Assembly (NCBI GenBank): GCA_039916625.1
Contig: JBDSKZ010000027.1
Span: 5,497-69,496, forward strand
Length of the DNA stretch: 64,000 nucleotides
Source of the DNA: Pedococcus sp.
Lineage (GTDB): Bacteria > Actinomycetota > Actinomycetes > Actinomycetales > Dermatophilaceae
Direction: 5' to 3'
How positions within the stretch are numbered: position 1 is the stretch's first letter; each line of letters starts with the position of its first letter. The translations under genes were made by a program, and so were the position numbers. The notes under the pieces were generated by a model that saw nothing but the letters and a program-made list of their open reading frames with translations, ran no database searches and had not been told where the DNA came from. Positions 1 to 64,000 of the stretch are shown here, in pieces.

Positions 1-529
1 GCTGCTTCAGCAGGGCGTCGTCCCACACCCCGACGGCCCGACGGCCCAGTCGCCCCCCTGCGACGAGGGCCACGAGGGCTGCGACGGCACCGGCGACGAC
101 GAGGGCGATGAGGAGTCGGTGCCGCTCGGACTCGTACTGTGCGAGGTCGACACCGGCCTGCACGACACGCTCGCCCACCTTCCGCGTCCGGGTCTGGTAC
201 TCGCCGTCCTCGACGTAGGCTTCGCGGTCGACCTCGGTGCCCCGGCGCGCCTGCTCGAGGTCGTCATCGGTCGGCAGGGAGGCGGGGGCGCCCACGGACG
301 CGGTACGCCGGCCGCTGCCGTCCACACTGACCACCCACGTGCCGCTCGGCACGGCACGGGCGTCCGGCACCGACAACAGCGCGGTCAGCTGCGACTGCAC
401 CTCGCGGTGCTGGCCGACCAGGACCAGACCGACCGTCGCCAGGCCTGCGACCAGGACACCTGCCACCACTCCCGCGAGCGCCTGGACCGCGATGACCCGG
501 CGAGCTCGGTCGAAGGCGTCGGTGCTCAC
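1..529 (-). CDS. putative sensor histidine kinase, N-terminal part (3' end runs off the window)
   Basis: My own minus-strand translation from GTG 529..527 gives an open, high-GC3 frame all the way to base 1. The start overlaps the response-regulator stop (GTGA). Sequence: VSTDAFDRARRVIAVQALAGVVAGVLVAGLATVGLVLVG (TM1), then a ~110-aa loop, then HRLLIALVVAGAVAALVALVAGG (TM2), then RLGRRAVGVWDDALLKQ (HAMP-like entry). The kinase core is outside the window. The call rests on topology and operon position. The ORF is absent from the supplied track because it has no stop in the window. Confidence 0.55.
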   Translation of the reverse strand, partial: MSTDAFDRARRVIAVQALAGVVAGVLVAGLATVGLVLVGQHREVQSQLTALLSVPDARAVPSGTWVVSVDGSGRRTASVGAPASLPTDDDLEQARRGTEVDREAYVEDGEYQTRTRKVGERVVQAGVDLAQYESERHRLLIALVVAGAVAALVALVAGGRLGRRAVGVWDDALLKQ

Positions 530-1221
530 CCGTCGTCCAGCTCACCAGCGCGGTAGCCGACGCCACGCACCGTGCGGATCACATCGCGGCCGAGCTTGCG
601 CCGGATGCCGTAGACGTAGGTGTCCACCAGGGACAGGCTCCGTGTGCCCGGGGCGAGGGAGTCCCGCAGCTCGTCCCGCGAGAACACGCGCGTGGGTCTT
701 CGCGCCAGCTGGGCGAGGAACGCGCCCTCGGCCGGCGAGAGCTCCACCGAGGTCTGGTCGGCGAGCAGGACGACGTGGGTGGTGGTGTCCAACCGCGCCG
801 CACCCAGGGGCAGCAGGACCGCGACGTCGTCGAGGTGGCGGCGCAGCAGGGACCTCACCCGGGCCAACAGCTCGGCGGAGTCGAACGGCTTCACGAGGTA
901 GTCGTCTGCCCCCCCGTCGAGCCCCTCGACACGGTCGCGGACCGTGCCGTGTGCGGTGAGGACGAGCACCGGGGTGGTGACACCCTGTTGCCGCAGCCGC
1001 GACACGAGGTCGACGCCGTCCCCGTCAGGGAGGCGGCGGTCCACGACCATCACCGCGTGGGCGCCGGTCAGGGCCGCGTGCAGGCCGGACTGCACGTCCG
1101 GAACCGCCTGCACGGCATACCCCTGACCCTCGAAGAGCCGCACGAGCAGGGCCCTCAGCTCGCGGTCGTCCTCCACGAGCAACAGTCCGGTGCGCGTCGC
1201 GTCTTCCATGTCGCCCAGCAT
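526..1221 (-). CDS. OmpR/PhoB-family two-component response regulator
   Basis: Receiver-domain motifs are LLLVEDD, VMVVDRRLPDGDG, VLVLTA and DDYLVKPF. The C-terminal winged-helix region reads VYGIRRKLG...IRTVRGVGYR. The ATG at 1221 was checked in the DNA. Confidence 0.9.
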   Translation of the reverse strand: MLGDMEDATRTGLLLVEDDRELRALLVRLFEGQGYAVQAVPDVQSGLHAALTGAHAVMVVDRRLPDGDGVDLVSRLRQQGVTTPVLVLTAHGTVRDRVEGLDGGADDYLVKPFDSAELLARVRSLLRRHLDDVAVLLPLGAARLDTTTHVVLLADQTSVELSPAEGAFLAQLARRPTRVFSRDELRDSLAPGTRSLSLVDTYVYGIRRKLGRDVIRTVRGVGYRAGELDDG

Positions 1222-1230
1222 GGCAGCGGC

Positions 1231-1761
1231 TCAGCGCGCAGGTGCGCCTTCCTCCGACCCGCTTCCCGACGTGGACGTCCCGCTCCACACCGACTGGGCT
1301 CCACTGTGGCCGATCCGGCCGACCTGGACCAGCGTCCCGAGAGCGGCGACCACGCCGAGGACGGCCACGACGCGCAGGACTGCCGGCGAGCCCAGACGGG
1401 CCACGAACCCCTGCGAGCCCTCGTGGCCACCGCGGCTGCCACGCAGCTCGAACCACGCGAGGCCGAACGCCAGGACGGTCACGACGATCATGAACGGCAG
1501 GAGGGTGTCACCGAGCTGGGTGTGCTCACGCAGCTGCGCGGTCTGCTCGACGTTGCGTTCCAGGTTCTCCCCGCTGCTCGTCGCCAGCGGCACCATGACC
1601 AGGCCCAGGAGGGCCGTCGCGGGGGTGGCGTACCGAGCCCAGTGCCGAAAGCGCGGCGACACGGCCGACATCCCGAGGAGCACGGCGGCCAGGGGTACGA
1701 GCACCACGACGGCGTGCACGATCAGCGGGTGGACGGGCAGGCCGAGAAGGGTGTCGGGCAC
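1231..1761 (-). CDS. DUF2231-like integral membrane protein
   Basis: The N-terminus reads VPDTLLGLPVHPLIVHAVVVLVPLA, and there are 4 hydrophobic segments. The GTG start at 1761 is preceded by AGGAG (revcomp of 1767..1771). It is the first gene of the operon with the response regulator and kinase. Confidence 0.7.
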   Translation of the reverse strand: MPDTLLGLPVHPLIVHAVVVLVPLAAVLLGMSAVSPRFRHWARYATPATALLGLVMVPLATSSGENLERNVEQTAQLREHTQLGDTLLPFMIVVTVLAFGLAWFELRGSRGGHEGSQGFVARLGSPAVLRVVAVLGVVAALGTLVQVGRIGHSGAQSVWSGTSTSGSGSEEGAPAR

Positions 1762-1770
1762 GGGGTCTCC

Positions 1771-1820
1771 TGGGTTCAGCGGGGTCAGGCAGGGTCAGGC
1801 AGGGTCAGGCAGGGTCAGCC
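1771..1820. repeat. 10-bp tandem direct repeat (AGGGTCAGGC), four good copies plus one degenerate copy
   Basis: Plus-strand reading: tgggttcagc ggggtcaggc agggtcaggc agggtcaggc agggtcagcc. The repeat lies immediately upstream of the SD and start of the gene at 1231..1761, inside a 118-bp intergenic region. Confidence 0.9.
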
Positions 1821-1879
1821 CAGCGTGCCCCACCATTCTCAACGCATTCTCAAGGCGCACCGGGCGCTGTGGCGCGGGC

Positions 1880-2563
1880 TCACGTCCGGGTGCGGACCAC
1901 CCGGCCGGGCACACCGGCCACCACGCAGTGGTCGGGGTAGCTGCCCCGGGCGACGGCTGCCGCCGCGACGACACTGTGGTCGCCGAGGCGGGTCCCGCGT
2001 GTCACGACGACCTTGGTGCCGATCCACACGTCGTCGCCGATGTGCACCGGCGACTTGACGATGCCCTGGTCCTTGATCGGCACGTCCAGGCGTTCGGTGA
2101 CGTGGTCGAAGTCGCAGACGTAGACGTCGTCGCCGAGCAGGCAGGCCTCACCGATCGAGATGTCGAGCCAGCAGTTCACGGTGTTGCGTATGCCGATCAC
2201 GGACTTGGCACCGATCCGCAAGGTCCCTTCGTGGGCCCGCAGGCGGGCGTGGGCGCCGAAGTGCGTGTAGGCACCGACGACGAGGCGTCCGTAGCCCTCA
2301 CGGACCTCGAACCGGACGTCCGGGCCGATGAAGCAGGGCCCCTCGAAGCGCAGCGACGGGTAGCGTGCGCTGGCTCGCGCCATCCGCAGGTAGCTCAGCA
2401 GGTGGTGGCGGGTGAAGGCCCGGTGCGAGAGCGCCCAACCGACCCACCGCAGCCACCGCAGCGGCTGCGGGGTACCCCACCTACCACGCACTCCGCGCCC
2501 CCGTCGCCGTCCCCGCACGCCGTGGTCGGCGGGCGACATGTCGGCCTCGGCTGCAGCGTCCAC
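1880..2563 (-). CDS. hexapeptide-repeat (left-handed beta-helix) acyltransferase
   Basis: Hexapeptide-like repeats are IGAKSVIGIRNTVNCWLDISIGEACLLGDDVYVCD and VHIGDDVWIGTKVVVTRGTRLGDHSVVAAAAVV. The start is uncertain: GTG 2563 or ATG 2539. Confidence 0.7.
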   Translation of the reverse strand: MDAAAEADMSPADHGVRGRRRGRGVRGRWGTPQPLRWLRWVGWALSHRAFTRHHLLSYLRMARASARYPSLRFEGPCFIGPDVRFEVREGYGRLVVGAYTHFGAHARLRAHEGTLRIGAKSVIGIRNTVNCWLDISIGEACLLGDDVYVCDFDHVTERLDVPIKDQGIVKSPVHIGDDVWIGTKVVVTRGTRLGDHSVVAAAAVARGSYPDHCVVAGVPGRVVRTRT

Positions 2564-2564
2564 C

Positions 2565-3536
2565 TCAGCCGGGCTTCACGCCGGTGATGCCGACGTTGTA
2601 GAAGAACTTGGCCGGTACCACCCGCGCCAGCACCCGGTCGACGGCGGACAGCCGCCGCCACGAGCCGTAGGCGAACCTCGCCCAGCCCCACCCGAGGGCG
2701 CCGGGGCTGACGGCCGCCTCGAAGGTCCGCACCGGCCACCCGAGGAACGCCGCGGTGAGCTCCTCGGTACGGGTCCGCACGTCCACGGCGCCGGCACGCA
2801 GCGCCATCCGCGCGAGCTCGTCGGGGTCGAAGGTGTGCAGGTCGACGACCGCCTCGAGGGCCGCGGCCCGCGACGACTGGTCGAGCGCCTCGGGCGCCTT
2901 GGCCCAGGTGCCCCGTAGCGGCGGCAGGGCAGTGACCGCCTTGGTCGTGTGCCAGGTGAGGCGGCCGAGGTGTCGGGCGTACCAGTCGCCGATCCGGGTC
3001 GGCTCGCCCGCCACGACGAACCGTCCGCCGGGCTTGAGCACACGCAGCATCTCGGCGAAGGCAGCCTCGACGTCAGGGACGTGGTGGATCACCGCGTGCC
3101 CGACGACGACGTCAAAGGTGTTGTCGTCGTATGGAATTCGTTCCGCGTCCGCGACACGGCCCTTGACGGTGAAGCCGAGCTTCTCGGCGTTGGCCTTGGC
3201 CGCCGCGACCATGCATGGCGACAGGTCGGTCACGTCGACCTCGTCGACGATGCCGGCCTGCTTGAGGTTGAGCGAGAAGAACCCCGTCCCGGCGCCGAGC
3301 TCGAGCGCCGTGGCGTAGGGCAGGGGGTCCGGCAGGCCCGTGATCGCCTCGAAGCGGTCCCGGGCGTAGGCGGTGCAGCGCTCGTCGAAGGAGATCGACC
3401 ACTTGTCGTCATAGCTCTGGGCTTCCCAGTCGTGGTAGAGCACCTGGGCGAGCTTGTTGTCCTCGTAGGCGCGCGCCACGTCCTCGCGGCTCACGGGGCC
3501 GGTGCCCGTGCGCGGGGGCCCAGGGCTGCTGGCCAT
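2565..3536 (-). CDS. class I SAM-dependent methyltransferase
   Basis: SAM-binding motif I is LELGAGTGFFSLNL. It is followed by FDVVVGHAVIHHVPD and LKPGGRFVV. The ATG at 3536 was verified. Confidence 0.8.
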   Translation of the reverse strand: MASSPGPPRTGTGPVSREDVARAYEDNKLAQVLYHDWEAQSYDDKWSISFDERCTAYARDRFEAITGLPDPLPYATALELGAGTGFFSLNLKQAGIVDEVDVTDLSPCMVAAAKANAEKLGFTVKGRVADAERIPYDDNTFDVVVGHAVIHHVPDVEAAFAEMLRVLKPGGRFVVAGEPTRIGDWYARHLGRLTWHTTKAVTALPPLRGTWAKAPEALDQSSRAAALEAVVDLHTFDPDELARMALRAGAVDVRTRTEELTAAFLGWPVRTFEAAVSPGALGWGWARFAYGSWRRLSAVDRVLARVVPAKFFYNVGITGVKPG

Positions 3537-3539
3537 CGC

Positions 3540-4319
3540 TCAGGCGCCCTCGAACTTCGCCTTGCCCGGACCGTTCTCGACGAACGACTTCATGCCGATG
3601 GTGCGGTCCTTCGTGGCGAACAGCGATGCGAAGAGCATCCGCTCGATCTCGAGCCCGGTGTCGAGGTCGACCTCCACCCCGCGGTCGATGGCCTCCTTGG
3701 CTGCGCGGATGGCGTAGGCCGGTCCCCCGACGTACTGGGTGAGGCGCGCTCGCGCGGCGGCATACACGTCCTGTGCCTCGACGACCTCGTCGACGAGCCC
3801 GATCGCGAGCGCCTCGTCGGCGGAGACGAACCGGCCGGAGAAGATGATCTCCTTGGCCCTGGACGGGCCGACGAGCCTCGCCAGGCGCTGGGTGCCACCG
3901 GCACCGGGGATGATGCCGAGCAGGATCTCGGGTTGGCCGAGCTTGGCATTCTTCGCGGCGACGCGGAAGTCGCACGCGAGCGCGACCTCGCAACCACCCC
4001 CGAGGGCGTAGCCGGTAATGGCGGCGACCGTGGGCTTGGGGATCCGCGAGAGGGTGCGCGTGAAGTCCTGCAGGGCGCCGGAGTAGTCGGCCATGTCGGT
4101 GTAGGACATGGTCTGCATCTCCTTGATGTCCGCTCCGGCGGCGAAGACCTTCTCACCGCCGTAGAGGATCACGCCGGACACGTCACGGCGCTGTCCCACC
4201 TCGAGCGCCGCGGCGGACAGGGCGCCCTGGACCTCGGCGTTGAGGGCGTTCATCGGCGGACGGTCGAGCAGGATCGTCGCGATACCGCCCTCGACCTCGA
4301 CCGAGACGACGTCGCTCAT
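3540..4319 (-). CDS. enoyl-CoA hydratase/isomerase (crotonase) family
   Basis: Crotonase-type sequence: ATILLDRPPMNAL, FAAGADIKEM, GYALGGGCEVALACDFRVAA, GQPEILLGIIPGAGGTQRL. The start overlaps the upstream stop (ATGA). Confidence 0.85.
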   Translation of the reverse strand: MSDVVSVEVEGGIATILLDRPPMNALNAEVQGALSAAALEVGQRRDVSGVILYGGEKVFAAGADIKEMQTMSYTDMADYSGALQDFTRTLSRIPKPTVAAITGYALGGGCEVALACDFRVAAKNAKLGQPEILLGIIPGAGGTQRLARLVGPSRAKEIIFSGRFVSADEALAIGLVDEVVEAQDVYAAARARLTQYVGGPAYAIRAAKEAIDRGVEVDLDTGLEIERMLFASLFATKDRTIGMKSFVENGPGKAKFEGA

Positions 4320-4801
4320 ACCGGGTCACCGTCCGTGGTGGGCTGGCCCTCCCCGGGGCCGGTGTCGCCCCCACCCATGATCCGCTCGTGCCACATCTGC
4401 ACCCCGGCGAGGACGAGCTGGATGCTGACGTTGACCAGACCGGGGACGTCGGTGTTGGGGACCACGATGTGCTCGCCGGTGACGATGAGGGTGTCGTTGG
4501 CCAGGCCCGCCTTGACGATGTTGAGCTGCAGCGTGATCTCGTTGCACGTGGCGAGCCGGGTGAGCGGGTCGTTGGGCACGGCGTCGCTGATGGCCCACTG
4601 GCCGAACAGTCGCATGATCTGGAAGTCACCCTCGGTGCAGCGCACGAACAGCTGCTGGTCCTGCACGGTGAACGCCACATCGCCGTCCCCGTCGATGTCG
4701 GGCGACAGGCCCATGTCGATCAGTGCGTCCAGGACGCGACCGCGAAGGGGGTGCTCGTCCGCGGGCGGCGGGAAGTTGGGCAGCGACGTGGGATCGGTCA
4801 T
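4316..4801 (-). CDS. YbjN-like (putative sensory transduction / chaperone-like) domain protein
   Basis: MTDPTSLPNFPPPADEHPLRGRVLDALIDMGLSPDIDGDGDVAFTVQDQQLFVRC... resembles the bacterial YbjN/DUF1821 fold family. I chose the internal ATG at 4801. The track start at 4882 would run through the glgX start. Confidence 0.5.
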   Translation of the reverse strand: MTDPTSLPNFPPPADEHPLRGRVLDALIDMGLSPDIDGDGDVAFTVQDQQLFVRCTEGDFQIMRLFGQWAISDAVPNDPLTRLATCNEITLQLNIVKAGLANDTLIVTGEHIVVPNTDVPGLVNVSIQLVLAGVQMWHERIMGGGDTGPGEGQPTTDGDPV

Positions 4802-4829
4802 GCGCCAACCGTAACCACTACCTAGTCTG

Positions 4830-6995
4830 GTGACCATGTCGCCTGCCACGCGCCCGCGTGACCTTCCTCCCACCCTGGGCATGACCCTCGTCGAGGGCGG
4901 CGCCGAGTTCGCCGTCTACGCCGGCCACGCCGAGTCGGTCGAGGTGTGCCTCTTCGAGCCCGGCGACACCGACGGCTCCACCGAGCAACGCGTCGCCCTC
5001 ACCGGGCGCACCCACGGCACGTGGTTCGGCTTCCTGCCCGGCGTGGTTGCGGGCCAGCGGTATGGCGTGCGCGCCGACGGTCCGTGGCGCCCCCAGGAGG
5101 GCCTTCGGTACAACCCGCACAAGCTGCTGCTCGACCCGTACGCCCGCGCCATCGAGGGCGACGTCGACTGGTCGCCGCAGGTCTACGCGCATGCCGTCGA
5201 CGCCCGGCTCAAGGGTGACGACGTGTTGCGCGGCACGCTCGACAGCGCAGGGGCCGTGCCGCGCTGCGTCGTCGTCGAGGACCGCTTCGACTGGGGAGAC
5301 GACCGCCACCCGCACACCCCGCTGGCCGACTCCGTCATCTACGAGGCACACGTCCGCAACCTCACGATGCTCCACCCGCAGGTGCCCGAGCACCTGCGGG
5401 GGACCTATGCCGGGTTGTGCCATCCCGCGGTCATCGCCCACCTCAAGGCGGTGGGCGCCACCGCCGTCGAGCTGCTCCCGGTGCACGCCTTCGCCTCCGA
5501 GCCAGAGGTGGTGCAGCGTGGGCTGAGCAACCACTGGGGTTACAACACCCTGGGCTTCTTCGCGCCGCACTCCCCCTACGCCTCGACGACCGACCCGCAG
5601 GGCGCGCTCGACGAGTTCAAGGGCATGGTGCGGCTGCTGCACGCCGAGGGCATCGAGGTCCTGCTCGACGTCGTCTACAACCACACGGCCGAGCAGTCCC
5701 GGCACGGCGCCTCCTTGTCGTGGCGTGGTCTGGACAACCGCGCCTACTACCGCCTCGACGATCGCGGCCAGGACATCGACGTGACCGGTTGCGGCAACAC
5801 CCTCGACCTGCGGCACGCGATGGTCTGCAAGATGGTGCTCGACTCGTTGCGCTACTGGGTGGACGAGTGCCATGTCGACGGCTTCCGCTTCGACCTCGCG
5901 GTTGCCCTCGGGCGCGGCCAGAACGACGACTACGACCCGAACCACCCGTTCCTCGTGGCGCTGCGCACGGACCCGGTGCTCTCCCGCGTCAAGCTCATCG
6001 CGGAGCCGTGGGACGTGGGCATCCACGGCTGGCGCACGGGGCAGTTCCCGCCGCCCTTCGCCGAGTGGAACGACCGCTTCCGCGACGCCGTGCGCACCTT
6101 CTGGCTGCAGGACATCGCTGCTGCGACCCGGGGCCACGAGGGCCACGGCGTCCGCGAGCTCGGCACCCGGCTCGCGGGGTCCCAGGACCTGTTCGGCGCA
6201 CGCGACCGGGGTCCGGTCGCGTCGGTCAACTTCGTCGCCGCCCACGACGGGTTCACGGTGGCCGACCTCACCGCATACAACTCCAAGCACAACGGTCCCA
6301 ACGGTGAGGGCAACCGGGACGGCACGGACGGCAACCGGTCCTGGAACCACGGGGTCGAGGGGCCGGTCGTCGACGGCGACGACCGTCGGGACAGGATCGA
6401 GGCAGCGAGGCGGCGCTCCATGCGCAACCTGCTCGCCACCACCCTGCTCGCCACCGGCGTGCCGATGCTCAACGCCGGGGACGAGTTCGGGCGCTCGCAG
6501 GGCGGCAACAACAACCCCTACTGCCAGGACAACGAGGTCTCGTGGTTCGACTGGGACCTCGAGCCGTGGCAGCAGGACCTGCTGGCCACGACGGGCTTCC
6601 TCACCCGGCTGCGGGCCGAGCACCCCGTGCTGCGCCAGCGGACGTTCTTCACCGGCCGGGCGGTCCACGCCGACGGCTCGACCGACCTGTCGTGGTTCGG
6701 CTCCGACGGCGAGCCGATGGCCAACGGCCACTGGGAGGACACGGCGACACGCACCCTCCAGATGCTCCTCGACGGGGCCAGGCTGGAGCACCGATCACTC
6801 TTGCTCGTCCTGCGTGGCGACGCCGAGGACGGCAAGGTCACCCTGCCCACGGTGGCGGGTGCGACAGGGTACGAGCTGCTGTGGGACTCCTACGACCAGC
6901 GCCCTGTCCAGGCGCCGTCAGCGGTGGTGGACCCCGGAGTCGTCGAGGTCCGCGGCGCCAGCCTGCAGGTCTACCGGACCGTCGACCAGTCCTGA
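4830..6995 (+). CDS. glgX: glycogen debranching enzyme GlgX
   Basis: The N-terminal CBM48-like region reads GAEFAVYAGHAESVEVCLF. GH13 motifs are VVYNHT, VDGFRFDLA, IAEPWD and FVAAHDGFT. The start is GTG 4830 or ATG 4836. Confidence 0.9.
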   Translation: MTMSPATRPRDLPPTLGMTLVEGGAEFAVYAGHAESVEVCLFEPGDTDGSTEQRVALTGRTHGTWFGFLPGVVAGQRYGVRADGPWRPQEGLRYNPHKLLLDPYARAIEGDVDWSPQVYAHAVDARLKGDDVLRGTLDSAGAVPRCVVVEDRFDWGDDRHPHTPLADSVIYEAHVRNLTMLHPQVPEHLRGTYAGLCHPAVIAHLKAVGATAVELLPVHAFASEPEVVQRGLSNHWGYNTLGFFAPHSPYASTTDPQGALDEFKGMVRLLHAEGIEVLLDVVYNHTAEQSRHGASLSWRGLDNRAYYRLDDRGQDIDVTGCGNTLDLRHAMVCKMVLDSLRYWVDECHVDGFRFDLAVALGRGQNDDYDPNHPFLVALRTDPVLSRVKLIAEPWDVGIHGWRTGQFPPPFAEWNDRFRDAVRTFWLQDIAAATRGHEGHGVRELGTRLAGSQDLFGARDRGPVASVNFVAAHDGFTVADLTAYNSKHNGPNGEGNRDGTDGNRSWNHGVEGPVVDGDDRRDRIEAARRRSMRNLLATTLLATGVPMLNAGDEFGRSQGGNNNPYCQDNEVSWFDWDLEPWQQDLLATTGFLTRLRAEHPVLRQRTFFTGRAVHADGSTDLSWFGSDGEPMANGHWEDTATRTLQMLLDGARLEHRSLLLVLRGDAEDGKVTLPTVAGATGYELLWDSYDQRPVQAPSAVVDPGVVEVRGASLQVYRTVDQS

Positions 6996-7445
6996 CGGTT
7001 CGCCACCTGGACCTCGCTGGCGCCCCGGGTCGGTGGGACCGCGCCAGGGGTGGGTGAGCAGGGCGGCCACCACCGGCGCCCCGACCAGCCCGACGGACAG
7101 CAACAGCCGGGGGTCGTCAGCCGAAGGTGCGAAGGCGCGCACCCAGACCCAGAGCAGCACGCCGATCACCAGCCCCACGGGGGCGACTCTCAAGCGCACC
7201 GAGGGCACGATCACCAGGGTGAGCGCGACCAGGGGCAGCACGGTGACGCCGAGGACGAGCAGGCCCCAGACCGTGAACCAGTCGTTGCGGGTCAGGAGTC
7301 CGACCACGTAGAGCAGGGTGGCCAGGCCCACGAACACCGCGACCGCGAGGGCCTCCACGGCATAGGCGCGCCAGATGCGGCTCCAGCCGCGGGCGCTGTT
7401 CACCCCCGCGCCGACCGGGCGACGCCGAGCGTGCGCGGACCTCAT
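6918..7445 (-). CDS. hypothetical integral membrane protein
   Basis: There are 4 hydrophobic helices (AVEALAVAVFVGLATLLYVVGLL, WGLLVLGVTVLPLVALTLVIV, VGLVIGVLLWVWV, LLLSVGLVGAPVVAALL). The ATG at 7445 was verified. The 3' tail overlaps the glgX 3' end by 78 bp, so the C-terminus is uncertain. Confidence 0.45.
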   Translation of the reverse strand: MRSAHARRRPVGAGVNSARGWSRIWRAYAVEALAVAVFVGLATLLYVVGLLTRNDWFTVWGLLVLGVTVLPLVALTLVIVPSVRLRVAPVGLVIGVLLWVWVRAFAPSADDPRLLLSVGLVGAPVVAALLTHPWRGPTDPGRQRGPGGEPSGLVDGPVDLQAGAADLDDSGVHHR

Positions 7446-7557
7446 GGGCCAAGCCTCCCAGAACGGCCCGACGAGCGGGCCGCATCGCCGGACACCGTCG
7501 CGCCACGCGCCACGCGCCACGCGGCGCGCGGCACGACCAGGTCCTGCGGGAGCCGGG

Positions 7558-10155
7558 TCAGGCGTTGGCCACCAGGCCGAGCTCGCTCGTGCTGGTCAGC
7601 CCGGCATGCTTGGGCAGCACGCGCACGGTGTAGCCGAACGACCCCGTCCGGGCGAGGGCGACGTCACCGGCGAACTGGTGGCGGCCTCCCTCGTAGGACT
7701 CGACGAACGCCAGCGACTCGCTCTGGACGTCACGCAGCTCATCGGAGTCCCGAGCCAGCCCGTGCACGACCTGCACCTCGACCTGGTCAGGGGTCAGGTC
7801 CCCCAAGGAGACATAGGCACGCACGTGCAGGGTCTCCCCGACCTGCGGGGAGTCCGAGACGCCCGAGGACTCGACGTGGTCGACCTGCACGGCCGGCCAG
7901 GCCCCCCGGACCTTGCCCTTGTAGGCGGCGAGGTCGCGGGCGCCCTCGAAGGTGCCACCGTCGTTGAGCGCCCAGCCGGCACGGGCCGCGGGCCCGTAGA
8001 GCTGGGTGGTGTAGTCGCGGACCATCCGGCTCGCGAGCACCTTGGGGCCCAGCGTGCGCAGCGTGTGGCTGATCATCGACAGCCAGTTCTGCGGCAGCCC
8101 GGCCTCGTCGGTGTCGTAGAACCGGGGGGCCACGGAGTTCTCGATGAGGTCGTAGAGCGCGGACGCCTCGAGGTCATCGCGACGCTCGGAGTCCTCGACG
8201 CCGTCAGCGGTCGGGATGGCCCAGCCGTTCTCGCCGTCGAACCACTCGTCCCACCAGCCGTCGAGGATCGAGAGGTTGAGCCCACCATTGAGGGCGGACT
8301 TCATGCCGGAGGTGCCACAGGCCTCGAACGGGCGCAGCGGGTTGTTGAGCCACACGTCGCACCCCGGGTAGAGGTACTGAGCCATGGCGATGTCGTAGTT
8401 CGGCAGGAACACGATGCGGTGGCGGACCTCGGGGTCGTCGGCAAAGCGGACCATCTGCTGGATCAGCTGCTTGCCGGTCTCGTCGGCAGGGTGGGACTTG
8501 CCGGCGATGACGAGCTGGATCGGACGCGCGTCGTCGAGCAGCAAACGCTTGAGGCGGGCAGGGTCGCGCAGCATCAGGGTGAGCCGCTTGTAGGTCGGCA
8601 CGCGCCGGGCGAACCCGATCGTCAGCACATCGGGGTCGAGGATGTCGTCGACCCAGCCGAGCTCGGCCGGGCTGGCGCCGCGCTTCTTCCACGAGGAGCG
8701 GGTGCGGCGGCGGGCCTCGACGACCAGCTGCTGGCGCATCTCGCGCTTGGTGGCCCAGATGGCCTCGCGCGGCACCTCCTCGATGCGGTCCCAGGCGTCG
8801 TCGCGCTCGAGGTCGTAGGTGCCGAGGTGCTTGTCGGCGAGCTCGAAGATGCGGCGGTCGACCCACGTGCCGGCGTGCACACCGTTGGTGACGCTGGAGA
8901 TCGGGACCTCGTCGTCGTCGAAGCCCGGCCACAGTCCGTCGAACATCTCGCGGCTCACGACACCGTGCAGCTCGGACACGCCGTTGGCGCGACCACCGAG
9001 GCGCAGGCCCATCACGGCCATGTTGAACATGCCCGACTGACCGCCGGGGTAGCTCTCGGCACCGAGCCGCAGGAGCTTGTCGACGGGCACACCGGCGACC
9101 GCCAGCTCGCCACCGAAGTGCAGCTCGATGAGGTCAGCGCCGAACCGGTCGATGCCGGCCGGGACGGGCGTATGGGTCGTGAAGACCGTGGCGGCGCGAA
9201 CGGCCTCGAGGGCCTCCTCGAACGACAGCCCCGCGGACTGGGTCAGCTCGTGGATGCGCTCGACACCGAGGAAGCCCGCGTGGCCCTCGTTGGTGTGGTA
9301 GACGTCCGGGGTGGGTGCGCCGGTGAGGCGCGACCACAGGCGCAGCGCACGCACGCCACCGATGCCGAGGAGCATCTCCTGCTGCAGTCGCTGCTCACCG
9401 CCGCCGCCGTAGAGACGGTTGGTGATGTCGCGGGCTGCCTCGTCGTTGTCCGGGACGTCGGAGTCGAGGAGCAGCAACGGCACCCGGCCGACCTGGGCGC
9501 GCCACACGTGGGCGTGCAGCTCACGGCCACCGGGCAGCTGGAGGGTGATCACGCAGGCCGTGCCGTCGTCCTCGCGCAGCATGCTCAGGGGCAGGCCGTC
9601 AGGGTCGAGAACGGGGTAGGTCTCCTGCTGCCAGCCGTCGCGGTTGAGGCTCTGCTTGAAGTAGCCGGTCTTGTAGAAGAGGCCGACACCGACGATCGGG
9701 ACGCCGAGGTCGGAGGCTGTCTTGAGGTGGTCACCGGCGAGGATGCCCAGGCCACCGGAGTACTGGGGCAGCACCTCGGTGATGCCGAACTCCGGGCTGA
9801 AGTAGCCGATCGCCTTCGGTGCACCGGCACCGGCGCCCTCCTCGTCCTGCGCCTGCGCCCACGCCTGGTACCAGCGCGGTTCGCTCAGGTAGTTGTCGAG
9901 GTCGGCCTTGGCGGACGCCACCGCGGCGACGAACTCGCTGCTCGACGCCAGGACGGCGAGCTCGGCCGGCGACAGCGCCGAGAGCAGGCGGACCGGGTCC
10001 TTGCGCACCATGGTCCAGCGCTGCGGGTCGATGAGCTCGAACAGGTCGCGCGTCGGGGGGTGCCAGGACCACCGGAGGTTGCTCGCCAGGTCGCCGAGGG
10101 CCGCAATCGGCTCGGGCAGGACAGTACGGACGCTGAAGCGTCGAATCGCCTTCAC
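7558..10155 (-). CDS. glgP: alpha-glucan (glycogen/maltodextrin) phosphorylase, actinobacterial GlgP type
   Basis: VKAIRRFSVRTVLPEPI is the typical N-terminus. The PLP-lysine region is EACGTSGMKSALNGGLNLSILDGWW. I chose GTG 10155 (verified) because the track's upstream extension is Arg-rich junk. Confidence 0.9.
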   Translation of the reverse strand: MKAIRRFSVRTVLPEPIAALGDLASNLRWSWHPPTRDLFELIDPQRWTMVRKDPVRLLSALSPAELAVLASSSEFVAAVASAKADLDNYLSEPRWYQAWAQAQDEEGAGAGAPKAIGYFSPEFGITEVLPQYSGGLGILAGDHLKTASDLGVPIVGVGLFYKTGYFKQSLNRDGWQQETYPVLDPDGLPLSMLREDDGTACVITLQLPGGRELHAHVWRAQVGRVPLLLLDSDVPDNDEAARDITNRLYGGGGEQRLQQEMLLGIGGVRALRLWSRLTGAPTPDVYHTNEGHAGFLGVERIHELTQSAGLSFEEALEAVRAATVFTTHTPVPAGIDRFGADLIELHFGGELAVAGVPVDKLLRLGAESYPGGQSGMFNMAVMGLRLGGRANGVSELHGVVSREMFDGLWPGFDDDEVPISSVTNGVHAGTWVDRRIFELADKHLGTYDLERDDAWDRIEEVPREAIWATKREMRQQLVVEARRRTRSSWKKRGASPAELGWVDDILDPDVLTIGFARRVPTYKRLTLMLRDPARLKRLLLDDARPIQLVIAGKSHPADETGKQLIQQMVRFADDPEVRHRIVFLPNYDIAMAQYLYPGCDVWLNNPLRPFEACGTSGMKSALNGGLNLSILDGWWDEWFDGENGWAIPTADGVEDSERRDDLEASALYDLIENSVAPRFYDTDEAGLPQNWLSMISHTLRTLGPKVLASRMVRDYTTQLYGPAARAGWALNDGGTFEGARDLAAYKGKVRGAWPAVQVDHVESSGVSDSPQVGETLHVRAYVSLGDLTPDQVEVQVVHGLARDSDELRDVQSESLAFVESYEGGRHQFAGDVALARTGSFGYTVRVLPKHAGLTSTSELGLVANA

Positions 10156-10207
10156 GAGGGGTGAGCATAAGCCCACGGGCCGGCTGCGTTGACGCGTTCT
10201 TGCAGAT

Positions 10208-10222
10208 CTTTCAGAAAGTTTC
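10208..10222. promoter_or_regulatory. overlapping short palindromes (CTTTCAGAAAG / GAAAGTTTC) in the glgP-glgE divergent intergenic region
   Basis: This is the locally AT-richest patch of the 167-bp divergent region. TTGACG lies about 20 bp upstream of it on the plus strand. It is an operator or promoter candidate only. Confidence 0.3.
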
Positions 10223-10322
10223 ACACGTCGGGCAGCCAGGACAGCGGCTCCAGCCCTTCCCACCCGTCCATCTGGTGCCGCGGGAAGGTACACGCCGCCC
10301 CAGACCCGGTAGCGTCAGGCGT

Positions 10323-12424
10323 GTGACTGCGACGCCTCCGGCAACCACACCCACCTCCCCCGACGCGCCCACCACGGGCAGCACCGGCACCCGCCCCAGC
10401 GGGGTGGCCGTCCCCACCACCCGACCACCCCAGACCCCGATCGGTCGCATACCGGTCCAGGACGTCACCCCCGTCATCGACGGCGGCGCCCGCCCCGCGA
10501 AGTCGGTCGTCGGTGAGCAGTTCACCGTGACCGCGACGGTCTTCCGTGAGGGCCACGACGCCGTCAACGCGTCCGTGGTGCTCACCGCCCCCGACGGCTC
10601 CGAGCGCGTCCTGCCGATGAGTGGCACCAACCCGGGCCTCAACGCCTGGGAGGCCGTCGTCGAGGGCGACGCCGTCGGCTGGTGGTCCTACCGGGTCGAG
10701 GGCTGGTCCGACCCCTACGGCACCTGGCAGCACGACGCCGCCATCAAGGTGGCCGCCGACATCGATGCCGAGATGATGCTCGAGGAGGGCGCCCGCGTCC
10801 TGGAGCGTGCAGCCACCGAGGTCCCGCGGGACGAGGCGCAGAAGGCGGTGCTCGAGGACGCCGTCACCGCTTTGCGCGACACCCGTCGGCCGCCGTTGGC
10901 CCGCCTGCACGCAGGCACCGACCCGTCTGTCGTGCGCGAGCTCGCCGCCCGCCCGCTGCGCGACCACGTCAGCGCCTCGACCGACCTCCCCCTGCTCGTC
11001 GAGCGCGAGCGGGCCCTCTATGGCGCGTGGTACGAGATCTTCCCGCGTTCCGAGGGAGCGGTGCAGGACCCCACCACCGGGAAGTGGACCAGCGGCACCC
11101 TGCGCACGGCTGCGGAGCGCCTGCCCGCCATCGCCGCCATGGGCTTCGACGTCGTCTACCTCACCCCCATCCACCCGATCGGCACCACGGCGCGCAAGGG
11201 CCCGAACAACACCCTCGACGCCGGACCTGACGACCCGGGCAGCCCCTATGCCATCGGCTCGCCCGACGGGGGCCACGACGCCATCCACCCCGACCTCGGC
11301 ACCTTCGAGGACTTCGACGCCTTCGTGGCCCGCACCGAGGAGCTCGGCATGGAGGTGGCGATGGACATCGCGCTCCAGTGCTCGCCCGACCACCCCTACG
11401 TGCAGACCAACCCCGAATGGTTCACGACCCGGGTCGACGGCACGATCGCCTACGCCGAGAACCCGCCCAAGAAGTACCAGGACATCTACCCGCTGAACTT
11501 CGACAACGACCCGCGGGGGTCCTACGCGGAGATGCGCCGGATGGTCCAGGTGTGGATCGACCACGGGGTCAAGATCTTCCGGGTCGACAACCCGCACACG
11601 AAGCCGGTCGAGTTCTGGCAGTGGATCATCGACGACGTCGCCCGCGACCACCCCGAGGTGATCTGGCTGGCCGAGGCGTTCACCAAGCCGGCGATGATGC
11701 ACTCGCTCGGCAAGGTCGGGTTCCAGCAGTCCTACACGTACTACGCCTGGCGCAACCAGAAGTGGGAGCTCATCGAGTACCTCGAGGAGCTCTCCGGTGA
11801 CGCTGCGGCCTACATGCGCCCGGCGTTCTGGCCGACGACGCACGACATCCTCACCCCCTACATGCAGTTCGGCGGCCCGGCCGCTTGGAAGCTGCGGGCC
11901 GCGCTCGCGGCGACCCTCGTGCCGACGTACGGGATCTACGCCGGCTACGAGCTCATCGAGCACGTGGCCCGCCCGGGCGCCGAGGAGCAGATCGACAACG
12001 AGAAGTACCAGTACCGGAACCGCCGTTGGGAGGACTACGAGCCCGGCGGGAAGAAGGAGGGCCAGTCGCTCTCCGGCTACCTCACGCGGATCAACGAGAT
12101 CCGGCGCGACCACCCCGCGCTGCACTGGCTGCGCAACATCACGTTCCACCACGTCGACGACGAGAACATCCTGGCGTTCTCGAAGCGGCGCACCCTGCCG
12201 GACGGCAGCGAGGACATCGTGGTCGTCATCGCCAACCTCGACCCGCACAGCACGCGCGAGTCGACCGTCCACCTCGACATGCCGGCGCTCGGCCTCGGCT
12301 TCGAGGACGGCATCGCCGCCCAGGACCTCCTGACCGGCGCGTCGTGGCACTGGGGCGAGCACGTCTACGTCCGGCTCGGTCCCGAGACCGAGCCCGTCCA
12401 CATCGTCGCCGTCCGGAGGTTCTG

Positions 12425-12425
<1 letters not shown>
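10323..12425 (+). CDS. glgE: alpha-1,4-glucan:maltose-1-phosphate maltosyltransferase GlgE
   Basis: IGRIPVQDVTPVIDGGARPAKSVVGEQFTVTATVFREGHDAV is the GlgE-specific N-domain. It is followed by FRVDNPHTKP and a GH13_3 core. I chose GTG 10323, but the start is uncertain by tens of codons. Confidence 0.9.
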
Positions 12426-14126
<1,701 letters not shown>

Positions 14127-14134
<8 letters not shown>

Positions 14135-15563
14135 GATCCACACCTCTGCGACCCTCGCGCCGACCAAGCTGGAGCTGGTCGGTCCGTGGATGGCGCGGCA
14201 ACGCTGGTATGCCGCCAAGGGCCGGCTCCCGGTGCTGCGCAAGCTCTGGTCGTGGCGCCTCGACGACCCCGCCGGCGAGGTGGGCGTCGAGACCCTCCTC
14301 GTCGTCGACGAGGGCGGTCCCGACACGGTCGTCTACCAGGTGCCCCTCACCTACCGCGGCGCTCCGCTCGAGGGCGCTCAGCACGCGCTGGTCGGGACCA
14401 TGGAGCACAGCGTCCTCGGCCCACGCTGGGTCTACGACGGTGCTCACGACCCCGTCTACGCAGCGCAGCTTCTCGCGCTCGTGCTGGAGCAGGCGACCCC
14501 GCAGGCCAGCGGCGCCTCCGACACCGCTGAGCCCGCCGTGCAGTCGCACCGGCACCCGTCGTGGACGACGCGAACCTCCGTGCGGGGTTCCCGCGTGCTG
14601 TCCGGCGAGCAGTCGAACACGTCGGTCATCTTCGACTGCACTGATGACACTGGTGCGCCAAAGCCGCTGATCTGCAAGGTGTTCCGCACGCTCCAGGCTG
14701 GCGAGAACCCCGACGTCGTGGTGCAGGGTGCCCTGGCCGAGGCCGGGTCGCTGCGCGTCCCCGGCATGGTCGGTGACGTGTCCGCCACCTGGCCCTCGGT
14801 CGCCGGTGGGGGCTCCGAAGCGGGTCACCTGGCGTTCGCGCAGGAGTTCTTCCCGGGCACCGAGGACGCGTGGCGGGTGGCTCTGCATGCTGTCGCCGCC
14901 GACGAGGACTTCTCCGACCAGGGCCGCGAGCTCGGGGCCGCGACCGCCGAGGTGCACGCTCGCCTGGCCGAGGTCATGCCCACCGAGCCGGTCACCCCCG
15001 CGGCCATCGCGACGATGGTTGCCGGCATGCGCGGACGCTACGTCGCCGCAGCCTCCGAGGTGCCGGCGTTGGCTGCCCACGAGCAGCGCATCGCCGAGGT
15101 GTTCGATCGTGCCGCCACTGCGAGCTGGCCTGCGTTGCAACGGATCCACGGCGACTACCACCTCGGTCAGGTGCTCCAGGTCGCTGGCCGCGGGTGGGTG
15201 CTGCTCGACTTCGAGGGTGAACCCCTGCGACCGCTGTCCGAACGCACCCGTCCCGACCTCGCCGTGCGCGATGTCGCGGGCATGCTGCGCTCCTTCGACT
15301 ACGCCGGCGGATCGTGGGAACAGTCCCACCCGGGGCAGAACGCCCGCGCCTGGGTGGACACCGCGCAGCGCGCCTTCCTCGAGGGGTATGCCGCCCGGTC
15401 CGGGCGCGACCCGCGCCGGGATGCGGCATTGCTCACCGCGTTCCAGCTCGACAAGGCGCTCTACGAGGTCGTGTACGAGGCCCGCAACCGGCCGACCTGG
15501 TTGACCATCCCCACCACAGCAGTGGTCCGATTGCTTGACGACGCGAGGAAGGACCTGCCGTGA
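14127..15563 (+). CDS. pep2: maltokinase (Pep2/Mak)
   Basis: The N-terminal cap reads LVGPWMARQRWYAAKG. The kinase core reads IHGDYHLGQVL...LLDFEGEP. The GTG start overlaps the treS 3' end by 8 nt. Confidence 0.85.
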
Positions 15564-17968
15564 GTCCCCGATTCGGCAAGAAGGACAAGAAGATCGACAG
15601 CACCGCGAAAGAGGAGGCGACGACGACCCCGGGGTCGGCACCGCACACCCCTCCTGCGGAGTCGCTCATCGAGAAGCCGGCCGGCTCGCCGTCGGCACCC
15701 CGGCGCCCGACGACCGAGCCGCCGGTCGACCGCACCCCCGAACCGCTGCCGCCGGTCTCCACCCCGGCCGAGGCGATCCGGGCCCTCGCCGACGGCCGTC
15801 ACCAGCAGCCGCACGACCTGCTCGGGCACCACCTCGAGCCGGCCGGCCTGCGCGTGCGCGTCCACCGTCCCTTTGCGTCCACGGTCGCCGTGCGGTTCGC
15901 CGACGGCACGCGCCTGGACCTCACCCACGAGGCCGACGGCGTGTGGGGCGGGCTGCGCGAGGACCAGACCGAGACGCAGGACTACCGCCTGGTCGTGAGC
16001 TACGCCGACGGCGTGGAGCACGAGATGGACGACCCGTACCGTTTCGCGCCCACCCTCGGTCCGATCGACCTCCACCTCATCGGTGAAGGCCGCCACGAGC
16101 AGCTGTGGACGGTCCTCGGCGCCCACGTGCGCGAGTACGACGGTCCGCTCGGCCACGTCGTCGGCACGTCGTTCGCCGTGTGGGCGCCGCGTGCCCAGGC
16201 AGTGCACGTCGCCGGTGACTTCAACGGCTGGGACGGTCGGAGCCACCCGATGCGCCTGCTCGGGGAGTCCGGTGTCTGGGAGCTCTTCGTTCCCGGTGTC
16301 GGCGACGGGACGATGTACAAGTACCTCGTCCGGGGCGCCGACGGGAAGGTCCGCGAGAAGGCCGACCCGATGGCCCAGGCCACCGAGCTCCCGCCGGCCA
16401 CCGCCTCCTCGGTGGTCCAGTCGAAGTACGACTGGAACGACGGTGAGTGGCTCGCCGAGCGCGCCGAGAGCAACCACCACGAGCAGCCGATGAGCATCTA
16501 CGAGGTGCACCTCGGCTCGTGGCGCCGCAACCAGTCCTACCGCGACCTTGCCGAGCACCTCGTCAACTACGTGCAGGACCTCGGGTTCACCCATGTCGAG
16601 CTCATGCCGGTCATGGAGCACCCCTACCCGCCGTCCTGGGGCTACCACGTCACGAGCTACTACGCGCCCAGCGCGCGCTTCGGTCGCCCCGACGACTTCC
16701 GCCACCTCGTCGACCGGCTGCACCAGGCTGGCATCGGCGTCATCCTCGACTGGGTCCCCGGCCACTTCGCGACCGACCCGTGGGCGCTGGCACGCTTCGA
16801 CGGCCTGCCGCTCTACGAGCACGCGGACCCGAGCAAGGGCTGGCACCCCCAATGGGGCTCCTACATCTTCGACTTCGGCCGGATGCAGGTGCGCAACTTC
16901 CTCGTCGCCAACGCGATCTACTGGCTCGAGGAGTTCCACATCGACGGGCTGCGCGTCGACGGCGTGGCCTCGATGCTCTACCTCGACTACGCCCGCGAGG
17001 ACGGCGAGTGGACGCCGAACATCCACGGCGGCCACGAGAACCTCGAGGCGGTGGACCTGCTCCAGGAAGCCAACGCGACGGCATACAAGCGCGTGCCCGG
17101 TGTGGTGATCATCGCCGAGGAGTCCACGTCGTGGCCGGGCGTCACCAAGCCCACCAGCGAGGGTGGGCTCGGGTTCGGGCTGAAGTGGAACATGGGCTGG
17201 ATGAACGACTCCCTGAAGTACCTCGCGGAGAACCCCATCCACCGGCAGTACCACCACCACCTGCTGACCTTCTCGCTCATGTACGCGTTCAGCGAGAACT
17301 ACCTGCTGCCCATCAGCCACGACGAGGTCGTGCACGGCAAGGGCTCACTGCTGCGCAAGGCGCCGGGCAGCCGCTACGACCAGCTCGCCACCGTGCGAGC
17401 CTTCCTGGCCTACCTGTGGAGCCACCCCGGCAAGCAGCTGTTGTTCATGGGCAGCGAGTTCGCGCAGGAAGCCGAATGGGCCGACGGACGCGAGCTCGAC
17501 TGGTGGCTGCTCGACCACGCAGCCCACTACCGCGTGCACAACCTGGTCAAGGAGCTCAACCGGGTCTACCGCGATAACCCCGCACTGTGGGCGCTGGACT
17601 CCGACCCCGCCGGGTTCGAGTGGCTCGACGCCGACGACAACGGCGGGAACACCTACTCCTACCTGCGTTTCGGCACTCGTGACCGCCAGGGCTCGGTCGT
17701 GGCGGTGGCGGTGAACTTCGGTGGGCTGTCGCGTGATCCGCTGCGCCTGGGCGTTCCGCACGCCGGCGACTGGAAGGTCATCCTCGACACCAGCGGCTAC
17801 GACGAGTTCGGCACACCGAGCCAGGCCGACGTGGTCGTCACGGCCCAGGAGCACGGCGCCCATGGTCAGCCGTACTCTGTCGAGGTGCGGGTGGCCGCCC
17901 TGTCGGCGGTCTACCTCGCACCGGTCGGAGCCGCTGCACTGCCCAGCGGGGAGGCCGCGGCCGGGTGA
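15560..17968 (+). CDS. glgB: 1,4-alpha-glucan branching enzyme GlgB
   Basis: WGYHVTSYYAPSARFG, GVILDWVPGHF, IDGLRVDGVASMLY, IIAEEST and ISHDEVVHGK. GTG 15560 overlaps the pep2 stop (GTGA). GAGGAAGGA lies upstream. Confidence 0.92.
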   Translation: MSPRFGKKDKKIDSTAKEEATTTPGSAPHTPPAESLIEKPAGSPSAPRRPTTEPPVDRTPEPLPPVSTPAEAIRALADGRHQQPHDLLGHHLEPAGLRVRVHRPFASTVAVRFADGTRLDLTHEADGVWGGLREDQTETQDYRLVVSYADGVEHEMDDPYRFAPTLGPIDLHLIGEGRHEQLWTVLGAHVREYDGPLGHVVGTSFAVWAPRAQAVHVAGDFNGWDGRSHPMRLLGESGVWELFVPGVGDGTMYKYLVRGADGKVREKADPMAQATELPPATASSVVQSKYDWNDGEWLAERAESNHHEQPMSIYEVHLGSWRRNQSYRDLAEHLVNYVQDLGFTHVELMPVMEHPYPPSWGYHVTSYYAPSARFGRPDDFRHLVDRLHQAGIGVILDWVPGHFATDPWALARFDGLPLYEHADPSKGWHPQWGSYIFDFGRMQVRNFLVANAIYWLEEFHIDGLRVDGVASMLYLDYAREDGEWTPNIHGGHENLEAVDLLQEANATAYKRVPGVVIIAEESTSWPGVTKPTSEGGLGFGLKWNMGWMNDSLKYLAENPIHRQYHHHLLTFSLMYAFSENYLLPISHDEVVHGKGSLLRKAPGSRYDQLATVRAFLAYLWSHPGKQLLFMGSEFAQEAEWADGRELDWWLLDHAAHYRVHNLVKELNRVYRDNPALWALDSDPAGFEWLDADDNGGNTYSYLRFGTRDRQGSVVAVAVNFGGLSRDPLRLGVPHAGDWKVILDTSGYDEFGTPSQADVVVTAQEHGAHGQPYSVEVRVAALSAVYLAPVGAAALPSGEAAAG

Positions 17969-18045
17969 CCCACTTCTGGGGCCACCGCATCCCGCTGCTG
18001 GTGGTCCCGGTCGTGCTCGCGTATGCAGCGTTCGCCGCGTGGTGA

Positions 18046-18065
18046 GTGGGCGCGGCCGCGCCCAC
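18046..18065 (+). terminator. 20-bp perfect GC palindrome (gtgggcgcggccgcgcccac), hairpin downstream of glgB
   Basis: Read directly from the sequence. It lies 78 nt after the glgB stop. There is no T-tract, which is common in high-GC actinobacteria. Confidence 0.4.
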
Positions 18066-18207
18066 CTCGCCGTCTCCCTCGAGCGTACGTGCGACACCAC
18101 CGACCTCGCCGAGCACGTCACGGGGTGCTCCTGGGGCTGGCCACCGGACTCGCCCTCGTCGTGGGACGACGGTGGGCAGCGGGCCGCAACGCTGGCACAG
18201 TGGTCCC

Positions 18208-19851
18208 ATGAACGACCCGCGCGCAGGACAGCCCGCCGAACCCTCCGACCTGGTCGACGTGGCCCACCTCGTCACCGCCTACTACACGCTGGTCCCCGAT
18301 GCCGACGACCTCGACCAGCAGGTCGCCTTCGGTACGTCGGGCCATCGAGGGTCGAGCCTGCGGACGGCGTTCAACGAGACGCACATCCTCGCGACGACCC
18401 AGGCCATCTGCGACTACCGCGCGTCTCAGGGCTACGACGGTCCGCTGTTCGTCGGCCGCGACACCCACGCGTTGTCCGAGCCGGCCTGGGCCTCGGCCCT
18501 GGAGGTGCTCGCCGCCAACGACGTGATCGTGCTCGTCGACGACCGCGACGGCTACACCCCGACCCCAGCGGTGAGCCACGCGATCATCCGTGCCAACGAG
18601 GGCCGCACGACCGGCTCCGCGCTGGCCGACGGCATCGTCGTGACCCCGTCGCACAACCCGCCCTACGACGGCGGGTTCAAGTACAACCCCCCGCACGGCG
18701 GGCCGGCCGACTCCGATGCCACCAAGGTCATCGCGGCGCGCGCCAACGAGCTCATCGCCGCCGGGCTCGCCGACGTGCGTCGGGTGCCGTACTCCCGGGC
18801 CAGGGCGATGGCCCAGCCCTACGACTTCCTGGGGACCTACGTCGACGATCTCCCGACGGTCGTCGACCTCGCCCGGATCAAGGAGGCGGGCATCCGGATC
18901 GGCGCCGATCCGCTCGGTGGTGCGGCGGTCGCCTACTGGGGCGAGATCGCCGACCGCCACGGCATCGACCTCACCGTGGTCAATCCCCTGGTCGACCCGA
19001 CGTGGCGCTTCATGACCCTCGACTGGGACGGCAAGATCCGGATGGACTGCTCCTCCCCCTCGGCGATGGCCTCGCTCATCGCCCGCAAGGACGAGTACGA
19101 CATCGCCACGGGCAACGACGCCGACTCCGACCGGCACGGCATCGTCACGCCCGACGCCGGCCTGATGAACCCCAACCACTTCCTGGCGGTCGCGATCTCC
19201 TACCTCTTCGGTGGTGCGCGACCCGGCTGGCCCGACGGGGCAGCGATAGGCAAGACGCTCGTCTCGTCGTCGATGATCGACCGGGTTGCCGCCGACCTCG
19301 GAGCCACCCTGGTCGAGGTGCCGGTCGGGTTCAAGTGGTTCGTGCCGGGCCTCATCGACGGCAGCTTCGGCTTTGGTGGCGAGGAGTCGGCTGGTGCCTC
19401 GTTCCTGCGGCGCGACGGTGCGGCCTGGACCACCGACAAGGACGGCATCATCCTTGCCCTGCTCGCGTCCGAGATCCTTGCCGCGACAGGCAAGTCCCCG
19501 AGCCAGCACTACGCCGACCTCACCACCCGTCATGGAGACCCCGCATACGCCCGCATCGACGCTGCGGCCAGCCGCGAGCAGAAGGCCAAGCTCGCGGCCC
19601 TCTCCCCCGACGACGTTGCCGCGGACTCCCTTGCGGGAGAGCCGATCACGGCCAAGCTGACCAAGGCACCCGGAAACGACGCCGCGATCGGCGGCCTCAA
19701 GGTGACGACCGAGAGCGCGTGGTTCGCTGCCCGTCCGTCCGGCACCGAGGACGTGTACAAGATCTACGCCGAGTCGTTCCAGGGCCCCGAGCACCTTGCC
19801 CAGGTGCAGGCCGAAGCCAGGGAGGTCGTCGACGCCGCACTGGGCGGCTGA
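18208..19851 (+). CDS. pgm: phosphoglucomutase, alpha-D-glucose phosphate-specific
   Basis: The active-site loop is [10 protein letters not shown]. The metal loop is [12 protein letters not shown], followed by GGEESAG. The ATG at 18208 was verified ([10 protein letters not shown]...). Confidence 0.9.
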
Positions 19852-19866
19852 GAACCCACGCAAGGC

Positions 19867-19903
19867 GGTGCGGAGCCAACGCCACTGACGCCGGCTCCGC
19901 ACC
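19867..19903. terminator. hairpin between convergent pgm and PLD-like genes
   Basis: An 11-bp stem (ggtgcggagcc / ggctccgcacc) encloses a 15-nt loop. It sits in the 70-bp convergent gap. Confidence 0.4.
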
Positions 19904-19921
19904 GTCTACCGCGACGGGCCC

Positions 19922-21070
19922 TCAGTAGCGCGCCTGGATCTTCCGGTAGAGCCCGACGTACTGGTCGTAGGTGGCCTTGCCGCCGATCCGCTGGGTGACC
20001 TCGTCGTTGTTGAGTCCTTCGTTGGACCAGTTGTCCGACCCGGTGTACGTCCGGTACTGGACCACGCCGCCGTCGACGTACTTGGCGGTCATGCCCTTGA
20101 GGTGGATGTAGTTGCAGGTGCCCTCCACGTGGGTGGCAGCCGTGGCGCAGGCGGCATCGAAAGCCCGCGTGACCGGGATGGACGCCCGACGCATCCGCGC
20201 CTCCAGGTCGTCGCCGGTCGGGGGGCCGCTGATGAACTCCACGCGGGCTCCTGCGCGCTTCTTGGCGATGAGCTCGTTGACCAGCCAGCTGCCTCGCGCA
20301 CCGTGGGTGGCGTAGTTGGCCACAATGATCGTCGTGTTGGCGTTGCCCGGCAGGTTGCGCAGACGGGTGAGCACGGGGTCGTCGCCGGAGTCGGGCGTGG
20401 GGTCGTTGACCGGGAAGAAGTTCGCGCGGGCCACCCCGTCGGCGGCAGTCCAGGTGCGGTAGGGCGAAGCCATGTTGGTCCCCCGGGCCTGCAGCGCGAA
20501 GACCGCGTTGTAGGCGTTGTAGACGTCCTGGCGGTTCGCGTACTGGAACATGTCGGTCCACTGGTCACGCCAGGACTCCTCGGTGAGGTTCGCCGAGCCC
20601 ATGATGGTGACGTAGGGCGTTCCGCCGGTGCGGCTGAACGTGATCGACTTCTGGTGGACGTTGCCACCGTCGCTGCGCGTCGACCCTGACGAGCAGTAGA
20701 GCCACGAGCTGCGGCTGCGGTCGGTCCCGAGGGCGGCGCGCAGCGGGGCCGCGTTGTCGCAGCGCGACTTGGCCACGATGACCTTGATCCCCACACCACG
20801 GTGCTTGGCCGCGACCATCGCGTCCATGATGTAGTCGTCGTCGATGTTGAAGGACACGACCTTCACGCTCGACCCCGCCGGCGCCCCGTCGAAGCGGTTC
20901 TTGACCATGTCCCGGATGTAGTTGGCCCCGGTGGCGTCCGGGTCGTTGAAGTAGGCCCGGCTCGTCAGGCCGGCGGCCTGCGCAGCGGGCAGCTGGGCGG
21001 AAGCGGCGCCCAGGACGGTCGCGGCGCCGAGCGCCAGCGCGACCACGGCGCGATATCGGGTACGGGTCAT
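19922..21070 (-). CDS. secreted phospholipase D-like (HKD superfamily) protein
   Basis: The signal peptide reads MTRTRYRAVVALALGAATVLGAASAQLPAAQA. There are two HKD-like motifs: HQKSITF...GSANLT and HLKGMTA...GSDNWS. Confidence 0.7.
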   Translation of the reverse strand: MTRTRYRAVVALALGAATVLGAASAQLPAAQAAGLTSRAYFNDPDATGANYIRDMVKNRFDGAPAGSSVKVVSFNIDDDYIMDAMVAAKHRGVGIKVIVAKSRCDNAAPLRAALGTDRSRSSWLYCSSGSTRSDGGNVHQKSITFSRTGGTPYVTIMGSANLTEESWRDQWTDMFQYANRQDVYNAYNAVFALQARGTNMASPYRTWTAADGVARANFFPVNDPTPDSGDDPVLTRLRNLPGNANTTIIVANYATHGARGSWLVNELIAKKRAGARVEFISGPPTGDDLEARMRRASIPVTRAFDAACATAATHVEGTCNYIHLKGMTAKYVDGGVVQYRTYTGSDNWSNEGLNNDEVTQRIGGKATYDQYVGLYRKIQARY

Positions 21071-21511
21071 GCGGGGTCCCCCTCGTCAGCGGGCGCCACG
21101 TGCGGTGGGCGGCCCCGGAGCGTCACCGGTCGGCGACGAGGACGACCGTAGGGAAGGCCGCCGGCCTCCGCAATGGGTAGCACTGCCCCCTGCGTCACCC
21201 TCGCCTGCGCCGCGGGTCGTCGGGCGCGCGGACCCAGGCGGGCTGGGTGTCACCCATGACTTCGCTGTGAGCGGGCCCCGACCAGGAACAACTCGGCCGA
21301 CCACGGACGTTGTCCACCACATGATGCCCACGAACGAAGCACGCCAGCCAGGGCCTCGCACCTTCCCGAGTGCGAGCAGCACCGGCCCCAACCTCGCCAC
21401 CCTCGACCGGGTCCGCGGCCTGCGCCGCCCCGCGCTCAGGCAGCCCCAGGCACGCCGACACCAGGTCGAGCAGGAGTGTCGCGCCTGCTGAAGGCCCACC
21501 ACTCCTGTCCT

Positions 21512-21546
21512 CTGACGGGCCCCGCCACCACGGCGGGGCCCGTCAG
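21512..21546 (-). terminator. strong GC hairpin overlapping the stop codon of the ATP-grasp gene
   Basis: A perfect 15-bp stem (ctgacgggccccgcc / ggcggggcccgtcag) encloses a 5-nt loop. The TGA stop lies in the 5' arm on the minus strand. There is no U-tract. Confidence 0.5.
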
Positions 21547-22862
21547 TCGGTCAGGGCAGGTGCCGGCCCACCGACGACGGCCTCGTCTGCCGCGGACCGT
21601 CCCGGGGTCAGCCGAGAGGTCTCGTCGGAGACCCACAGCCGGGTGAGCCCACCGAAGTGGCCTTCGAACTTGTCCCACTCGTGCTCGGGGTAGGTCGAGC
21701 GGATCGTGTCGGTGAGCAGGTTGCGGAAGTCTGCGGAGTCGACCCACTCGAGGACCATCTCGTCGACGTGCGGCAGTGCGGCGTCGCAGAACTCGCGGTA
21801 GCGGTCGGTCTCGAAGTAGTCGTCGGACAGGCCCTGGTAGGCCTCGAGCTTGGCGTGGTAGTCGAGCGCGGGGTCGTCGGCGACCTCGAACCACGGCCCG
21901 GTGTCGACCTGCGTGCGAGCCTTGCGCCCGGTGGCCACGCAGAACACCGACCACTTCAGCAGCGCCTTCATCGCCCACGGGAAGTAGTAGTGCAACGACG
22001 TCACCGCCACGTCCGGGCAGGCGTTGGCGTAGTCGATGGGGTAGACGACCCCGTCCTTGACGAGCATCTCGCAGGAGTTGAACTCCCACCGGAAGAATGC
22101 GTTGACGGTCTGCGCGATGGTGACCGCCTCCGTGCCCACGCCCTCGGAGAGGAAGCCGTGCTCGACGGCATACCGGTTGTGCATGGGCTCGTCGGGACGG
22201 AAGTTCATGACCATGCTCTCGGGCCCGATGGTCAGTGCCCGAGCGAACACCTCGAACCCGTCGACCGACTTCTGCAGGTGCATGAGCATCTCGCCGGAGT
22301 CGTCGTAGGCCTCGTGCAGGTCGGCCTGGTCCTTGATCTGGGAGACCCCGCGCCAGGCGCCGCCGTCGAACGGCTTCATGAACATGGGGTAGCCGAGCTC
22401 GTCGGCGATGCGGTCGAGGTCGAAGGACTTGTTGTACTCGGTGGAGGTGAACGCCCAGCGCGCGTTGTCGAGCGGGTTCTTGTAGGGGACGAGCACCGTC
22501 TCGGGGACGTTCATGCCAAGGCGCAGCAAGGCGCAGTAGGCCGAGTGCTTCTCCATGGACTGGAACGTGAACGGGCTGTTCAGCAGGTACACGTCGTCCA
22601 TGAGCGCGACCTTCTTGAGCCACTCGCGGGGGTGGTAGTACCAGTGCGCGAGGCGGTCGATGACCAGGTCGTGGCGTGGCTTGTCACGCAGGTTGAACGG
22701 CTCGATGCTCACGCGCTCGGTCGACACGTGGTGCTGCGTGCCGTCCGGGCCGGAGATGACGCCCATGCGTTGGGCGAGCGTCTCGAACGCTCGCGGCCAG
22801 TCGCCCTCTGCGCCGAGGAGCAGACCGATGAGGTGTTCCTGCGATTTCGCCATGCGCCCCAT
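21543..22862 (-). CDS. ATP-grasp fold protein, uncharacterised actinobacterial family
   Basis: LGMNVPETVLVPYKNP...LGYPMFMKPFDGGAWRGVSQI...LMHLQKSV resembles an ATP-grasp ligase core. I cannot assign a substrate. Confidence 0.5.
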   Translation of the reverse strand: MGRMAKSQEHLIGLLLGAEGDWPRAFETLAQRMGVISGPDGTQHHVSTERVSIEPFNLRDKPRHDLVIDRLAHWYYHPREWLKKVALMDDVYLLNSPFTFQSMEKHSAYCALLRLGMNVPETVLVPYKNPLDNARWAFTSTEYNKSFDLDRIADELGYPMFMKPFDGGAWRGVSQIKDQADLHEAYDDSGEMLMHLQKSVDGFEVFARALTIGPESMVMNFRPDEPMHNRYAVEHGFLSEGVGTEAVTIAQTVNAFFRWEFNSCEMLVKDGVVYPIDYANACPDVAVTSLHYYFPWAMKALLKWSVFCVATGRKARTQVDTGPWFEVADDPALDYHAKLEAYQGLSDDYFETDRYREFCDAALPHVDEMVLEWVDSADFRNLLTDTIRSTYPEHEWDKFEGHFGGLTRLWVSDETSRLTPGRSAADEAVVGGPAPALTD

Positions 22863-22898
22863 CTTGTCGGCTGGGACGCCTCCCCGAAAGAGGTGCGG

Positions 22899-23927
22899 TC
22901 AGAACAGGGCGCTCATCAGGGAGGTGCGCGCCTTGCGCACCCGCTCGTCGTGGGCCCCCACGACGGCGAACAGCTGCACGAGGTGCACCCGAGCCTGCTC
23001 GCGCTCATCGCCGCTGGTGGCTCGCACGAGGTCGATGAGTCGCAGGAACGCGTCCTCGACGTGACCACCGAGGATGTCGAGGTCGGCGACCAGGCTCTGG
23101 GCCGCGACATCGGTGGGGTGGTCGGCCGCAGCAGCGCGAGCAGCCGGCAGGTCGGCGCCCTCGGTGCGCTGCATGAGCCCGACCTGGGCCAGCCCCAGCT
23201 CGGCGTCCGCGTCGCCGGGGTTCACCTTGAGCGCCTGCGTGTACGCCGCCCGGGCGGCATCGAGGTCACCGCGCTCGATCGCGTCGTAGGCCTCCTGGTG
23301 CAACGGCGGGAGCGCCGGCTCGGCGGCCTCTTCGTCGCCGTCCTGCGGAACGGGCTCGGTGACCTCGACCCGGCCGGTGACACCGTGCTGCACCGCGAGC
23401 CCGAGGAACTCCTCGAGGATCGGGCGCACCGCATCGGCCGGCTGCACCCCGGCGAACATCGGGACCGGCTGTCCCTGGACCAGGCCCATCGTCACCGGGA
23501 CGCTCTGCACCTGGAAGGCGCGCAGGAGGGTGGGGTTCTGCTCGACATCGACGCTGACCACCTGGAGGCGGCCGGCATGCGCACCCGCCAGCTCGACGAC
23601 CGTGTCGAGGTAGGCCCGCGACTCGGGCACCTGGGAGGCCCAGAGCACGAGCAGGAGCGGGATGTTCACCGAGGCGTTGGCCACCTCGCTGAAGTTCGCG
23701 TCGGTGCCCTCGACCACCAGGCCCGAACGGCCGGGGACGCCGGTGGGGGCCGTGCTGCCAGCACCTTCCGGGCCACCAGGAGCAGCAGCGCCTGCCGAGC
23801 CACCCGGCACGCCGCCGGCAGCGCCGGAGGAGGAGCCCTGCGGAGCACGGGAAGGGGCGGTGGCCTTCAGGCCGGTGAGGTCGACGGCCCCGCGCAGGCC
23901 TCCAGCGGTGAACGGCTGATCAGTCAT
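22899..23927 (-). CDS. thioredoxin-fold + TPR protein (YbbN/CnoX-like co-chaperone)
   Basis: The Trx-like domain lacks CxxC (LLLVLWASQVPESRAY...VQSVPVTMGLVQGQPV). The C-terminal TPR-like helices read AAYTQALKVNPGDADAELGLAQV. The ATG at 23927 was verified. Confidence 0.7.
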   Translation of the reverse strand: MTDQPFTAGGLRGAVDLTGLKATAPSRAPQGSSSGAAGGVPGGSAGAAAPGGPEGAGSTAPTGVPGRSGLVVEGTDANFSEVANASVNIPLLLVLWASQVPESRAYLDTVVELAGAHAGRLQVVSVDVEQNPTLLRAFQVQSVPVTMGLVQGQPVPMFAGVQPADAVRPILEEFLGLAVQHGVTGRVEVTEPVPQDGDEEAAEPALPPLHQEAYDAIERGDLDAARAAYTQALKVNPGDADAELGLAQVGLMQRTEGADLPAARAAAADHPTDVAAQSLVADLDILGGHVEDAFLRLIDLVRATSGDEREQARVHLVQLFAVVGAHDERVRKARTSLMSALF

Positions 23928-24014
23928 GGGACGATTCTTCCTCACCGGGCTCTCCCCTGCGCACGCACCCTGCACGCGCTGCTCGGGGTCGGCGTGTTCG
24001 GGCCAGCAGACAGC

Positions 24015-25013
24015 TCAGGACCCCTTGGCCGAGAACAGCACCTCATCGGCGCCGACGACACCCGCTCTGCCCTCGGCGGGGACCGTGAAGACGACCGTCT
24101 CGTAGGACTTGAGCTCGGCGCTCTTGGTCAGCGTCTTCTTCTTCACGAGCCGCTGGAACTCTGCACTCGGCGTCAGCGACTTGCCGCCGGGCTTGAGCGT
24201 GATCGTGTCGGTGCGCTCGAGGAGGGAGAACACCAGCGCTCCCCCGCCGCGCAGCGCGATCGACACGGTCTGCTTCGGCAGGGCCACGTGCTTCTGGGTG
24301 AGGGTGGCCAGCTTTCCGAAGGCCTTCGCCTGCGCGGCAGCGTTCGCCCGCACCGACGTCGCGAACGGGTCGTCGGTGTCAACGGCCCCAGCCTTGGTGG
24401 GCTTGGGGTAGGCCAGGCTCGCGGCATACTGCGTGACGAGGGGGTCGGGCGCGACCGCGAGCTCGGTGTCCGGGGTGACCAGCGGCGAGCCGGCGTCGAG
24501 CGGGTCCAGCGCTGCAACCTCGGTGCCGGGCGCCATGGTGACCGATGCGCTCAGGCGGAACGGCGTGGTCGCGTCGGGCGAGGTCAGCAGGTTGAGCCGC
24601 GCAGCACCTTCGGGGGTCGCGGTCTGCGCGAGGATCAGGCGCGGGAAGCCGGTGCCCCGCGACACAGCGAGCACCTTGGGCGCCTCGGTGCGGGTCAGCG
24701 GCGCGGTGGTCGCAGCCGGTGCCGGATCGGCCTCCAGCTTGCTGGCGGCCGTGGCGACGGCGAGTGCACTGCCGGTCAGGGCCTCCTCCCGGATGGCCTG
24801 GGCCTCGGCGGCCGGCGCCGTGGCCGCCTCGTCGACCTGGGCCAGGACGCGCTCGGCGATCCTCTCGGCGCTCTGCGCGTCGATGGGGGCGACGGTCCTC
24901 ACCTGGGCCGGGGCGGCGTCGTTGACGCCGACCAGGGCGCTGCCAGCTCCGCAGCCCGACAGGGCGAGGGTGAGCGCACCGACGATGGTCACGGGGGTGG
25001 TCAGGCTCCTCAT
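24015..25013 (-). CDS. lipoprotein, unknown function
   Basis: MRSLTTPVTIVGALTLALSGCGAGS contains the lipobox LSGC. The ATG at 25013 overlaps the upstream stop (ATGA). Confidence 0.65.
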   Translation of the reverse strand: MRSLTTPVTIVGALTLALSGCGAGSALVGVNDAAPAQVRTVAPIDAQSAERIAERVLAQVDEAATAPAAEAQAIREEALTGSALAVATAASKLEADPAPAATTAPLTRTEAPKVLAVSRGTGFPRLILAQTATPEGAARLNLLTSPDATTPFRLSASVTMAPGTEVAALDPLDAGSPLVTPDTELAVAPDPLVTQYAASLAYPKPTKAGAVDTDDPFATSVRANAAAQAKAFGKLATLTQKHVALPKQTVSIALRGGGALVFSLLERTDTITLKPGGKSLTPSAEFQRLVKKKTLTKSAELKSYETVVFTVPAEGRAGVVGADEVLFSAKGS

Positions 25014-25759
25014 ACGGACGTCTCCTCGGTCGGGCGGTCGGGGTCGGGATCGGACGAGGGGTCGGACGTGAGTGCGGGCTCGGCACCGCGACCACGTTGC
25101 TGCCACAGGCCGGCCGCACCGGCAGCAGTGGCCAGCAGGCCGACCAGCGTGACGAGCAGGGCCTGGAAGAACCAGGTGCGGCGTTCGATGGTGACGGTGA
25201 GCTCGGCTATGTCAGCGGGCTTGCCGTCGGCCGTGGCCACGACGATCGCCTCAGGGGCGTTCTCCTGGCTGACCTGCAGCCGCACCCGGCCCTTGCCCTG
25301 GACGGTCTCGCGCCAGATGTCGGCACCGGCCAGTGCGGGTGCCGCTCCGGCGCCGGAGGTCGCCTGCACCAGCGACCACGAGCGGACCCGGGCGCCGGTC
25401 ATCCGGGTGGTGTCGGCCCCGCCCACGATCGCGTCCGCGTCCGATGGGGTCGCCCGTCCGACGAAGACCGGGCTGTCTGCGCGGGTCACCACCGTGACCG
25501 AAGTGGGGCGGGCGACGCGGTTCAGCAGCGAGGGCTCGACGATGACGACACTGCCCCGCGCAGGGGTGCTCCTGAAGGTGGCGCTCCCAGTCGGGCCCAG
25601 GTGGGACGTGAACCACGAACCCACGCCCAGGAGCACGAGTCCGGTCACCAGGAGCACGGCCAGCACGGCGCGTTTGGCCACCATCGACACAGTCAGTTTC
25701 CTTTGGGTGAGAGGGCCGAGAACGGGAGAGCTCCCCGCACCGGCATCGTCCTCCACCAT
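25010..25759 (-). CDS. bitopic membrane protein, unknown function
   Basis: The N-terminal TM is AVLAVLLVTGLVLLGVGSWF and the C-terminal TM is FFQALLVTLVGLLATAAGAAGLW. I chose ATG 25759; the alternative is 25684. The track ORF extends upstream into the mutase region as junk. Confidence 0.55.
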   Translation of the reverse strand: MVEDDAGAGSSPVLGPLTQRKLTVSMVAKRAVLAVLLVTGLVLLGVGSWFTSHLGPTGSATFRSTPARGSVVIVEPSLLNRVARPTSVTVVTRADSPVFVGRATPSDADAIVGGADTTRMTGARVRSWSLVQATSGAGAAPALAGADIWRETVQGKGRVRLQVSQENAPEAIVVATADGKPADIAELTVTIERRTWFFQALLVTLVGLLATAAGAAGLWQQRGRGAEPALTSDPSSDPDPDRPTEETSV

Positions 25760-25859
25760 GACCCACCCGCTTCGCGAGAACAAATCCTTCCCTCCACGAA
25801 TCGGGACGCGAGGGCCATGATCACCCGTAATGTCCGCTCCGGCCCCGGGCCGTCGACGG

Positions 25860-27647
25860 CTAGAAGCGGGCCGGCTCGCGGTAGATGCCCCACTCGTCGC
25901 GCAGCGCGTCGCAGATCTCGCCCAGGGTCGCCTCGGCGCGGACGGCTTCGAGCATGGCCGGGAGCATGTTGTCGTCGGTGCGGGCGACGTCGACCATGTG
26001 GGCCACCGCGGCCCGCACGACGTCCTCGTCGCGGGCTGCCTTCCGCGCGACGAGCGTCGCCACCTGCTCGGTCTCGACCTCGTGGCTGACGCGCAGGATC
26101 TCGAGCTCGTGGGTGACCGAGGCGGTGTGGCAGTTGACGCCGACGACCTTCTTGTCGCCCTTCTCCAGCGACACCTGGTACTGGAACGCGGCCTCGGCGA
26201 TCTCGGACATGAACCAGCCGTCCTCGATGCCGCGCAGGATGCCACGCGTCATGGGCCACTCACCCGCCGCCTTGCCGCTGTGGTCACGGACCAGACCCGA
26301 GAGTCCCTCGGTGTCTGCACTCGTGAGGTCGCTGCCGCCCATCGACAGGATGTGGTCGAAGATCTTCTGTGCCTCGGCCTCGATCTGGTCCGTGAGCGCC
26401 TCGACGTACCAGCTGCCACCGAGGGGGTCGGCGACGTTGACGACACCGGTCTCCTCCATGATCACCTGCTGGGTCCGCAGCGCGATCTCGGCGGCTTGCT
26501 CGCTCGGGAGGGCCAAGGTCTCGTCGAGGGCGTTGGTGTGCAAGGAGTTCGTGCCACCCAGGACGGCGGCGAGCGCCTCGACGGCAGTGCGCACGACGTT
26601 GTTGTAGGGCTGCTGGGCGGTGAGGCTGACGCCTGCGGTCTGCGTGTGGAACCGCAGCCACTGCGCCTTGTCGGTCTTGGCGCCATAGACGTCGCGCAGC
26701 CAGCGGGCCCAGATCCGGCGGCCAGCACGGAACTTCGCGATCTCCTCGAAGAAGTCCAGGTGGCTGTCGAAGAAGAAGGACAGGCCGGGGGCGAAGGTGT
26801 CGATGTCGAGGCCGCGGGACAGGCCGAGCTCGACGTAGCCGAAGCCGTCGGCGAGGGTGAACGCCAGCTCCTGCGCGGCCGTGGAGCCGGCTTCGCGGAT
26901 GTGGTAGCCGGAGACCGACAGCGGCTTGTAGTCCGGGATCTTCTCGGCGCAGTACTCCATCAGGTCGCCGATCAGGCGCAGGTGCGGCTCGGGGGCGAAC
27001 AGCCACTCCTTCTGTGCGATGTACTCCTTGAAGATGTCGGTCTGGAGCGTGCCGTTGAGCACCCCGAGGTCGACGCCCTGGCGCTCGGCGGCGACGAGGT
27101 ACATGCAGAAGACGGGGACGGCCGGGCCGCTGATCGTCATCGACGTCGTGATCTGCTCGAGCGGGAGCTCCGCGAACAGCACCTCCATGTCGGCAGCCGA
27201 GTCGATGGCCACTCCGCAGTGCCCGACCTCACCGAGGCTCATCGGGTCGTCGGAGTCGCGGCCCATCAGGGTGGGCATGTCGAAGGCGACCGACAGACCG
27301 CCACCACCACGCTCGAGGATCATCTTGTAGCGCTCGTTGGTCTGCACGGCGTTGCCGAAGCCGGCGAACTGGCGGATCGTCCAGGTGCGGCCGCGGTACC
27401 CGGTCGGGTAGAGCCCACGGGTGAAGGGGAACTCCCCCGGCCAGCCGATCCGCTCGGGTGCCTCGGCACCGTCGGCCGGACCGTAGGCGGGCTCGACCGT
27501 CATACCGGAGAGCGTGGTGAAGTCGGCGTCACGCACCCGGCCGGTCGACTGGGCGCCGTCGTACCGCGCCTGCCAGCGGCTCGCCCCTTCGCTCGGGGGG
27601 GCGCTGGGGGTCGTGCCGGACGAGCTGGGGGCAGTGGGGTCGGCCAT
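25860..27647 (-). CDS. acyl-CoA mutase large (substrate-binding) subunit, methylmalonyl-/isobutyryl-CoA mutase family
   Basis: FPFTRGLYPTGYRGRTWTIRQFAGFG, ERYKMILERGGGGLSVAFDMPTLMG, HTNALDETLALPSE and RTQQVIMEETG. It ends ...LRDEWGIYREPARF with no B12-binding (DxHxxG) domain. I preferred the ATG at 27647 to the track's TTG at 27656. Confidence 0.85.
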   Translation of the reverse strand: MADPTAPSSSGTTPSAPPSEGASRWQARYDGAQSTGRVRDADFTTLSGMTVEPAYGPADGAEAPERIGWPGEFPFTRGLYPTGYRGRTWTIRQFAGFGNAVQTNERYKMILERGGGGLSVAFDMPTLMGRDSDDPMSLGEVGHCGVAIDSAADMEVLFAELPLEQITTSMTISGPAVPVFCMYLVAAERQGVDLGVLNGTLQTDIFKEYIAQKEWLFAPEPHLRLIGDLMEYCAEKIPDYKPLSVSGYHIREAGSTAAQELAFTLADGFGYVELGLSRGLDIDTFAPGLSFFFDSHLDFFEEIAKFRAGRRIWARWLRDVYGAKTDKAQWLRFHTQTAGVSLTAQQPYNNVVRTAVEALAAVLGGTNSLHTNALDETLALPSEQAAEIALRTQQVIMEETGVVNVADPLGGSWYVEALTDQIEAEAQKIFDHILSMGGSDLTSADTEGLSGLVRDHSGKAAGEWPMTRGILRGIEDGWFMSEIAEAAFQYQVSLEKGDKKVVGVNCHTASVTHELEILRVSHEVETEQVATLVARKAARDEDVVRAAVAHMVDVARTDDNMLPAMLEAVRAEATLGEICDALRDEWGIYREPARF

Positions 27648-27717
27648 ACCGGCCAAGTTACTTGGACGTCCTACTAGTTGTCACGCGAGCACCCTCCCCG
27701 CGACACGCGGGCACCCT

Positions 27718-27793
27718 CCCCGCAAAGCGGTTGTTGCTCGGCAACACGGCTTTTACAGGTACCAGTTTCCCCGAGCAACCCCCGCTTTGCGGG
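27718..27793. promoter_or_regulatory. long imperfect inverted repeat in the MarR-mutase intergenic region
   Basis: The arms are ccccgcaaagcggttgttgctcgg (27718..27741) and ccgagcaacccccgctttgcggg (27771..27793). About 21 of 24 positions are complementary, and the spacer is 29 nt. Confidence 0.5.
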
Positions 27794-27837
27794 CGTGCTG
27801 CGGGCGTGCTGCGGGCGCGGCGCGGCGGGGCGTCTGG

Positions 27838-28353
27838 TCAGCCGTCGAAGTCGCTGGCGCCGATGCGGACCTTGCGCAGGAGCGCGAAGAGCTGTTCGTG
27901 CTCGGCCGCGGTGAGCATGCCGAGGCCGAACCGCCCCTCGACCAGGTCCTTGGTCGCCGCCTCCATGGCGTGACGTCCGGTGGGGGTGATGACTGCGAGG
28001 GTGCCGCGGCCGTCGTCGGGGTTCGGCACCCGCTCGACGAAGCCCTGGGCGTCGAGGCGCTGGACGATGTTGGTCGCGCTCGTGGGGTGCACCATGAGGC
28101 GCTGGCCGATCTTGCCCATGCCGAGGCGACCGTCGCGGCTGAAGGCGAGCAGCACAAGTGCCTCGTACCGCGCGAAGCTCAGACCGTGCCGACCGACCAG
28201 GGCGTCGTAGTCGGCGATGAGCAGCTGCTGGACCCGCATGATCGAGGTGGCGCTGGCCATGGCCAGGGGCTGGGACGTGCGCCCCCAGCGCTTCGTCCAC
28301 AACTGGGCCGCACGCGTGATCGGGTCGAACGGCAGGCGGATGGGCTTGGGCAC
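27838..28353 (-). CDS. MarR-family transcriptional regulator
   Basis: The N-terminal region reads PFDPITRAAQLW. The winged helix reads ARYEALVLLAFSRDGRLGMGKIGQRLMVHPTSATNIVQRLDAQGFVERVPNPDDGRGTLAVITPTG. I chose GTG 28353; the start is uncertain (up to 28419). Confidence 0.8.
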   Translation of the reverse strand: MPKPIRLPFDPITRAAQLWTKRWGRTSQPLAMASATSIMRVQQLLIADYDALVGRHGLSFARYEALVLLAFSRDGRLGMGKIGQRLMVHPTSATNIVQRLDAQGFVERVPNPDDGRGTLAVITPTGRHAMEAATKDLVEGRFGLGMLTAAEHEQLFALLRKVRIGASDFDG

Positions 28354-28605
28354 GCGCAGCAGGCTAGCTGCGGGGCAGGCGCACCGTCTCGAGGTGTCCG
28401 TCGTCGAGACGGATCTCACCTTCGGCCTGCGCCGCGGCCCCTGCGCCGCGGGTCATGGGTCATGGGTCAGGGGTGGCCATGATGACGATCGCCCCGCGTT
28501 CGGCCTCGCCCCACTCACGGCAGCCTGGGCGCGGCGGTACCTGATGGCGGCTCATAGCTGCCGGCCCGTTCCCAGCGATGTCCCCGACCCTGCCCCGGGC
28601 AGGGG

Positions 28606-28926
28606 CTACTCCCTGGCGTCGATGGCCGCCTCGAGGCGGTCGAGCTTGGCGGTCAGCTCGCCGGTCCTGGACCCCTGGCGGATGTCGGCCTTGAGGACGA
28701 GCGAGACGCGCGGACCGTAGGCGGCGACGGCGTCAACGGCTCCCTTGACCACGGCCATGCACTCGTCCCACTCCCCCTCGACCGTCGTGAACATCGAGTC
28801 CGTGCGGTGCGGCAGGCCGCAGGCCCGGACCACGGCGACGGCCGCGGCGACCGCATCGCTCACGGAGCCGGTGGAGTCGGTGGAGTCGATCGCAACGGAC
28901 GGGGCGACGGAGAAGGCAACGAGCAT
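28606..28926 (-). CDS. MTH1187/YkoF-family (UPF0045, thiamine-binding-like) protein
   Basis: MLVAFSVAPSV...SVSDAVAAAVAVVRACGLPHRTDSMFTTVEGEWDECMAVV is typical of the ~100-aa family. The ATG at 28926 was verified. Confidence 0.65.
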   Translation of the reverse strand: MLVAFSVAPSVAIDSTDSTGSVSDAVAAAVAVVRACGLPHRTDSMFTTVEGEWDECMAVVKGAVDAVAAYGPRVSLVLKADIRQGSRTGELTAKLDRLEAAIDARE

Positions 28927-28951
28927 GCCCCCACCGTATGCCGTGCCGGCG

Positions 28952-30025
28952 TCAGTCCCCGACGTGGCACTGGTAGGCCAGCACTGCCTCGACCCGGCGG
29001 AAGCCGAGCTCGTCGTTGACACCGACCATCTGGCTGTTCTGCTCGGCGTTGCAGGTCCGCACCCGCTTCGCCTCGGGCGCAGCTCGGGCCAGCTCCTGCA
29101 GACCCCGGACCTTGACCGCCATCCCCAGCCGGCGACCACGGTGCTCGCGACGCACCAGCGTCCCCCACTGCATCACGTCCTGCGGGCCGTCCGCGCGGAC
29201 CACGAGGTCGTTGTAGGCCACCACCTCACCGCTCGGTGCGATGGCGACCGTGTGGACCATGGTTCGACCTTGGCGCGCGAGGTGGTCGACCTGCTCGACG
29301 TAGGTGGTGGGGCCCAGCGACTCGGCCTCGAAGTCCACCTCTCCCGTGGGGGCGTCGACAGCCAGCTGGTTCCAGCAGTCACAGTAGGACTGGCGCAGCT
29401 CGTCGGGAAGGCTGCCGACGAACGACTCGACGCGGTAGCCCGCGTGCATCGTGGAGGCGTCTGCCGCCAGCTGGTCGAGACGCGCCGGGTCGAGCGGGAC
29501 GTCGAGCAGCCGGCAGATCTCGGTGTTGGCCCACGCGAACCCGTGTCGCTCGGCGAAGCGGACGTGGGGGTGGTCGTCGCGCGCGCCGTCCGGCACGTGG
29601 CTCTCGACGAGCACGGTCGTGCGCCCCTCCTCACGGGTCCGCTCGACGAGCCGCCGGAGGAGCGCACTGCCGGCTCCCCTGTGGCGCAGCCGCGGGTCCA
29701 CGTCGACCTCGCCCCAGGTGAGGCGGGTGTTGTCCAGGAGGGGAAACCACAGGATCCCCAGGCCTGCGACCTCCCCGTCGACGAGGGCGACCCAGGGCTC
29801 GATGCGCTCCATCGTGTTGGGCGAACGCAGGTCCACCAGCAGCTCACGCAGCGACATCAGCTGGGCCCACGGCCGCTCGTGGCTGCGCGACGCGCTCATC
29901 GCGGTGTGCGCGGCACCCACCTCACCGTCGTCGTCGACCGTCAGCAGGCGCACGACGACGTCGCCACGGCTGTCGTCCGGCTGGACGGCAACGGTGGGCA
30001 CGGGGAGCGTGCTCGGTGCGGGCAT
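28952..30025 (-). CDS. GNAT-family N-acetyltransferase (two GNAT-like halves)
   Basis: The acetyl-CoA motif A is VDPRLRHRGAGSALLRRLV, and the second half has REHRGRRLGMAVK. The ATG at 30025 was verified. Confidence 0.75.
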   Translation of the reverse strand: MPAPSTLPVPTVAVQPDDSRGDVVVRLLTVDDDGEVGAAHTAMSASRSHERPWAQLMSLRELLVDLRSPNTMERIEPWVALVDGEVAGLGILWFPLLDNTRLTWGEVDVDPRLRHRGAGSALLRRLVERTREEGRTTVLVESHVPDGARDDHPHVRFAERHGFAWANTEICRLLDVPLDPARLDQLAADASTMHAGYRVESFVGSLPDELRQSYCDCWNQLAVDAPTGEVDFEAESLGPTTYVEQVDHLARQGRTMVHTVAIAPSGEVVAYNDLVVRADGPQDVMQWGTLVRREHRGRRLGMAVKVRGLQELARAAPEAKRVRTCNAEQNSQMVGVNDELGFRRVEAVLAYQCHVGD

Positions 30026-30134
30026 GCGACCAGTGTCAGCCCGTGACGCCCCGCCCCACAACGGGTTTTCGGCTCACCTCAGAAAGCACCTCTGACGCAC
30101 CATCTCGAGCCGGGGTGCGACCTTCGCCGGGGAG

Positions 30135-30575
30135 TCAGCCCGGCTCGAGGCCGACGTCGAAGTGCCAACGGCCGCAGGCACTTCCGGCCTCGAGGAGATT
30201 GGTCAGTGCGGCGACATCGACATCTGCGGGCAGGTCGGCGGCCACGAGGCCGTGGTCGGTGACGGTCGCAGCGCAGCCAAGCCCGGCGAGCTCCTCGACG
30301 ACCTCGTCCGGGGTCGTGGTGCCCAGCGGGGCAACCCTCGCCGTCCCCCGACCGGAGGCGAGAAGGACGCCGGTGACCCACCAGCGGTCGTCGCCGTCGA
30401 CCTGGACGACCGAGACGATGTCGTCAACGGCGATACCACTGGTGAACACCGGGACGGCCAGCACCGTACACGCACCGTCGTGGCGCATCTCGACCTCGAG
30501 CTGCTCGCTGTCGAAGGGCGGGTAGCCGTCCTCGTCCTGCTCGAGGGCGACATGGGCGTGCAGGTTCGGGGTCAT
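30135..30575 (-). CDS. DUF4265-like protein
   Basis: HVALEQDEDGYPPFDSEQLEV...VPVFTSGIAVDDIV matches my recollection of the DUF4265 N-terminal signature (DEDGYPP). The ATG at 30575 overlaps the kinase stop (ATGA). Confidence 0.55.
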   Translation of the reverse strand: MTPNLHAHVALEQDEDGYPPFDSEQLEVEMRHDGACTVLAVPVFTSGIAVDDIVSVVQVDGDDRWWVTGVLLASGRGTARVAPLGTTTPDEVVEELAGLGCAATVTDHGLVAADLPADVDVAALTNLLEAGSACGRWHFDVGLEPG

Positions 30576-32200
30576 CCCGCCTGCCCGTCGCCGCTGATCA
30601 GCCACGAGTCGCCGTTCGGCTCCACGGTGATCCGGTGCACCTCCTTGGAGTCGCCGCCGTCGACCTTCTTGAAGTCGAGCTGCACGATGACCGTGCCCAC
30701 CGAGGCATCCGCCTGTGTCTCGCCGACGTCGACCGACTTGATCGTGGACCAGAAGCCCTCGTAGCCGTCGCGGCCTCCGGCCTTCTGCTGCATCGCCGCA
30801 GTGAGCTGGGCGAAGGTGCCGTCGCGCTTGTTCTTCTTGGTGACGTCGGCGTAGTAGCTCTGGACGAACTTGGCCAGGCCCCCGTTGTCGGGAGCCTTGG
30901 TGGTGGCGGTGGTGGCGGTGGTCGTGGTGGTCGTCGTCGGGGCCTCGGTGGTCGTCGTGCTGCTGGACGAGCTGGACGAGCTGCTGCTGCTCGGGGACGA
31001 CGAGGAGGTCTGGGTCACCGTGGACGCGGGCGCGGTGGCCGTCGGCGTCTGGGCACCATCGGTGCCGGTGCCGCTCGGACGGGTGAGCAGGAAAGCCAGG
31101 GCGACGACACCGAGCACCGCCAGGGCCACCAGGATCGGCACGAGCGGGGAGCGCCGCTGGCCGCGGTCGTCAGGACCTTCGGGCCCACCAGCCCCGTCGC
31201 CAGCTCCGGCCGGTGGTCCCGGGGGGAACGGATCACCGGCGTACGGCACCGCTGCGGGAGCGGGCTCCATACGCTGCGTCGACTCGACGGGTTCGGGGAT
31301 GAACTCCGTAGCGGCAGCGTTGCCCAGCGCAGCGCCGGCGGCGCCCGCGCCCGCCGCTGCGGCACCGAGCGCGGTGCCCTCCGGGAGCGCCATGGTGGTG
31401 TCGCCCGCGGCGATGCGGCGAAGGCGCTCGGAGACCGTGTCCATGTCCCAGCGCTGCTCGGGGTCCGCGTCCATCATGGCGGCGATCGCCCCGCCCAGCG
31501 GACCAGCCTGCTCCATCGGTCGGGCCTCGCCCGCTGCGATGGCCTGCAACGTCGCGAGCGGGTTGGCCTGCGACTCATAGGGCGGGTGCCCCTCGACGGC
31601 GTAGTAGAGCGTCGCACCGAGCGCCCACACGTCGGAGCCTGACGTCGGGTTGCCACCGCGCGCCAGCTCCGGCGAGAGGTAACCGGGGGTGCCGGTCATG
31701 AAGCCGGTCTGCGTCAGCTGGTCGTCGGTCAGCGCCCGTGCGATGCCGAAGTCACTGATCTTGGGGGTGCCGGTCTGGTCCATGAGGATGTTGCCGGGCT
31801 TGATGTCGCGGTGCACGATCCCGCGCTGGTGGGCCCGGGCCAGGGCGCCGGCGACAGCGCTGCCGATGGCGGCGACCCGGGTGGGGGGCAACGCGCCGAT
31901 GTCGCGGATCGTCTCGGCGAGGCTCTGTCCCTCGACGTACTCCATGACCAGCCAGTGGGCGTCGTCCTGGTCCACGATGTCGTAGACCCCGACGGTGTTC
32001 GCGTCGTTGAGCGAGGCAGCGATCCGTGCCTCGCGCATCGCTCGGGCAGCAGCGGCAGGCTCTCCCGGCAGGGCTCCGACGCGCTTGACCGCGACCTCAC
32101 GGCCCAGGACGTTGTCCAGGCACAGCCACACCGTGCCCATCCCACCACTGCCGATGGCGCGCACGACCTCGTAGCGTCCGGCGATGAGCTCGGGCTGCAC
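30572..32200 (-). CDS. Ser/Thr protein kinase with TM anchor, poly-Ser/Thr linker and extracytoplasmic domain
   Basis: GSGGMGTVW, AVKRV, HRDIKPGNIL, DFGIA and GTPGYLSPE. The TM is LVPILVALAVLGVVALAFLL. The linker is SSSSPSSSSSSSSSSSTTTTEAPTTTTTTTATTATT. GTG 32200 has AAAGGA upstream. Confidence 0.9.
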   Translation of the reverse strand: MQPELIAGRYEVVRAIGSGGMGTVWLCLDNVLGREVAVKRVGALPGEPAAAARAMREARIAASLNDANTVGVYDIVDQDDAHWLVMEYVEGQSLAETIRDIGALPPTRVAAIGSAVAGALARAHQRGIVHRDIKPGNILMDQTGTPKISDFGIARALTDDQLTQTGFMTGTPGYLSPELARGGNPTSGSDVWALGATLYYAVEGHPPYESQANPLATLQAIAAGEARPMEQAGPLGGAIAAMMDADPEQRWDMDTVSERLRRIAAGDTTMALPEGTALGAAAAGAGAAGAALGNAAATEFIPEPVESTQRMEPAPAAVPYAGDPFPPGPPAGAGDGAGGPEGPDDRGQRRSPLVPILVALAVLGVVALAFLLTRPSGTGTDGAQTPTATAPASTVTQTSSSSPSSSSSSSSSSSTTTTEAPTTTTTTTATTATTKAPDNGGLAKFVQSYYADVTKKNKRDGTFAQLTAAMQQKAGGRDGYEGFWSTIKSVDVGETQADASVGTVIVQLDFKKVDGGDSKEVHRITVEPNGDSWLISGDGQAG

Positions 32201-32341
32201 AGGGATCCTTTCGTCGGGTCGCCCATCACCCTATGACCTGCGGCCGCCCTTGACACTCCAGCACACCTGTTGGGGCACCCAGCGCCGTTGCGACCGAGCC
32301 GGAGCCGGGGCAGTGGCCGGGCAGGACGCGGGGCCGCGCGG

Positions 32342-33304
32342 TCAGCGCAGGGCTGCGACGAGCTGGTCGGCGGCGGCATAGGGGTCGGTGCTGCCGTCCA
32401 CGACCTGGCCAGCGAGCTCGTCGACCCCGCTGCCGTGCCGGAGGTCGCCCATCCTGGTGCGCAGCTGCTGGAGGGCGATCGCCTCGATCTCGTCACCGGC
32501 GCGGCGGACCCGGCGATCACGCAGCGTGCCGGTCTCCTGCATCCACGCGACGTGCTTGTCCAGCGCCTCCATGACGTCCTCGACGCCCTGGCCCTGCACG
32601 GCGACGGTCTTCACCACGGGAGGGCGCCACAGGTGGGGTGCGGTGCGGTCCCCCAGCGAGATCATGTGCCGTATGTCGCGGACCGTCGCGTCCGCCCCGT
32701 CGCGGTCCGCCTTGTTGACGACGAAGACGTCACCGATCTCGAGGATGCCGGCCTTGGCTGCCTGGATGCCGTCACCCATGCCGGGCGCGAGCAGGACGAT
32801 GGTGGTGTCGGCGAGGCCGGCGATCTCGACCTCGGACTGCCCGACGCCGACCGTCTCGACGAGGATGACTTCGCAGCCCGCGGCATCAAGGACGCGCAAC
32901 GCCTGGGGCGTCGTCCACGACAGCCCGCCGAGGTGGCCACGGCTGGCCATCGAGCGGATGTAGACCTCGGGGTCCAGGACGTGGTCCTGCATGCGCACGC
33001 GGTCACCGAGCAGTGCACCACCGGAGAACGGCGACGACGGGTCGACGGCCAGCACGCCGATCCGCTTGCCCCGAGCTCGGAACGCGGCGACCAGCGCATT
33101 CGTCGAGGTCGACTTGCCGACGCCGGGACTGCCCGTGATGCCGATGATGTGCGCCGTCCCGCTGTGGGGGGCCAGCGCGGCCATCACCTCGCGCAGGGCC
33201 GGGTGGGCGTCCTCGACGAGGCTGATCAGTCGCGCGACCGCGCGAGGCGAGCCTGCCCTGGCCGACTCGACCAGGGCAGGGACGTCGACGGTACGAGGAG
33301 CCAA
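32342..33304 (-). CDS. meaB: methylmalonyl-CoA mutase-associated GTPase MeaB/ArgK
   Basis: The P-loop is GITGSPGVGKST, followed by VDPSSPFSGGALLGD and VVNKADR. Confidence 0.88.
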   Translation of the reverse strand: MAPRTVDVPALVESARAGSPRAVARLISLVEDAHPALREVMAALAPHSGTAHIIGITGSPGVGKSTSTNALVAAFRARGKRIGVLAVDPSSPFSGGALLGDRVRMQDHVLDPEVYIRSMASRGHLGGLSWTTPQALRVLDAAGCEVILVETVGVGQSEVEIAGLADTTIVLLAPGMGDGIQAAKAGILEIGDVFVVNKADRDGADATVRDIRHMISLGDRTAPHLWRPPVVKTVAVQGQGVEDVMEALDKHVAWMQETGTLRDRRVRRAGDEIEAIALQQLRTRMGDLRHGSGVDELAGQVVDGSTDPYAAADQLVAALR

Positions 33305-33316
33305 GCCGGCTTCGCC

Positions 33317-34528
33317 CTACGCCGCGTCGGTGGTCGCGGGGACGCGGACGATGAGCGCGTCACCTTGGCCACCGCCACCGCAGAGGGCGGCGGCGCCGAC
33401 GCCACCACCACGGCGCTGGAGCTCGAGCGCGAGGTGCAGGGCGATCCGCGCTCCGGACATCCCGATCGGGTGGCCCAGGGCGATCGCGCCACCGTTGACG
33501 TTGACCTTGTCGACGTCGATGCCGAGCTCCTTGGCCGAGGCGAGGCCGACCGCGGCGAACGCCTCGTTGATCTCGACGAGGTCGAGGTCGGCCGGTGTGA
33601 TGCCCTCGCGCTCGCACGCCTTGGCGATGGCGCGGGCAGGCTGCTGCTGCAGGGTGGAGTCGGGACCGGCGACCATGCCGTGCGCGCCGATCTCGGCGAG
33701 CCAGGCCAGGCCCAGCTCCTGCGCCTTGGCCTTGCTCATGACGACCACGGCGGCGGCACCGTCGCTGATCTGGCTCGCCGACCCGGCGGTGATCGTGCCG
33801 TCCTTGGAGAACGCCGGACGCAGCCTGCCGAGGGTCTCGGTCGTGGTGTCGGCGCGGATGCCCTCGTCGGTCTTGAAGTCGATCGGGTCACCCTTGCGCT
33901 GCGGGATCGGCACGGAGACGACCTCGTCGTCGAACAGGCCGTCCTTCCAGGCGCGCGCGGCGAGCTGGTGGCTACGCGCCGAGAACTCGTCCTGCTGCTC
34001 GCGGGTGAACTCCTGGTCAGCGGTGTTGGCCTGCTCGGTCAGCAGCCCCATCGCCTGGTCGGTGAAGGCGTCCCACAGGCCGTCGAAGGCCATGTGGTCG
34101 CGCATCGTCACGTCGCCGTACTTGTGGCCCTCGCGCGACTTCTCGAGCAGGTGCGGCGCGTTGGTCATCGACTCCTGCCCACCGGCGACGACGGTGTCGC
34201 ACTCGCCTGCACGGATCAGCTGGTCGGCCATGGCGATGGCGTTGATGCCCGACAGGCAGACCTTGTTGATCGTCAGCGCCGGGACGCTCATCGGGATACC
34301 GGCCTTGGCAGCCGCCTGGCGGGCGGGGATCTGCCCGGCGCCGGCCTGGAGCACCTGGCCCATGATGACGTCGTCGACCTGCTCCGGCGCCACACCGGCC
34401 TTGTCGAGGGCGCCCTTGATGGCGAAGCCACCGAGGTCGGCCCCGGTGAAGCCCTTGAGCGAGCCCAGGAGGCGACCCATCGGGGTGCGCGCCCCCGCGA
34501 CGATGACAGAAACGGGACGATCAGACAT
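33317..34528 (-). CDS. acetyl-CoA C-acetyltransferase (thiolase II)
   Basis: The catalytic Cys region is [12 protein letters not shown]. The C-terminal region has [20 protein letters not shown] and [17 protein letters not shown] lies upstream of the ATG at 34528. Confidence 0.9.
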
Positions 34529-34664
34529 GGTTCAAGCCTCCAGCGCCATTGGTGTGGTTCACCCAGCACTCTAGTCCGGCCACCGGGGCAGGGAACCGCG
34601 CGGGCGGGTGGCCCTGACCACACCGGTATGCCGCTCGGCGGGCTGCGCGCCCAGCCGGGCGACC

Positions 34665-37600
34665 TCACGTGGTGGTCGTGGTCGCCGTGACCCGTTGTCC
34701 CTCCGGGCTGAGCACCGTCACGGAGATGCGCAGCACCCCGGTGAGCGGGATGAACGCCTCGTACGGCGGGGGTGCGTTCGGTCCCCGGCGCAGCCGGTTG
34801 CGCACGAGGACGATCTCCCCCGTCCTGGGTAGCCCGCCGGACGCCCACGGGATCTCGTCGAAGGGGAACGACCCGGTCAGGGTGCGAACCCTGGGCGGGA
34901 ACGGACCGAGGGGCGGGAACGGACCTCCGCGGCGGAACGCCCCGCTGCCAGCACGCACGAACCCACCTCCGCCATCAGGGTCGAGCACTCCCGGGAACCG
35001 CCCCGCTCGTTCGGGCAGCACGATGGGCCCGGCGAGGCGCTGTGCTGCGACGACCTCGAGGACGTACGGCGGACGGCGCCGGGCGCTGGCGTTGGTCCAG
35101 ATGCCGACGTGGACGCCTCGACCCGCGATGGCGAACACGTCGACGAGGGAGACCGACACGTCCGGTGCCGGCTCGACCCAACCGGGCACGGTGAGCTCAC
35201 GAACCACCTCGCGGCCGAAGGGGTCGACCAGGCGCACCCTGACATCGACGGGGTCGGCCGCGACCGGCCGGGTGAACCACAGGGCGAGCGGCGACCGCCC
35301 GGCCACCCGGGCCCCCTGCTCGATGACCGGGGCGGTGGCCGCTCCTGCAGGAGGCGTGGCCAAGGGTGTCACCGGGACGTCCGGAAGGGTGACGACCGCG
35401 ATGTCGTCGGCGCCGACCTTCCCGTCCAGGCGGTGCACCCCTGCGGGCAGCACCCGTGGCGGAGCGGTCGTGGTGGAGCGCACCACGACCGCGCGGTGGT
35501 CCCCCCCACCGACCTCGGCCGTCAGCGGCTCGAGCTCCGGCGCACCGGGGGGGACGGTGACGGCGACGACGTCCGACGCTGCCGACGGCAGCCCGCGCTC
35601 GCCCTGCGCCGGGACGGTGTCGACCGGCACGGCGACCGAGCGCAGCAACCAGGGGTCCCAGCGGCTCGGCAGGGCGCCCGTCCAGGTGCTCGAATAGATG
35701 GGCTGCCCGAGGACGGGGTCGACGTCTGTCGGTGACGGAACAGCGGTGACCACCACGTCGGCGAACGCCGGTCCCATCGTCGACACATCGCGGGCTGCTT
35801 CGTCGGAGGTGGTGCGATACAACCGGAACCGTTGCACCGCGATGGGGCTCGCCGCATACAGACGGATGGTCACGGTGCCGTCAGCGGCCACGGACGGTCG
35901 CGCGAGCGGGGGGGACGGCCGGCGGAGCCTCGGTGCCATGGCCGCCTGGAAGTGCTCGTGCGGGGTGCCCGAGTCGGGCCACGGGCTCTCCACCCCGGAC
36001 TTGGTCATCGTGGTGACGAGGAACAGGTGGATGTCGGTCGACCCCTTGGGGAGGGTGGCGTCGTACGTCCGCACTGCGCCGCCGACCTCCTGGAACCGGC
36101 GGAAGGCCGCGCGGCGCTGGGTGGGGGTCATGGCGTCATACGCCGCGCGGAGGTCCACCAACCGCTGACCGGGGACGGCGGAGTCGGGGGCCTTCGGCGC
36201 GAGGCCCGCACGCTGGCGCAGCGAGGTCTCGTTGACCTCCCAGACGATGCAGGTGCGGACATCGGCGCCGGCGGGCAGCGACCACGCGACGCGCACGTGG
36301 CTGCAGCCCTGGGCGTCGAGGGTGCTGCCGAGCGGCACACCGGGCAGCGGCGGCGGGGGCAGCGGGACGACCGGCACCGGGCTCGCGGCGCTCGTGCGAG
36401 CGGGGTGCGGCTCGCCGGGCGACCACGGGGTCGGGGTGGCTCCCACGAGCAGGTGCCGTCGAGTCCATACCTGGACGCCCCACCTGCCGGTGCTGCCGAA
36501 GTCGAGGGTCGGCACGTCGGCGACCACGGCGTAACGTCGCCCACCGTTCCCCTGCGCCGGGCCGGGCACCGCGGTCGCGGTGCCGTCGGCCGACAGGGGA
36601 CGGACGGTGCAGCCGGACGGCACCGGGGCGTCGCCGGCGAACGCGAACCCGAGGTCACGCCGGAAGCAGCCCGCCGGGGTGACCGCGTCCGGGGACAGCC
36701 CAGCCGGCGGCGTCGCGGTCGGTGAGGACATCGGGAAGTAGATCGCCGCGATGTCGACCTGGGTCGGGGTGCGCTCCTGCCACTCGACGGCGACCTCGGC
36801 CTTGAGGGTGCCGGGGCAGGACGGCGAGCCGGAGTAGCGGGTGTCGAGGGCGACCGAGACGAGGCGGGTGGTCTGCGGCGCAGGTTCGTCGCCGATCCAC
36901 CCGACGTCCTGCCACGGCGACCAGATGCCGTGGAGGTCGCTGACGGCGACCGCGTAGCCCAGTCGACGGCCGCCGCCGCCGATGGCGATCTCCTGGCCAC
37001 CGTCGACGAGCGCGAGCCGGTTGTTGCCCGGCTCCCCCTGCGGCCCGTCGGGCGTGACGAGCAGGGGCCGGTCGCCGCCCGCGTCCCGAAGTGGCAGCAG
37101 CGAGACCGCTGGGCCGGCAGTCATGAGGTCGAAGCGCGCCAGCGCCGACTCGGTGACCGGGGACGTGGCTGCGGCCTTGGGCACGCGGTCCCACGAGAGC
37201 CGCACCGACTCGCGCCACGGGGCATCCGGCGCGACCGGGCCCACCAGCCCGGCCCGCACGGAGGTCAGCCCCGTCGGGGTCGGCACGACGAGGTGCGGCT
37301 CCGGAGCCGGGGCGTAGGCAGCGAACTCGGCTCCGCCGCGCTCCGGTGGGGCGAGGCGGGAGTACTTCGCCGTGACGAGGAAGTCGCAGTGGCCGACCTG
37401 TACCTGCAGGTCGTCCATCTGCTCCATCGTGTAGCTCGCGCCGAACCCGCAGGCGAGGTTGAGGAACGGGTCGCTCAGGGCCGGCAGCAGGAGCATCGGC
37501 CAGGGCCCCGTGTCGGCGGTGGTGCCGAGCGAGGACCTGCGGCCGTCCTGCTGCGGCGGGTCGACCGAGCGCGGGCTGGTGACGGCGAACTGCTGGTACT

Positions 37601-38435
37601 CGCGGACACCGGCGTCGTAGAGCGGCGGGAGCTCGGGGAACAGGTCGCGTCGCACCTCCTCGACGAGGAGCTTGGGGTCCGGGGCCTGCCACAGCGGCGC
37701 GGCTCGACCGGCCTCGGTGACCGGCGCCCACCCCAGCGGCGGCCCACCGCGCACCAGTCGGTGGATCGCCGCATCCACCGGCGGCATCAACCGGTCGAGG
37801 GGCCCCTGGTCGGAGGTGTCGTACTCGAACCCGGCGAGCGGCTGGTCCACGGGCAGCCCGACGATCTCCAACGGCTCCCACGCGTCGTCGTCGACGATCC
37901 GCTCGAGCGGGTCGACCGAGACGCGGAGGTCGGTGCCGTTGACGACCCTGGCATAGGTCGCGCCGGAGGTGCGGACGGTGATGGTGACCGGGTCGGCGTT
38001 CACCGGGCGCAGCGACCCCGCGGCGACGACGTGGTCGGGGTCGTCTCCGGTGCGGAACAGCAGCACCGCGACCGGCTGGCCGGGGTCGATGGGACGGCAG
38101 GTGACCTGGACGCAGCCTGCCTCGGCCGGTCCCCACGTGACCAGGGGGACGGGGTCCGAGGAGACCGACGCCCGGGTGCGCTTCGGGGAGTCCTTGGGGC
38201 TTCGGGTCCAGACGGTGAACGCCCCGCGCGGCACGCCGAGTCCCGGCCCACAGGCCCAGCTGAGGTGGATGTCCAGGGAGCGCAGCTGGAGCTGGCGGTC
38301 GTCGAAAGCCGGCAGGCCGTCGACCTCGATGTGGTCCAGCTGGCGCAACAGGGCCCGCTGCCGGGCCGCGATGGTCCCCCAGGGCAGCCGGACGGCCTTC
38401 GCACGGAACAACGACGAGTCGGACCTGCGTGCCAT
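34665..38435 (-). CDS. giant hypothetical protein B (1256 aa), no recognisable family
   Basis: This is the only frame with normal composition; the other frames are Arg/Pro-rich. The ATG at 38435..38433 shares its A with the TGA of the upstream giant ORF (TGATG). It is preceded by GGGAGGAGGAG, embedded in the upstream gene's final WEEEL codons. I see no signal peptide, no TM segment and no catalytic motif. Several segments look like beta-sandwich domains (e.g. VRVAWSLPAGADVRTCIVWEV, VTIRLYAASPIAVQRFRLYRT). Confidence 0.75.
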   Translation of the reverse strand: MARRSDSSLFRAKAVRLPWGTIAARQRALLRQLDHIEVDGLPAFDDRQLQLRSLDIHLSWACGPGLGVPRGAFTVWTRSPKDSPKRTRASVSSDPVPLVTWGPAEAGCVQVTCRPIDPGQPVAVLLFRTGDDPDHVVAAGSLRPVNADPVTITVRTSGATYARVVNGTDLRVSVDPLERIVDDDAWEPLEIVGLPVDQPLAGFEYDTSDQGPLDRLMPPVDAAIHRLVRGGPPLGWAPVTEAGRAAPLWQAPDPKLLVEEVRRDLFPELPPLYDAGVREYQQFAVTSPRSVDPPQQDGRRSSLGTTADTGPWPMLLLPALSDPFLNLACGFGASYTMEQMDDLQVQVGHCDFLVTAKYSRLAPPERGGAEFAAYAPAPEPHLVVPTPTGLTSVRAGLVGPVAPDAPWRESVRLSWDRVPKAAATSPVTESALARFDLMTAGPAVSLLPLRDAGGDRPLLVTPDGPQGEPGNNRLALVDGGQEIAIGGGGRRLGYAVAVSDLHGIWSPWQDVGWIGDEPAPQTTRLVSVALDTRYSGSPSCPGTLKAEVAVEWQERTPTQVDIAAIYFPMSSPTATPPAGLSPDAVTPAGCFRRDLGFAFAGDAPVPSGCTVRPLSADGTATAVPGPAQGNGGRRYAVVADVPTLDFGSTGRWGVQVWTRRHLLVGATPTPWSPGEPHPARTSAASPVPVVPLPPPPLPGVPLGSTLDAQGCSHVRVAWSLPAGADVRTCIVWEVNETSLRQRAGLAPKAPDSAVPGQRLVDLRAAYDAMTPTQRRAAFRRFQEVGGAVRTYDATLPKGSTDIHLFLVTTMTKSGVESPWPDSGTPHEHFQAAMAPRLRRPSPPLARPSVAADGTVTIRLYAASPIAVQRFRLYRTTSDEAARDVSTMGPAFADVVVTAVPSPTDVDPVLGQPIYSSTWTGALPSRWDPWLLRSVAVPVDTVPAQGERGLPSAASDVVAVTVPPGAPELEPLTAEVGGGDHRAVVVRSTTTAPPRVLPAGVHRLDGKVGADDIAVVTLPDVPVTPLATPPAGAATAPVIEQGARVAGRSPLALWFTRPVAADPVDVRVRLVDPFGREVVRELTVPGWVEPAPDVSVSLVDVFAIAGRGVHVGIWTNASARRRPPYVLEVVAAQRLAGPIVLPERAGRFPGVLDPDGGGGFVRAGSGAFRRGGPFPPLGPFPPRVRTLTGSFPFDEIPWASGGLPRTGEIVLVRNRLRRGPNAPPPYEAFIPLTGVLRISVTVLSPEGQRVTATTTTT

Positions 38436-41400
38436 CAGAGCTCCTCCTCCCACGGTGCGCGTTGCAGCGGGACGTCCACGGCGACCGCGCGGCCCTCGGG
38501 TGCGTTGGCGAGGGCGTCCGCGGCGACGACGAGGTCCAGGGACACCCGCTTGCCACGTGCGCCCGCGTCGAGCAGGACGACGGCACGCCCGAGCCCGGGT
38601 CCGCGGATGATGCGGGTGATCCCGGCCGCAGGGAGCGAACCCGCTGGTGCCGCAGCGGTGCTCGCCTTCAGCGACAGCCAGTCCGTCGGTCGCGCGGCCC
38701 ACCAGTGGTGGGTCGGGTCGACCGAGTCGATGGGACCCTGCACCTTGGTCGGCATCAGCCGCGACCGCCACAGCGTCTCGCTGCACTCCACGACCAGGGC
38801 CAGGGGCTCCGGGAGGGTGTCCGTCGACCAGAGCACCTGGACGACGGGGGCGCCGGGGGTCTGCGGGACGGTGAGCCCGGCGGCCTGGAAGGCGGTGTCG
38901 AGCTGGTCACCGGTGGGCGCGTCAGGCAGGGCCGCGAGGGGGGCGACGGCGGGGACGACGGTATGGCGCCAGCGCGCCTCCCGCAGCAGGCCCGCCAGCT
39001 GCCCGACCGTGCCGAACGCACTGGTGGTGAAGCCGATCCGGTGGACGAGGGCCCGGGCGTCGGCCGGGGCGCCCTTGGGGACGGCATGGATGTCGATGAG
39101 GTAGTCGGTGAGGGGTTCGAGGTCGTAGGGGAGCTCGAGGACATCGTGGTGGGTGCGCTCGCCGGAGACGTCGATGCACTGCTGCCCCTGACCGAGCACC
39201 TCGACGACGGCCTCCTCCCACGGTGTCGCCACGGCCAGGCCCAGCGCCTCCTTGAGGAACACCCCGTCGACCACGAGGGGCACGGTGAAGGCACCGCCGG
39301 GAGCGCCTCCGCCGGGTGGCACCGGGTGCTTGCCCGACGCCGCGAGGACGATCACTCGCAGCTCCTTGCCGTAGGCGTCGAAGAGGGCGGAGACGTTCTG
39401 GGTGGCCAGGGCGATCCGGATCGGCTCGTCGCACAGCACCCCGACGTCGTCCATCCCGGGGGCAGAGGCGAGCAGCCACGGTGACAGGTCCTTGGGCGAC
39501 TCGTCGGCTCCATCGGCCCCGAACCGGTACGTGTCGGTGTGGCCGCCGTCCCAGCTGGGCGCGACCGTGGGCTCGGCGTCCTTCTTGACCGAGGCCGCCC
39601 GCCAGCTGACGGTGACGGTGTAGGCGCGACCGGGCACCAGCAGGGCGTGGTCGTCGGGGTCCTGCGCCAGTGCGGTGGAGATGGCCTCCTGCTCGCTCGT
39701 GACGACCGACGTGTCCCACTCCCACCGCGTCGCCTCGCTCGTGACCACACCCGTCATCGCGACCAGGTAGAACGCTGGAGGCTGCTGGTCCTTCGCGAAC
39801 CGCGCTGGTTCCCAACCGATCTCGATGGTGGCGACATCCACCAGGTCACGGGAGTCGACGAGGGCGAGCGCCTGCGGCCACGTGGCACGCGCCGCGACGC
39901 GCGCGGCGACCTGCCCGGCCCGGCACACGGGGTCGGCCCAGGGCCCGTCGCCGTCCATCCACGTCGCGGGCAGCGGGTTGTCGGGGCCGACCCGGTCCTG
40001 GAAGGTCAGGCCCCGCTGGTCGACCACCTGTCCCTTGGCGTCGAGCCAGCGCACCACGAGCCGCTCGGCGAAGACCTCCTCCGGGACGAGCAACAGCAGC
40101 GTCAGGTCGCCGGCGCCTCCTCCGGGCGTGACGCGCACGGTGTCGCGCAGGTCGCCAGGGGTGAACTTCAGCCGGTCCCATGCCTGCTTGACCCGCTCCA
40201 TGTCGGGCTCGGTGCCCCGCGGCGCCGGCTCGTCGGAGTCGAGGACGGGCGAGCGCAGGACCCGCCCCTCGCAGCCCAGCCCTACGACGGCTCCGCGACC
40301 CACGGCCATACCCGCTGCCAGCCCTGCGGCCGGCCCCACCGCTGCACCCACAGCCACGCTCAGCGCCGGGTCCCATCCCTGCGCCAGCCGCACGGCCTGC
40401 ACGTCGCCGAGGCTGGCGCCGTCGGCCAGGGCCGAGACGACCTCGTCCCAGGCGCGTTCGTCGCTGGCCGTGGTGCGGTGGGAGAAGGTCGAACCGGCCG
40501 TGGCGACCCACTGCTTGAGCGGGTTGGGCTGCGGCCGGGCCGGGCCGCGCTCGCAACAGCGGACCGCGTCGCCGATGACGACGGCGGGGCTGGTGCCCTG
40601 CAGGAGGTCGATGGCCGGGTCGTCGGTGCGCCAGGCCTCGGTGACGTCGCAGTCGGCGTGGACCGGGCGGGTGCGCAGCGTGTCCGGGGGGTCCGGCCAC
40701 GCGATGCCGGTGAGGTGCCAGCCGACGGTGCTCGGGCCGGGCGCCTTGTGGTCGAACGTCCAGAGCACCGGTGCCGGCGGCGCGGCCGGGTTGCAGACGG
40801 TCCCCCAGCGGTCGGTGACGCTCGTGGTCAGCGCCTCGCCGTAGGGCAGCGCGCGGCTGAACGGCGTGGGCAGCCAGTTGAGCAGCGCGAGCGCTGGTCC
40901 CGAGGACGGGTCGGCCGGTGAGGTCTGCTTCCACCACGAGCTCGGCGTCTTGCCGGTGGGCGGGGTCGGCTGGAGGTCACCGGTGAGGGTGACCGACGTG
41001 ATCTCGTAGGTCCACCAACGGTCCCCGAGCCGCACCCAAGGCCGCGCGCCGCTGTTGCCGAGCGGCGTACCCCCCATCACGGTGCCACCCAGGGACGGCG
41101 CGGTGTTGAAGAGCACGACCGGTATGGCGTCGAGCGGCACCGTGGGCGGAGCGCCGCTCACCCCGGTCCGGAGTGCGTCGGCGAGCTTGCCGTCGATGGC
41201 GCGCTCCCCGCCGGTACCCTCCACGAGGGCCGGTGAGCGGGAGACCAGGCTGACGCCGGCCACGAGCGGCGGCGGGGTGAGGGTCTCGCTCGGCTGGGTG
41301 CCGATGGTGAGCGAGACACAGCCCTTGACGCTGAAGAAGAAGAAGTCGACCTCGCCGCACACCTCGCCGTGGACGTAGGTGATGTCGGGGCTGGTCGGTG

Positions 41401-44400
41401 TCGTGCGCCCGACGAGCACATCGAGCTCGGCGCTGGCGCCGATGCTGATGATGAACAGCCGCAGCTCGCCGCGCACGTAGATCTTGCCGGCGAGGAAGAA
41501 CGGGTCGAAGCCCAGGATCGCGTCGAACCCACCCGCGACCTCGAGGTAGAGGCCGACCGCCTTGCTGCCCATCAGGACGCAGCTGATGTGGAAGCCGGTG
41601 GCGATCGCCATCCCCCCGGTGACGGGCGGCAGCACCGGGATGTTGATGCCGTTGCCGTGGACCATGAGGTAGCCACTGCCGCTGATGACGTCGAGCACCT
41701 CGATCGTCACGCGGTCCTCGTAGGAACCGAGGTCGACCAGCCAGTTCTGCGGGTTGCGGGTGTCGAAGAACGCGGTGACGGGCACCCGGATCTTGAGCAG
41801 GCTCTTGATCTCGTAGGCCGCGACGATGCCGAGGGTGATCGTTCCCCGGCCGAAGTCGATGTCGAGCACGGCGAGGAAGGTCGCGCTCTGGCTGGCGTCC
41901 TTGAGCACCGGCGGGAGCTTGAGGACGTCGGCCTTCATGACGAGCAGCAGCCGCGGCCCGGGCACCTCGATCAGCACGATGCCCTTGAGGTTGACGACGA
42001 ACCCACCGTCGACGGTGCCGAGCAGCATGCCCGCGGCGAAGGCATACGAGCCGGCGGTGTGGGTCCACCCGTCCGGGTGCATGACGTGGCCGCGCTCGAG
42101 CTGCGCCTGCAGCCAGTCGAGGGCGGGAACCGGGCGCGACGCGTACGGGGACTCGTCGCGGGCGTAGTTGATGCCCACCCCGCCGAGGAAGCCGTAGATG
42201 CCCAGTCCGGAGCTGCCGAGCAGGAGCGGGACGGGCAGCTCCACCTCGGCGCCGATGAGCACGCCGGTGACGCCGTTGCGCGTCTCGACGGCGAGGACCG
42301 CGCTCGCACGCAGGTTGATCGGGGTGACGGTGAGGTCGAAGTAGCCCTTGAACCCGAGGGGGGTGAACTCCAAGGATCCCCTGCCGTGCAACGTCCCGGG
42401 CACCTCGATGGAGGCAGCGAGCTTGGTCAGGCTGAGCTCGAACGGCCCGTCGATCCGTGCCCTGATGCGGACCGTCTCGACGGTGACGATGCCGAGGTCG
42501 AGGCCCAGGCCGACCTCGACCTCCATGTAGGTCGGGTTGTCGCGGCTCACGCGGAAGCCGAGGACGCGCAGCAGCTCGTCGAGCGGCGGGCTCGCGGTGA
42601 GGGCGCCCGCGGGGATGTCGAGGCTGTAGCCCCTGCTCGGGTCGAAGACCGGGACCGGCAGGTAGTCGACGTGCCCGGGGTTGGCGGGGTCGGGCGCGGT
42701 GTCCCACGAGGAGCGGACGCCGACCGCCTTGTAGCGCGTGGTGACCGGGTGCTCGGGGTTGACCCGCACGATGGTCAGGTCGAAGGTGAAGGTCACCTCG
42801 ATGTCGAGCAGGATGCTCACGGTCGTGCCGCGCGGGTCGACGGGCGCGGAGCCGTCGGGGGCGATCACGCCCTGGCTGACGACGAGCTCGCCGCCACGCA
42901 GGATGATCTTCTGGGTGTTGATGAGACTGCTGGCGCCCAGGGCGATGCTGCCGAGGGACACCAGTGCCCCGGCGGCCGGCGACAGCTCGGCTGCAGCGGA
43001 GCTGAGGGGCGCGAGGATGCTGAGCGCGCCGAGCACGTTGAGGGCGTTCGGGTTGGAGTGCGCGAGGTCCATCTGGGCCAGGCCGTCGAGGTCGGACTCT
43101 GCGGCCCGGAACTCGGCGCTGACCAGCCACGAGTCGCGGTCCTCGGCGATCCTCAGCCGCACGAGGAAGGTGCAGATGCCATCGCCCGCGTTGCGGGTGC
43201 CCTGTCGTAGTGCGGGCTGGGAGTGCCGACGCAGCGCGGTCTCCGCTGCGGTCTCGATGTCGAACTCGCCGTACACCTCGGCCCGGATGAAGGTGCTGCG
43301 CAGCAGCTCGACTCGGACCCCGATCTTGCGGAAGCAGTCCGGCCTGCCGCCGGTCGGCGGAGTCCGGTCCACCTCCCTGGCGGGTGGTCGGACGACACGC
43401 TCGACCCGGGCGGTGATGGTCTCCTCGCCGTTGCCCGCGGTGGCGGCGCGGGCCCGCCACCACGCGCCACTGCCTGCGGCAGGCGGCGGGGACGTGCCCT
43501 CGACCGAGGTGGTCCGCGCCCTGGCCAGGCTGAACCCGTCGGCCGACCCCGCGGTGACGTTCGTGAAGCCCTTGCTGCGCAACAGGTCGACCATCACGTC
43601 GCGGCGGCGCTCGCTGAGCTTGCGGTTGTACTCCACGTCAGTCGGGGTGTCGTGTTGTGCGCCCTCCCAGGACGCGTAGCCCTTGACGGTCAGGGCCGCG
43701 CCCGCACCGATCTGCGCGATGACGGTTGGGGTCAGGGCCTGCGTGAGCGGCGGAGCGCCACTGCGTGTCGAGGGGCCGGAGGCCTGCCCCGAGCTGACGT
43801 TGGCGGGGCTCGTCGCCCAGGTGTGCAGGGCGCCGGAGAGGTTGGGGTTGAACGGGTCTGGTTGGGCGAACAGGTAGTAGGCGTCGATGACCTGGGGCTG
43901 GGTTGCCGGCAGCGTGGCAGTGACCTCCACCCGCGCGCCAGCCGCCACGGGTACCTCCGCCTCGGCGGACGGACCGGCCGACCCGCCCGCCCAGGACCAG
44001 TTGGCCGGGACCGGTGGGTCGGTGGTCAGCCGCACGTGTGTCGCTGTCTCCGACACCCTGCGGATCGCATGTGGCCTGGTGTTCGTCGGTGTCACGGTGA
44101 CCGTGGACCCGCCGCTGCCCGTGCCGCTCGGGTCGGTGCGCCGCATAGCGCTGAACGTGCGGGTGGTGGGGTTGCCGGCGCCGTCGGTCGCGGTGACCGT
44201 GATGGTCAGGCTGCCGGTGGCGGGGACGGTGAGCTCGACCCGGTCGTCGGTGGTGACCGTGCCGTCGATGTTGATGCCGATGGTGATCGGGGCAAGGCCG
44301 CCAGCGGTGTCGACGAAGAGGGTGGCGTGCTCGGGCACCTGGGCGGCCCCGGTGCCGGGGTCGCCGATCCACTCCCCCGACGCCGTCCGGAAGCTCACCG

Positions 44401-45223
44401 TCAGGGTCGGTGTCCCGCCCCGGTTGACCACCTCCGCCTCGAAGATGCCGGTGACGCCCGCATGGACACCCAGGCCGATCCACAGGTCGCGGACGCCGGC
44501 GCTGACGGCGACACCCTGCAGGCCGGTGGGGGCGACGAACAGGCGGGCCTCCGGGAGCCAGAACCCCTGCCAGTCGGCCGGCATCGCCCGCGCCTGCGCC
44601 GGGACACCCGGTCCCGCCGTCCCGGAGAGGTCGAGCACCGCGGTGCGGAAGGCGAAGCCGACCACGTCGGAGGGGCCGACGAGGGCGTGGGGCGGGTTCA
44701 TGGAGATGAGCTCGTAGATGTGTTCGACCGGGGTTCCACCGGTGGCTGCGGACAGGAGCTCGACGCCGACGGACCGGCCGCTCAGCTGCTTGGCCCGGAT
44801 CCGCAGCGCCGGCAGGGTGAAGGTCACCGGCAGGCCGTTGGCGTGCAGCTGCCCCTGTCCGTCGAGCTCCGCGCCGCGCAGGAACGGCAGGCGCACCAGG
44901 CAGATCGGCACGCCCAGGGTCACCCGCCAGCCGCCGTCCCCGACCCCACCCGTCTGGTGCAGCGCGAGCTCCACGCTGACGGTCGGGTCGGGGAACTCGA
45001 TGGGCGTCGTGCTCGTCGAGCCGCCGCTGCCGAACCCGCCCGAGCCCGGGTCCAGGGTGATGGGGCTCGGCCACGTCCCGCTGGCCGTGTAGACGTGCCA
45101 GGTGCCGTCGTCGTCGGTCTGCAGGCCGTCGTCGGTGGCGGCCAGTCCCTGGAGCAGGGGACGGACCTGGTCCAGCGCGCCGGAGTTCTGCACGCCCGAG
45201 GGGAGCTCGTCCCACAGCGACAC
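38435..45223 (-). CDS. giant hypothetical protein A (~2262 aa) with an internal OmpA/MotB-like peptidoglycan-binding module
   Basis: The frame stays open for 6.8 kb with normal composition. I chose GTG 45223 because GGGAGG lies about 7 nt upstream (revcomp of 45231..45236). The OmpA-like module reads AYYLFAQPDPFNPNLSG...VKGYASWEGAQHDTPTDVEYNRKLSERRRDVMVDLLRSKGF. The rest of the protein has no motif I can name. Confidence 0.75.
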   Translation of the reverse strand: MSLWDELPSGVQNSGALDQVRPLLQGLAATDDGLQTDDDGTWHVYTASGTWPSPITLDPGSGGFGSGGSTSTTPIEFPDPTVSVELALHQTGGVGDGGWRVTLGVPICLVRLPFLRGAELDGQGQLHANGLPVTFTLPALRIRAKQLSGRSVGVELLSAATGGTPVEHIYELISMNPPHALVGPSDVVGFAFRTAVLDLSGTAGPGVPAQARAMPADWQGFWLPEARLFVAPTGLQGVAVSAGVRDLWIGLGVHAGVTGIFEAEVVNRGGTPTLTVSFRTASGEWIGDPGTGAAQVPEHATLFVDTAGGLAPITIGINIDGTVTTDDRVELTVPATGSLTITVTATDGAGNPTTRTFSAMRRTDPSGTGSGGSTVTVTPTNTRPHAIRRVSETATHVRLTTDPPVPANWSWAGGSAGPSAEAEVPVAAGARVEVTATLPATQPQVIDAYYLFAQPDPFNPNLSGALHTWATSPANVSSGQASGPSTRSGAPPLTQALTPTVIAQIGAGAALTVKGYASWEGAQHDTPTDVEYNRKLSERRRDVMVDLLRSKGFTNVTAGSADGFSLARARTTSVEGTSPPPAAGSGAWWRARAATAGNGEETITARVERVVRPPAREVDRTPPTGGRPDCFRKIGVRVELLRSTFIRAEVYGEFDIETAAETALRRHSQPALRQGTRNAGDGICTFLVRLRIAEDRDSWLVSAEFRAAESDLDGLAQMDLAHSNPNALNVLGALSILAPLSSAAAELSPAAGALVSLGSIALGASSLINTQKIILRGGELVVSQGVIAPDGSAPVDPRGTTVSILLDIEVTFTFDLTIVRVNPEHPVTTRYKAVGVRSSWDTAPDPANPGHVDYLPVPVFDPSRGYSLDIPAGALTASPPLDELLRVLGFRVSRDNPTYMEVEVGLGLDLGIVTVETVRIRARIDGPFELSLTKLAASIEVPGTLHGRGSLEFTPLGFKGYFDLTVTPINLRASAVLAVETRNGVTGVLIGAEVELPVPLLLGSSGLGIYGFLGGVGINYARDESPYASRPVPALDWLQAQLERGHVMHPDGWTHTAGSYAFAAGMLLGTVDGGFVVNLKGIVLIEVPGPRLLLVMKADVLKLPPVLKDASQSATFLAVLDIDFGRGTITLGIVAAYEIKSLLKIRVPVTAFFDTRNPQNWLVDLGSYEDRVTIEVLDVISGSGYLMVHGNGINIPVLPPVTGGMAIATGFHISCVLMGSKAVGLYLEVAGGFDAILGFDPFFLAGKIYVRGELRLFIISIGASAELDVLVGRTTPTSPDITYVHGEVCGEVDFFFFSVKGCVSLTIGTQPSETLTPPPLVAGVSLVSRSPALVEGTGGERAIDGKLADALRTGVSGAPPTVPLDAIPVVLFNTAPSLGGTVMGGTPLGNSGARPWVRLGDRWWTYEITSVTLTGDLQPTPPTGKTPSSWWKQTSPADPSSGPALALLNWLPTPFSRALPYGEALTTSVTDRWGTVCNPAAPPAPVLWTFDHKAPGPSTVGWHLTGIAWPDPPDTLRTRPVHADCDVTEAWRTDDPAIDLLQGTSPAVVIGDAVRCCERGPARPQPNPLKQWVATAGSTFSHRTTASDERAWDEVVSALADGASLGDVQAVRLAQGWDPALSVAVGAAVGPAAGLAAGMAVGRGAVVGLGCEGRVLRSPVLDSDEPAPRGTEPDMERVKQAWDRLKFTPGDLRDTVRVTPGGGAGDLTLLLLVPEEVFAERLVVRWLDAKGQVVDQRGLTFQDRVGPDNPLPATWMDGDGPWADPVCRAGQVAARVAARATWPQALALVDSRDLVDVATIEIGWEPARFAKDQQPPAFYLVAMTGVVTSEATRWEWDTSVVTSEQEAISTALAQDPDDHALLVPGRAYTVTVSWRAASVKKDAEPTVAPSWDGGHTDTYRFGADGADESPKDLSPWLLASAPGMDDVGVLCDEPIRIALATQNVSALFDAYGKELRVIVLAASGKHPVPPGGGAPGGAFTVPLVVDGVFLKEALGLAVATPWEEAVVEVLGQGQQCIDVSGERTHHDVLELPYDLEPLTDYLIDIHAVPKGAPADARALVHRIGFTTSAFGTVGQLAGLLREARWRHTVVPAVAPLAALPDAPTGDQLDTAFQAAGLTVPQTPGAPVVQVLWSTDTLPEPLALVVECSETLWRSRLMPTKVQGPIDSVDPTHHWWAARPTDWLSLKASTAAAPAGSLPAAGITRIIRGPGLGRAVVLLDAGARGKRVSLDLVVAADALANAPEGRAVAVDVPLQRAPWEEEL

Positions 45224-45544
45224 GGCACACCTCCCGGCACGGGTGCGGACACGACGACGGGCGCCCTGGCGGGACGTCCCAGAGTGGGTCGGCCGCAGGT
45301 GCCCCCTCGCAGCCAATCCCCAGCGAATACAAGCCAACGATGCTCGTTGCAGGTAACCAGCGCAGAGCATTCCCGGTCAACGACCTGTCACAGAGCCGCC
45401 ACCCTTGCCGCCACAAACATCGACAATCCAGACGCTCGTCCAGGCCGACCGCGCGGGGCGGATGTCGCGGATCGTCAGCGAACGCGTCCCCGCACCTGCT
45501 GTTGGTCGGGGCGGCGCGGGCTCTCCCGGGGGTCTGGGTCGCTC

Positions 45545-46015
45545 CTACCGGAGGTCGGCGCGGGCTCGGGACTCCACCGTGATGGTCACGGAGCCGCCCA
45601 GCGCGGTGAGCAGCCCACCCACCAGTGGCAGGTCGGCCTCCCCCATCAGACGGACCACTGCGGTCTGGCCGTCGGGACTGCCCGTGCCGGCCGTGACCGC
45701 CCACGAGTTCATGCCGACCGGCAGCGGACGCTCGGCGAGGTAGCGCCCTGCGGTGGCGGCAACAGTGGCATCGGTGACGGGGACGGCCCGGTCGATGCCG
45801 TCCTGGTAGGCGCCGAGGTCGAGGGAGTCCGCAGCATCGAGCGCTGCTCCGTCGGCGGCATCGAGCAGGCGCATCCGAGAGAGCTGTGCCGAGGTGACGG
45901 CGACCGTGCCGACGATAAGCAGGATGGCCACGATCGTGTAACCGAGGATGAGGATGCTGACCTGGCCCGCCTCACCTCGACGGGTCAGCGCGCGCCGCCA
46001 CGTGCTCACCGTCAT
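45545..46015 (-). CDS. TadG/Rv3654c-like pilus-assembly (pseudopilin-like) protein
   Basis: MTVSTWRRALTRRGEAGQVSILILGYTIVAILLIVGTVAVTSAQLSRMRLLDAADGAALDAA is the typical TadE/G-like N-terminal helix. The ATG at 46015 overlaps the upstream stop (ATGA). Confidence 0.6.
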   Translation of the reverse strand: MTVSTWRRALTRRGEAGQVSILILGYTIVAILLIVGTVAVTSAQLSRMRLLDAADGAALDAADSLDLGAYQDGIDRAVPVTDATVAATAGRYLAERPLPVGMNSWAVTAGTGSPDGQTAVVRLMGEADLPLVGGLLTALGGSVTITVESRARADLR

Positions 46016-46479
46016 GGCCGGGCCCGGAAGCGGTCGACGACGGCGACATGGCTCGCGGACACGGGCACCTCGAGGGGCACCAGGTCGCGGGCGAACGCCG
46101 GGACGAACGGCAGGGGCACCGTCACGGTCGCCACGACCTCGATCCTGCCCTCGGGTCGCAGACACGGGGTCCCGTCGCAGCCCAGGGTGAGCGCTCCCTG
46201 ACCACCTCCGAAACCCTGGTCCTCGAAGGCGATCCCCGCCGCGGCCATCGCCCGGGGCTCGGCGGACTCCTCCGAGGGCGCCGTGACGAAGACCCGGGCG
46301 GCTTCGCGCGCGGCGGCCGAAGCGGCATACGCCCCCGCCTGCAGGCGGGCCATGGTCATCACGAGGTAGATCAGCGGCACGAGCATGAGGACGCCCAGGA
46401 CGATGAACTCGACCACGGCGCTGCCGCGCTCGTCATGACGGTGGGGGCGGGCCCAGCACCTGCGGACCCCGAGGATCAC
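46012..46479 (-). CDS. TadE-family minor pilin-like protein
   Basis: DERGSAVVEFIVLGVLMLVPLIYLV is the TadE N-terminal motif. The GTG start overlaps the upstream stop (GTGA). Confidence 0.7.
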   Translation of the reverse strand: MILGVRRCWARPHRHDERGSAVVEFIVLGVLMLVPLIYLVMTMARLQAGAYAASAAAREAARVFVTAPSEESAEPRAMAAAGIAFEDQGFGGGQGALTLGCDGTPCLRPEGRIEVVATVTVPLPFVPAFARDLVPLEVPVSASHVAVVDRFRARP

Positions 46480-46880
46480 TGCGACTCCAGGAACGCACGA
46501 CCGACCACGTCCACGCTGCGGTCGGGTCCGAGTGGCCCGAGCACCGGCAGCGGCGCCAACACCCGGACGGACACGACCTGGACGCCACCGGCCTCCGCTG
46601 TGCTCACGCTGACGTGCCCTGCGAAGCGTGCCGACAGCGATGCCGTGATGAGGTCCCGGGTGCGCTGGGCGCCGTCCTCGGGCTCAGCCCCGGCACGCGC
46701 TCCCCACCTGGCGCCCTCGGAGGCGCAGGAGATGAGGGTGTTGCGGATGTGCAGCGCCAGACCGAGCTGGAAGACCGCGACGAACAGCAGGGTGACGAGC
46801 GCGGAGACCATGGCGAAGTCGGCCACGGCAGCCCCCGACTCACGTCCTCCGCGGTCCCCCAGCCCCCTGCACGTCGGCAT
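46476..46880 (-). CDS. TadE-family minor pilin-like protein
   Basis: RESGAAVADFAMVSALVTLLFVAVFQLGLALH is a TadE-like N-terminus. Confidence 0.65.
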   Translation of the reverse strand: MPTCRGLGDRGGRESGAAVADFAMVSALVTLLFVAVFQLGLALHIRNTLISCASEGARWGARAGAEPEDGAQRTRDLITASLSARFAGHVSVSTAEAGGVQVVSVRVLAPLPVLGPLGPDRSVDVVGRAFLESQ

Positions 46881-46883
46881 CGG

Positions 46884-47084
46884 TCAGGGGCCGGAGACGG
46901 TGTTCATCGCGCGGCTGAACAGGGCGCGGAGCTGGTCGTCGGCCACGGTCCAGAGCACAGCCACCAGCCCGGCGGTCATGAGGGTGATCATCACCCAGCC
47001 CGGCACGTCGCCGCGTTCGCCGCGACGCACAGCGCCGTGGAGCGCCCACTGGGCACGGGTCAACGCCTTGGTGAGGACGGTCAT
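46884..47084 (-). CDS. small Flp/DUF4244-like pilin-like protein (66 aa)
   Basis: MTVLTKALTRAQWALHGAVRRGERGDVPGWVMITLMTAGLVAVLWTV has a charged leader followed by a hydrophobic helix. The ATG at 47084 has GAAAGG upstream. It occupies the position between tadC and tadE that flp occupies in the actinobacterial tad loci I recall. Confidence 0.5.
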   Translation of the reverse strand: MTVLTKALTRAQWALHGAVRRGERGDVPGWVMITLMTAGLVAVLWTVADDQLRALFSRAMNTVSGP

Positions 47085-47106
47085 GGGTCTACCTTTCGTC
47101 GAGCCA

Positions 47107-48060
47107 TCAGATGGAGAACCGCAGGAACGAGAAGCCGGGGTAGATCGCAAAGAGCACCGTGACGGGCAGGACGAGGAAGACGACGGGCACCATCATCGCG
47201 ATCTCCTTCTTGCCGCCGGCCTCCATCACCGCCCGCCTCCCGGTCTCCCGGACGTCCTGGGCCTGAGCCCTCAGGACGTCAGCCAAGGGGGTGCCCCGCT
47301 CGACGGCGATGATCATGCCGTCGACGAACCGGGACAGGCTGACCAAACCGGTGCGGTCGGCCAGGCCCTGCAGCGCGGTGGGAAGGTTCGCACCAGCGCG
47401 CGCGTCGGCGAGGCAACGGCCGAGCTCGTGCGAGAGCTCGCCGTTCGAGAGGCGGCAGACCCGCTCGAGCGCACCTACGGCGCCCTCCCCCGCGCCGACG
47501 GCCAGGGCGAGCAGCTCCGCGATGGTGGGGAACTCGGCGAGCATGCGTTCCTCGCGCCGGTTCGCCGCACGGCTGAGCCACTGGTCGCGAGCCACCACCC
47601 CGACGCCGGCCCCGCACAGCGTCACGATGACCGCGGGCCCGACCGACCCACCGTTGCCGAGGAACAGGCTGACACCGAGTGCCAGGCCGACGACGAGGCC
47701 GACCGCCCCCCAGAGCACCTGCTCGGCCCGGAACCGCTCCACGTCAGCCGGCCTGCCGGCGCGCACCAACCGGCGCCGCACCGAGGCGGAGCCACCGAGC
47801 ACGCGTTCGATGCGCCCTGCGAGGTCGGCCACCAGGGGGCGGGCGAGCACGCCGAGAGCCCCGGCTCCGGCGACCTGCCTACCGGCGAGGAGCCGCGACG
47901 GGCGAGGGGTGTCACGCAGGTAGGGCAGCACCCGGTCCTCGAGGGTGGCGCGTCGGCTGCGCGGCAGGCCCGCCCAGGCCAGCAGCAGGCCGACTCCCAG
48001 AGTGAAGCCGATGGCGGCCCCGGGGAGCGACATCCCGACCTGTGCGCCCAGGATCGTCAT
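47107..48060 (-). CDS. tadC: type II secretion system F-family protein TadC
   Basis: The T2SSF-like core reads ELLALAVGAGEGAVGALERV...LADRTG...FVDGMIIAVERGTPLADVLRAQA and ends in C-terminal TM helices. The ATG at 48060 overlaps the tadB stop (ATGA). Confidence 0.75.
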   Translation of the reverse strand: MTILGAQVGMSLPGAAIGFTLGVGLLLAWAGLPRSRRATLEDRVLPYLRDTPRPSRLLAGRQVAGAGALGVLARPLVADLAGRIERVLGGSASVRRRLVRAGRPADVERFRAEQVLWGAVGLVVGLALGVSLFLGNGGSVGPAVIVTLCGAGVGVVARDQWLSRAANRREERMLAEFPTIAELLALAVGAGEGAVGALERVCRLSNGELSHELGRCLADARAGANLPTALQGLADRTGLVSLSRFVDGMIIAVERGTPLADVLRAQAQDVRETGRRAVMEAGGKKEIAMMVPVVFLVLPVTVLFAIYPGFSFLRFSI

Positions 48061-48968
48061 CGCAGCACCCGCTCGTCCTCGGGCAGTCGACCGATGTGGA
48101 TCATGATCCGGTAGGCAGCGACCGAGATCGCGGCACCGACGAGCAGGACGACGGTGCCGGTCGGGCTGGCGTAGGCACGGATCGACTCGGGTCGGGTGCA
48201 CAGCATCGCCAGGACGATCCACGGCGCTGCCACCGCCAGCCGTGCGGCGTTGACGGTCCAACCCTGCCGGGTCTCGAGCTCGGCGCGCGTCCGGCTGTCC
48301 TCGCGAAGGAACGTCGACAAGGTCCGTAGGAGCCGACCGAGGTCGCTGCCGCCGACCTCGCGGGCAATCCGCAGCGACTCGACGAGCCGGTCGCCCACCG
48401 GGTCACTGAGACGCACCTTGAGCTGGTCCAGGCTGTCGTGGAAACGCCCCGTGGTGCGGTAGTCCTCCGCGAAGGCGCGGAAGGCGGGCCGTAGCTCCTC
48501 GGGACCGCGACGCCCCAGCTGGCTCAAGGCCTCCGGGAGGGCGAGCCCGGCGCGAACGGCTGACGCGATGTTGTCCACGGCGTCCGGCCACAGCTCGCGC
48601 AGGCTGGCCCGCCGGCGCCGGGCACGCATGCGCACCACACCCAGTGGCGCATACCCCGCCATGGCGGAGAAGCACAGCGCCACGGGGGCGACCCCTGTGG
48701 TCGCACCGACCAGTAGGGCGACCACGGTGAAGGCGATGACGCACGCACTCACCAGACTCCGGGGACCCACGGATTCGTAGCCGGCCTGCACGAGCTCATC
48801 GCGCAACCGGTCGCCCACCGTCACTCGCGGCGCAGCAGCCACTCGTGGCGCCGGGACCCACGCGGCCCACCAGACGCAGAACAGGCCACATCCCAACATC
48901 AGCCCGACCAGCGTGCCGGTGGCACTGCCCCCAACCGCGCCCAGCAGGTCCCGAAGCTCCCGCATCAC
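48057..48968 (-). CDS. tadB: type II secretion system F-family protein TadB
   Basis: The N-terminal TM is followed by LWPDAVDNIASAVRAGLALPEALSQL...FAEDYRTTGRFHDSLDQL and C-terminal TM helices. Confidence 0.75.
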   Translation of the reverse strand: MMRELRDLLGAVGGSATGTLVGLMLGCGLFCVWWAAWVPAPRVAAAPRVTVGDRLRDELVQAGYESVGPRSLVSACVIAFTVVALLVGATTGVAPVALCFSAMAGYAPLGVVRMRARRRRASLRELWPDAVDNIASAVRAGLALPEALSQLGRRGPEELRPAFRAFAEDYRTTGRFHDSLDQLKVRLSDPVGDRLVESLRIAREVGGSDLGRLLRTLSTFLREDSRTRAELETRQGWTVNAARLAVAAPWIVLAMLCTRPESIRAYASPTGTVVLLVGAAISVAAYRIMIHIGRLPEDERVLR

Positions 48969-48976
48969 ATCGCCCC

Positions 48977-50200
48977 TCAGTCCTGCGCCAGCAGGGCTGC
49001 GACATCGAACCCGGCCCGTCTGAAGCGATCGGCGTGAGGGGGAAACCCGTCGGCCCGACGCAGCACCCCGTCACGCTGGACGAAGATGTCGGCGACCTCG
49101 ACGACATCGGCCTCGACGCGTCCGGGCACGGCCACGATCTCGCGGACGCGGCGAACCCCGTCGTGCTCTAGGGCAGCATGGATCACGATGTCGATCGACC
49201 CCGCGACGGTGGGCACCACGAACCGGCTCCCGACGTTCTCACCGGCCAGCAGCGGCAGGGTGCACATCTTGGTGATCGCCTCTCGGGCGCTGTTCGCGTG
49301 GATGGTGCACATCCCCGGCAGACCACTGTTGAGGGCGATGAGCAGGTCGAGGCTCTCGGCCTGGCGCACCTCGCCGACGATGATGCGGGACGGCCGCATC
49401 CGCAGGGCTTCCTTCACCAAGCGGCGCAGGGGGATCTCGCCGGTCCCCTCGAGGCTTGGCTGGCGGCACTGCATCGAGGCGACGTCGCGCAAGGGGATCT
49501 TGAGCTCGAAGACCTCCTCACACGTGACGACGCGCTCGCGCGCCGGGATCGCGGCACTGAGGCAGTTGAGGAGCGTCGTCTTGCCTGCTTGGGTTCCGCC
49601 CGCCACGAGGACGTTGAGCCCGGCTGCGACGGCTGCGCCCAGGAAGGTCGCCGCCTGCGGGGTGAGCGTGCCCAGCGCAACGAGGTCGTCGAGGTGGGAG
49701 GCCCGGACGACGAACTTGCGGATGTTCACGTTCCAGTGAGCCCTGGTGATGTCCGGGATGACGACGTGCAGCCGCGAGCCATCGGGCAGGACCGCGTCGA
49801 CGAAGGGGCTCGAGAGGTCGACCCGCCGTCCGCTGGTCTTGAGCATGCGCTCGACGAGGTCACGGACGCTGTCGGCCGTCAAGAACGTCGTCGTCAGCTC
49901 GGCGACCCCGCCACGGGCGATGAACACCTTCGTGGGCTCGTTGATCCAGATCTCCTCGACCTCGGGATCGTCGAAGTACGGCTGCAGCGGTCCGAATCCA
50001 GCGACGGCGTCGATCACGGACTTCACCGCGTCCTCGACATTCGTGAGGCTGGGGAGTCCACCGTGCAGGGACCGTTCGTCGTAGTCCGCCACCGCGTCAC
50101 GCACGAGCCGGGAGAGCTCCTTGGTGTCCCGCGCGGGGTCGAGGCCCGAGCGCCGGATGAGCTCGCGCACCTCTGACTCCACGGTCATGACCGCGTCCAT
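48977..50200 (-). CDS. tadA: CpaF/TadA-family pilus-assembly (secretion) ATPase
   Basis: Walker A is VAGGTQAGKTTLLN. It is followed by RERVVTCEEVFEL, RMRPSRIIVGEVR and TIHANS. GGGGAGG lies upstream of the ATG at 50200. Confidence 0.9.
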   Translation of the reverse strand: MDAVMTVESEVRELIRRSGLDPARDTKELSRLVRDAVADYDERSLHGGLPSLTNVEDAVKSVIDAVAGFGPLQPYFDDPEVEEIWINEPTKVFIARGGVAELTTTFLTADSVRDLVERMLKTSGRRVDLSSPFVDAVLPDGSRLHVVIPDITRAHWNVNIRKFVVRASHLDDLVALGTLTPQAATFLGAAVAAGLNVLVAGGTQAGKTTLLNCLSAAIPARERVVTCEEVFELKIPLRDVASMQCRQPSLEGTGEIPLRRLVKEALRMRPSRIIVGEVRQAESLDLLIALNSGLPGMCTIHANSAREAITKMCTLPLLAGENVGSRFVVPTVAGSIDIVIHAALEHDGVRRVREIVAVPGRVEADVVEVADIFVQRDGVLRRADGFPPHADRFRRAGFDVAALLAQD

Positions 50201-50315
50201 CGCGACCTCCCCTCGACGTGTGTGCTGCTCGGCTCGCGGTGGCCCCCGCCGCAGGCGCGAGCCCGGTTTGTCTGCCGGATACTACGGCGAACCGTCCGTG
50301 CCCGTCCCGCTGAAT

Positions 50316-50327
50316 CCACAGCTGTGG
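50316..50327. promoter_or_regulatory. perfect 12-bp palindrome CCACAGCTGTGG in the tadA / FtsK-like divergent intergenic region
   Basis: Read directly from the sequence. It lies 45 nt upstream of the proposed ATG at 50372. It is an operator candidate only. Confidence 0.3.
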
Positions 50328-50371
50328 AAAACTGGCGGGCGCTGACGGCGCCGCCTCCTAGCGTCGAGCAG

Positions 50372-54790
<4,419 letters not shown>

Positions 54791-54799
54791 CGTCACGGC

Positions 54800-55198
54800 A
54801 TGACCCTCGCTCCCGCCCTCGCCGCCCTCGGCAGCGAGAGGTTCGTATCCCTCACGACCTTCCGCAAGACCGGGATCGGTGTCTCCACCCCCGTGTGGGT
54901 CGGCCTCGAGGGCGACGCCCTGGTCGTCACGACCCCGAGTGGGAGCGGCAAGGTCAAGCGCCTGCGCAACAACGACCGTGTCGAGCTCTCACCCTGCTCG
55001 CGGCGTGGCACCGTCAACGACGGGGCTCCGAACGTGAGCGCCGTGGCCGAGCTGGTCGAGGGACCGGAGGCGATGCGCCGCCTCGATACCGCCCTCACGC
55101 CCAAGTACGGCCTCGAGTACCACGTCGTCATGTTCATCGAGAAGGTCATCCGCCGCGGCCCCAACGACAGGGTGATGCTGCGGATCACCTCCGCCTGA
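54800..55198 (+). CDS. PPOX-class (pyridoxamine 5'-phosphate oxidase-like) probable F420-dependent protein
   Basis: FVSLTTFRKTGIGVSTPVWVGLEGDALVVTTPSGSGKVKRLRNNDRVELSPC is typical of the small actinobacterial PPOX/F420 family. Confidence 0.7.
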   Translation: MTLAPALAALGSERFVSLTTFRKTGIGVSTPVWVGLEGDALVVTTPSGSGKVKRLRNNDRVELSPCSRRGTVNDGAPNVSAVAELVEGPEAMRRLDTALTPKYGLEYHVVMFIEKVIRRGPNDRVMLRITSA

Positions 55199-55272
55199 TC
55201 GGGCCTGCGGAGCGATCTGCGCAGCCAACGAGGGCCGCGTCCTGCGATCGTGGCGCGGCTCATCCCTGCTGG

Positions 55273-55755
55273 TCAGGGTCCTGGCGGTTCGGACGTGTCG
55301 GCCCGGACCGCCGAGACGATGCCGGTGACGGCGATGGCCGCGAGCGCGAGGGCGACCACTCCGCGTCCGGCCTGGAACAGGCTCCACGAGACTGGTAGGA
55401 GCAGCAGGTTCCAGACCACGGTCGGGGTGTTGGGCCAGTTGGCCCCGGTCCACCAGCTCCGAGCCAGGACGCCGATACCTGCGGCGAACACGAGGATCAG
55501 CAGGGCCGACATGATGACCAGCGCCGCGTCCTTGGTGGCCCCTTGCGCCAGCTCCCAGAGGTAGAACGCGACGAACCCCAGCAGGGACAGTGCCTGCACC
55601 GCCGATACTGCGGCGGCGAGGTCGCGGAACCGGTCACGCGAGCGAACGCCGCCACCTGCCCTCGACGGCGCGGTGGCGTTGGGGTCGGTCCGGCCCGGCA
55701 GTTCGGTCACTCCCACAGGGTAGGCGCGCTCTGATCCGTCCCACGGGTTGGGCAT
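55273..55755 (-). CDS. hypothetical integral membrane protein
   Basis: There are four hydrophobic segments (ALSLLGFVAFYLW, ALVIMSALLILVFAAGIGVL, VVWNLLLLPVSWSLF, VVALALAAIAVTGIV). The start is uncertain. Confidence 0.55.
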   Translation of the reverse strand: MPNPWDGSERAYPVGVTELPGRTDPNATAPSRAGGGVRSRDRFRDLAAAVSAVQALSLLGFVAFYLWELAQGATKDAALVIMSALLILVFAAGIGVLARSWWTGANWPNTPTVVWNLLLLPVSWSLFQAGRGVVALALAAIAVTGIVSAVRADTSEPPGP

Positions 55756-56116
55756 CCTCCGCGGACGGTGGCGGGGGCGACGCCATACCGAGGCAACGAG
55801 ACCAATGTGACGAAAACCTCATCGTTACACAGCAGTTACCTTCTCCCAGGGGTCCACAAACGCCACTTCATCTGTGACGCTGGAACGCAATCGTCCGACG
55901 GCCCGTTGGCAGAATTGTGGCCAGCCCCCCAAAATGGCTAGTTGCACGTGTTTCATCCCCTCGGAAAGCGGGTCGGCTAGGCTCGCCGGTCGTCCCCGTC
56001 TTCTGGGGGCACAACCCCCTGCACACCCCGCAATGACGCGCCGTGCCCACCAGGCCCGTCATCTCTGGACCCATGGACCGGCGCACTTCCCCCTGCACGA
56101 CAAGGAGCACGATCTC

Positions 56117-56365
56117 ATGGATTGGCGCGACCGCGCTGCTTGCCTCGACGAGGACCCTGAGCTGTTCTTCCCGATCGGGAACACCGGCCCAGCGATCCTC
56201 CAGATCGAGGAAGCCAAAGTTGTATGCCGACGCTGCGAAGTCGTCGACCAGTGCCTCAAGTGGGCCATCGAGTCCGGCCAGGATGCTGGTGTCTGGGGTG
56301 GCATGTCCGAGGACGAGCGCCGCGCGCTCAAGCGTCGCAACGCTCGCGCCCGCCGCGCCGGCTGA
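56117..56365 (+). CDS. whiB1: WhiB-family Fe-S transcription factor, WhiB1-like
   Basis: MDWRDRAACLDEDPELFFPIGNTGPAILQIEEAKVVCRRCEVVDQCLKWAIESGQDAGVWGGMSEDERRALKRRNAR is near-collinear with my recollection of M. tuberculosis WhiB1 (4 Cys, GVWGG turn, basic tail). AAGGAG lies 9 nt upstream of the ATG. Confidence 0.92.
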   Translation: MDWRDRAACLDEDPELFFPIGNTGPAILQIEEAKVVCRRCEVVDQCLKWAIESGQDAGVWGGMSEDERRALKRRNARARRAG

Positions 56366-56391
56366 GGCAGCGCCTCTCCCCCACCATCGCT

Positions 56392-56430
56392 GAGTGCCCC
56401 AGGTCGCGGATCCCGCGAGCTGGGGCACTC
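56392..56430. terminator. compound hairpin between convergent whiB1 and pdtaS
   Basis: The outer 11-bp stem is gagtgccccag / ctggggcactc. It encloses an inner 5-bp stem, cgcgg-atc-ccgcg. Confidence 0.55.
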
Positions 56431-56474
56431 GCCTTGCCGCGATGCTGGCAACGGGTCGACGAAGGCACCCGCTG

Positions 56475-57968
56475 CTAGGAGCCGTCGCGCGCCAGCGGCC
56501 GCAGCCGCGCGACGAACCGCGCCTGTGTCCCTTTCGGGTCGGCCGGCCCCCACGTGATCCGGCCACGCAGGTCCTGTACCAGCGACTCGACGATCTGGGT
56601 CCCCAGGCCCGACGCTCCCGGTCGGAAGCCCGCAGGCAGCCCGACCCCGTCGTCGGTGATCGTCACCGACAAGATCTCGTCGCCGCGGTCGTCCGTGGAC
56701 CGCTGTGCCTCCACGCAGATCTCACCGTCGGTGACGTCCTGCAGTCCGTGCTCCACGGCGTTCTGCACGAGCTCGGACAAGATCATCGCCATCGCGGTCG
56801 CGTCCTCGGCGCGCAGCGTCCCGAACGAGCCCAGCACCTTCGTCGCGATCGGGTGCTCGACCTTAGCCACCTCGGTGATGGCCTGCAGACCACGGACCGC
56901 GATGTCGTCGAACTCCACCGTCTCGTCGAAACCCTGGCTCAACGTCTCGTGGACCAACGCGATGACCCCCACCCGACGCACCGCCTCCTCCAGTGCCACG
57001 CGCCCGGCCTCACCCTCGGGCAGCCGCCGCGCCTGGAGCCGCAGCAGCGCCGCCACCGTCTGGAGGTTGTTCTTCACCCGGTGGTGGATCTCGCGAATCG
57101 TGGCGTCCTTGGTGATGAGCTCACGCTCGCGCCGACGCAGCTCGGAGACATCACGCAGCAGGAGCAGGGCACCCACCCGTTGCCCGCCTTCGGTCAGCGG
57201 TATGGCGCGCATCGAGACGCTCGACCCGCGTGAGCTCACCTCGGTGCGCCACGGCGCCCGCCCGGTGACGACGACGGCCAGTGACTCGTCCACGGGGGAC
57301 TCGTCGCGCAGCAGGTCGGCGACGACCTTCGCGAGCAGCTCGTCGATGACATCGCCGACGTGGCCGAGGCGGTGGATCGCCGAGAGCGCGTTGGGGCTGG
57401 CGTAGGACACGATGCCGTTGACGTCCAGGCGGATCACGCCGTCACCCACACGCGGTGCACCACGACGCTGGCCGGTGGGCGCCGACACGTTGGGGAACTC
57501 CCCCGCCGCGATCATCCGGGCCAAGGCGTCCGCGAGGGCCTGGTAGGTCAGCTCCAGACGGCTCGGGGTGCGCATCGCCGCAAGGTTGGTGTGCCGGGTG
57601 ATGACGGCCAACGCCCGGCCGCTCTTGACGACCGGGATGGCCTCCTCGCGCACCGGCATGTCGTCGCGGAAGATCGGATCGGGCTCGCGCATGATCCGGC
57701 GGTCGGCATACGCCCGGTCGAGCAGTGACTGGCGGCCCCGGTGGGTGCGCCGACCCACGACGTCCTCGAAGAACACCATCTGGCCGGTCGTCGGGCGGAC
57801 GTGGGCCACCGCGAGCCAGCCCTCGAGGCCGCCGGGCACCCACAGCACGAGGTCGGCGAAGGACAGGTCGGAGATGAGCTGCCAGTCGCCGACGAGCAGC
57901 TGGAGCCACTCGACCTCGCCGGGGGCCAGGTCGGTGGATGCGTGGAGCACCTCGTTCAGCGTGGGCAC
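56475..57968 (-). CDS. pdtaS: PdtaS-type cytoplasmic sensor histidine kinase (GAF-PAS-HK)
   Basis: The N-terminus (EVEWLQLLVGDWQLISDLSFADLVLWV) and ...RMIAAGEFP match my recollection of PdtaS. The HisKA_2-like region is REIHHRVKNNLQTVAALLRLQ. The ATPase domain has ELVQNAVEHG...DDGVGLP. Synteny with whiB1 matches Rv3219/Rv3220c. Confidence 0.8.
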   Translation of the reverse strand: MPTLNEVLHASTDLAPGEVEWLQLLVGDWQLISDLSFADLVLWVPGGLEGWLAVAHVRPTTGQMVFFEDVVGRRTHRGRQSLLDRAYADRRIMREPDPIFRDDMPVREEAIPVVKSGRALAVITRHTNLAAMRTPSRLELTYQALADALARMIAAGEFPNVSAPTGQRRGAPRVGDGVIRLDVNGIVSYASPNALSAIHRLGHVGDVIDELLAKVVADLLRDESPVDESLAVVVTGRAPWRTEVSSRGSSVSMRAIPLTEGGQRVGALLLLRDVSELRRRERELITKDATIREIHHRVKNNLQTVAALLRLQARRLPEGEAGRVALEEAVRRVGVIALVHETLSQGFDETVEFDDIAVRGLQAITEVAKVEHPIATKVLGSFGTLRAEDATAMAMILSELVQNAVEHGLQDVTDGEICVEAQRSTDDRGDEILSVTITDDGVGLPAGFRPGASGLGTQIVESLVQDLRGRITWGPADPKGTQARFVARLRPLARDGS

Positions 57969-58036
57969 CTCGGAAGCCTAACCGCGCCCTCCGAGAGACC
58001 CTGCGCTGCCGCGGCCCGGTGAGATCGTGACGGCCC

Positions 58037-58756
58037 TCAGAGCACCGTGACGTCGTCACCCAGGGCGACGCGGCCGGGTGTGAGCACCTCGGCATAGACC
58101 CCGGCCGCGAGGTCGTGGTGGTCCGCGATCGCCTTGAGCAACCCGGGGCGTGCCGCCAGGTCCACCTGCGCGACGCTGACCATGCGGCAGCGCTCGGTCG
58201 GCTCGGTGACGCGCAGCCGCACCCGCCCGACGGCGATCTCGCGACCGACCCAGGACTCCTCCACGTAGGGCGAAGTGGTCTCGACGACGAGGTTGGCTCG
58301 CAGGTGACGAGGGTCGACCGGTCTGCCGTCGCCTTCGTGGCGCCCCAGCTCGGCGAGGGTGGCGGTACCGACGAGCGAGATCGGGGCGGCATCCTGGTGG
58401 GGTATGGCGCCCTCCCTCCGCAGCGTCACCGGCTCCCCGAAGTGGGCACCCAGGGCGTCGTCGGTGGCGGGTTCGCCTGCCACGAGCTCGGTGCCGTCGG
58501 GCAGGACGAGCCGCGTCTGCTCACCGGTGCGGCTCGCCACGAGCGTGAAGACCTGGTCCATGCGACGAAAGCGGCGCGAGTGCTTGCCGGTGGCGAGCTT
58601 GCCCGCCTCGTCGTAGACCGCCCACGCGCGGTCGCCGGCGACGCCGGTTGGTCCCAGGGCGAGGGTGGACAGCGACTGGCCGCCCGCCGCCTTCACGGGG
58701 AAGCAGCGCAGCGCGACGAGGCGCGGCGCAACGTCAGGAACGGACGGGGTCGTCAC
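58037..58756 (-). CDS. MOSC domain-containing protein
   Basis: LRCFPVKAAGGQSL is the MOSC_N beta-barrel. It is followed by RANLVVE...ESWVGREIAVGRVRLRVTEPTERCRMV. GTG 58756 overlaps the gdh stop (GTGA). Confidence 0.75.
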   Translation of the reverse strand: MTTPSVPDVAPRLVALRCFPVKAAGGQSLSTLALGPTGVAGDRAWAVYDEAGKLATGKHSRRFRRMDQVFTLVASRTGEQTRLVLPDGTELVAGEPATDDALGAHFGEPVTLRREGAIPHQDAAPISLVGTATLAELGRHEGDGRPVDPRHLRANLVVETTSPYVEESWVGREIAVGRVRLRVTEPTERCRMVSVAQVDLAARPGLLKAIADHHDLAAGVYAEVLTPGRVALGDDVTVL

Positions 58757-61700
58757 GAGGTGGCGGCCCCGGACCGGATCACCGAGCGCAGGGTGCGCAG
58801 CGCCACGGAGAGCGCGGCGATGTTGGGCTTGTCGAGCCGCTCGATGCCCGACAGTGCCGTCCTGGCGCGCGTGAGCGACTCGGCGTTGGCCTCGGCCCAC
58901 TCCTCGTAGCGCGATGCCGGTGCGCCGCCGGCCGTCGACGTGTCCATCACCGAGCGCACCAGGCTCTCCAGCACGGCATACAGGTCGTCGCGCAGGGCGC
59001 CACGGGCCAAGGCGTCCCACCGGTCGTCACGCGGCAGGTTGGTGACCCGCGTGAGCATCCCGTCGATGCCGATCTGCTCGGACAGCACGAAGTAGAGGCC
59101 GGCGATGTCGGCCGGCTCCTCCCCCGTGTCGGTCGCGATGTCGACGATGTCGAGCAGCGAGAACTGGTCGAGCAGGCTGGCGGAGCGTAGCGCGAGGTCC
59201 CCGGGCACACCGAGCTCCTCGAGCCTCGCGGCGTTGCGCTGCAGGCGGGTGCGCTCGGTGCCCTTGAGCATCTCGGGGATGCCTGGTGCGAACTCCTGCA
59301 CCACTGCGCCGAACCGGGCCACCTCGCCAGCCACGTCGAGGCGCGACGGCCGCGAGGTGAGGAACCAACGTATCGAGCGGTCGACGAGACGACGGAACTC
59401 GAGGTAGAGCTGGCTCTGCACCTCGGTCGACACGACGTTGTCGAGCTCCTCGACCTCCCGGACGAAGCCAGGCAGGTCGAAGATCTCGCGGCAGACGACG
59501 AACGCCCGCGCGATCTGCTCCGGTGTCGCCCCGGTCTCCTCGATGGCACGGAAGCCGAAGGTGATGCCGCCCCGGTTGATCATGGAGTTGACCACCGAGT
59601 TGATGATGATCTCGCGGCGCAGCGGGTGGTCGGCCAGCTCGCCGGCGAACTGTTCGCGCAGTGCCGGCGGGAAGTAGTCGGTGAGCGTCTGCTGGAACCA
59701 CGGGTCGTCGGACAGCCCGGTCGGGAGGAGGTCGTCCTTGAGCGCGAGCTTGGCGTAGGCCACGAGCACCGAGAACTCCGGCGACTTCAGGCCCAGGCCG
59801 TCCTGGGAGCGCCGGTCGATCTCGCTGTCGCTGGGCAGGAACTCCAGCGCACGGTCGAGGTCGCCACGCTCCTCGAGCCAGTGGATGAGCCGCTGGTGGA
59901 CGGGCAGCATCGGGTGCTCCTGCGCCCGGGCGTTGCCGAGGAGGACGTTCTGCTCGTAGTTGTCGCGCAGCACCTGGTGGGCGACGTCGTCGGTCATCGA
60001 CGCGAGCAGGGTGTTGCGCTGCTTGAGGGTCATGTCGCCGGCGCGGACCAGGTCGGTCAGGAGGATCTTGATGTTGACCTCGTGGTCGGAGGTGTCGACC
60101 CCGGCGCTGTTGTCGATGGCGTCGGTGTTGACGCGCACGCCGTGCAGCGACGCCTCGATGCGACCGAGCTGCGAGAGGCCGAGGTTGCCGCCCTCGCCGA
60201 CAACCTTGCAGCGCAAGGCGTTCCCGTCGACCCGGATGGCGTCGTTGGCTCGGTCACCGATGTCGGTGCTCGACTCGGCCTCCGCCTTGACGTAGGTGCC
60301 GATGCCACCGTTCCACAGCAGGTCGACCGGCGACTGCAGGACCGCCTTCATCAGCTGGGCCGGGGTCATCGTCGTCGTTCCCTCGGGCAGGCCGAGCGCC
60401 TGCGTCATCTCGGGAGTCACGCGGATCGACTTGAGCGACCGGTCGAAGACACCGCCACCTGCACTGACGAGTGAGGAGTCGTAGTCGGCCCACGACGACC
60501 GGGGCAGGTCGAACAGACGCTGCCGCTCAGGGAAGCTCGTCGCGGCCACCGGGCTGGGGTCGATGAAGATGTGGCGGTGGTCGAACGCCGCCACGAGCCG
60601 GATGTGCTCCGACAGCAACATGCCGTTGCCGAAGACGTCACCACTCATGTCGCCGATGCCGACGGCGGTGAAGTCCTGTGCCTGGGTGTCGACACCCATC
60701 TCGCGGAAGTGACGCTTCACCGACTCCCACGCCCCACGGGCGGTGATGCCCATGGCCTTGTGGTCGTAGCCGGCCGACCCACCGGAGGCGAACGCGTCGT
60801 CGAGCCAGAAGCCGTAGGACTGCGCGACGCCGTTGGCGATGTCGGAGAAGGTCGCCGTGCCCTTGTCGGCCGCGACGACGAGGTAGGAGTCGTCCTCGTC
60901 GTGTCGCACCAACGAGGGGGGCGGGACGATGTCGCCGACGACACGGTTGTCGGTCAGGTCGAGCAGGCCGGAGATGAACACCTTGTAGGAGCCGATGCCC
61001 TCGGCGAGCCAGGCGTCCCGGTCGATCGAGGGGTCGGGCAGCTGCTTGGCGTAGAAGCCACCCTTGGAGCCGGTCGGGACGATGACCGCGTTCTTGACCA
61101 TCTGTGCCTTGACCAGTCCCAGCACCTCGGTGCGGAAGTCCTCGCGCCGGTCCGACCAGCGCAGACCGCCACGGGCCACCGGGCCGAACCGCAGGTGCAC
61201 ACCCTCGACGCGCGGCGAGTAGACGAAGATCTCGAACTCCGGCCGCGGCGCCGGCAGGTCTGGCACCATCTTGGGGTTGAGCTTGATCGAGACGTAGGAC
61301 TTGTCCTCACCGGTCTCGTCCCGCTGGTAGAAGTTCGTCCGCAGCGTCGCCGCGATGAGGCCGAGGAAGGCCCGGATGATGCGGTCGTGGTCGAGGGACT
61401 TGACGTCGTCGAGGCCGGTGGTGATCTCCTCCACCAGCGCCGCCTCGGCGCCCTCGCGGTCCCCACCGGCACTGCCGCCGTAGCGGCTCGGGTCGAACCG
61501 CGTCTCGAACAGCGCGACGAGGCGACCGGCCAGCCGCAGGTTCTGGACGAGCGCGGACTCGACGTAGTCCTGGGAGAAGGTCGACCCGGTCTGGCGCAGG
61601 TACTTCGCGACCGTCCGCAGGATGACGACCTGTCGCCAGGTCAGCCCGGCGCCGAGGACGAGGGCGTTGAACCCGTCGGACTCGGCCCGGCCGTTCCACA

Positions 61701-63651
61701 CCGCGCCCACGGCCTCCTGGAAGAGCTCGCGCAGCCGGTCGCGGCCGCCTTCGCCGGACCAGACCTTGTCGTTGCGGACGCGCAGGCCGAAGTCGTAGAC
61801 CCAGAGGGTCACGCCGTCCCCGCGCGCCACCTCGTAGGGGCGCTCGTCGACGACCTCGACACCCATGTGCGTGAACATCGGCAGCACCTGGGTCAGCGAC
61901 AGCGGGCTGCGGCGGTAGAGCTTGAAACGTCGCTCGCCGGCCGGGGAGCCGGGCTCCTGGTACATGTTGAGACCGGTGGCCTCGTCGTGCTCGAGAGCGT
62001 CCATGTGGCGGATGTCGACGACGCCGACGCGAGAGGTGAAGTCCTCCTTGTAGGCCTCGGGGAAGGCCCGGCCGTAGAGACCGGACAACCGCGCCGCGGC
62101 CTCCTCGCCATGCTCGGAGCGGGCGGCCTCGCTGAGGTCCTCCTCCCACGTACGGGTGGCGTCGACGAGCTGTCGCTCGAGCACCGCCTCGTCGACGGCC
62201 GGGATCGACTCGCCCGACGGGACGCGCACGACGAAGTGCAGGCGAGCCAGCACCGACTCCGAGACGCGGGTCGTGTAGTCGACCGTCGCGCCTGGAAAGG
62301 CTTGTCGGAGAATGGACTCCATCTTGAGACGGACCGCCGTGTTGTAGCGGTCTCGCGGGATGTAGACCAGCGCGGACACGAAGCGACCGAACCGGTCACG
62401 CCGCATGAACAGCTTGGTCCTGCGACGCTCCTGGAGGTGCAGGACTGCGGTCGCGTTCTCGTAGAGCGACTCCTCGTCGGCCTGGAACATCTCGTCCCGC
62501 GGGTAGGTCTCGAGGACCTCGAGCAGGTCCTTGCCCGAGTGTGAGTCGGGGAGGAACCCGGTGCGCGCGAAGATCTCCTCGACCTTGTCGCGCAGCACCG
62601 GCACCCGGGTCACCGACTCGGTGTAGGCGCTGGAGGTGAACAGTCCGAGGAAGCGCTTCTCCCCGGTGACCTCTCCGTCGTCGTCGAACTGCTTGACGCT
62701 GACGTAGTCGAGGTAGGTGTTGCGGTGCACCGTCGCCCGCGAGTTGGCCTTGGTGATGACCAGCAGCTCGGGTGCGCGCGCGACGCTGCGCGCCTGCTCG
62801 GACAACAGGACTCCGTCGCCCGTGGGGTCGTAGCGCAGCAGGCCGAGGCCGGTGCCGTGGACGGCCCGGAGGGTGTCGGCGTCGGGCCCACGGTGCAGGG
62901 CGTACTCGCGGTAGCCGAGGAAGGTGAAGTGGTTGCCGGCCAGCCACTCGAGCAGACCTCTGGCCTGCTCGACCTCCGCGGCCGCGATGCCGTGCGGAGG
63001 CTTCTCGCCGAGCTCCACCGCGAGCGCGGAGCAGGTCGCCTTCATCTTGGGCCAGTCCTCGACGGCCTCGCGAACGTTGGACAGCACGCCCCGCAGCCCC
63101 TCGGCGATCGCCTGGAGGTTCTCGTCGTTGCTGTCGCGGTCGATCTCGAGGTGCATCCACGACTCGCGCACCTCGCCGAACTCGCTGCTGTCCTCGCTGT
63201 CACCGGCGGCCGCACCACCGAGCAGCACCTGCTCGAGGGCACCGGTCGCGTCACGACGCACGCGCATCATCGGATGCACGACCAGGTGGACGGCGCGCTC
63301 CATACGCTGCAGCTCGGCCGTGAGCGAGTCGACCAGGAACGGCATGTCGTCGGTGACCACCTGGACCACGGTGTGCCCGCTGGCCCAGCCCTGCTCGGCG
63401 ACATCGGGGTTGAACACATCGACCTTGGCCGTGCCCACCGGCCGGCTGCGGGCGAGGTCTCGGTGCGCCAGCGCCACACCGAGGAGGTCCTCGGGGTCAC
63501 GTGCGAGCAGGTCCTCGGTGGCCGTGTGCCGGTAGTAGGCCCGCAGGAACTCCTCGACCTCACCCCCGCTGTGCTCGGCGCGCTCCGCAGCGGAACGCAG
63601 GAGTTGCTGACGGGACTGCTCCAGCGACGCAGACATGCTTGTGTTCGTCAT
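58753..63651 (-). CDS. gdh: large NAD-specific glutamate dehydrogenase (~180 kDa class)
   Basis: [22 protein letters not shown] is the family N-terminus. The catalytic core reads [39 protein letters not shown]...GPDVGT-like region...[17 protein letters not shown]. The start is 63651 or 63636. Confidence 0.9.
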   Translation of the reverse strand: [1632 protein letters not shown]

Positions 63652-63896
63652 CCTCACGGGGTCGTCGTGCAGGCGTGGGCGCACCTCGTTGTGCGTCGGG
63701 ACGAGACTATCGCCCGTCGCACCTGCCGTTCACCGGCCCCGGCCCCTGTTTCCGCGCGTGAACCGGGTGGCGCGGCGCGACACGCACAAAGAAAGTTGCT
63801 CCCTGACTGGCGTTTTGCGTTCGCGCAGGTCAGAGTGTGTGGTTGCAGCGCTCCCCTGCGCGTCTGCGACACATCACCCATACAGAAGGAGTCCCC

Positions 63897-64000
63897 GTGA
63901 TCATCCTCGGACTGATCCTGCTGATCATCGGCCTCGTGGCCAAGATCTCCATCCTCACCACGATCGGCGTCATCCTGCTCGTGGTCGGCGCCGTCCTCGT
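63897..64000 (+). CDS. small hydrophobic membrane protein, 5' part (runs off the window)
   Basis: AAGGAG (63886..63891) lies 5 nt before GTG 63897. The translation VIILGLILLIIGLVAKISILTTIGVILLVVGAVL has all third positions G or C. It is absent from the track because it has no stop in the window. Confidence 0.45.
   Translation, partial: MIILGLILLIIGLVAKISILTTIGVILLVVGAVL

Follow-up and report, generated by a model that had tools for sequence, protein, structure and literature searches.

As a rule, an OmpA-like domain anchors its protein to the peptidoglycan of the producing cell, and FN3 arrays are typical of surface and S-layer-like proteins. Phage tail proteins of whatever lineage are not known to have signal peptides. 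Domains of the first two kinds occur together in two adjacent giant genes of Pedococcus sp., here called A and B, which lie in the window (the whole stretch of 64,000 nucleotides that was analysed). No paper mentioning the A/B family was found in the literature, and no Tc-toxin or solved-structure relative came to light. The cassette to which they belong is previously uncharacterised. It is rare yet spread very widely among prokaryotes, in Bacteria and in a haloarchaeon, and A and B form its conserved core.

The gene pair and its junction

The features needed to follow the gene pair are these:

38435-45223, minus strand: gene A, 2262 amino acids, GTG start at 45223-45221, TGA stop at 38437-38435
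34665-38435, minus strand: gene B, 1256 amino acids, ATG start at 38435-38433, stop codon ending at 34665
45230-45235, minus strand: Shine-Dalgarno sequence GGGAGG of gene A, read directly, 6 nt before the GTG
45224-45400, minus strand: block upstream of gene A that near relatives share, with a TTGACC -35-like hexamer at 45380-45375
38433-38455, minus strand: A/B junction, where the P-W-E-E-E-L codons of A hold the Shine-Dalgarno sequence of B, followed by the TGATG overlap

A preliminary description had reported two giant open reading frames, and both are present in the window with the positions, lengths and start sites that it gave, uninterrupted. Both show the bias between codon positions typical of real genes where the genome has 71% GC (GC3: A, 0.93; B, 0.87), and gene callers predicted the same two products on a metagenome contig of independent origin. 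Each protein has homologs over its full length (123 for A, mostly of 2230-2290 amino acids, and 75 for B), and the dN/dS comparison that had been proposed as a check gave values of 0.11-0.14 for A and 0.12-0.14 for B against the closest relatives, indicating purifying selection. A and B are real, strongly conserved giant genes. The GGGAGG that had been assigned to gene A is indeed found at 45235-45230 ahead of the GTG, and alignment shows that it is kept in close relatives.

The junction likewise reads as first described. The Shine-Dalgarno sequence of gene B, GGGAGGAGGAG (38451-38441), lies within the last codons of gene A, and the TGA stop of A and the ATG start of B have one A in common, so that ribosomes translating A terminate on the start codon of B. 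This arrangement is kept family-wide: a one-base overlap (TGATG or TAATG), preceded by GGGAGG inside the PWE codons, recurs in 69 of 72 related loci, so that tight co-expression of A and B is a selected feature. The PWE tail of A is kept in Bacteroidota and other phyla as well, pointing to constraint at the protein level too. Of the tight, roughly stoichiometric co-expression originally suggested, the tightness is therefore what the 69 loci speak for, and a 1:1 stoichiometry of A and B is something that we infer.

Protein A

Protein A can be divided as follows:

44369-45223, minus strand: residues 1-285, N-terminal domain conserved across phyla, no signal peptide
43724-44368, minus strand: residues ~286-500, variable, probably Ig-like beta-sandwich domains
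43424-43711, minus strand: residues ~505-600, OmpA-like domain of the peptidoglycan-binding type
40544-43351, minus strand: residues ~625-1560, beta-rich core, modelled with AF2
42929-43051, minus strand: residues ~725-765, conserved Ala/Gly/Leu-rich hydrophobic segment
41024-42616, minus strand: residues ~870-1400, DUF6603-homologous segment, mapped by homology
38438-40543, minus strand: residues 1561-2262, variable linker (~1561-1650), then a conserved C-terminal region with the PWE end

A was first described as belonging to no recognisable family, with DUF6603 raised as a question for its central part. A itself has no Pfam match, but homologs at 50% identity match DUF6603 at 46-49 bits against a cut-off of 27 bits, and A is by this homology a divergent member of that Pfam family. 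Since DUF6603 is itself uncharacterised, homology to a characterised family was not found. Residues 1-285 matched nothing in Pfam, NCBIfam or PDB-profile searches. The variable region that follows gave weak matches to an OmpL47-type barrel in NCBIfam (E = 0.02), to Pfam Big_9 (E = 0.27) and, with a broad profile, to the Ig-like domain of a phage decoration protein (E = 0.026), and it probably consists of Ig-like beta-sandwich domains. The C-terminal region is kept even in a shorter, 1750-amino-acid class of relatives.

The OmpA-like stretch noticed at the outset is real. One search gave E = 0.003, and a profile search against the PDB matched RmpM (1r1m, E = 1.3e-4) as well as YfiB, Pal and OprF. 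The motif reads GYASWEG...N-x-x-LSERRR, with N533, L536, S537, R539 and R540 invariant among homologs; compared with the canonical GH(T/A)D, Ser replaces the ligand-binding Asp.

The core model is of moderate confidence only (pLDDT 70, pTM 0.44). It consists of ~25-30 long strands of 10-17 residues in a hairpin meander, with one aliphatic and one charged face, and its Foldseek matches are generic (TM 0.17-0.30). The hydrophobic segment at residues ~725-765 reaches Kyte-Doolittle maxima of 1.6-1.74 and is predicted to form three short helices (tile residues 126-165). Cys1289 and Cys1302 form a covarying cross-strand pair, lost together, and four Cys are invariant across phyla; this pattern hints at an oxidising environment outside the cell, but total cysteine counts show no bias towards even numbers.

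Such a one-sided sheet could be read as the groove of a bridge-like lipid-binding protein (AsmA/TamB/VPS13) or as an ApoB-like belt, with A holding or moving lipids and B as accessory scaffold. The aliphatic face of the strands has a mean Kyte-Doolittle value of ~3, the turns at both ends are very short, Foldseek places the ApoB100 beta-belt near the top of the matches of the core (ranks 4, 5, 12 and 30), and partner domains of the phospholipase D type turn up repeatedly, in two distant branches. However, those ApoB matches have probabilities of 0.2-0.44 and TM ~0.1, there is no AsmA, TamB or DUF490 match in Pfam, A has no N-terminal membrane anchor, and monoderm hosts have no periplasm to bridge. 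We consider such a lipid-binding role distinctly improbable.

Protein B

Three parts were distinguished in protein B:

37416-38435, minus strand: residues 1-340, N-terminal beta domains with a helical insert (residues 219-328)
34986-37415, minus strand: residues 341-1150, FN3/Ig-like beta-sandwich array with a small helical insert (736-777)
34668-34985, minus strand: residues 1151-1256, poorly conserved Gly/Pro-rich C-terminal part with the TATTTTT end

For B the absence of a recognisable sequence family stands, none of its 75 homologs having a Pfam domain. The early impression of a string of beta-sandwich domains agrees with the confident AF2 model (pLDDT 88.8), a chain of ~ten FN3/Ig-like sandwiches, and with Foldseek, which matched multi-FN3/Ig/MG-domain proteins only (E down to 1e-15, TM 0.08-0.2). 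The first 340 residues are the best-conserved part (pLDDT ~90) and include the invariant W60, G67, P69, F73, V75, W186, E190, G193, P195, Q210 and G211. The TATTTTT tail that had been remarked on is present but not conserved among homologs.

B belongs to a fold class that also takes in the lambda gpJ tip, the T5 and T1 tail tips and minor tail proteins of Gordonia, Microbacterium and Streptomyces phages. The cassette might derive from, or be the independent remains of, the baseplate or tail-tip module of a phage tail or contractile injection system, with A and B as receptor-binding or wall-penetrating proteins that now work without a tail; like tail proteins, both are without signal peptides, and in Haloferax the cassette contains a B homolog (the second gene, hhalign probability 96.8%) and a third gene that matches Pfam Baseplate_J (E = 2e-12). 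This origin is nevertheless improbable. Baseplate_J occurs at that one archaeal locus only and has no homology to B or C (the usual third gene, described below), the Foldseek likenesses are those of generic FN3 domains, and no copy examined has a sheath, tube, gp25, tape-measure or capsid gene nearby. Nor was there any PHROGs match, any tblastn match of A or B in 50,697 phage genomes or any relative of A among 2.9 million IMG/VR contigs.

Motifs and secretion signals

A motif scan of both proteins found no P-loop, HExxH, HKD, CxEQ or RTX motif and no YD-repeat arrays, and no nuclease, NTPase, protease or sensor domain was seen across 3500 residues. Signal peptides are absent from A and B and also from their distant homologs, whether in diderms, in monoderms or in an archaeon, and no lineage has a lipobox, Tat motif or conserved LPXTG. 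The initial statement that catalytic motifs, sorting signals and signal peptides are missing therefore holds in these scans, with one exception: taken literally, its "no LPXTG" is incorrect, since an LPRTG occurs at residue 1202 of B. As a sorting signal this was rejected as a chance match, being present in 2 of 67 family members with no membrane anchor after it.

The domains raise the possibility that A and B are no weapon and instead form a scaffold on the producer's own envelope (a surface layer, spacer or aggregation structure) that reaches the wall by some route and is anchored by the OmpA-like domain. The PDB relatives of that domain (Pal, RmpM, YfiB and OprF) fit such a role, as do Foldseek matches to EA1 S-layer, SiiE and PrgB for B and to SlpA for the core of A, the strong purifying selection over the full length, the core metabolic genes around most actinobacterial copies and the many carriers that are floc or soil organisms. 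Against it, the export signals just listed are missing in every lineage, the patchy distribution fits an accessory trait, and some of the copies are either carried by megaplasmids or associated with mobile elements. We regard an own-envelope scaffold as rather unlikely.

Genomic context and distribution

B directly follows A in every related locus with enough downstream sequence, and across the set of actinobacterial loci that was examined (L001-L082) these two are the only recurrent genes, with no third gene shared. In the window and ~5-7 close relatives the pair lies ~320 nt downstream of, and on the same strand as, a Tad/Flp-like operon (CpaF-TadB-TadC-pilin-TadE-TadE-TadG-like), and A and B could be imagined as accessory parts of that pilus, either a tip adhesin or anchoring proteins. 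Synteny contradicts this, making it extremely unlikely: since no third gene recurs, the adjacency is coincidental, and in Jiangella, Microbacterium, Gryllotalpicola and all other genera the pair is surrounded by unrelated genes, none of them a Tad gene. A weak terminator-like hairpin also separates the Tad unit from the A-B unit, which has its own upstream block. This block is common to the Pedococcus/Phycicoccus-like loci L005, L006, L008, L012 and L019, and L006 and L012 retain it although the sequence farther upstream diverges. It is not conserved in other genera and gave no sigma-70 promoter match in a consensus scan; it probably serves the cassette as a promoter and 5' leader of its own. 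A and B are an autonomous, self-contained two-gene operon, inherited both vertically and horizontally.

An A/B relative is present in ~138 of 185,579 species genomes (~0.07%). Cultured carriers include Pedococcus dokdonensis, Pseudarthrobacter phenanthrenivorans and Microbacterium sulfonylureivorans. Most actinobacterial copies have ordinary or core metabolic neighbours, not mobile elements, and no lysis or secretion gene is linked to the cassette at the loci examined. In several genomes an integrase, resolvase, transposase, ArdC or SSB gene adjoins it, and in Rhizobium, Paracoccus, Mycetohabitans and Haloferax it is carried on megaplasmids. A third giant gene is usual in the distant versions, which occur in Bacteroidota, Acidobacteriota, Myxococcota, Pseudomonadota and Haloferax. 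In most cases it is gene C, whose C-terminus is PLD-like; in the common form with three genes this domain has lost both its catalytic His and its catalytic Lys, so that no toxin payload is apparent. The third partner in Mycetohabitans is a genuine HKD phospholipase D. Next to the Streptomyces copy lie a TcA-like gene and a TIR gene.

The patchy, horizontally spread distribution, the missing secretion signals and the integrases, toxin-antitoxin genes and TIR-TPR gene beside some copies would suit a cytoplasmic system of anti-phage defence or other intracellular conflict. That is very improbable, given that PADLOC returned no match, that 3500 residues hold no nuclease, NTPase, protease or sensor domain, that an OmpA-like domain and FN3 arrays are unexpected in cytoplasmic immunity proteins, and that most copies lie outside defence islands.

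A tentative model

A housekeeping role for A and B is unlikely. The reading that we favour, tentatively and in the knowledge that it may well be wrong, is a stoichiometric A-B complex that would bind cell walls and membranes, for conflict or adhesion. Counted for it were the coupling, the autonomy, the accessory and mobile character, the variable third partner, the domains, the lack of signal peptides and the Cys pattern; counted against it were the actinobacterial version without a third gene, the loss of catalytic residues in the PLD-like domain of C, the OmpA-like domain without the canonical Asp, the moderate model of the A core with its generic Foldseek matches, the metabolic neighbours, the want of linked lysis or secretion genes and the lack of an even-Cys bias.

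According to this proposal, A and B would assemble in roughly equal amounts into one large beta-rich hetero-complex. The Ig-like and OmpA-like domains of A would supply a cell-wall-binding head, while its DUF6603 core, an amphipathic beta-sheet of very large size in which a hydrophobic helical segment is buried, might engage a membrane or lipid surface; the ~ten FN3-like domains of B would form a long arm for reach or binding. The complex would then act on envelopes, binding the wall and disturbing or bridging the membrane, in microbial competition or adhesion. Since no lineage has a secretion signal, it would be built in the cytoplasm and would then leave the cell through non-classical release or export, like Tc toxins and tail-like particles.

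A Coupled Pair of Giant Genes

The longest open readings on the minus strand extend over 38435-45370 and 34665-38786. Within them, the starts proposed in the preliminary description give the following features.

38435-45223, minus strand: gene A, from GTG 45223 to the TGA at 38437-38435, 2262 aa
45235-45230, minus strand: Shine-Dalgarno (SD) sequence of gene A, GGGAGG, 6 nt 5' of the GTG
34665-38435, minus strand: gene B, from the ATG at 38435-38433 to the stop codon ending at 34665, 1256 aa

The final A of the gene A TGA is also the first base of the gene B ATG (TGATG), and the SD sequence of gene B (GGGAGGAGGAG, 38451-38441) is located within the last codons of gene A, which encode P-W-E-E-E-L. 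The obvious reading of this arrangement is coupling of A and B by termination and reinitiation, and the two proteins may be made in equal amounts.

With a genome GC content of about 71%, open frames of this length could be spurious. This explanation is ruled out by the GC3 values of 0.93 (A) and 0.87 (B), which reflect the codon-position bias of real genes, by the existence of full-length homologs, and by dN/dS ratios of 0.11-0.14 for both genes against their closest relatives. Protein A also occurs, unchanged and with matching gene calls, on an independent metagenome contig. About 10.5 kb of coding sequence has been kept intact under purifying selection, and the starts, SD sequences, GC3, metagenome copy and dN/dS together uphold the original proposal of two translationally coupled giant ORFs that are real genes.

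The junction between the genes has been kept with hardly a base changed from Actinomycetota to Acidobacteriota. A one-base stop/start overlap occurs in 69 of 72 related loci (TGATG in 67, TAATG in 2), and in this set GGGAGG falls within the codons for a conserved C-terminal sequence, P-W-E-(V/E)-E-(D/L). The A-P-W-E motif at the C-terminus of protein A (window 38438-38455) recurs in 126 of 165 long superfamily members, and the PWE tail is also kept in homologs from Bacteroidota, Acidobacteriota and Myxococcota. This retention across phyla argues that the tail is constrained at the protein level, besides being the ribosome-binding site of B in Actinomycetota; the motif is possibly a docking peptide for B.

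Family and Anatomy of Protein A

Direct searches with protein A gave no match in Pfam, PHROGs, PADLOC or PDB sequences, and NCBIfam returned a sub-threshold OmpL47-type barrel (E = 0.02, 15 bits against a 40-bit cut-off). There are 123 homologs, nearly all of 2230-2290 aa and colinear over 100% of their length, with identities of 84-92% in Pedococcus and Phycicoccus and about 50% in Microbacterium, Cellulomonas, Kribbella, Jiangella and Pseudarthrobacter. Many of these already carry the annotation PF20248 (DUF6603), or are named "DUF6603 domain-containing" or "OmpA-like domain-containing" in NCBI and UniRef. Four homologs that share 50-55% identity with A along the entire length (P0065, P0074, P0086 and P0037) score 46-49 bits against DUF6603 (E about 1e-12, at their residues ~885-1140), where the Pfam gathering score is 27 bits; the window protein does not match this HMM at E <= 0.1 or at E <= 1. 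Residues 870-1400 of A match P0074 at E = 1e-217, and in their best stretch the A homologs match only the first half or so of the 502-position model. Because homologs of about 50% identity score above the cut-off while the window protein falls below reporting, A is, as judged by sequence homology, a divergent member of DUF6603. The earlier statement that the pair has no recognisable family is thus correct for a direct Pfam search with A and incorrect for its homologs, which are DUF6603 proteins. This filing names A without explaining it, since the family has no known function; no mention of DUF6603 or PF20248 was found in the literature searched, and keyword searches likewise gave no relevant result.

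The conservation profile, together with indel hot spots, divides A into the following parts.

Residues 1-285: conserved N-terminal domain (conservation profile)
Residues ~286-500: variable region, where weak matches suggest Ig-like domains
Residues ~505-600: OmpA-like domain (family profiles against the PDB)
Residues ~625-1560: core, highly conserved
Beyond the core: variable linker, then a conserved C-terminal region at residues ~1650-2262 (conservation profile)

An OmpA-like stretch had been noticed in the sequence, and profile matches agree. A narrow family profile matches PDB entry 6u83 (E = 0.003), and a cross-phylum profile matches RmpM (1r1m, E = 1.3e-4 over ~120 residues) as well as YfiB, Pal and OprF (E = 1.3e-4 to 0.01, RmpM included). 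The Pfam OmpA model (PF00691), below cut-off, is matched by some distant A members only. In the structures of Pal and OmpA, the ligand is contacted by the Asp of GH-T/A-D and the Arg of LS-x-R-R. Residues N533, L536, S537, R539 and R540 are invariant in the domain of A, and the canonical Asp of GH(T/A)D is a Ser in A (GYASWEG) and throughout the family (GYAS[YW]E). Because of this replacement, it is uncertain from the sequence whether the domain would bind the usual diaminopimelate ligand.

The core was modelled with AlphaFold2 (residues 600-1560; 34 sequences, pLDDT 70, pTM 0.44) and is predicted to contain ~25-30 long strands of 10-17 residues in a tight antiparallel hairpin meander with short turns. 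Three short helices are modelled at residues 725-765, a conserved Ala/Gly/Leu-rich stretch. Nearly all core strands present one aliphatic face (mean Kyte-Doolittle value ~3), with few aromatic residues, and one charged or polar face; the hydrophobic stretches of A reach Kyte-Doolittle maxima of 1.6-1.8, too weak for clear transmembrane helices. Cysteines 1289, 1302, 1477 and 2016 are invariant across phyla, and three homologs lack both of the first two, which lie on adjacent strands.

Foldseek searches of the PDB with the modelled core returned solely large beta-barrels (PapC, FimD, LptD, SlpA and TonB-dependent receptors) and the ApoB100 belt, at TM scores of 0.1-0.3, and these matches reflect the strand pattern of the model, not its fold. 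The same pattern is shared with the grooves of AsmA, TamB and YhdP, with the ApoB100 belt and with large barrels such as PapC, LptD and Deinococcus SlpA, so that one could think of A as a lipid-binding bridge or belt. The core aligns to those giant amphipathic sheet proteins with an rmsd of 18-45 Å, and most hosts of the subfamily are without an outer membrane. AsmA/TamB-like bridge proteins are marked by an N-terminal membrane anchor, an AsmA/DUF490 sequence and a continuous hydrophobic groove. Neither an AsmA/DUF490 match nor an N-terminal membrane anchor was found in A, and no AsmA-like protein is among the best 50 Foldseek matches of the core (model pTM 0.44). A role as lipid bridge or belt is rated improbable.

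Protein B

Protein B has 75 homologs of 1200-1300 aa, all annotated as "hypothetical" and all devoid of Pfam domains. Direct searches with B found no match in Pfam, NCBIfam, PHROGs, PADLOC or PDB sequences, 32 homologs scanned singly gave no Pfam domain, and the B family profile was likewise without a match in the PDB. The AlphaFold model of residues 1-1150 is confident (62 sequences, pLDDT 88.8, pTM 0.59) and predicts about ten beta-sandwich domains; helices are inserted at residues 219-328 and 736-777. Foldseek searches of the PDB and BFVD matched this model to multi-domain FN3, Ig and MG proteins (E down to 1e-15, TM 0.08-0.2), including complement C4 and C3, A2ML1, LAR, the lambda gpJ tip, the T5 and T1 tail tips, actinophage minor tail proteins and giant-virus FN3 proteins. 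The original impression of a string of beta-sandwich domains is therefore confirmed by the model and its matches, which point to nothing more specific. Profile-profile comparison with hhalign found no homology between A and B, and a common origin of the two was rejected.

The last ~100 residues of B are poorly conserved, and two features there, the TATTTTT tail and an LPRTG at residue 1202, are confined to particular lineages. Of 67 members, 2 have the LPRTG, and the 50 residues after it are non-hydrophobic; LPXTG anchoring of B is ruled out, since the motif is not conserved. No signal peptide was detected among the N-termini of A, B and C that were examined from monoderms, diderms and an archaeon (gene C being the third giant gene of the cassette in most other phyla), and the N-termini of window A and B are charged and lack a hydrophobic core. 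The pair therefore does not qualify as a sortase-anchored or Sec/Tat-exported adhesin. Placing A and B in a structure on the producer's own surface, a reading that could accommodate the OmpA-like domain of A and the domain array of B and that has these N-termini to reckon with, is a lesser possibility.

Locus Context and Distribution

In the window, the A/B pair is located between a thiolase-MeaB-kinase-mutase block and a Tad/Flp-like pilus operon on the same strand (45545-50200), with the following genes.

48977-50200, minus strand: CpaF-like T2SSE ATPase
48057-48968 and 47107-48261, minus strand: two T2SSF membrane proteins
46884-47150, minus strand: small pilin-like ORF
46476-46880 and 46012-46479, minus strand: two TadE-like genes
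45545 to ~46015, minus strand: Tad/TadG-like gene

Direct adjacency of the Tad operon, upstream of gene A, is seen in the window and in about 5-7 close relatives only, and the other neighbours are likewise common to about 5-7 close relatives only. Tad adjacency is absent in all other genera, with unrelated neighbours in Jiangella, Microbacterium and Gryllotalpicola. The position beside a same-strand pilus operon would suit a Tad accessory role for A and B; this role is contradicted by synteny, as co-location with tad genes is not conserved, and we regard it as extremely improbable.

Gene B directly follows gene A in every fetched locus with enough downstream sequence (78 loci fetched), and clustering of all flanking ORFs from the actinobacterial loci (L001-L082) revealed no third recurrent family. 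A block of ~170 nt upstream of gene A (45224-45400, with TTGACC at 45380-45375) is conserved in five Pedococcus/Phycicoccus-like loci (L005, L006, L008, L012 and L019) and not in other genera; L006 and L012 keep it even though the sequence further upstream diverges. The block has no Rfam match and is probably a promoter with a 5' leader. A weak terminator-like hairpin is present between the Tad genes and A, and searches for regulatory RNA, terminators, tRNA and flanking repeats as marks of an island gave nothing significant. Because the neighbours are unlinked, B always follows A, no third family recurs, and the pair has its own upstream block and a hairpin that sets it off, A-B is an autonomous two-gene unit. 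Its distribution is sparse: of 185,579 species genomes scanned, one per species, 138 contain a relative of A.

Several other genes of the window merit description. Divergent from the Tad operon is a gene (50222-54790, plus strand) for a 1522-aa protein with FHA and FtsK/SpoIIIE ATPase domains; it resembles secretion-associated FtsK-like ATPases and is not conserved beside A-B elsewhere. A 1643-aa ORF (58753-63684, minus strand) encodes a large NAD-specific glutamate dehydrogenase (PDB 7a1d, E = 0), an ordinary enzyme, and 56475-57968 (minus strand) encodes a PdtaS-type histidine kinase with GAF_PdtaS, PAS_4, HisKA_2 and HATPase_c domains. The product of 19922-21085 (minus strand) is phospholipase D (PLD)-like (PLDc_2), with an apparent N-terminal signal sequence and without the canonical HxK(x)4D; it has no relationship to the PLD-like proteins that accompany DUF6603 cassettes in other phyla.

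The Wider Family and a Third Gene

An exhaustive phmmer search with residues 870-1400 of A retrieved 921 representative clusters, of which 243 reach E <= 1e-30. Most of the wider family is 2200-2600 aa long, and a second class of ~1750 aa lacks the Ig/OmpA head. The giant size (2200-2600 aa) and the order of OmpA-like domain and then core are alike across phyla, and the proteins vary in amino-acid composition between high-GC-like and low-GC-like. Members with a named source belong to Planctomycetota, Verrucomicrobiota, Bacteroidota (Niabella, Ferruginibacter), Acidobacteriota (Edaphobacter, Bryobacterales), Myxococcota (Nannocystis) and Streptomyces.

Three giant genes that abut or overlap are found in Niabella (L083), Edaphobacter (L084), Nannocystis (L085), Streptomyces (L086) and Bryobacterales (L093), encoding an A of 2370-2500 aa, a B of 1070-1210 aa and a C of 1040-1130 aa. 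The second gene is a true B homolog; the Edaphobacter protein is 29% identical to window B over residues 1-1115 (E = 2e-76). Gene C gave no tblastn match in the window or in the actinobacterial A-B loci, except for one distant locus (L004), and a hidden third gene in the window was rejected on this evidence, the PLD protein at 19922-21085 being unrelated. C has no Pfam or PDB match. Its last ~200 residues resemble the phospholipase D of a Mycetohabitans cassette (E = 1.5e-7) and lack the catalytic His and Lys of HKD; with this weak similarity, the lost residues and no Pfam or PDB match, C was rejected as an active phospholipase toxin.

Some copies reside on plasmids. A Mycetohabitans megaplasmid carries genes for a 1322-aa hypothetical protein, a true HKD phospholipase D (PLDc_2, E = 1e-16) and a DUF6603 protein, and transposases flank this set; an A-B pair is present on Paracoccus pAMI4. 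Haloferax mediterranei pHME322 (L090, locus 9661-22774) has three overlapping genes in a row, encoding a DUF6603-like protein of 1858 aa, a remote B homolog of 1370 aa (hhalign probability 96.8%) and a Baseplate_J protein of 1142 aa (E = 2e-12). Remote homologs of both A and B are thus side by side even in a haloarchaeon. The Baseplate_J partner has no homology to B or C and was rejected as a homolog of either. This Haloferax locus is the sole hint linking the cassette to phage or contractile injection system (CIS) baseplates.

Integrase, resolvase, transposase, ArdC/SSB, TIR-TPR and TcA-like genes occur beside some copies. One could read such company as pointing to a cytoplasmic defence system made of A and B; PADLOC-DB has no match to A or B, so that the pair is not a known anti-phage defence system, and a defence role of this kind appears very unlikely. 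In Streptomyces sp. NPDC057280 (L086), a TIR-TPR gene lies upstream of A-B-C and a TcA_TcB_BD gene just downstream (locus 6163-8589 and 24552-27497); these surroundings could be a toxin or conflict island, or a coincidence.

A Possible Envelope-Acting Complex

A and B are real, coupled and co-inherited genes, and they form the invariant core of a patchy accessory cassette that has a variable third partner and is sometimes plasmid-borne or near mobile elements. No function for the cassette was obtained from Pfam (beyond the DUF), NCBIfam, PHROGs, PADLOC, PDB, BFVD or literature searches. The reading that we favour, tentatively, is that A and B form an envelope-acting complex used in competition or adhesion. 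In this model, the products of A and B would join in one complex. A would supply a head that binds the wall, together with a giant amphipathic sheet in which a hydrophobic segment is hidden, and B would supply a long FN3 arm. The complex would probably be assembled in the cytoplasm, since signal peptides are lacking in every envelope type examined, and would then be released or exported non-classically, like Tc toxins and tail-like particles. Against an envelope-acting complex stand the absence of a third gene from the actinobacterial form, the degenerate PLD-like site of C, and the lack of the canonical Asp in the OmpA-like domain of A. Should the proposal be right, it would describe a new secretion-signal-independent large machine, and a route to learning how such complexes exit cells.

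In its broadest form, the proposal is that A-B, with C in most phyla, may be an undescribed, ancient, giant multi-protein machine of monoderms, diderms and haloarchaea, built in the cytoplasm without secretion signals and acting on the envelope; this too is possible rather than probable. The surprising aspects of the cassette are its size, its conservation from bacteria to haloarchaea, its rigid gene junction and its absent annotation; no long-standing question is resolved by it. Cultured carriers are available in Pedococcus, Pseudarthrobacter, Microbacterium, Kribbella, Cellulomonas, Niabella, Edaphobacter, Rhizobium tropici and Haloferax mediterranei.

Comparison with Known Systems

The Tc (ABC) toxin complexes, made of TcA (~2500 aa), TcB (~1500 aa) and TcC (~1000 aa), resemble the cassette in several ways. 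Both have two or three giant genes side by side, comparable in size (here A 2260-2500, B 1070-1260 and C 1040-1130 aa), no signal peptides, a patchy distribution and Ig-like binding domains in the largest subunit, and a TcA_TcB_BD gene adjoins the Streptomyces copy. In contrast to the largely helical TcA, the core of A is all-beta, and no hypervariable toxin tip was found. Pfam and NCBIfam scans gave no VRP1, TcA_TcB_BD, SpvB, RHS/YD or TcdB_toxin_mid match in A or B, nor did scans of C, 32 B homologs and 20 diverse A homologs, and neither A nor B contains YD-repeat arrays (A has one YD dipeptide). Lacking the TcA domains and the RHS/YD cocoon, the cassette does not qualify as a Tc toxin complex.

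Phage tail-tip, minor tail and baseplate proteins share with the cassette the long FN3 arrays of B and the lack of signal peptides, and a gene of the Baseplate_J/gp6 kind is the third member of the Haloferax cassette. These likenesses would suit a phage-tail or baseplate derivative. Unlike phage tail or CIS modules, A and B have no sequence relative in PHROGs, no match in 50,697 phage genomes (INPHARED) and, for A, none among the 2.9 million contigs of IMG/VR. The similarity in fold is generic (TM <= 0.2), and apart from the Haloferax Baseplate_J gene, no tail, sheath, tube, capsid or baseplate gene was found near A/B in the window or in the relatives examined. Membership in such a module, and a phage or prophage origin, were rejected, and we consider descent from a tail or baseplate unlikely.

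With the OmpA-like domains of Pal, RmpM, OprF (C-terminal domain), YfiB and MotB, protein A shares the N-x-x-L-S-x-R-R core, and family profiles place a sequence match to this domain (PF00691/PS51123) in A. Unlike those domains, that of A is embedded in a 2262-aa protein without a signal peptide and has Ser in place of the Asp.

The top three Foldseek PDB matches of B are two entries of complement C4b and A2ML1 (E = 2e-12 to 9e-11 over ~1100-1200 aligned columns, at TM scores of just 0.08-0.10). In contrast to the alpha-2-macroglobulin family, B has no CxEQ thioester motif, no large helical thioester domain in its model and no lipoprotein signal. B does not qualify as a member of this family, and the likeness is that of a shared beta-sandwich repeat only.

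At the level of sequence, the family of A is already on record as DUF6603 or "hypothetical", and the window holds an ordinary member among more than 100 orthologous pairs. As a system, the cassette falls outside the known kinds, since it could not be placed with the Tc toxins, phage or CIS modules, sortase-anchored or Sec/Tat-exported adhesins, known defence systems or alpha-2-macroglobulins; what is new is the system, with a role suggested by sequence and models. If the proposed giant A-B machine exists, it would form a new class alongside the Tc toxins and the tail-like injection systems.
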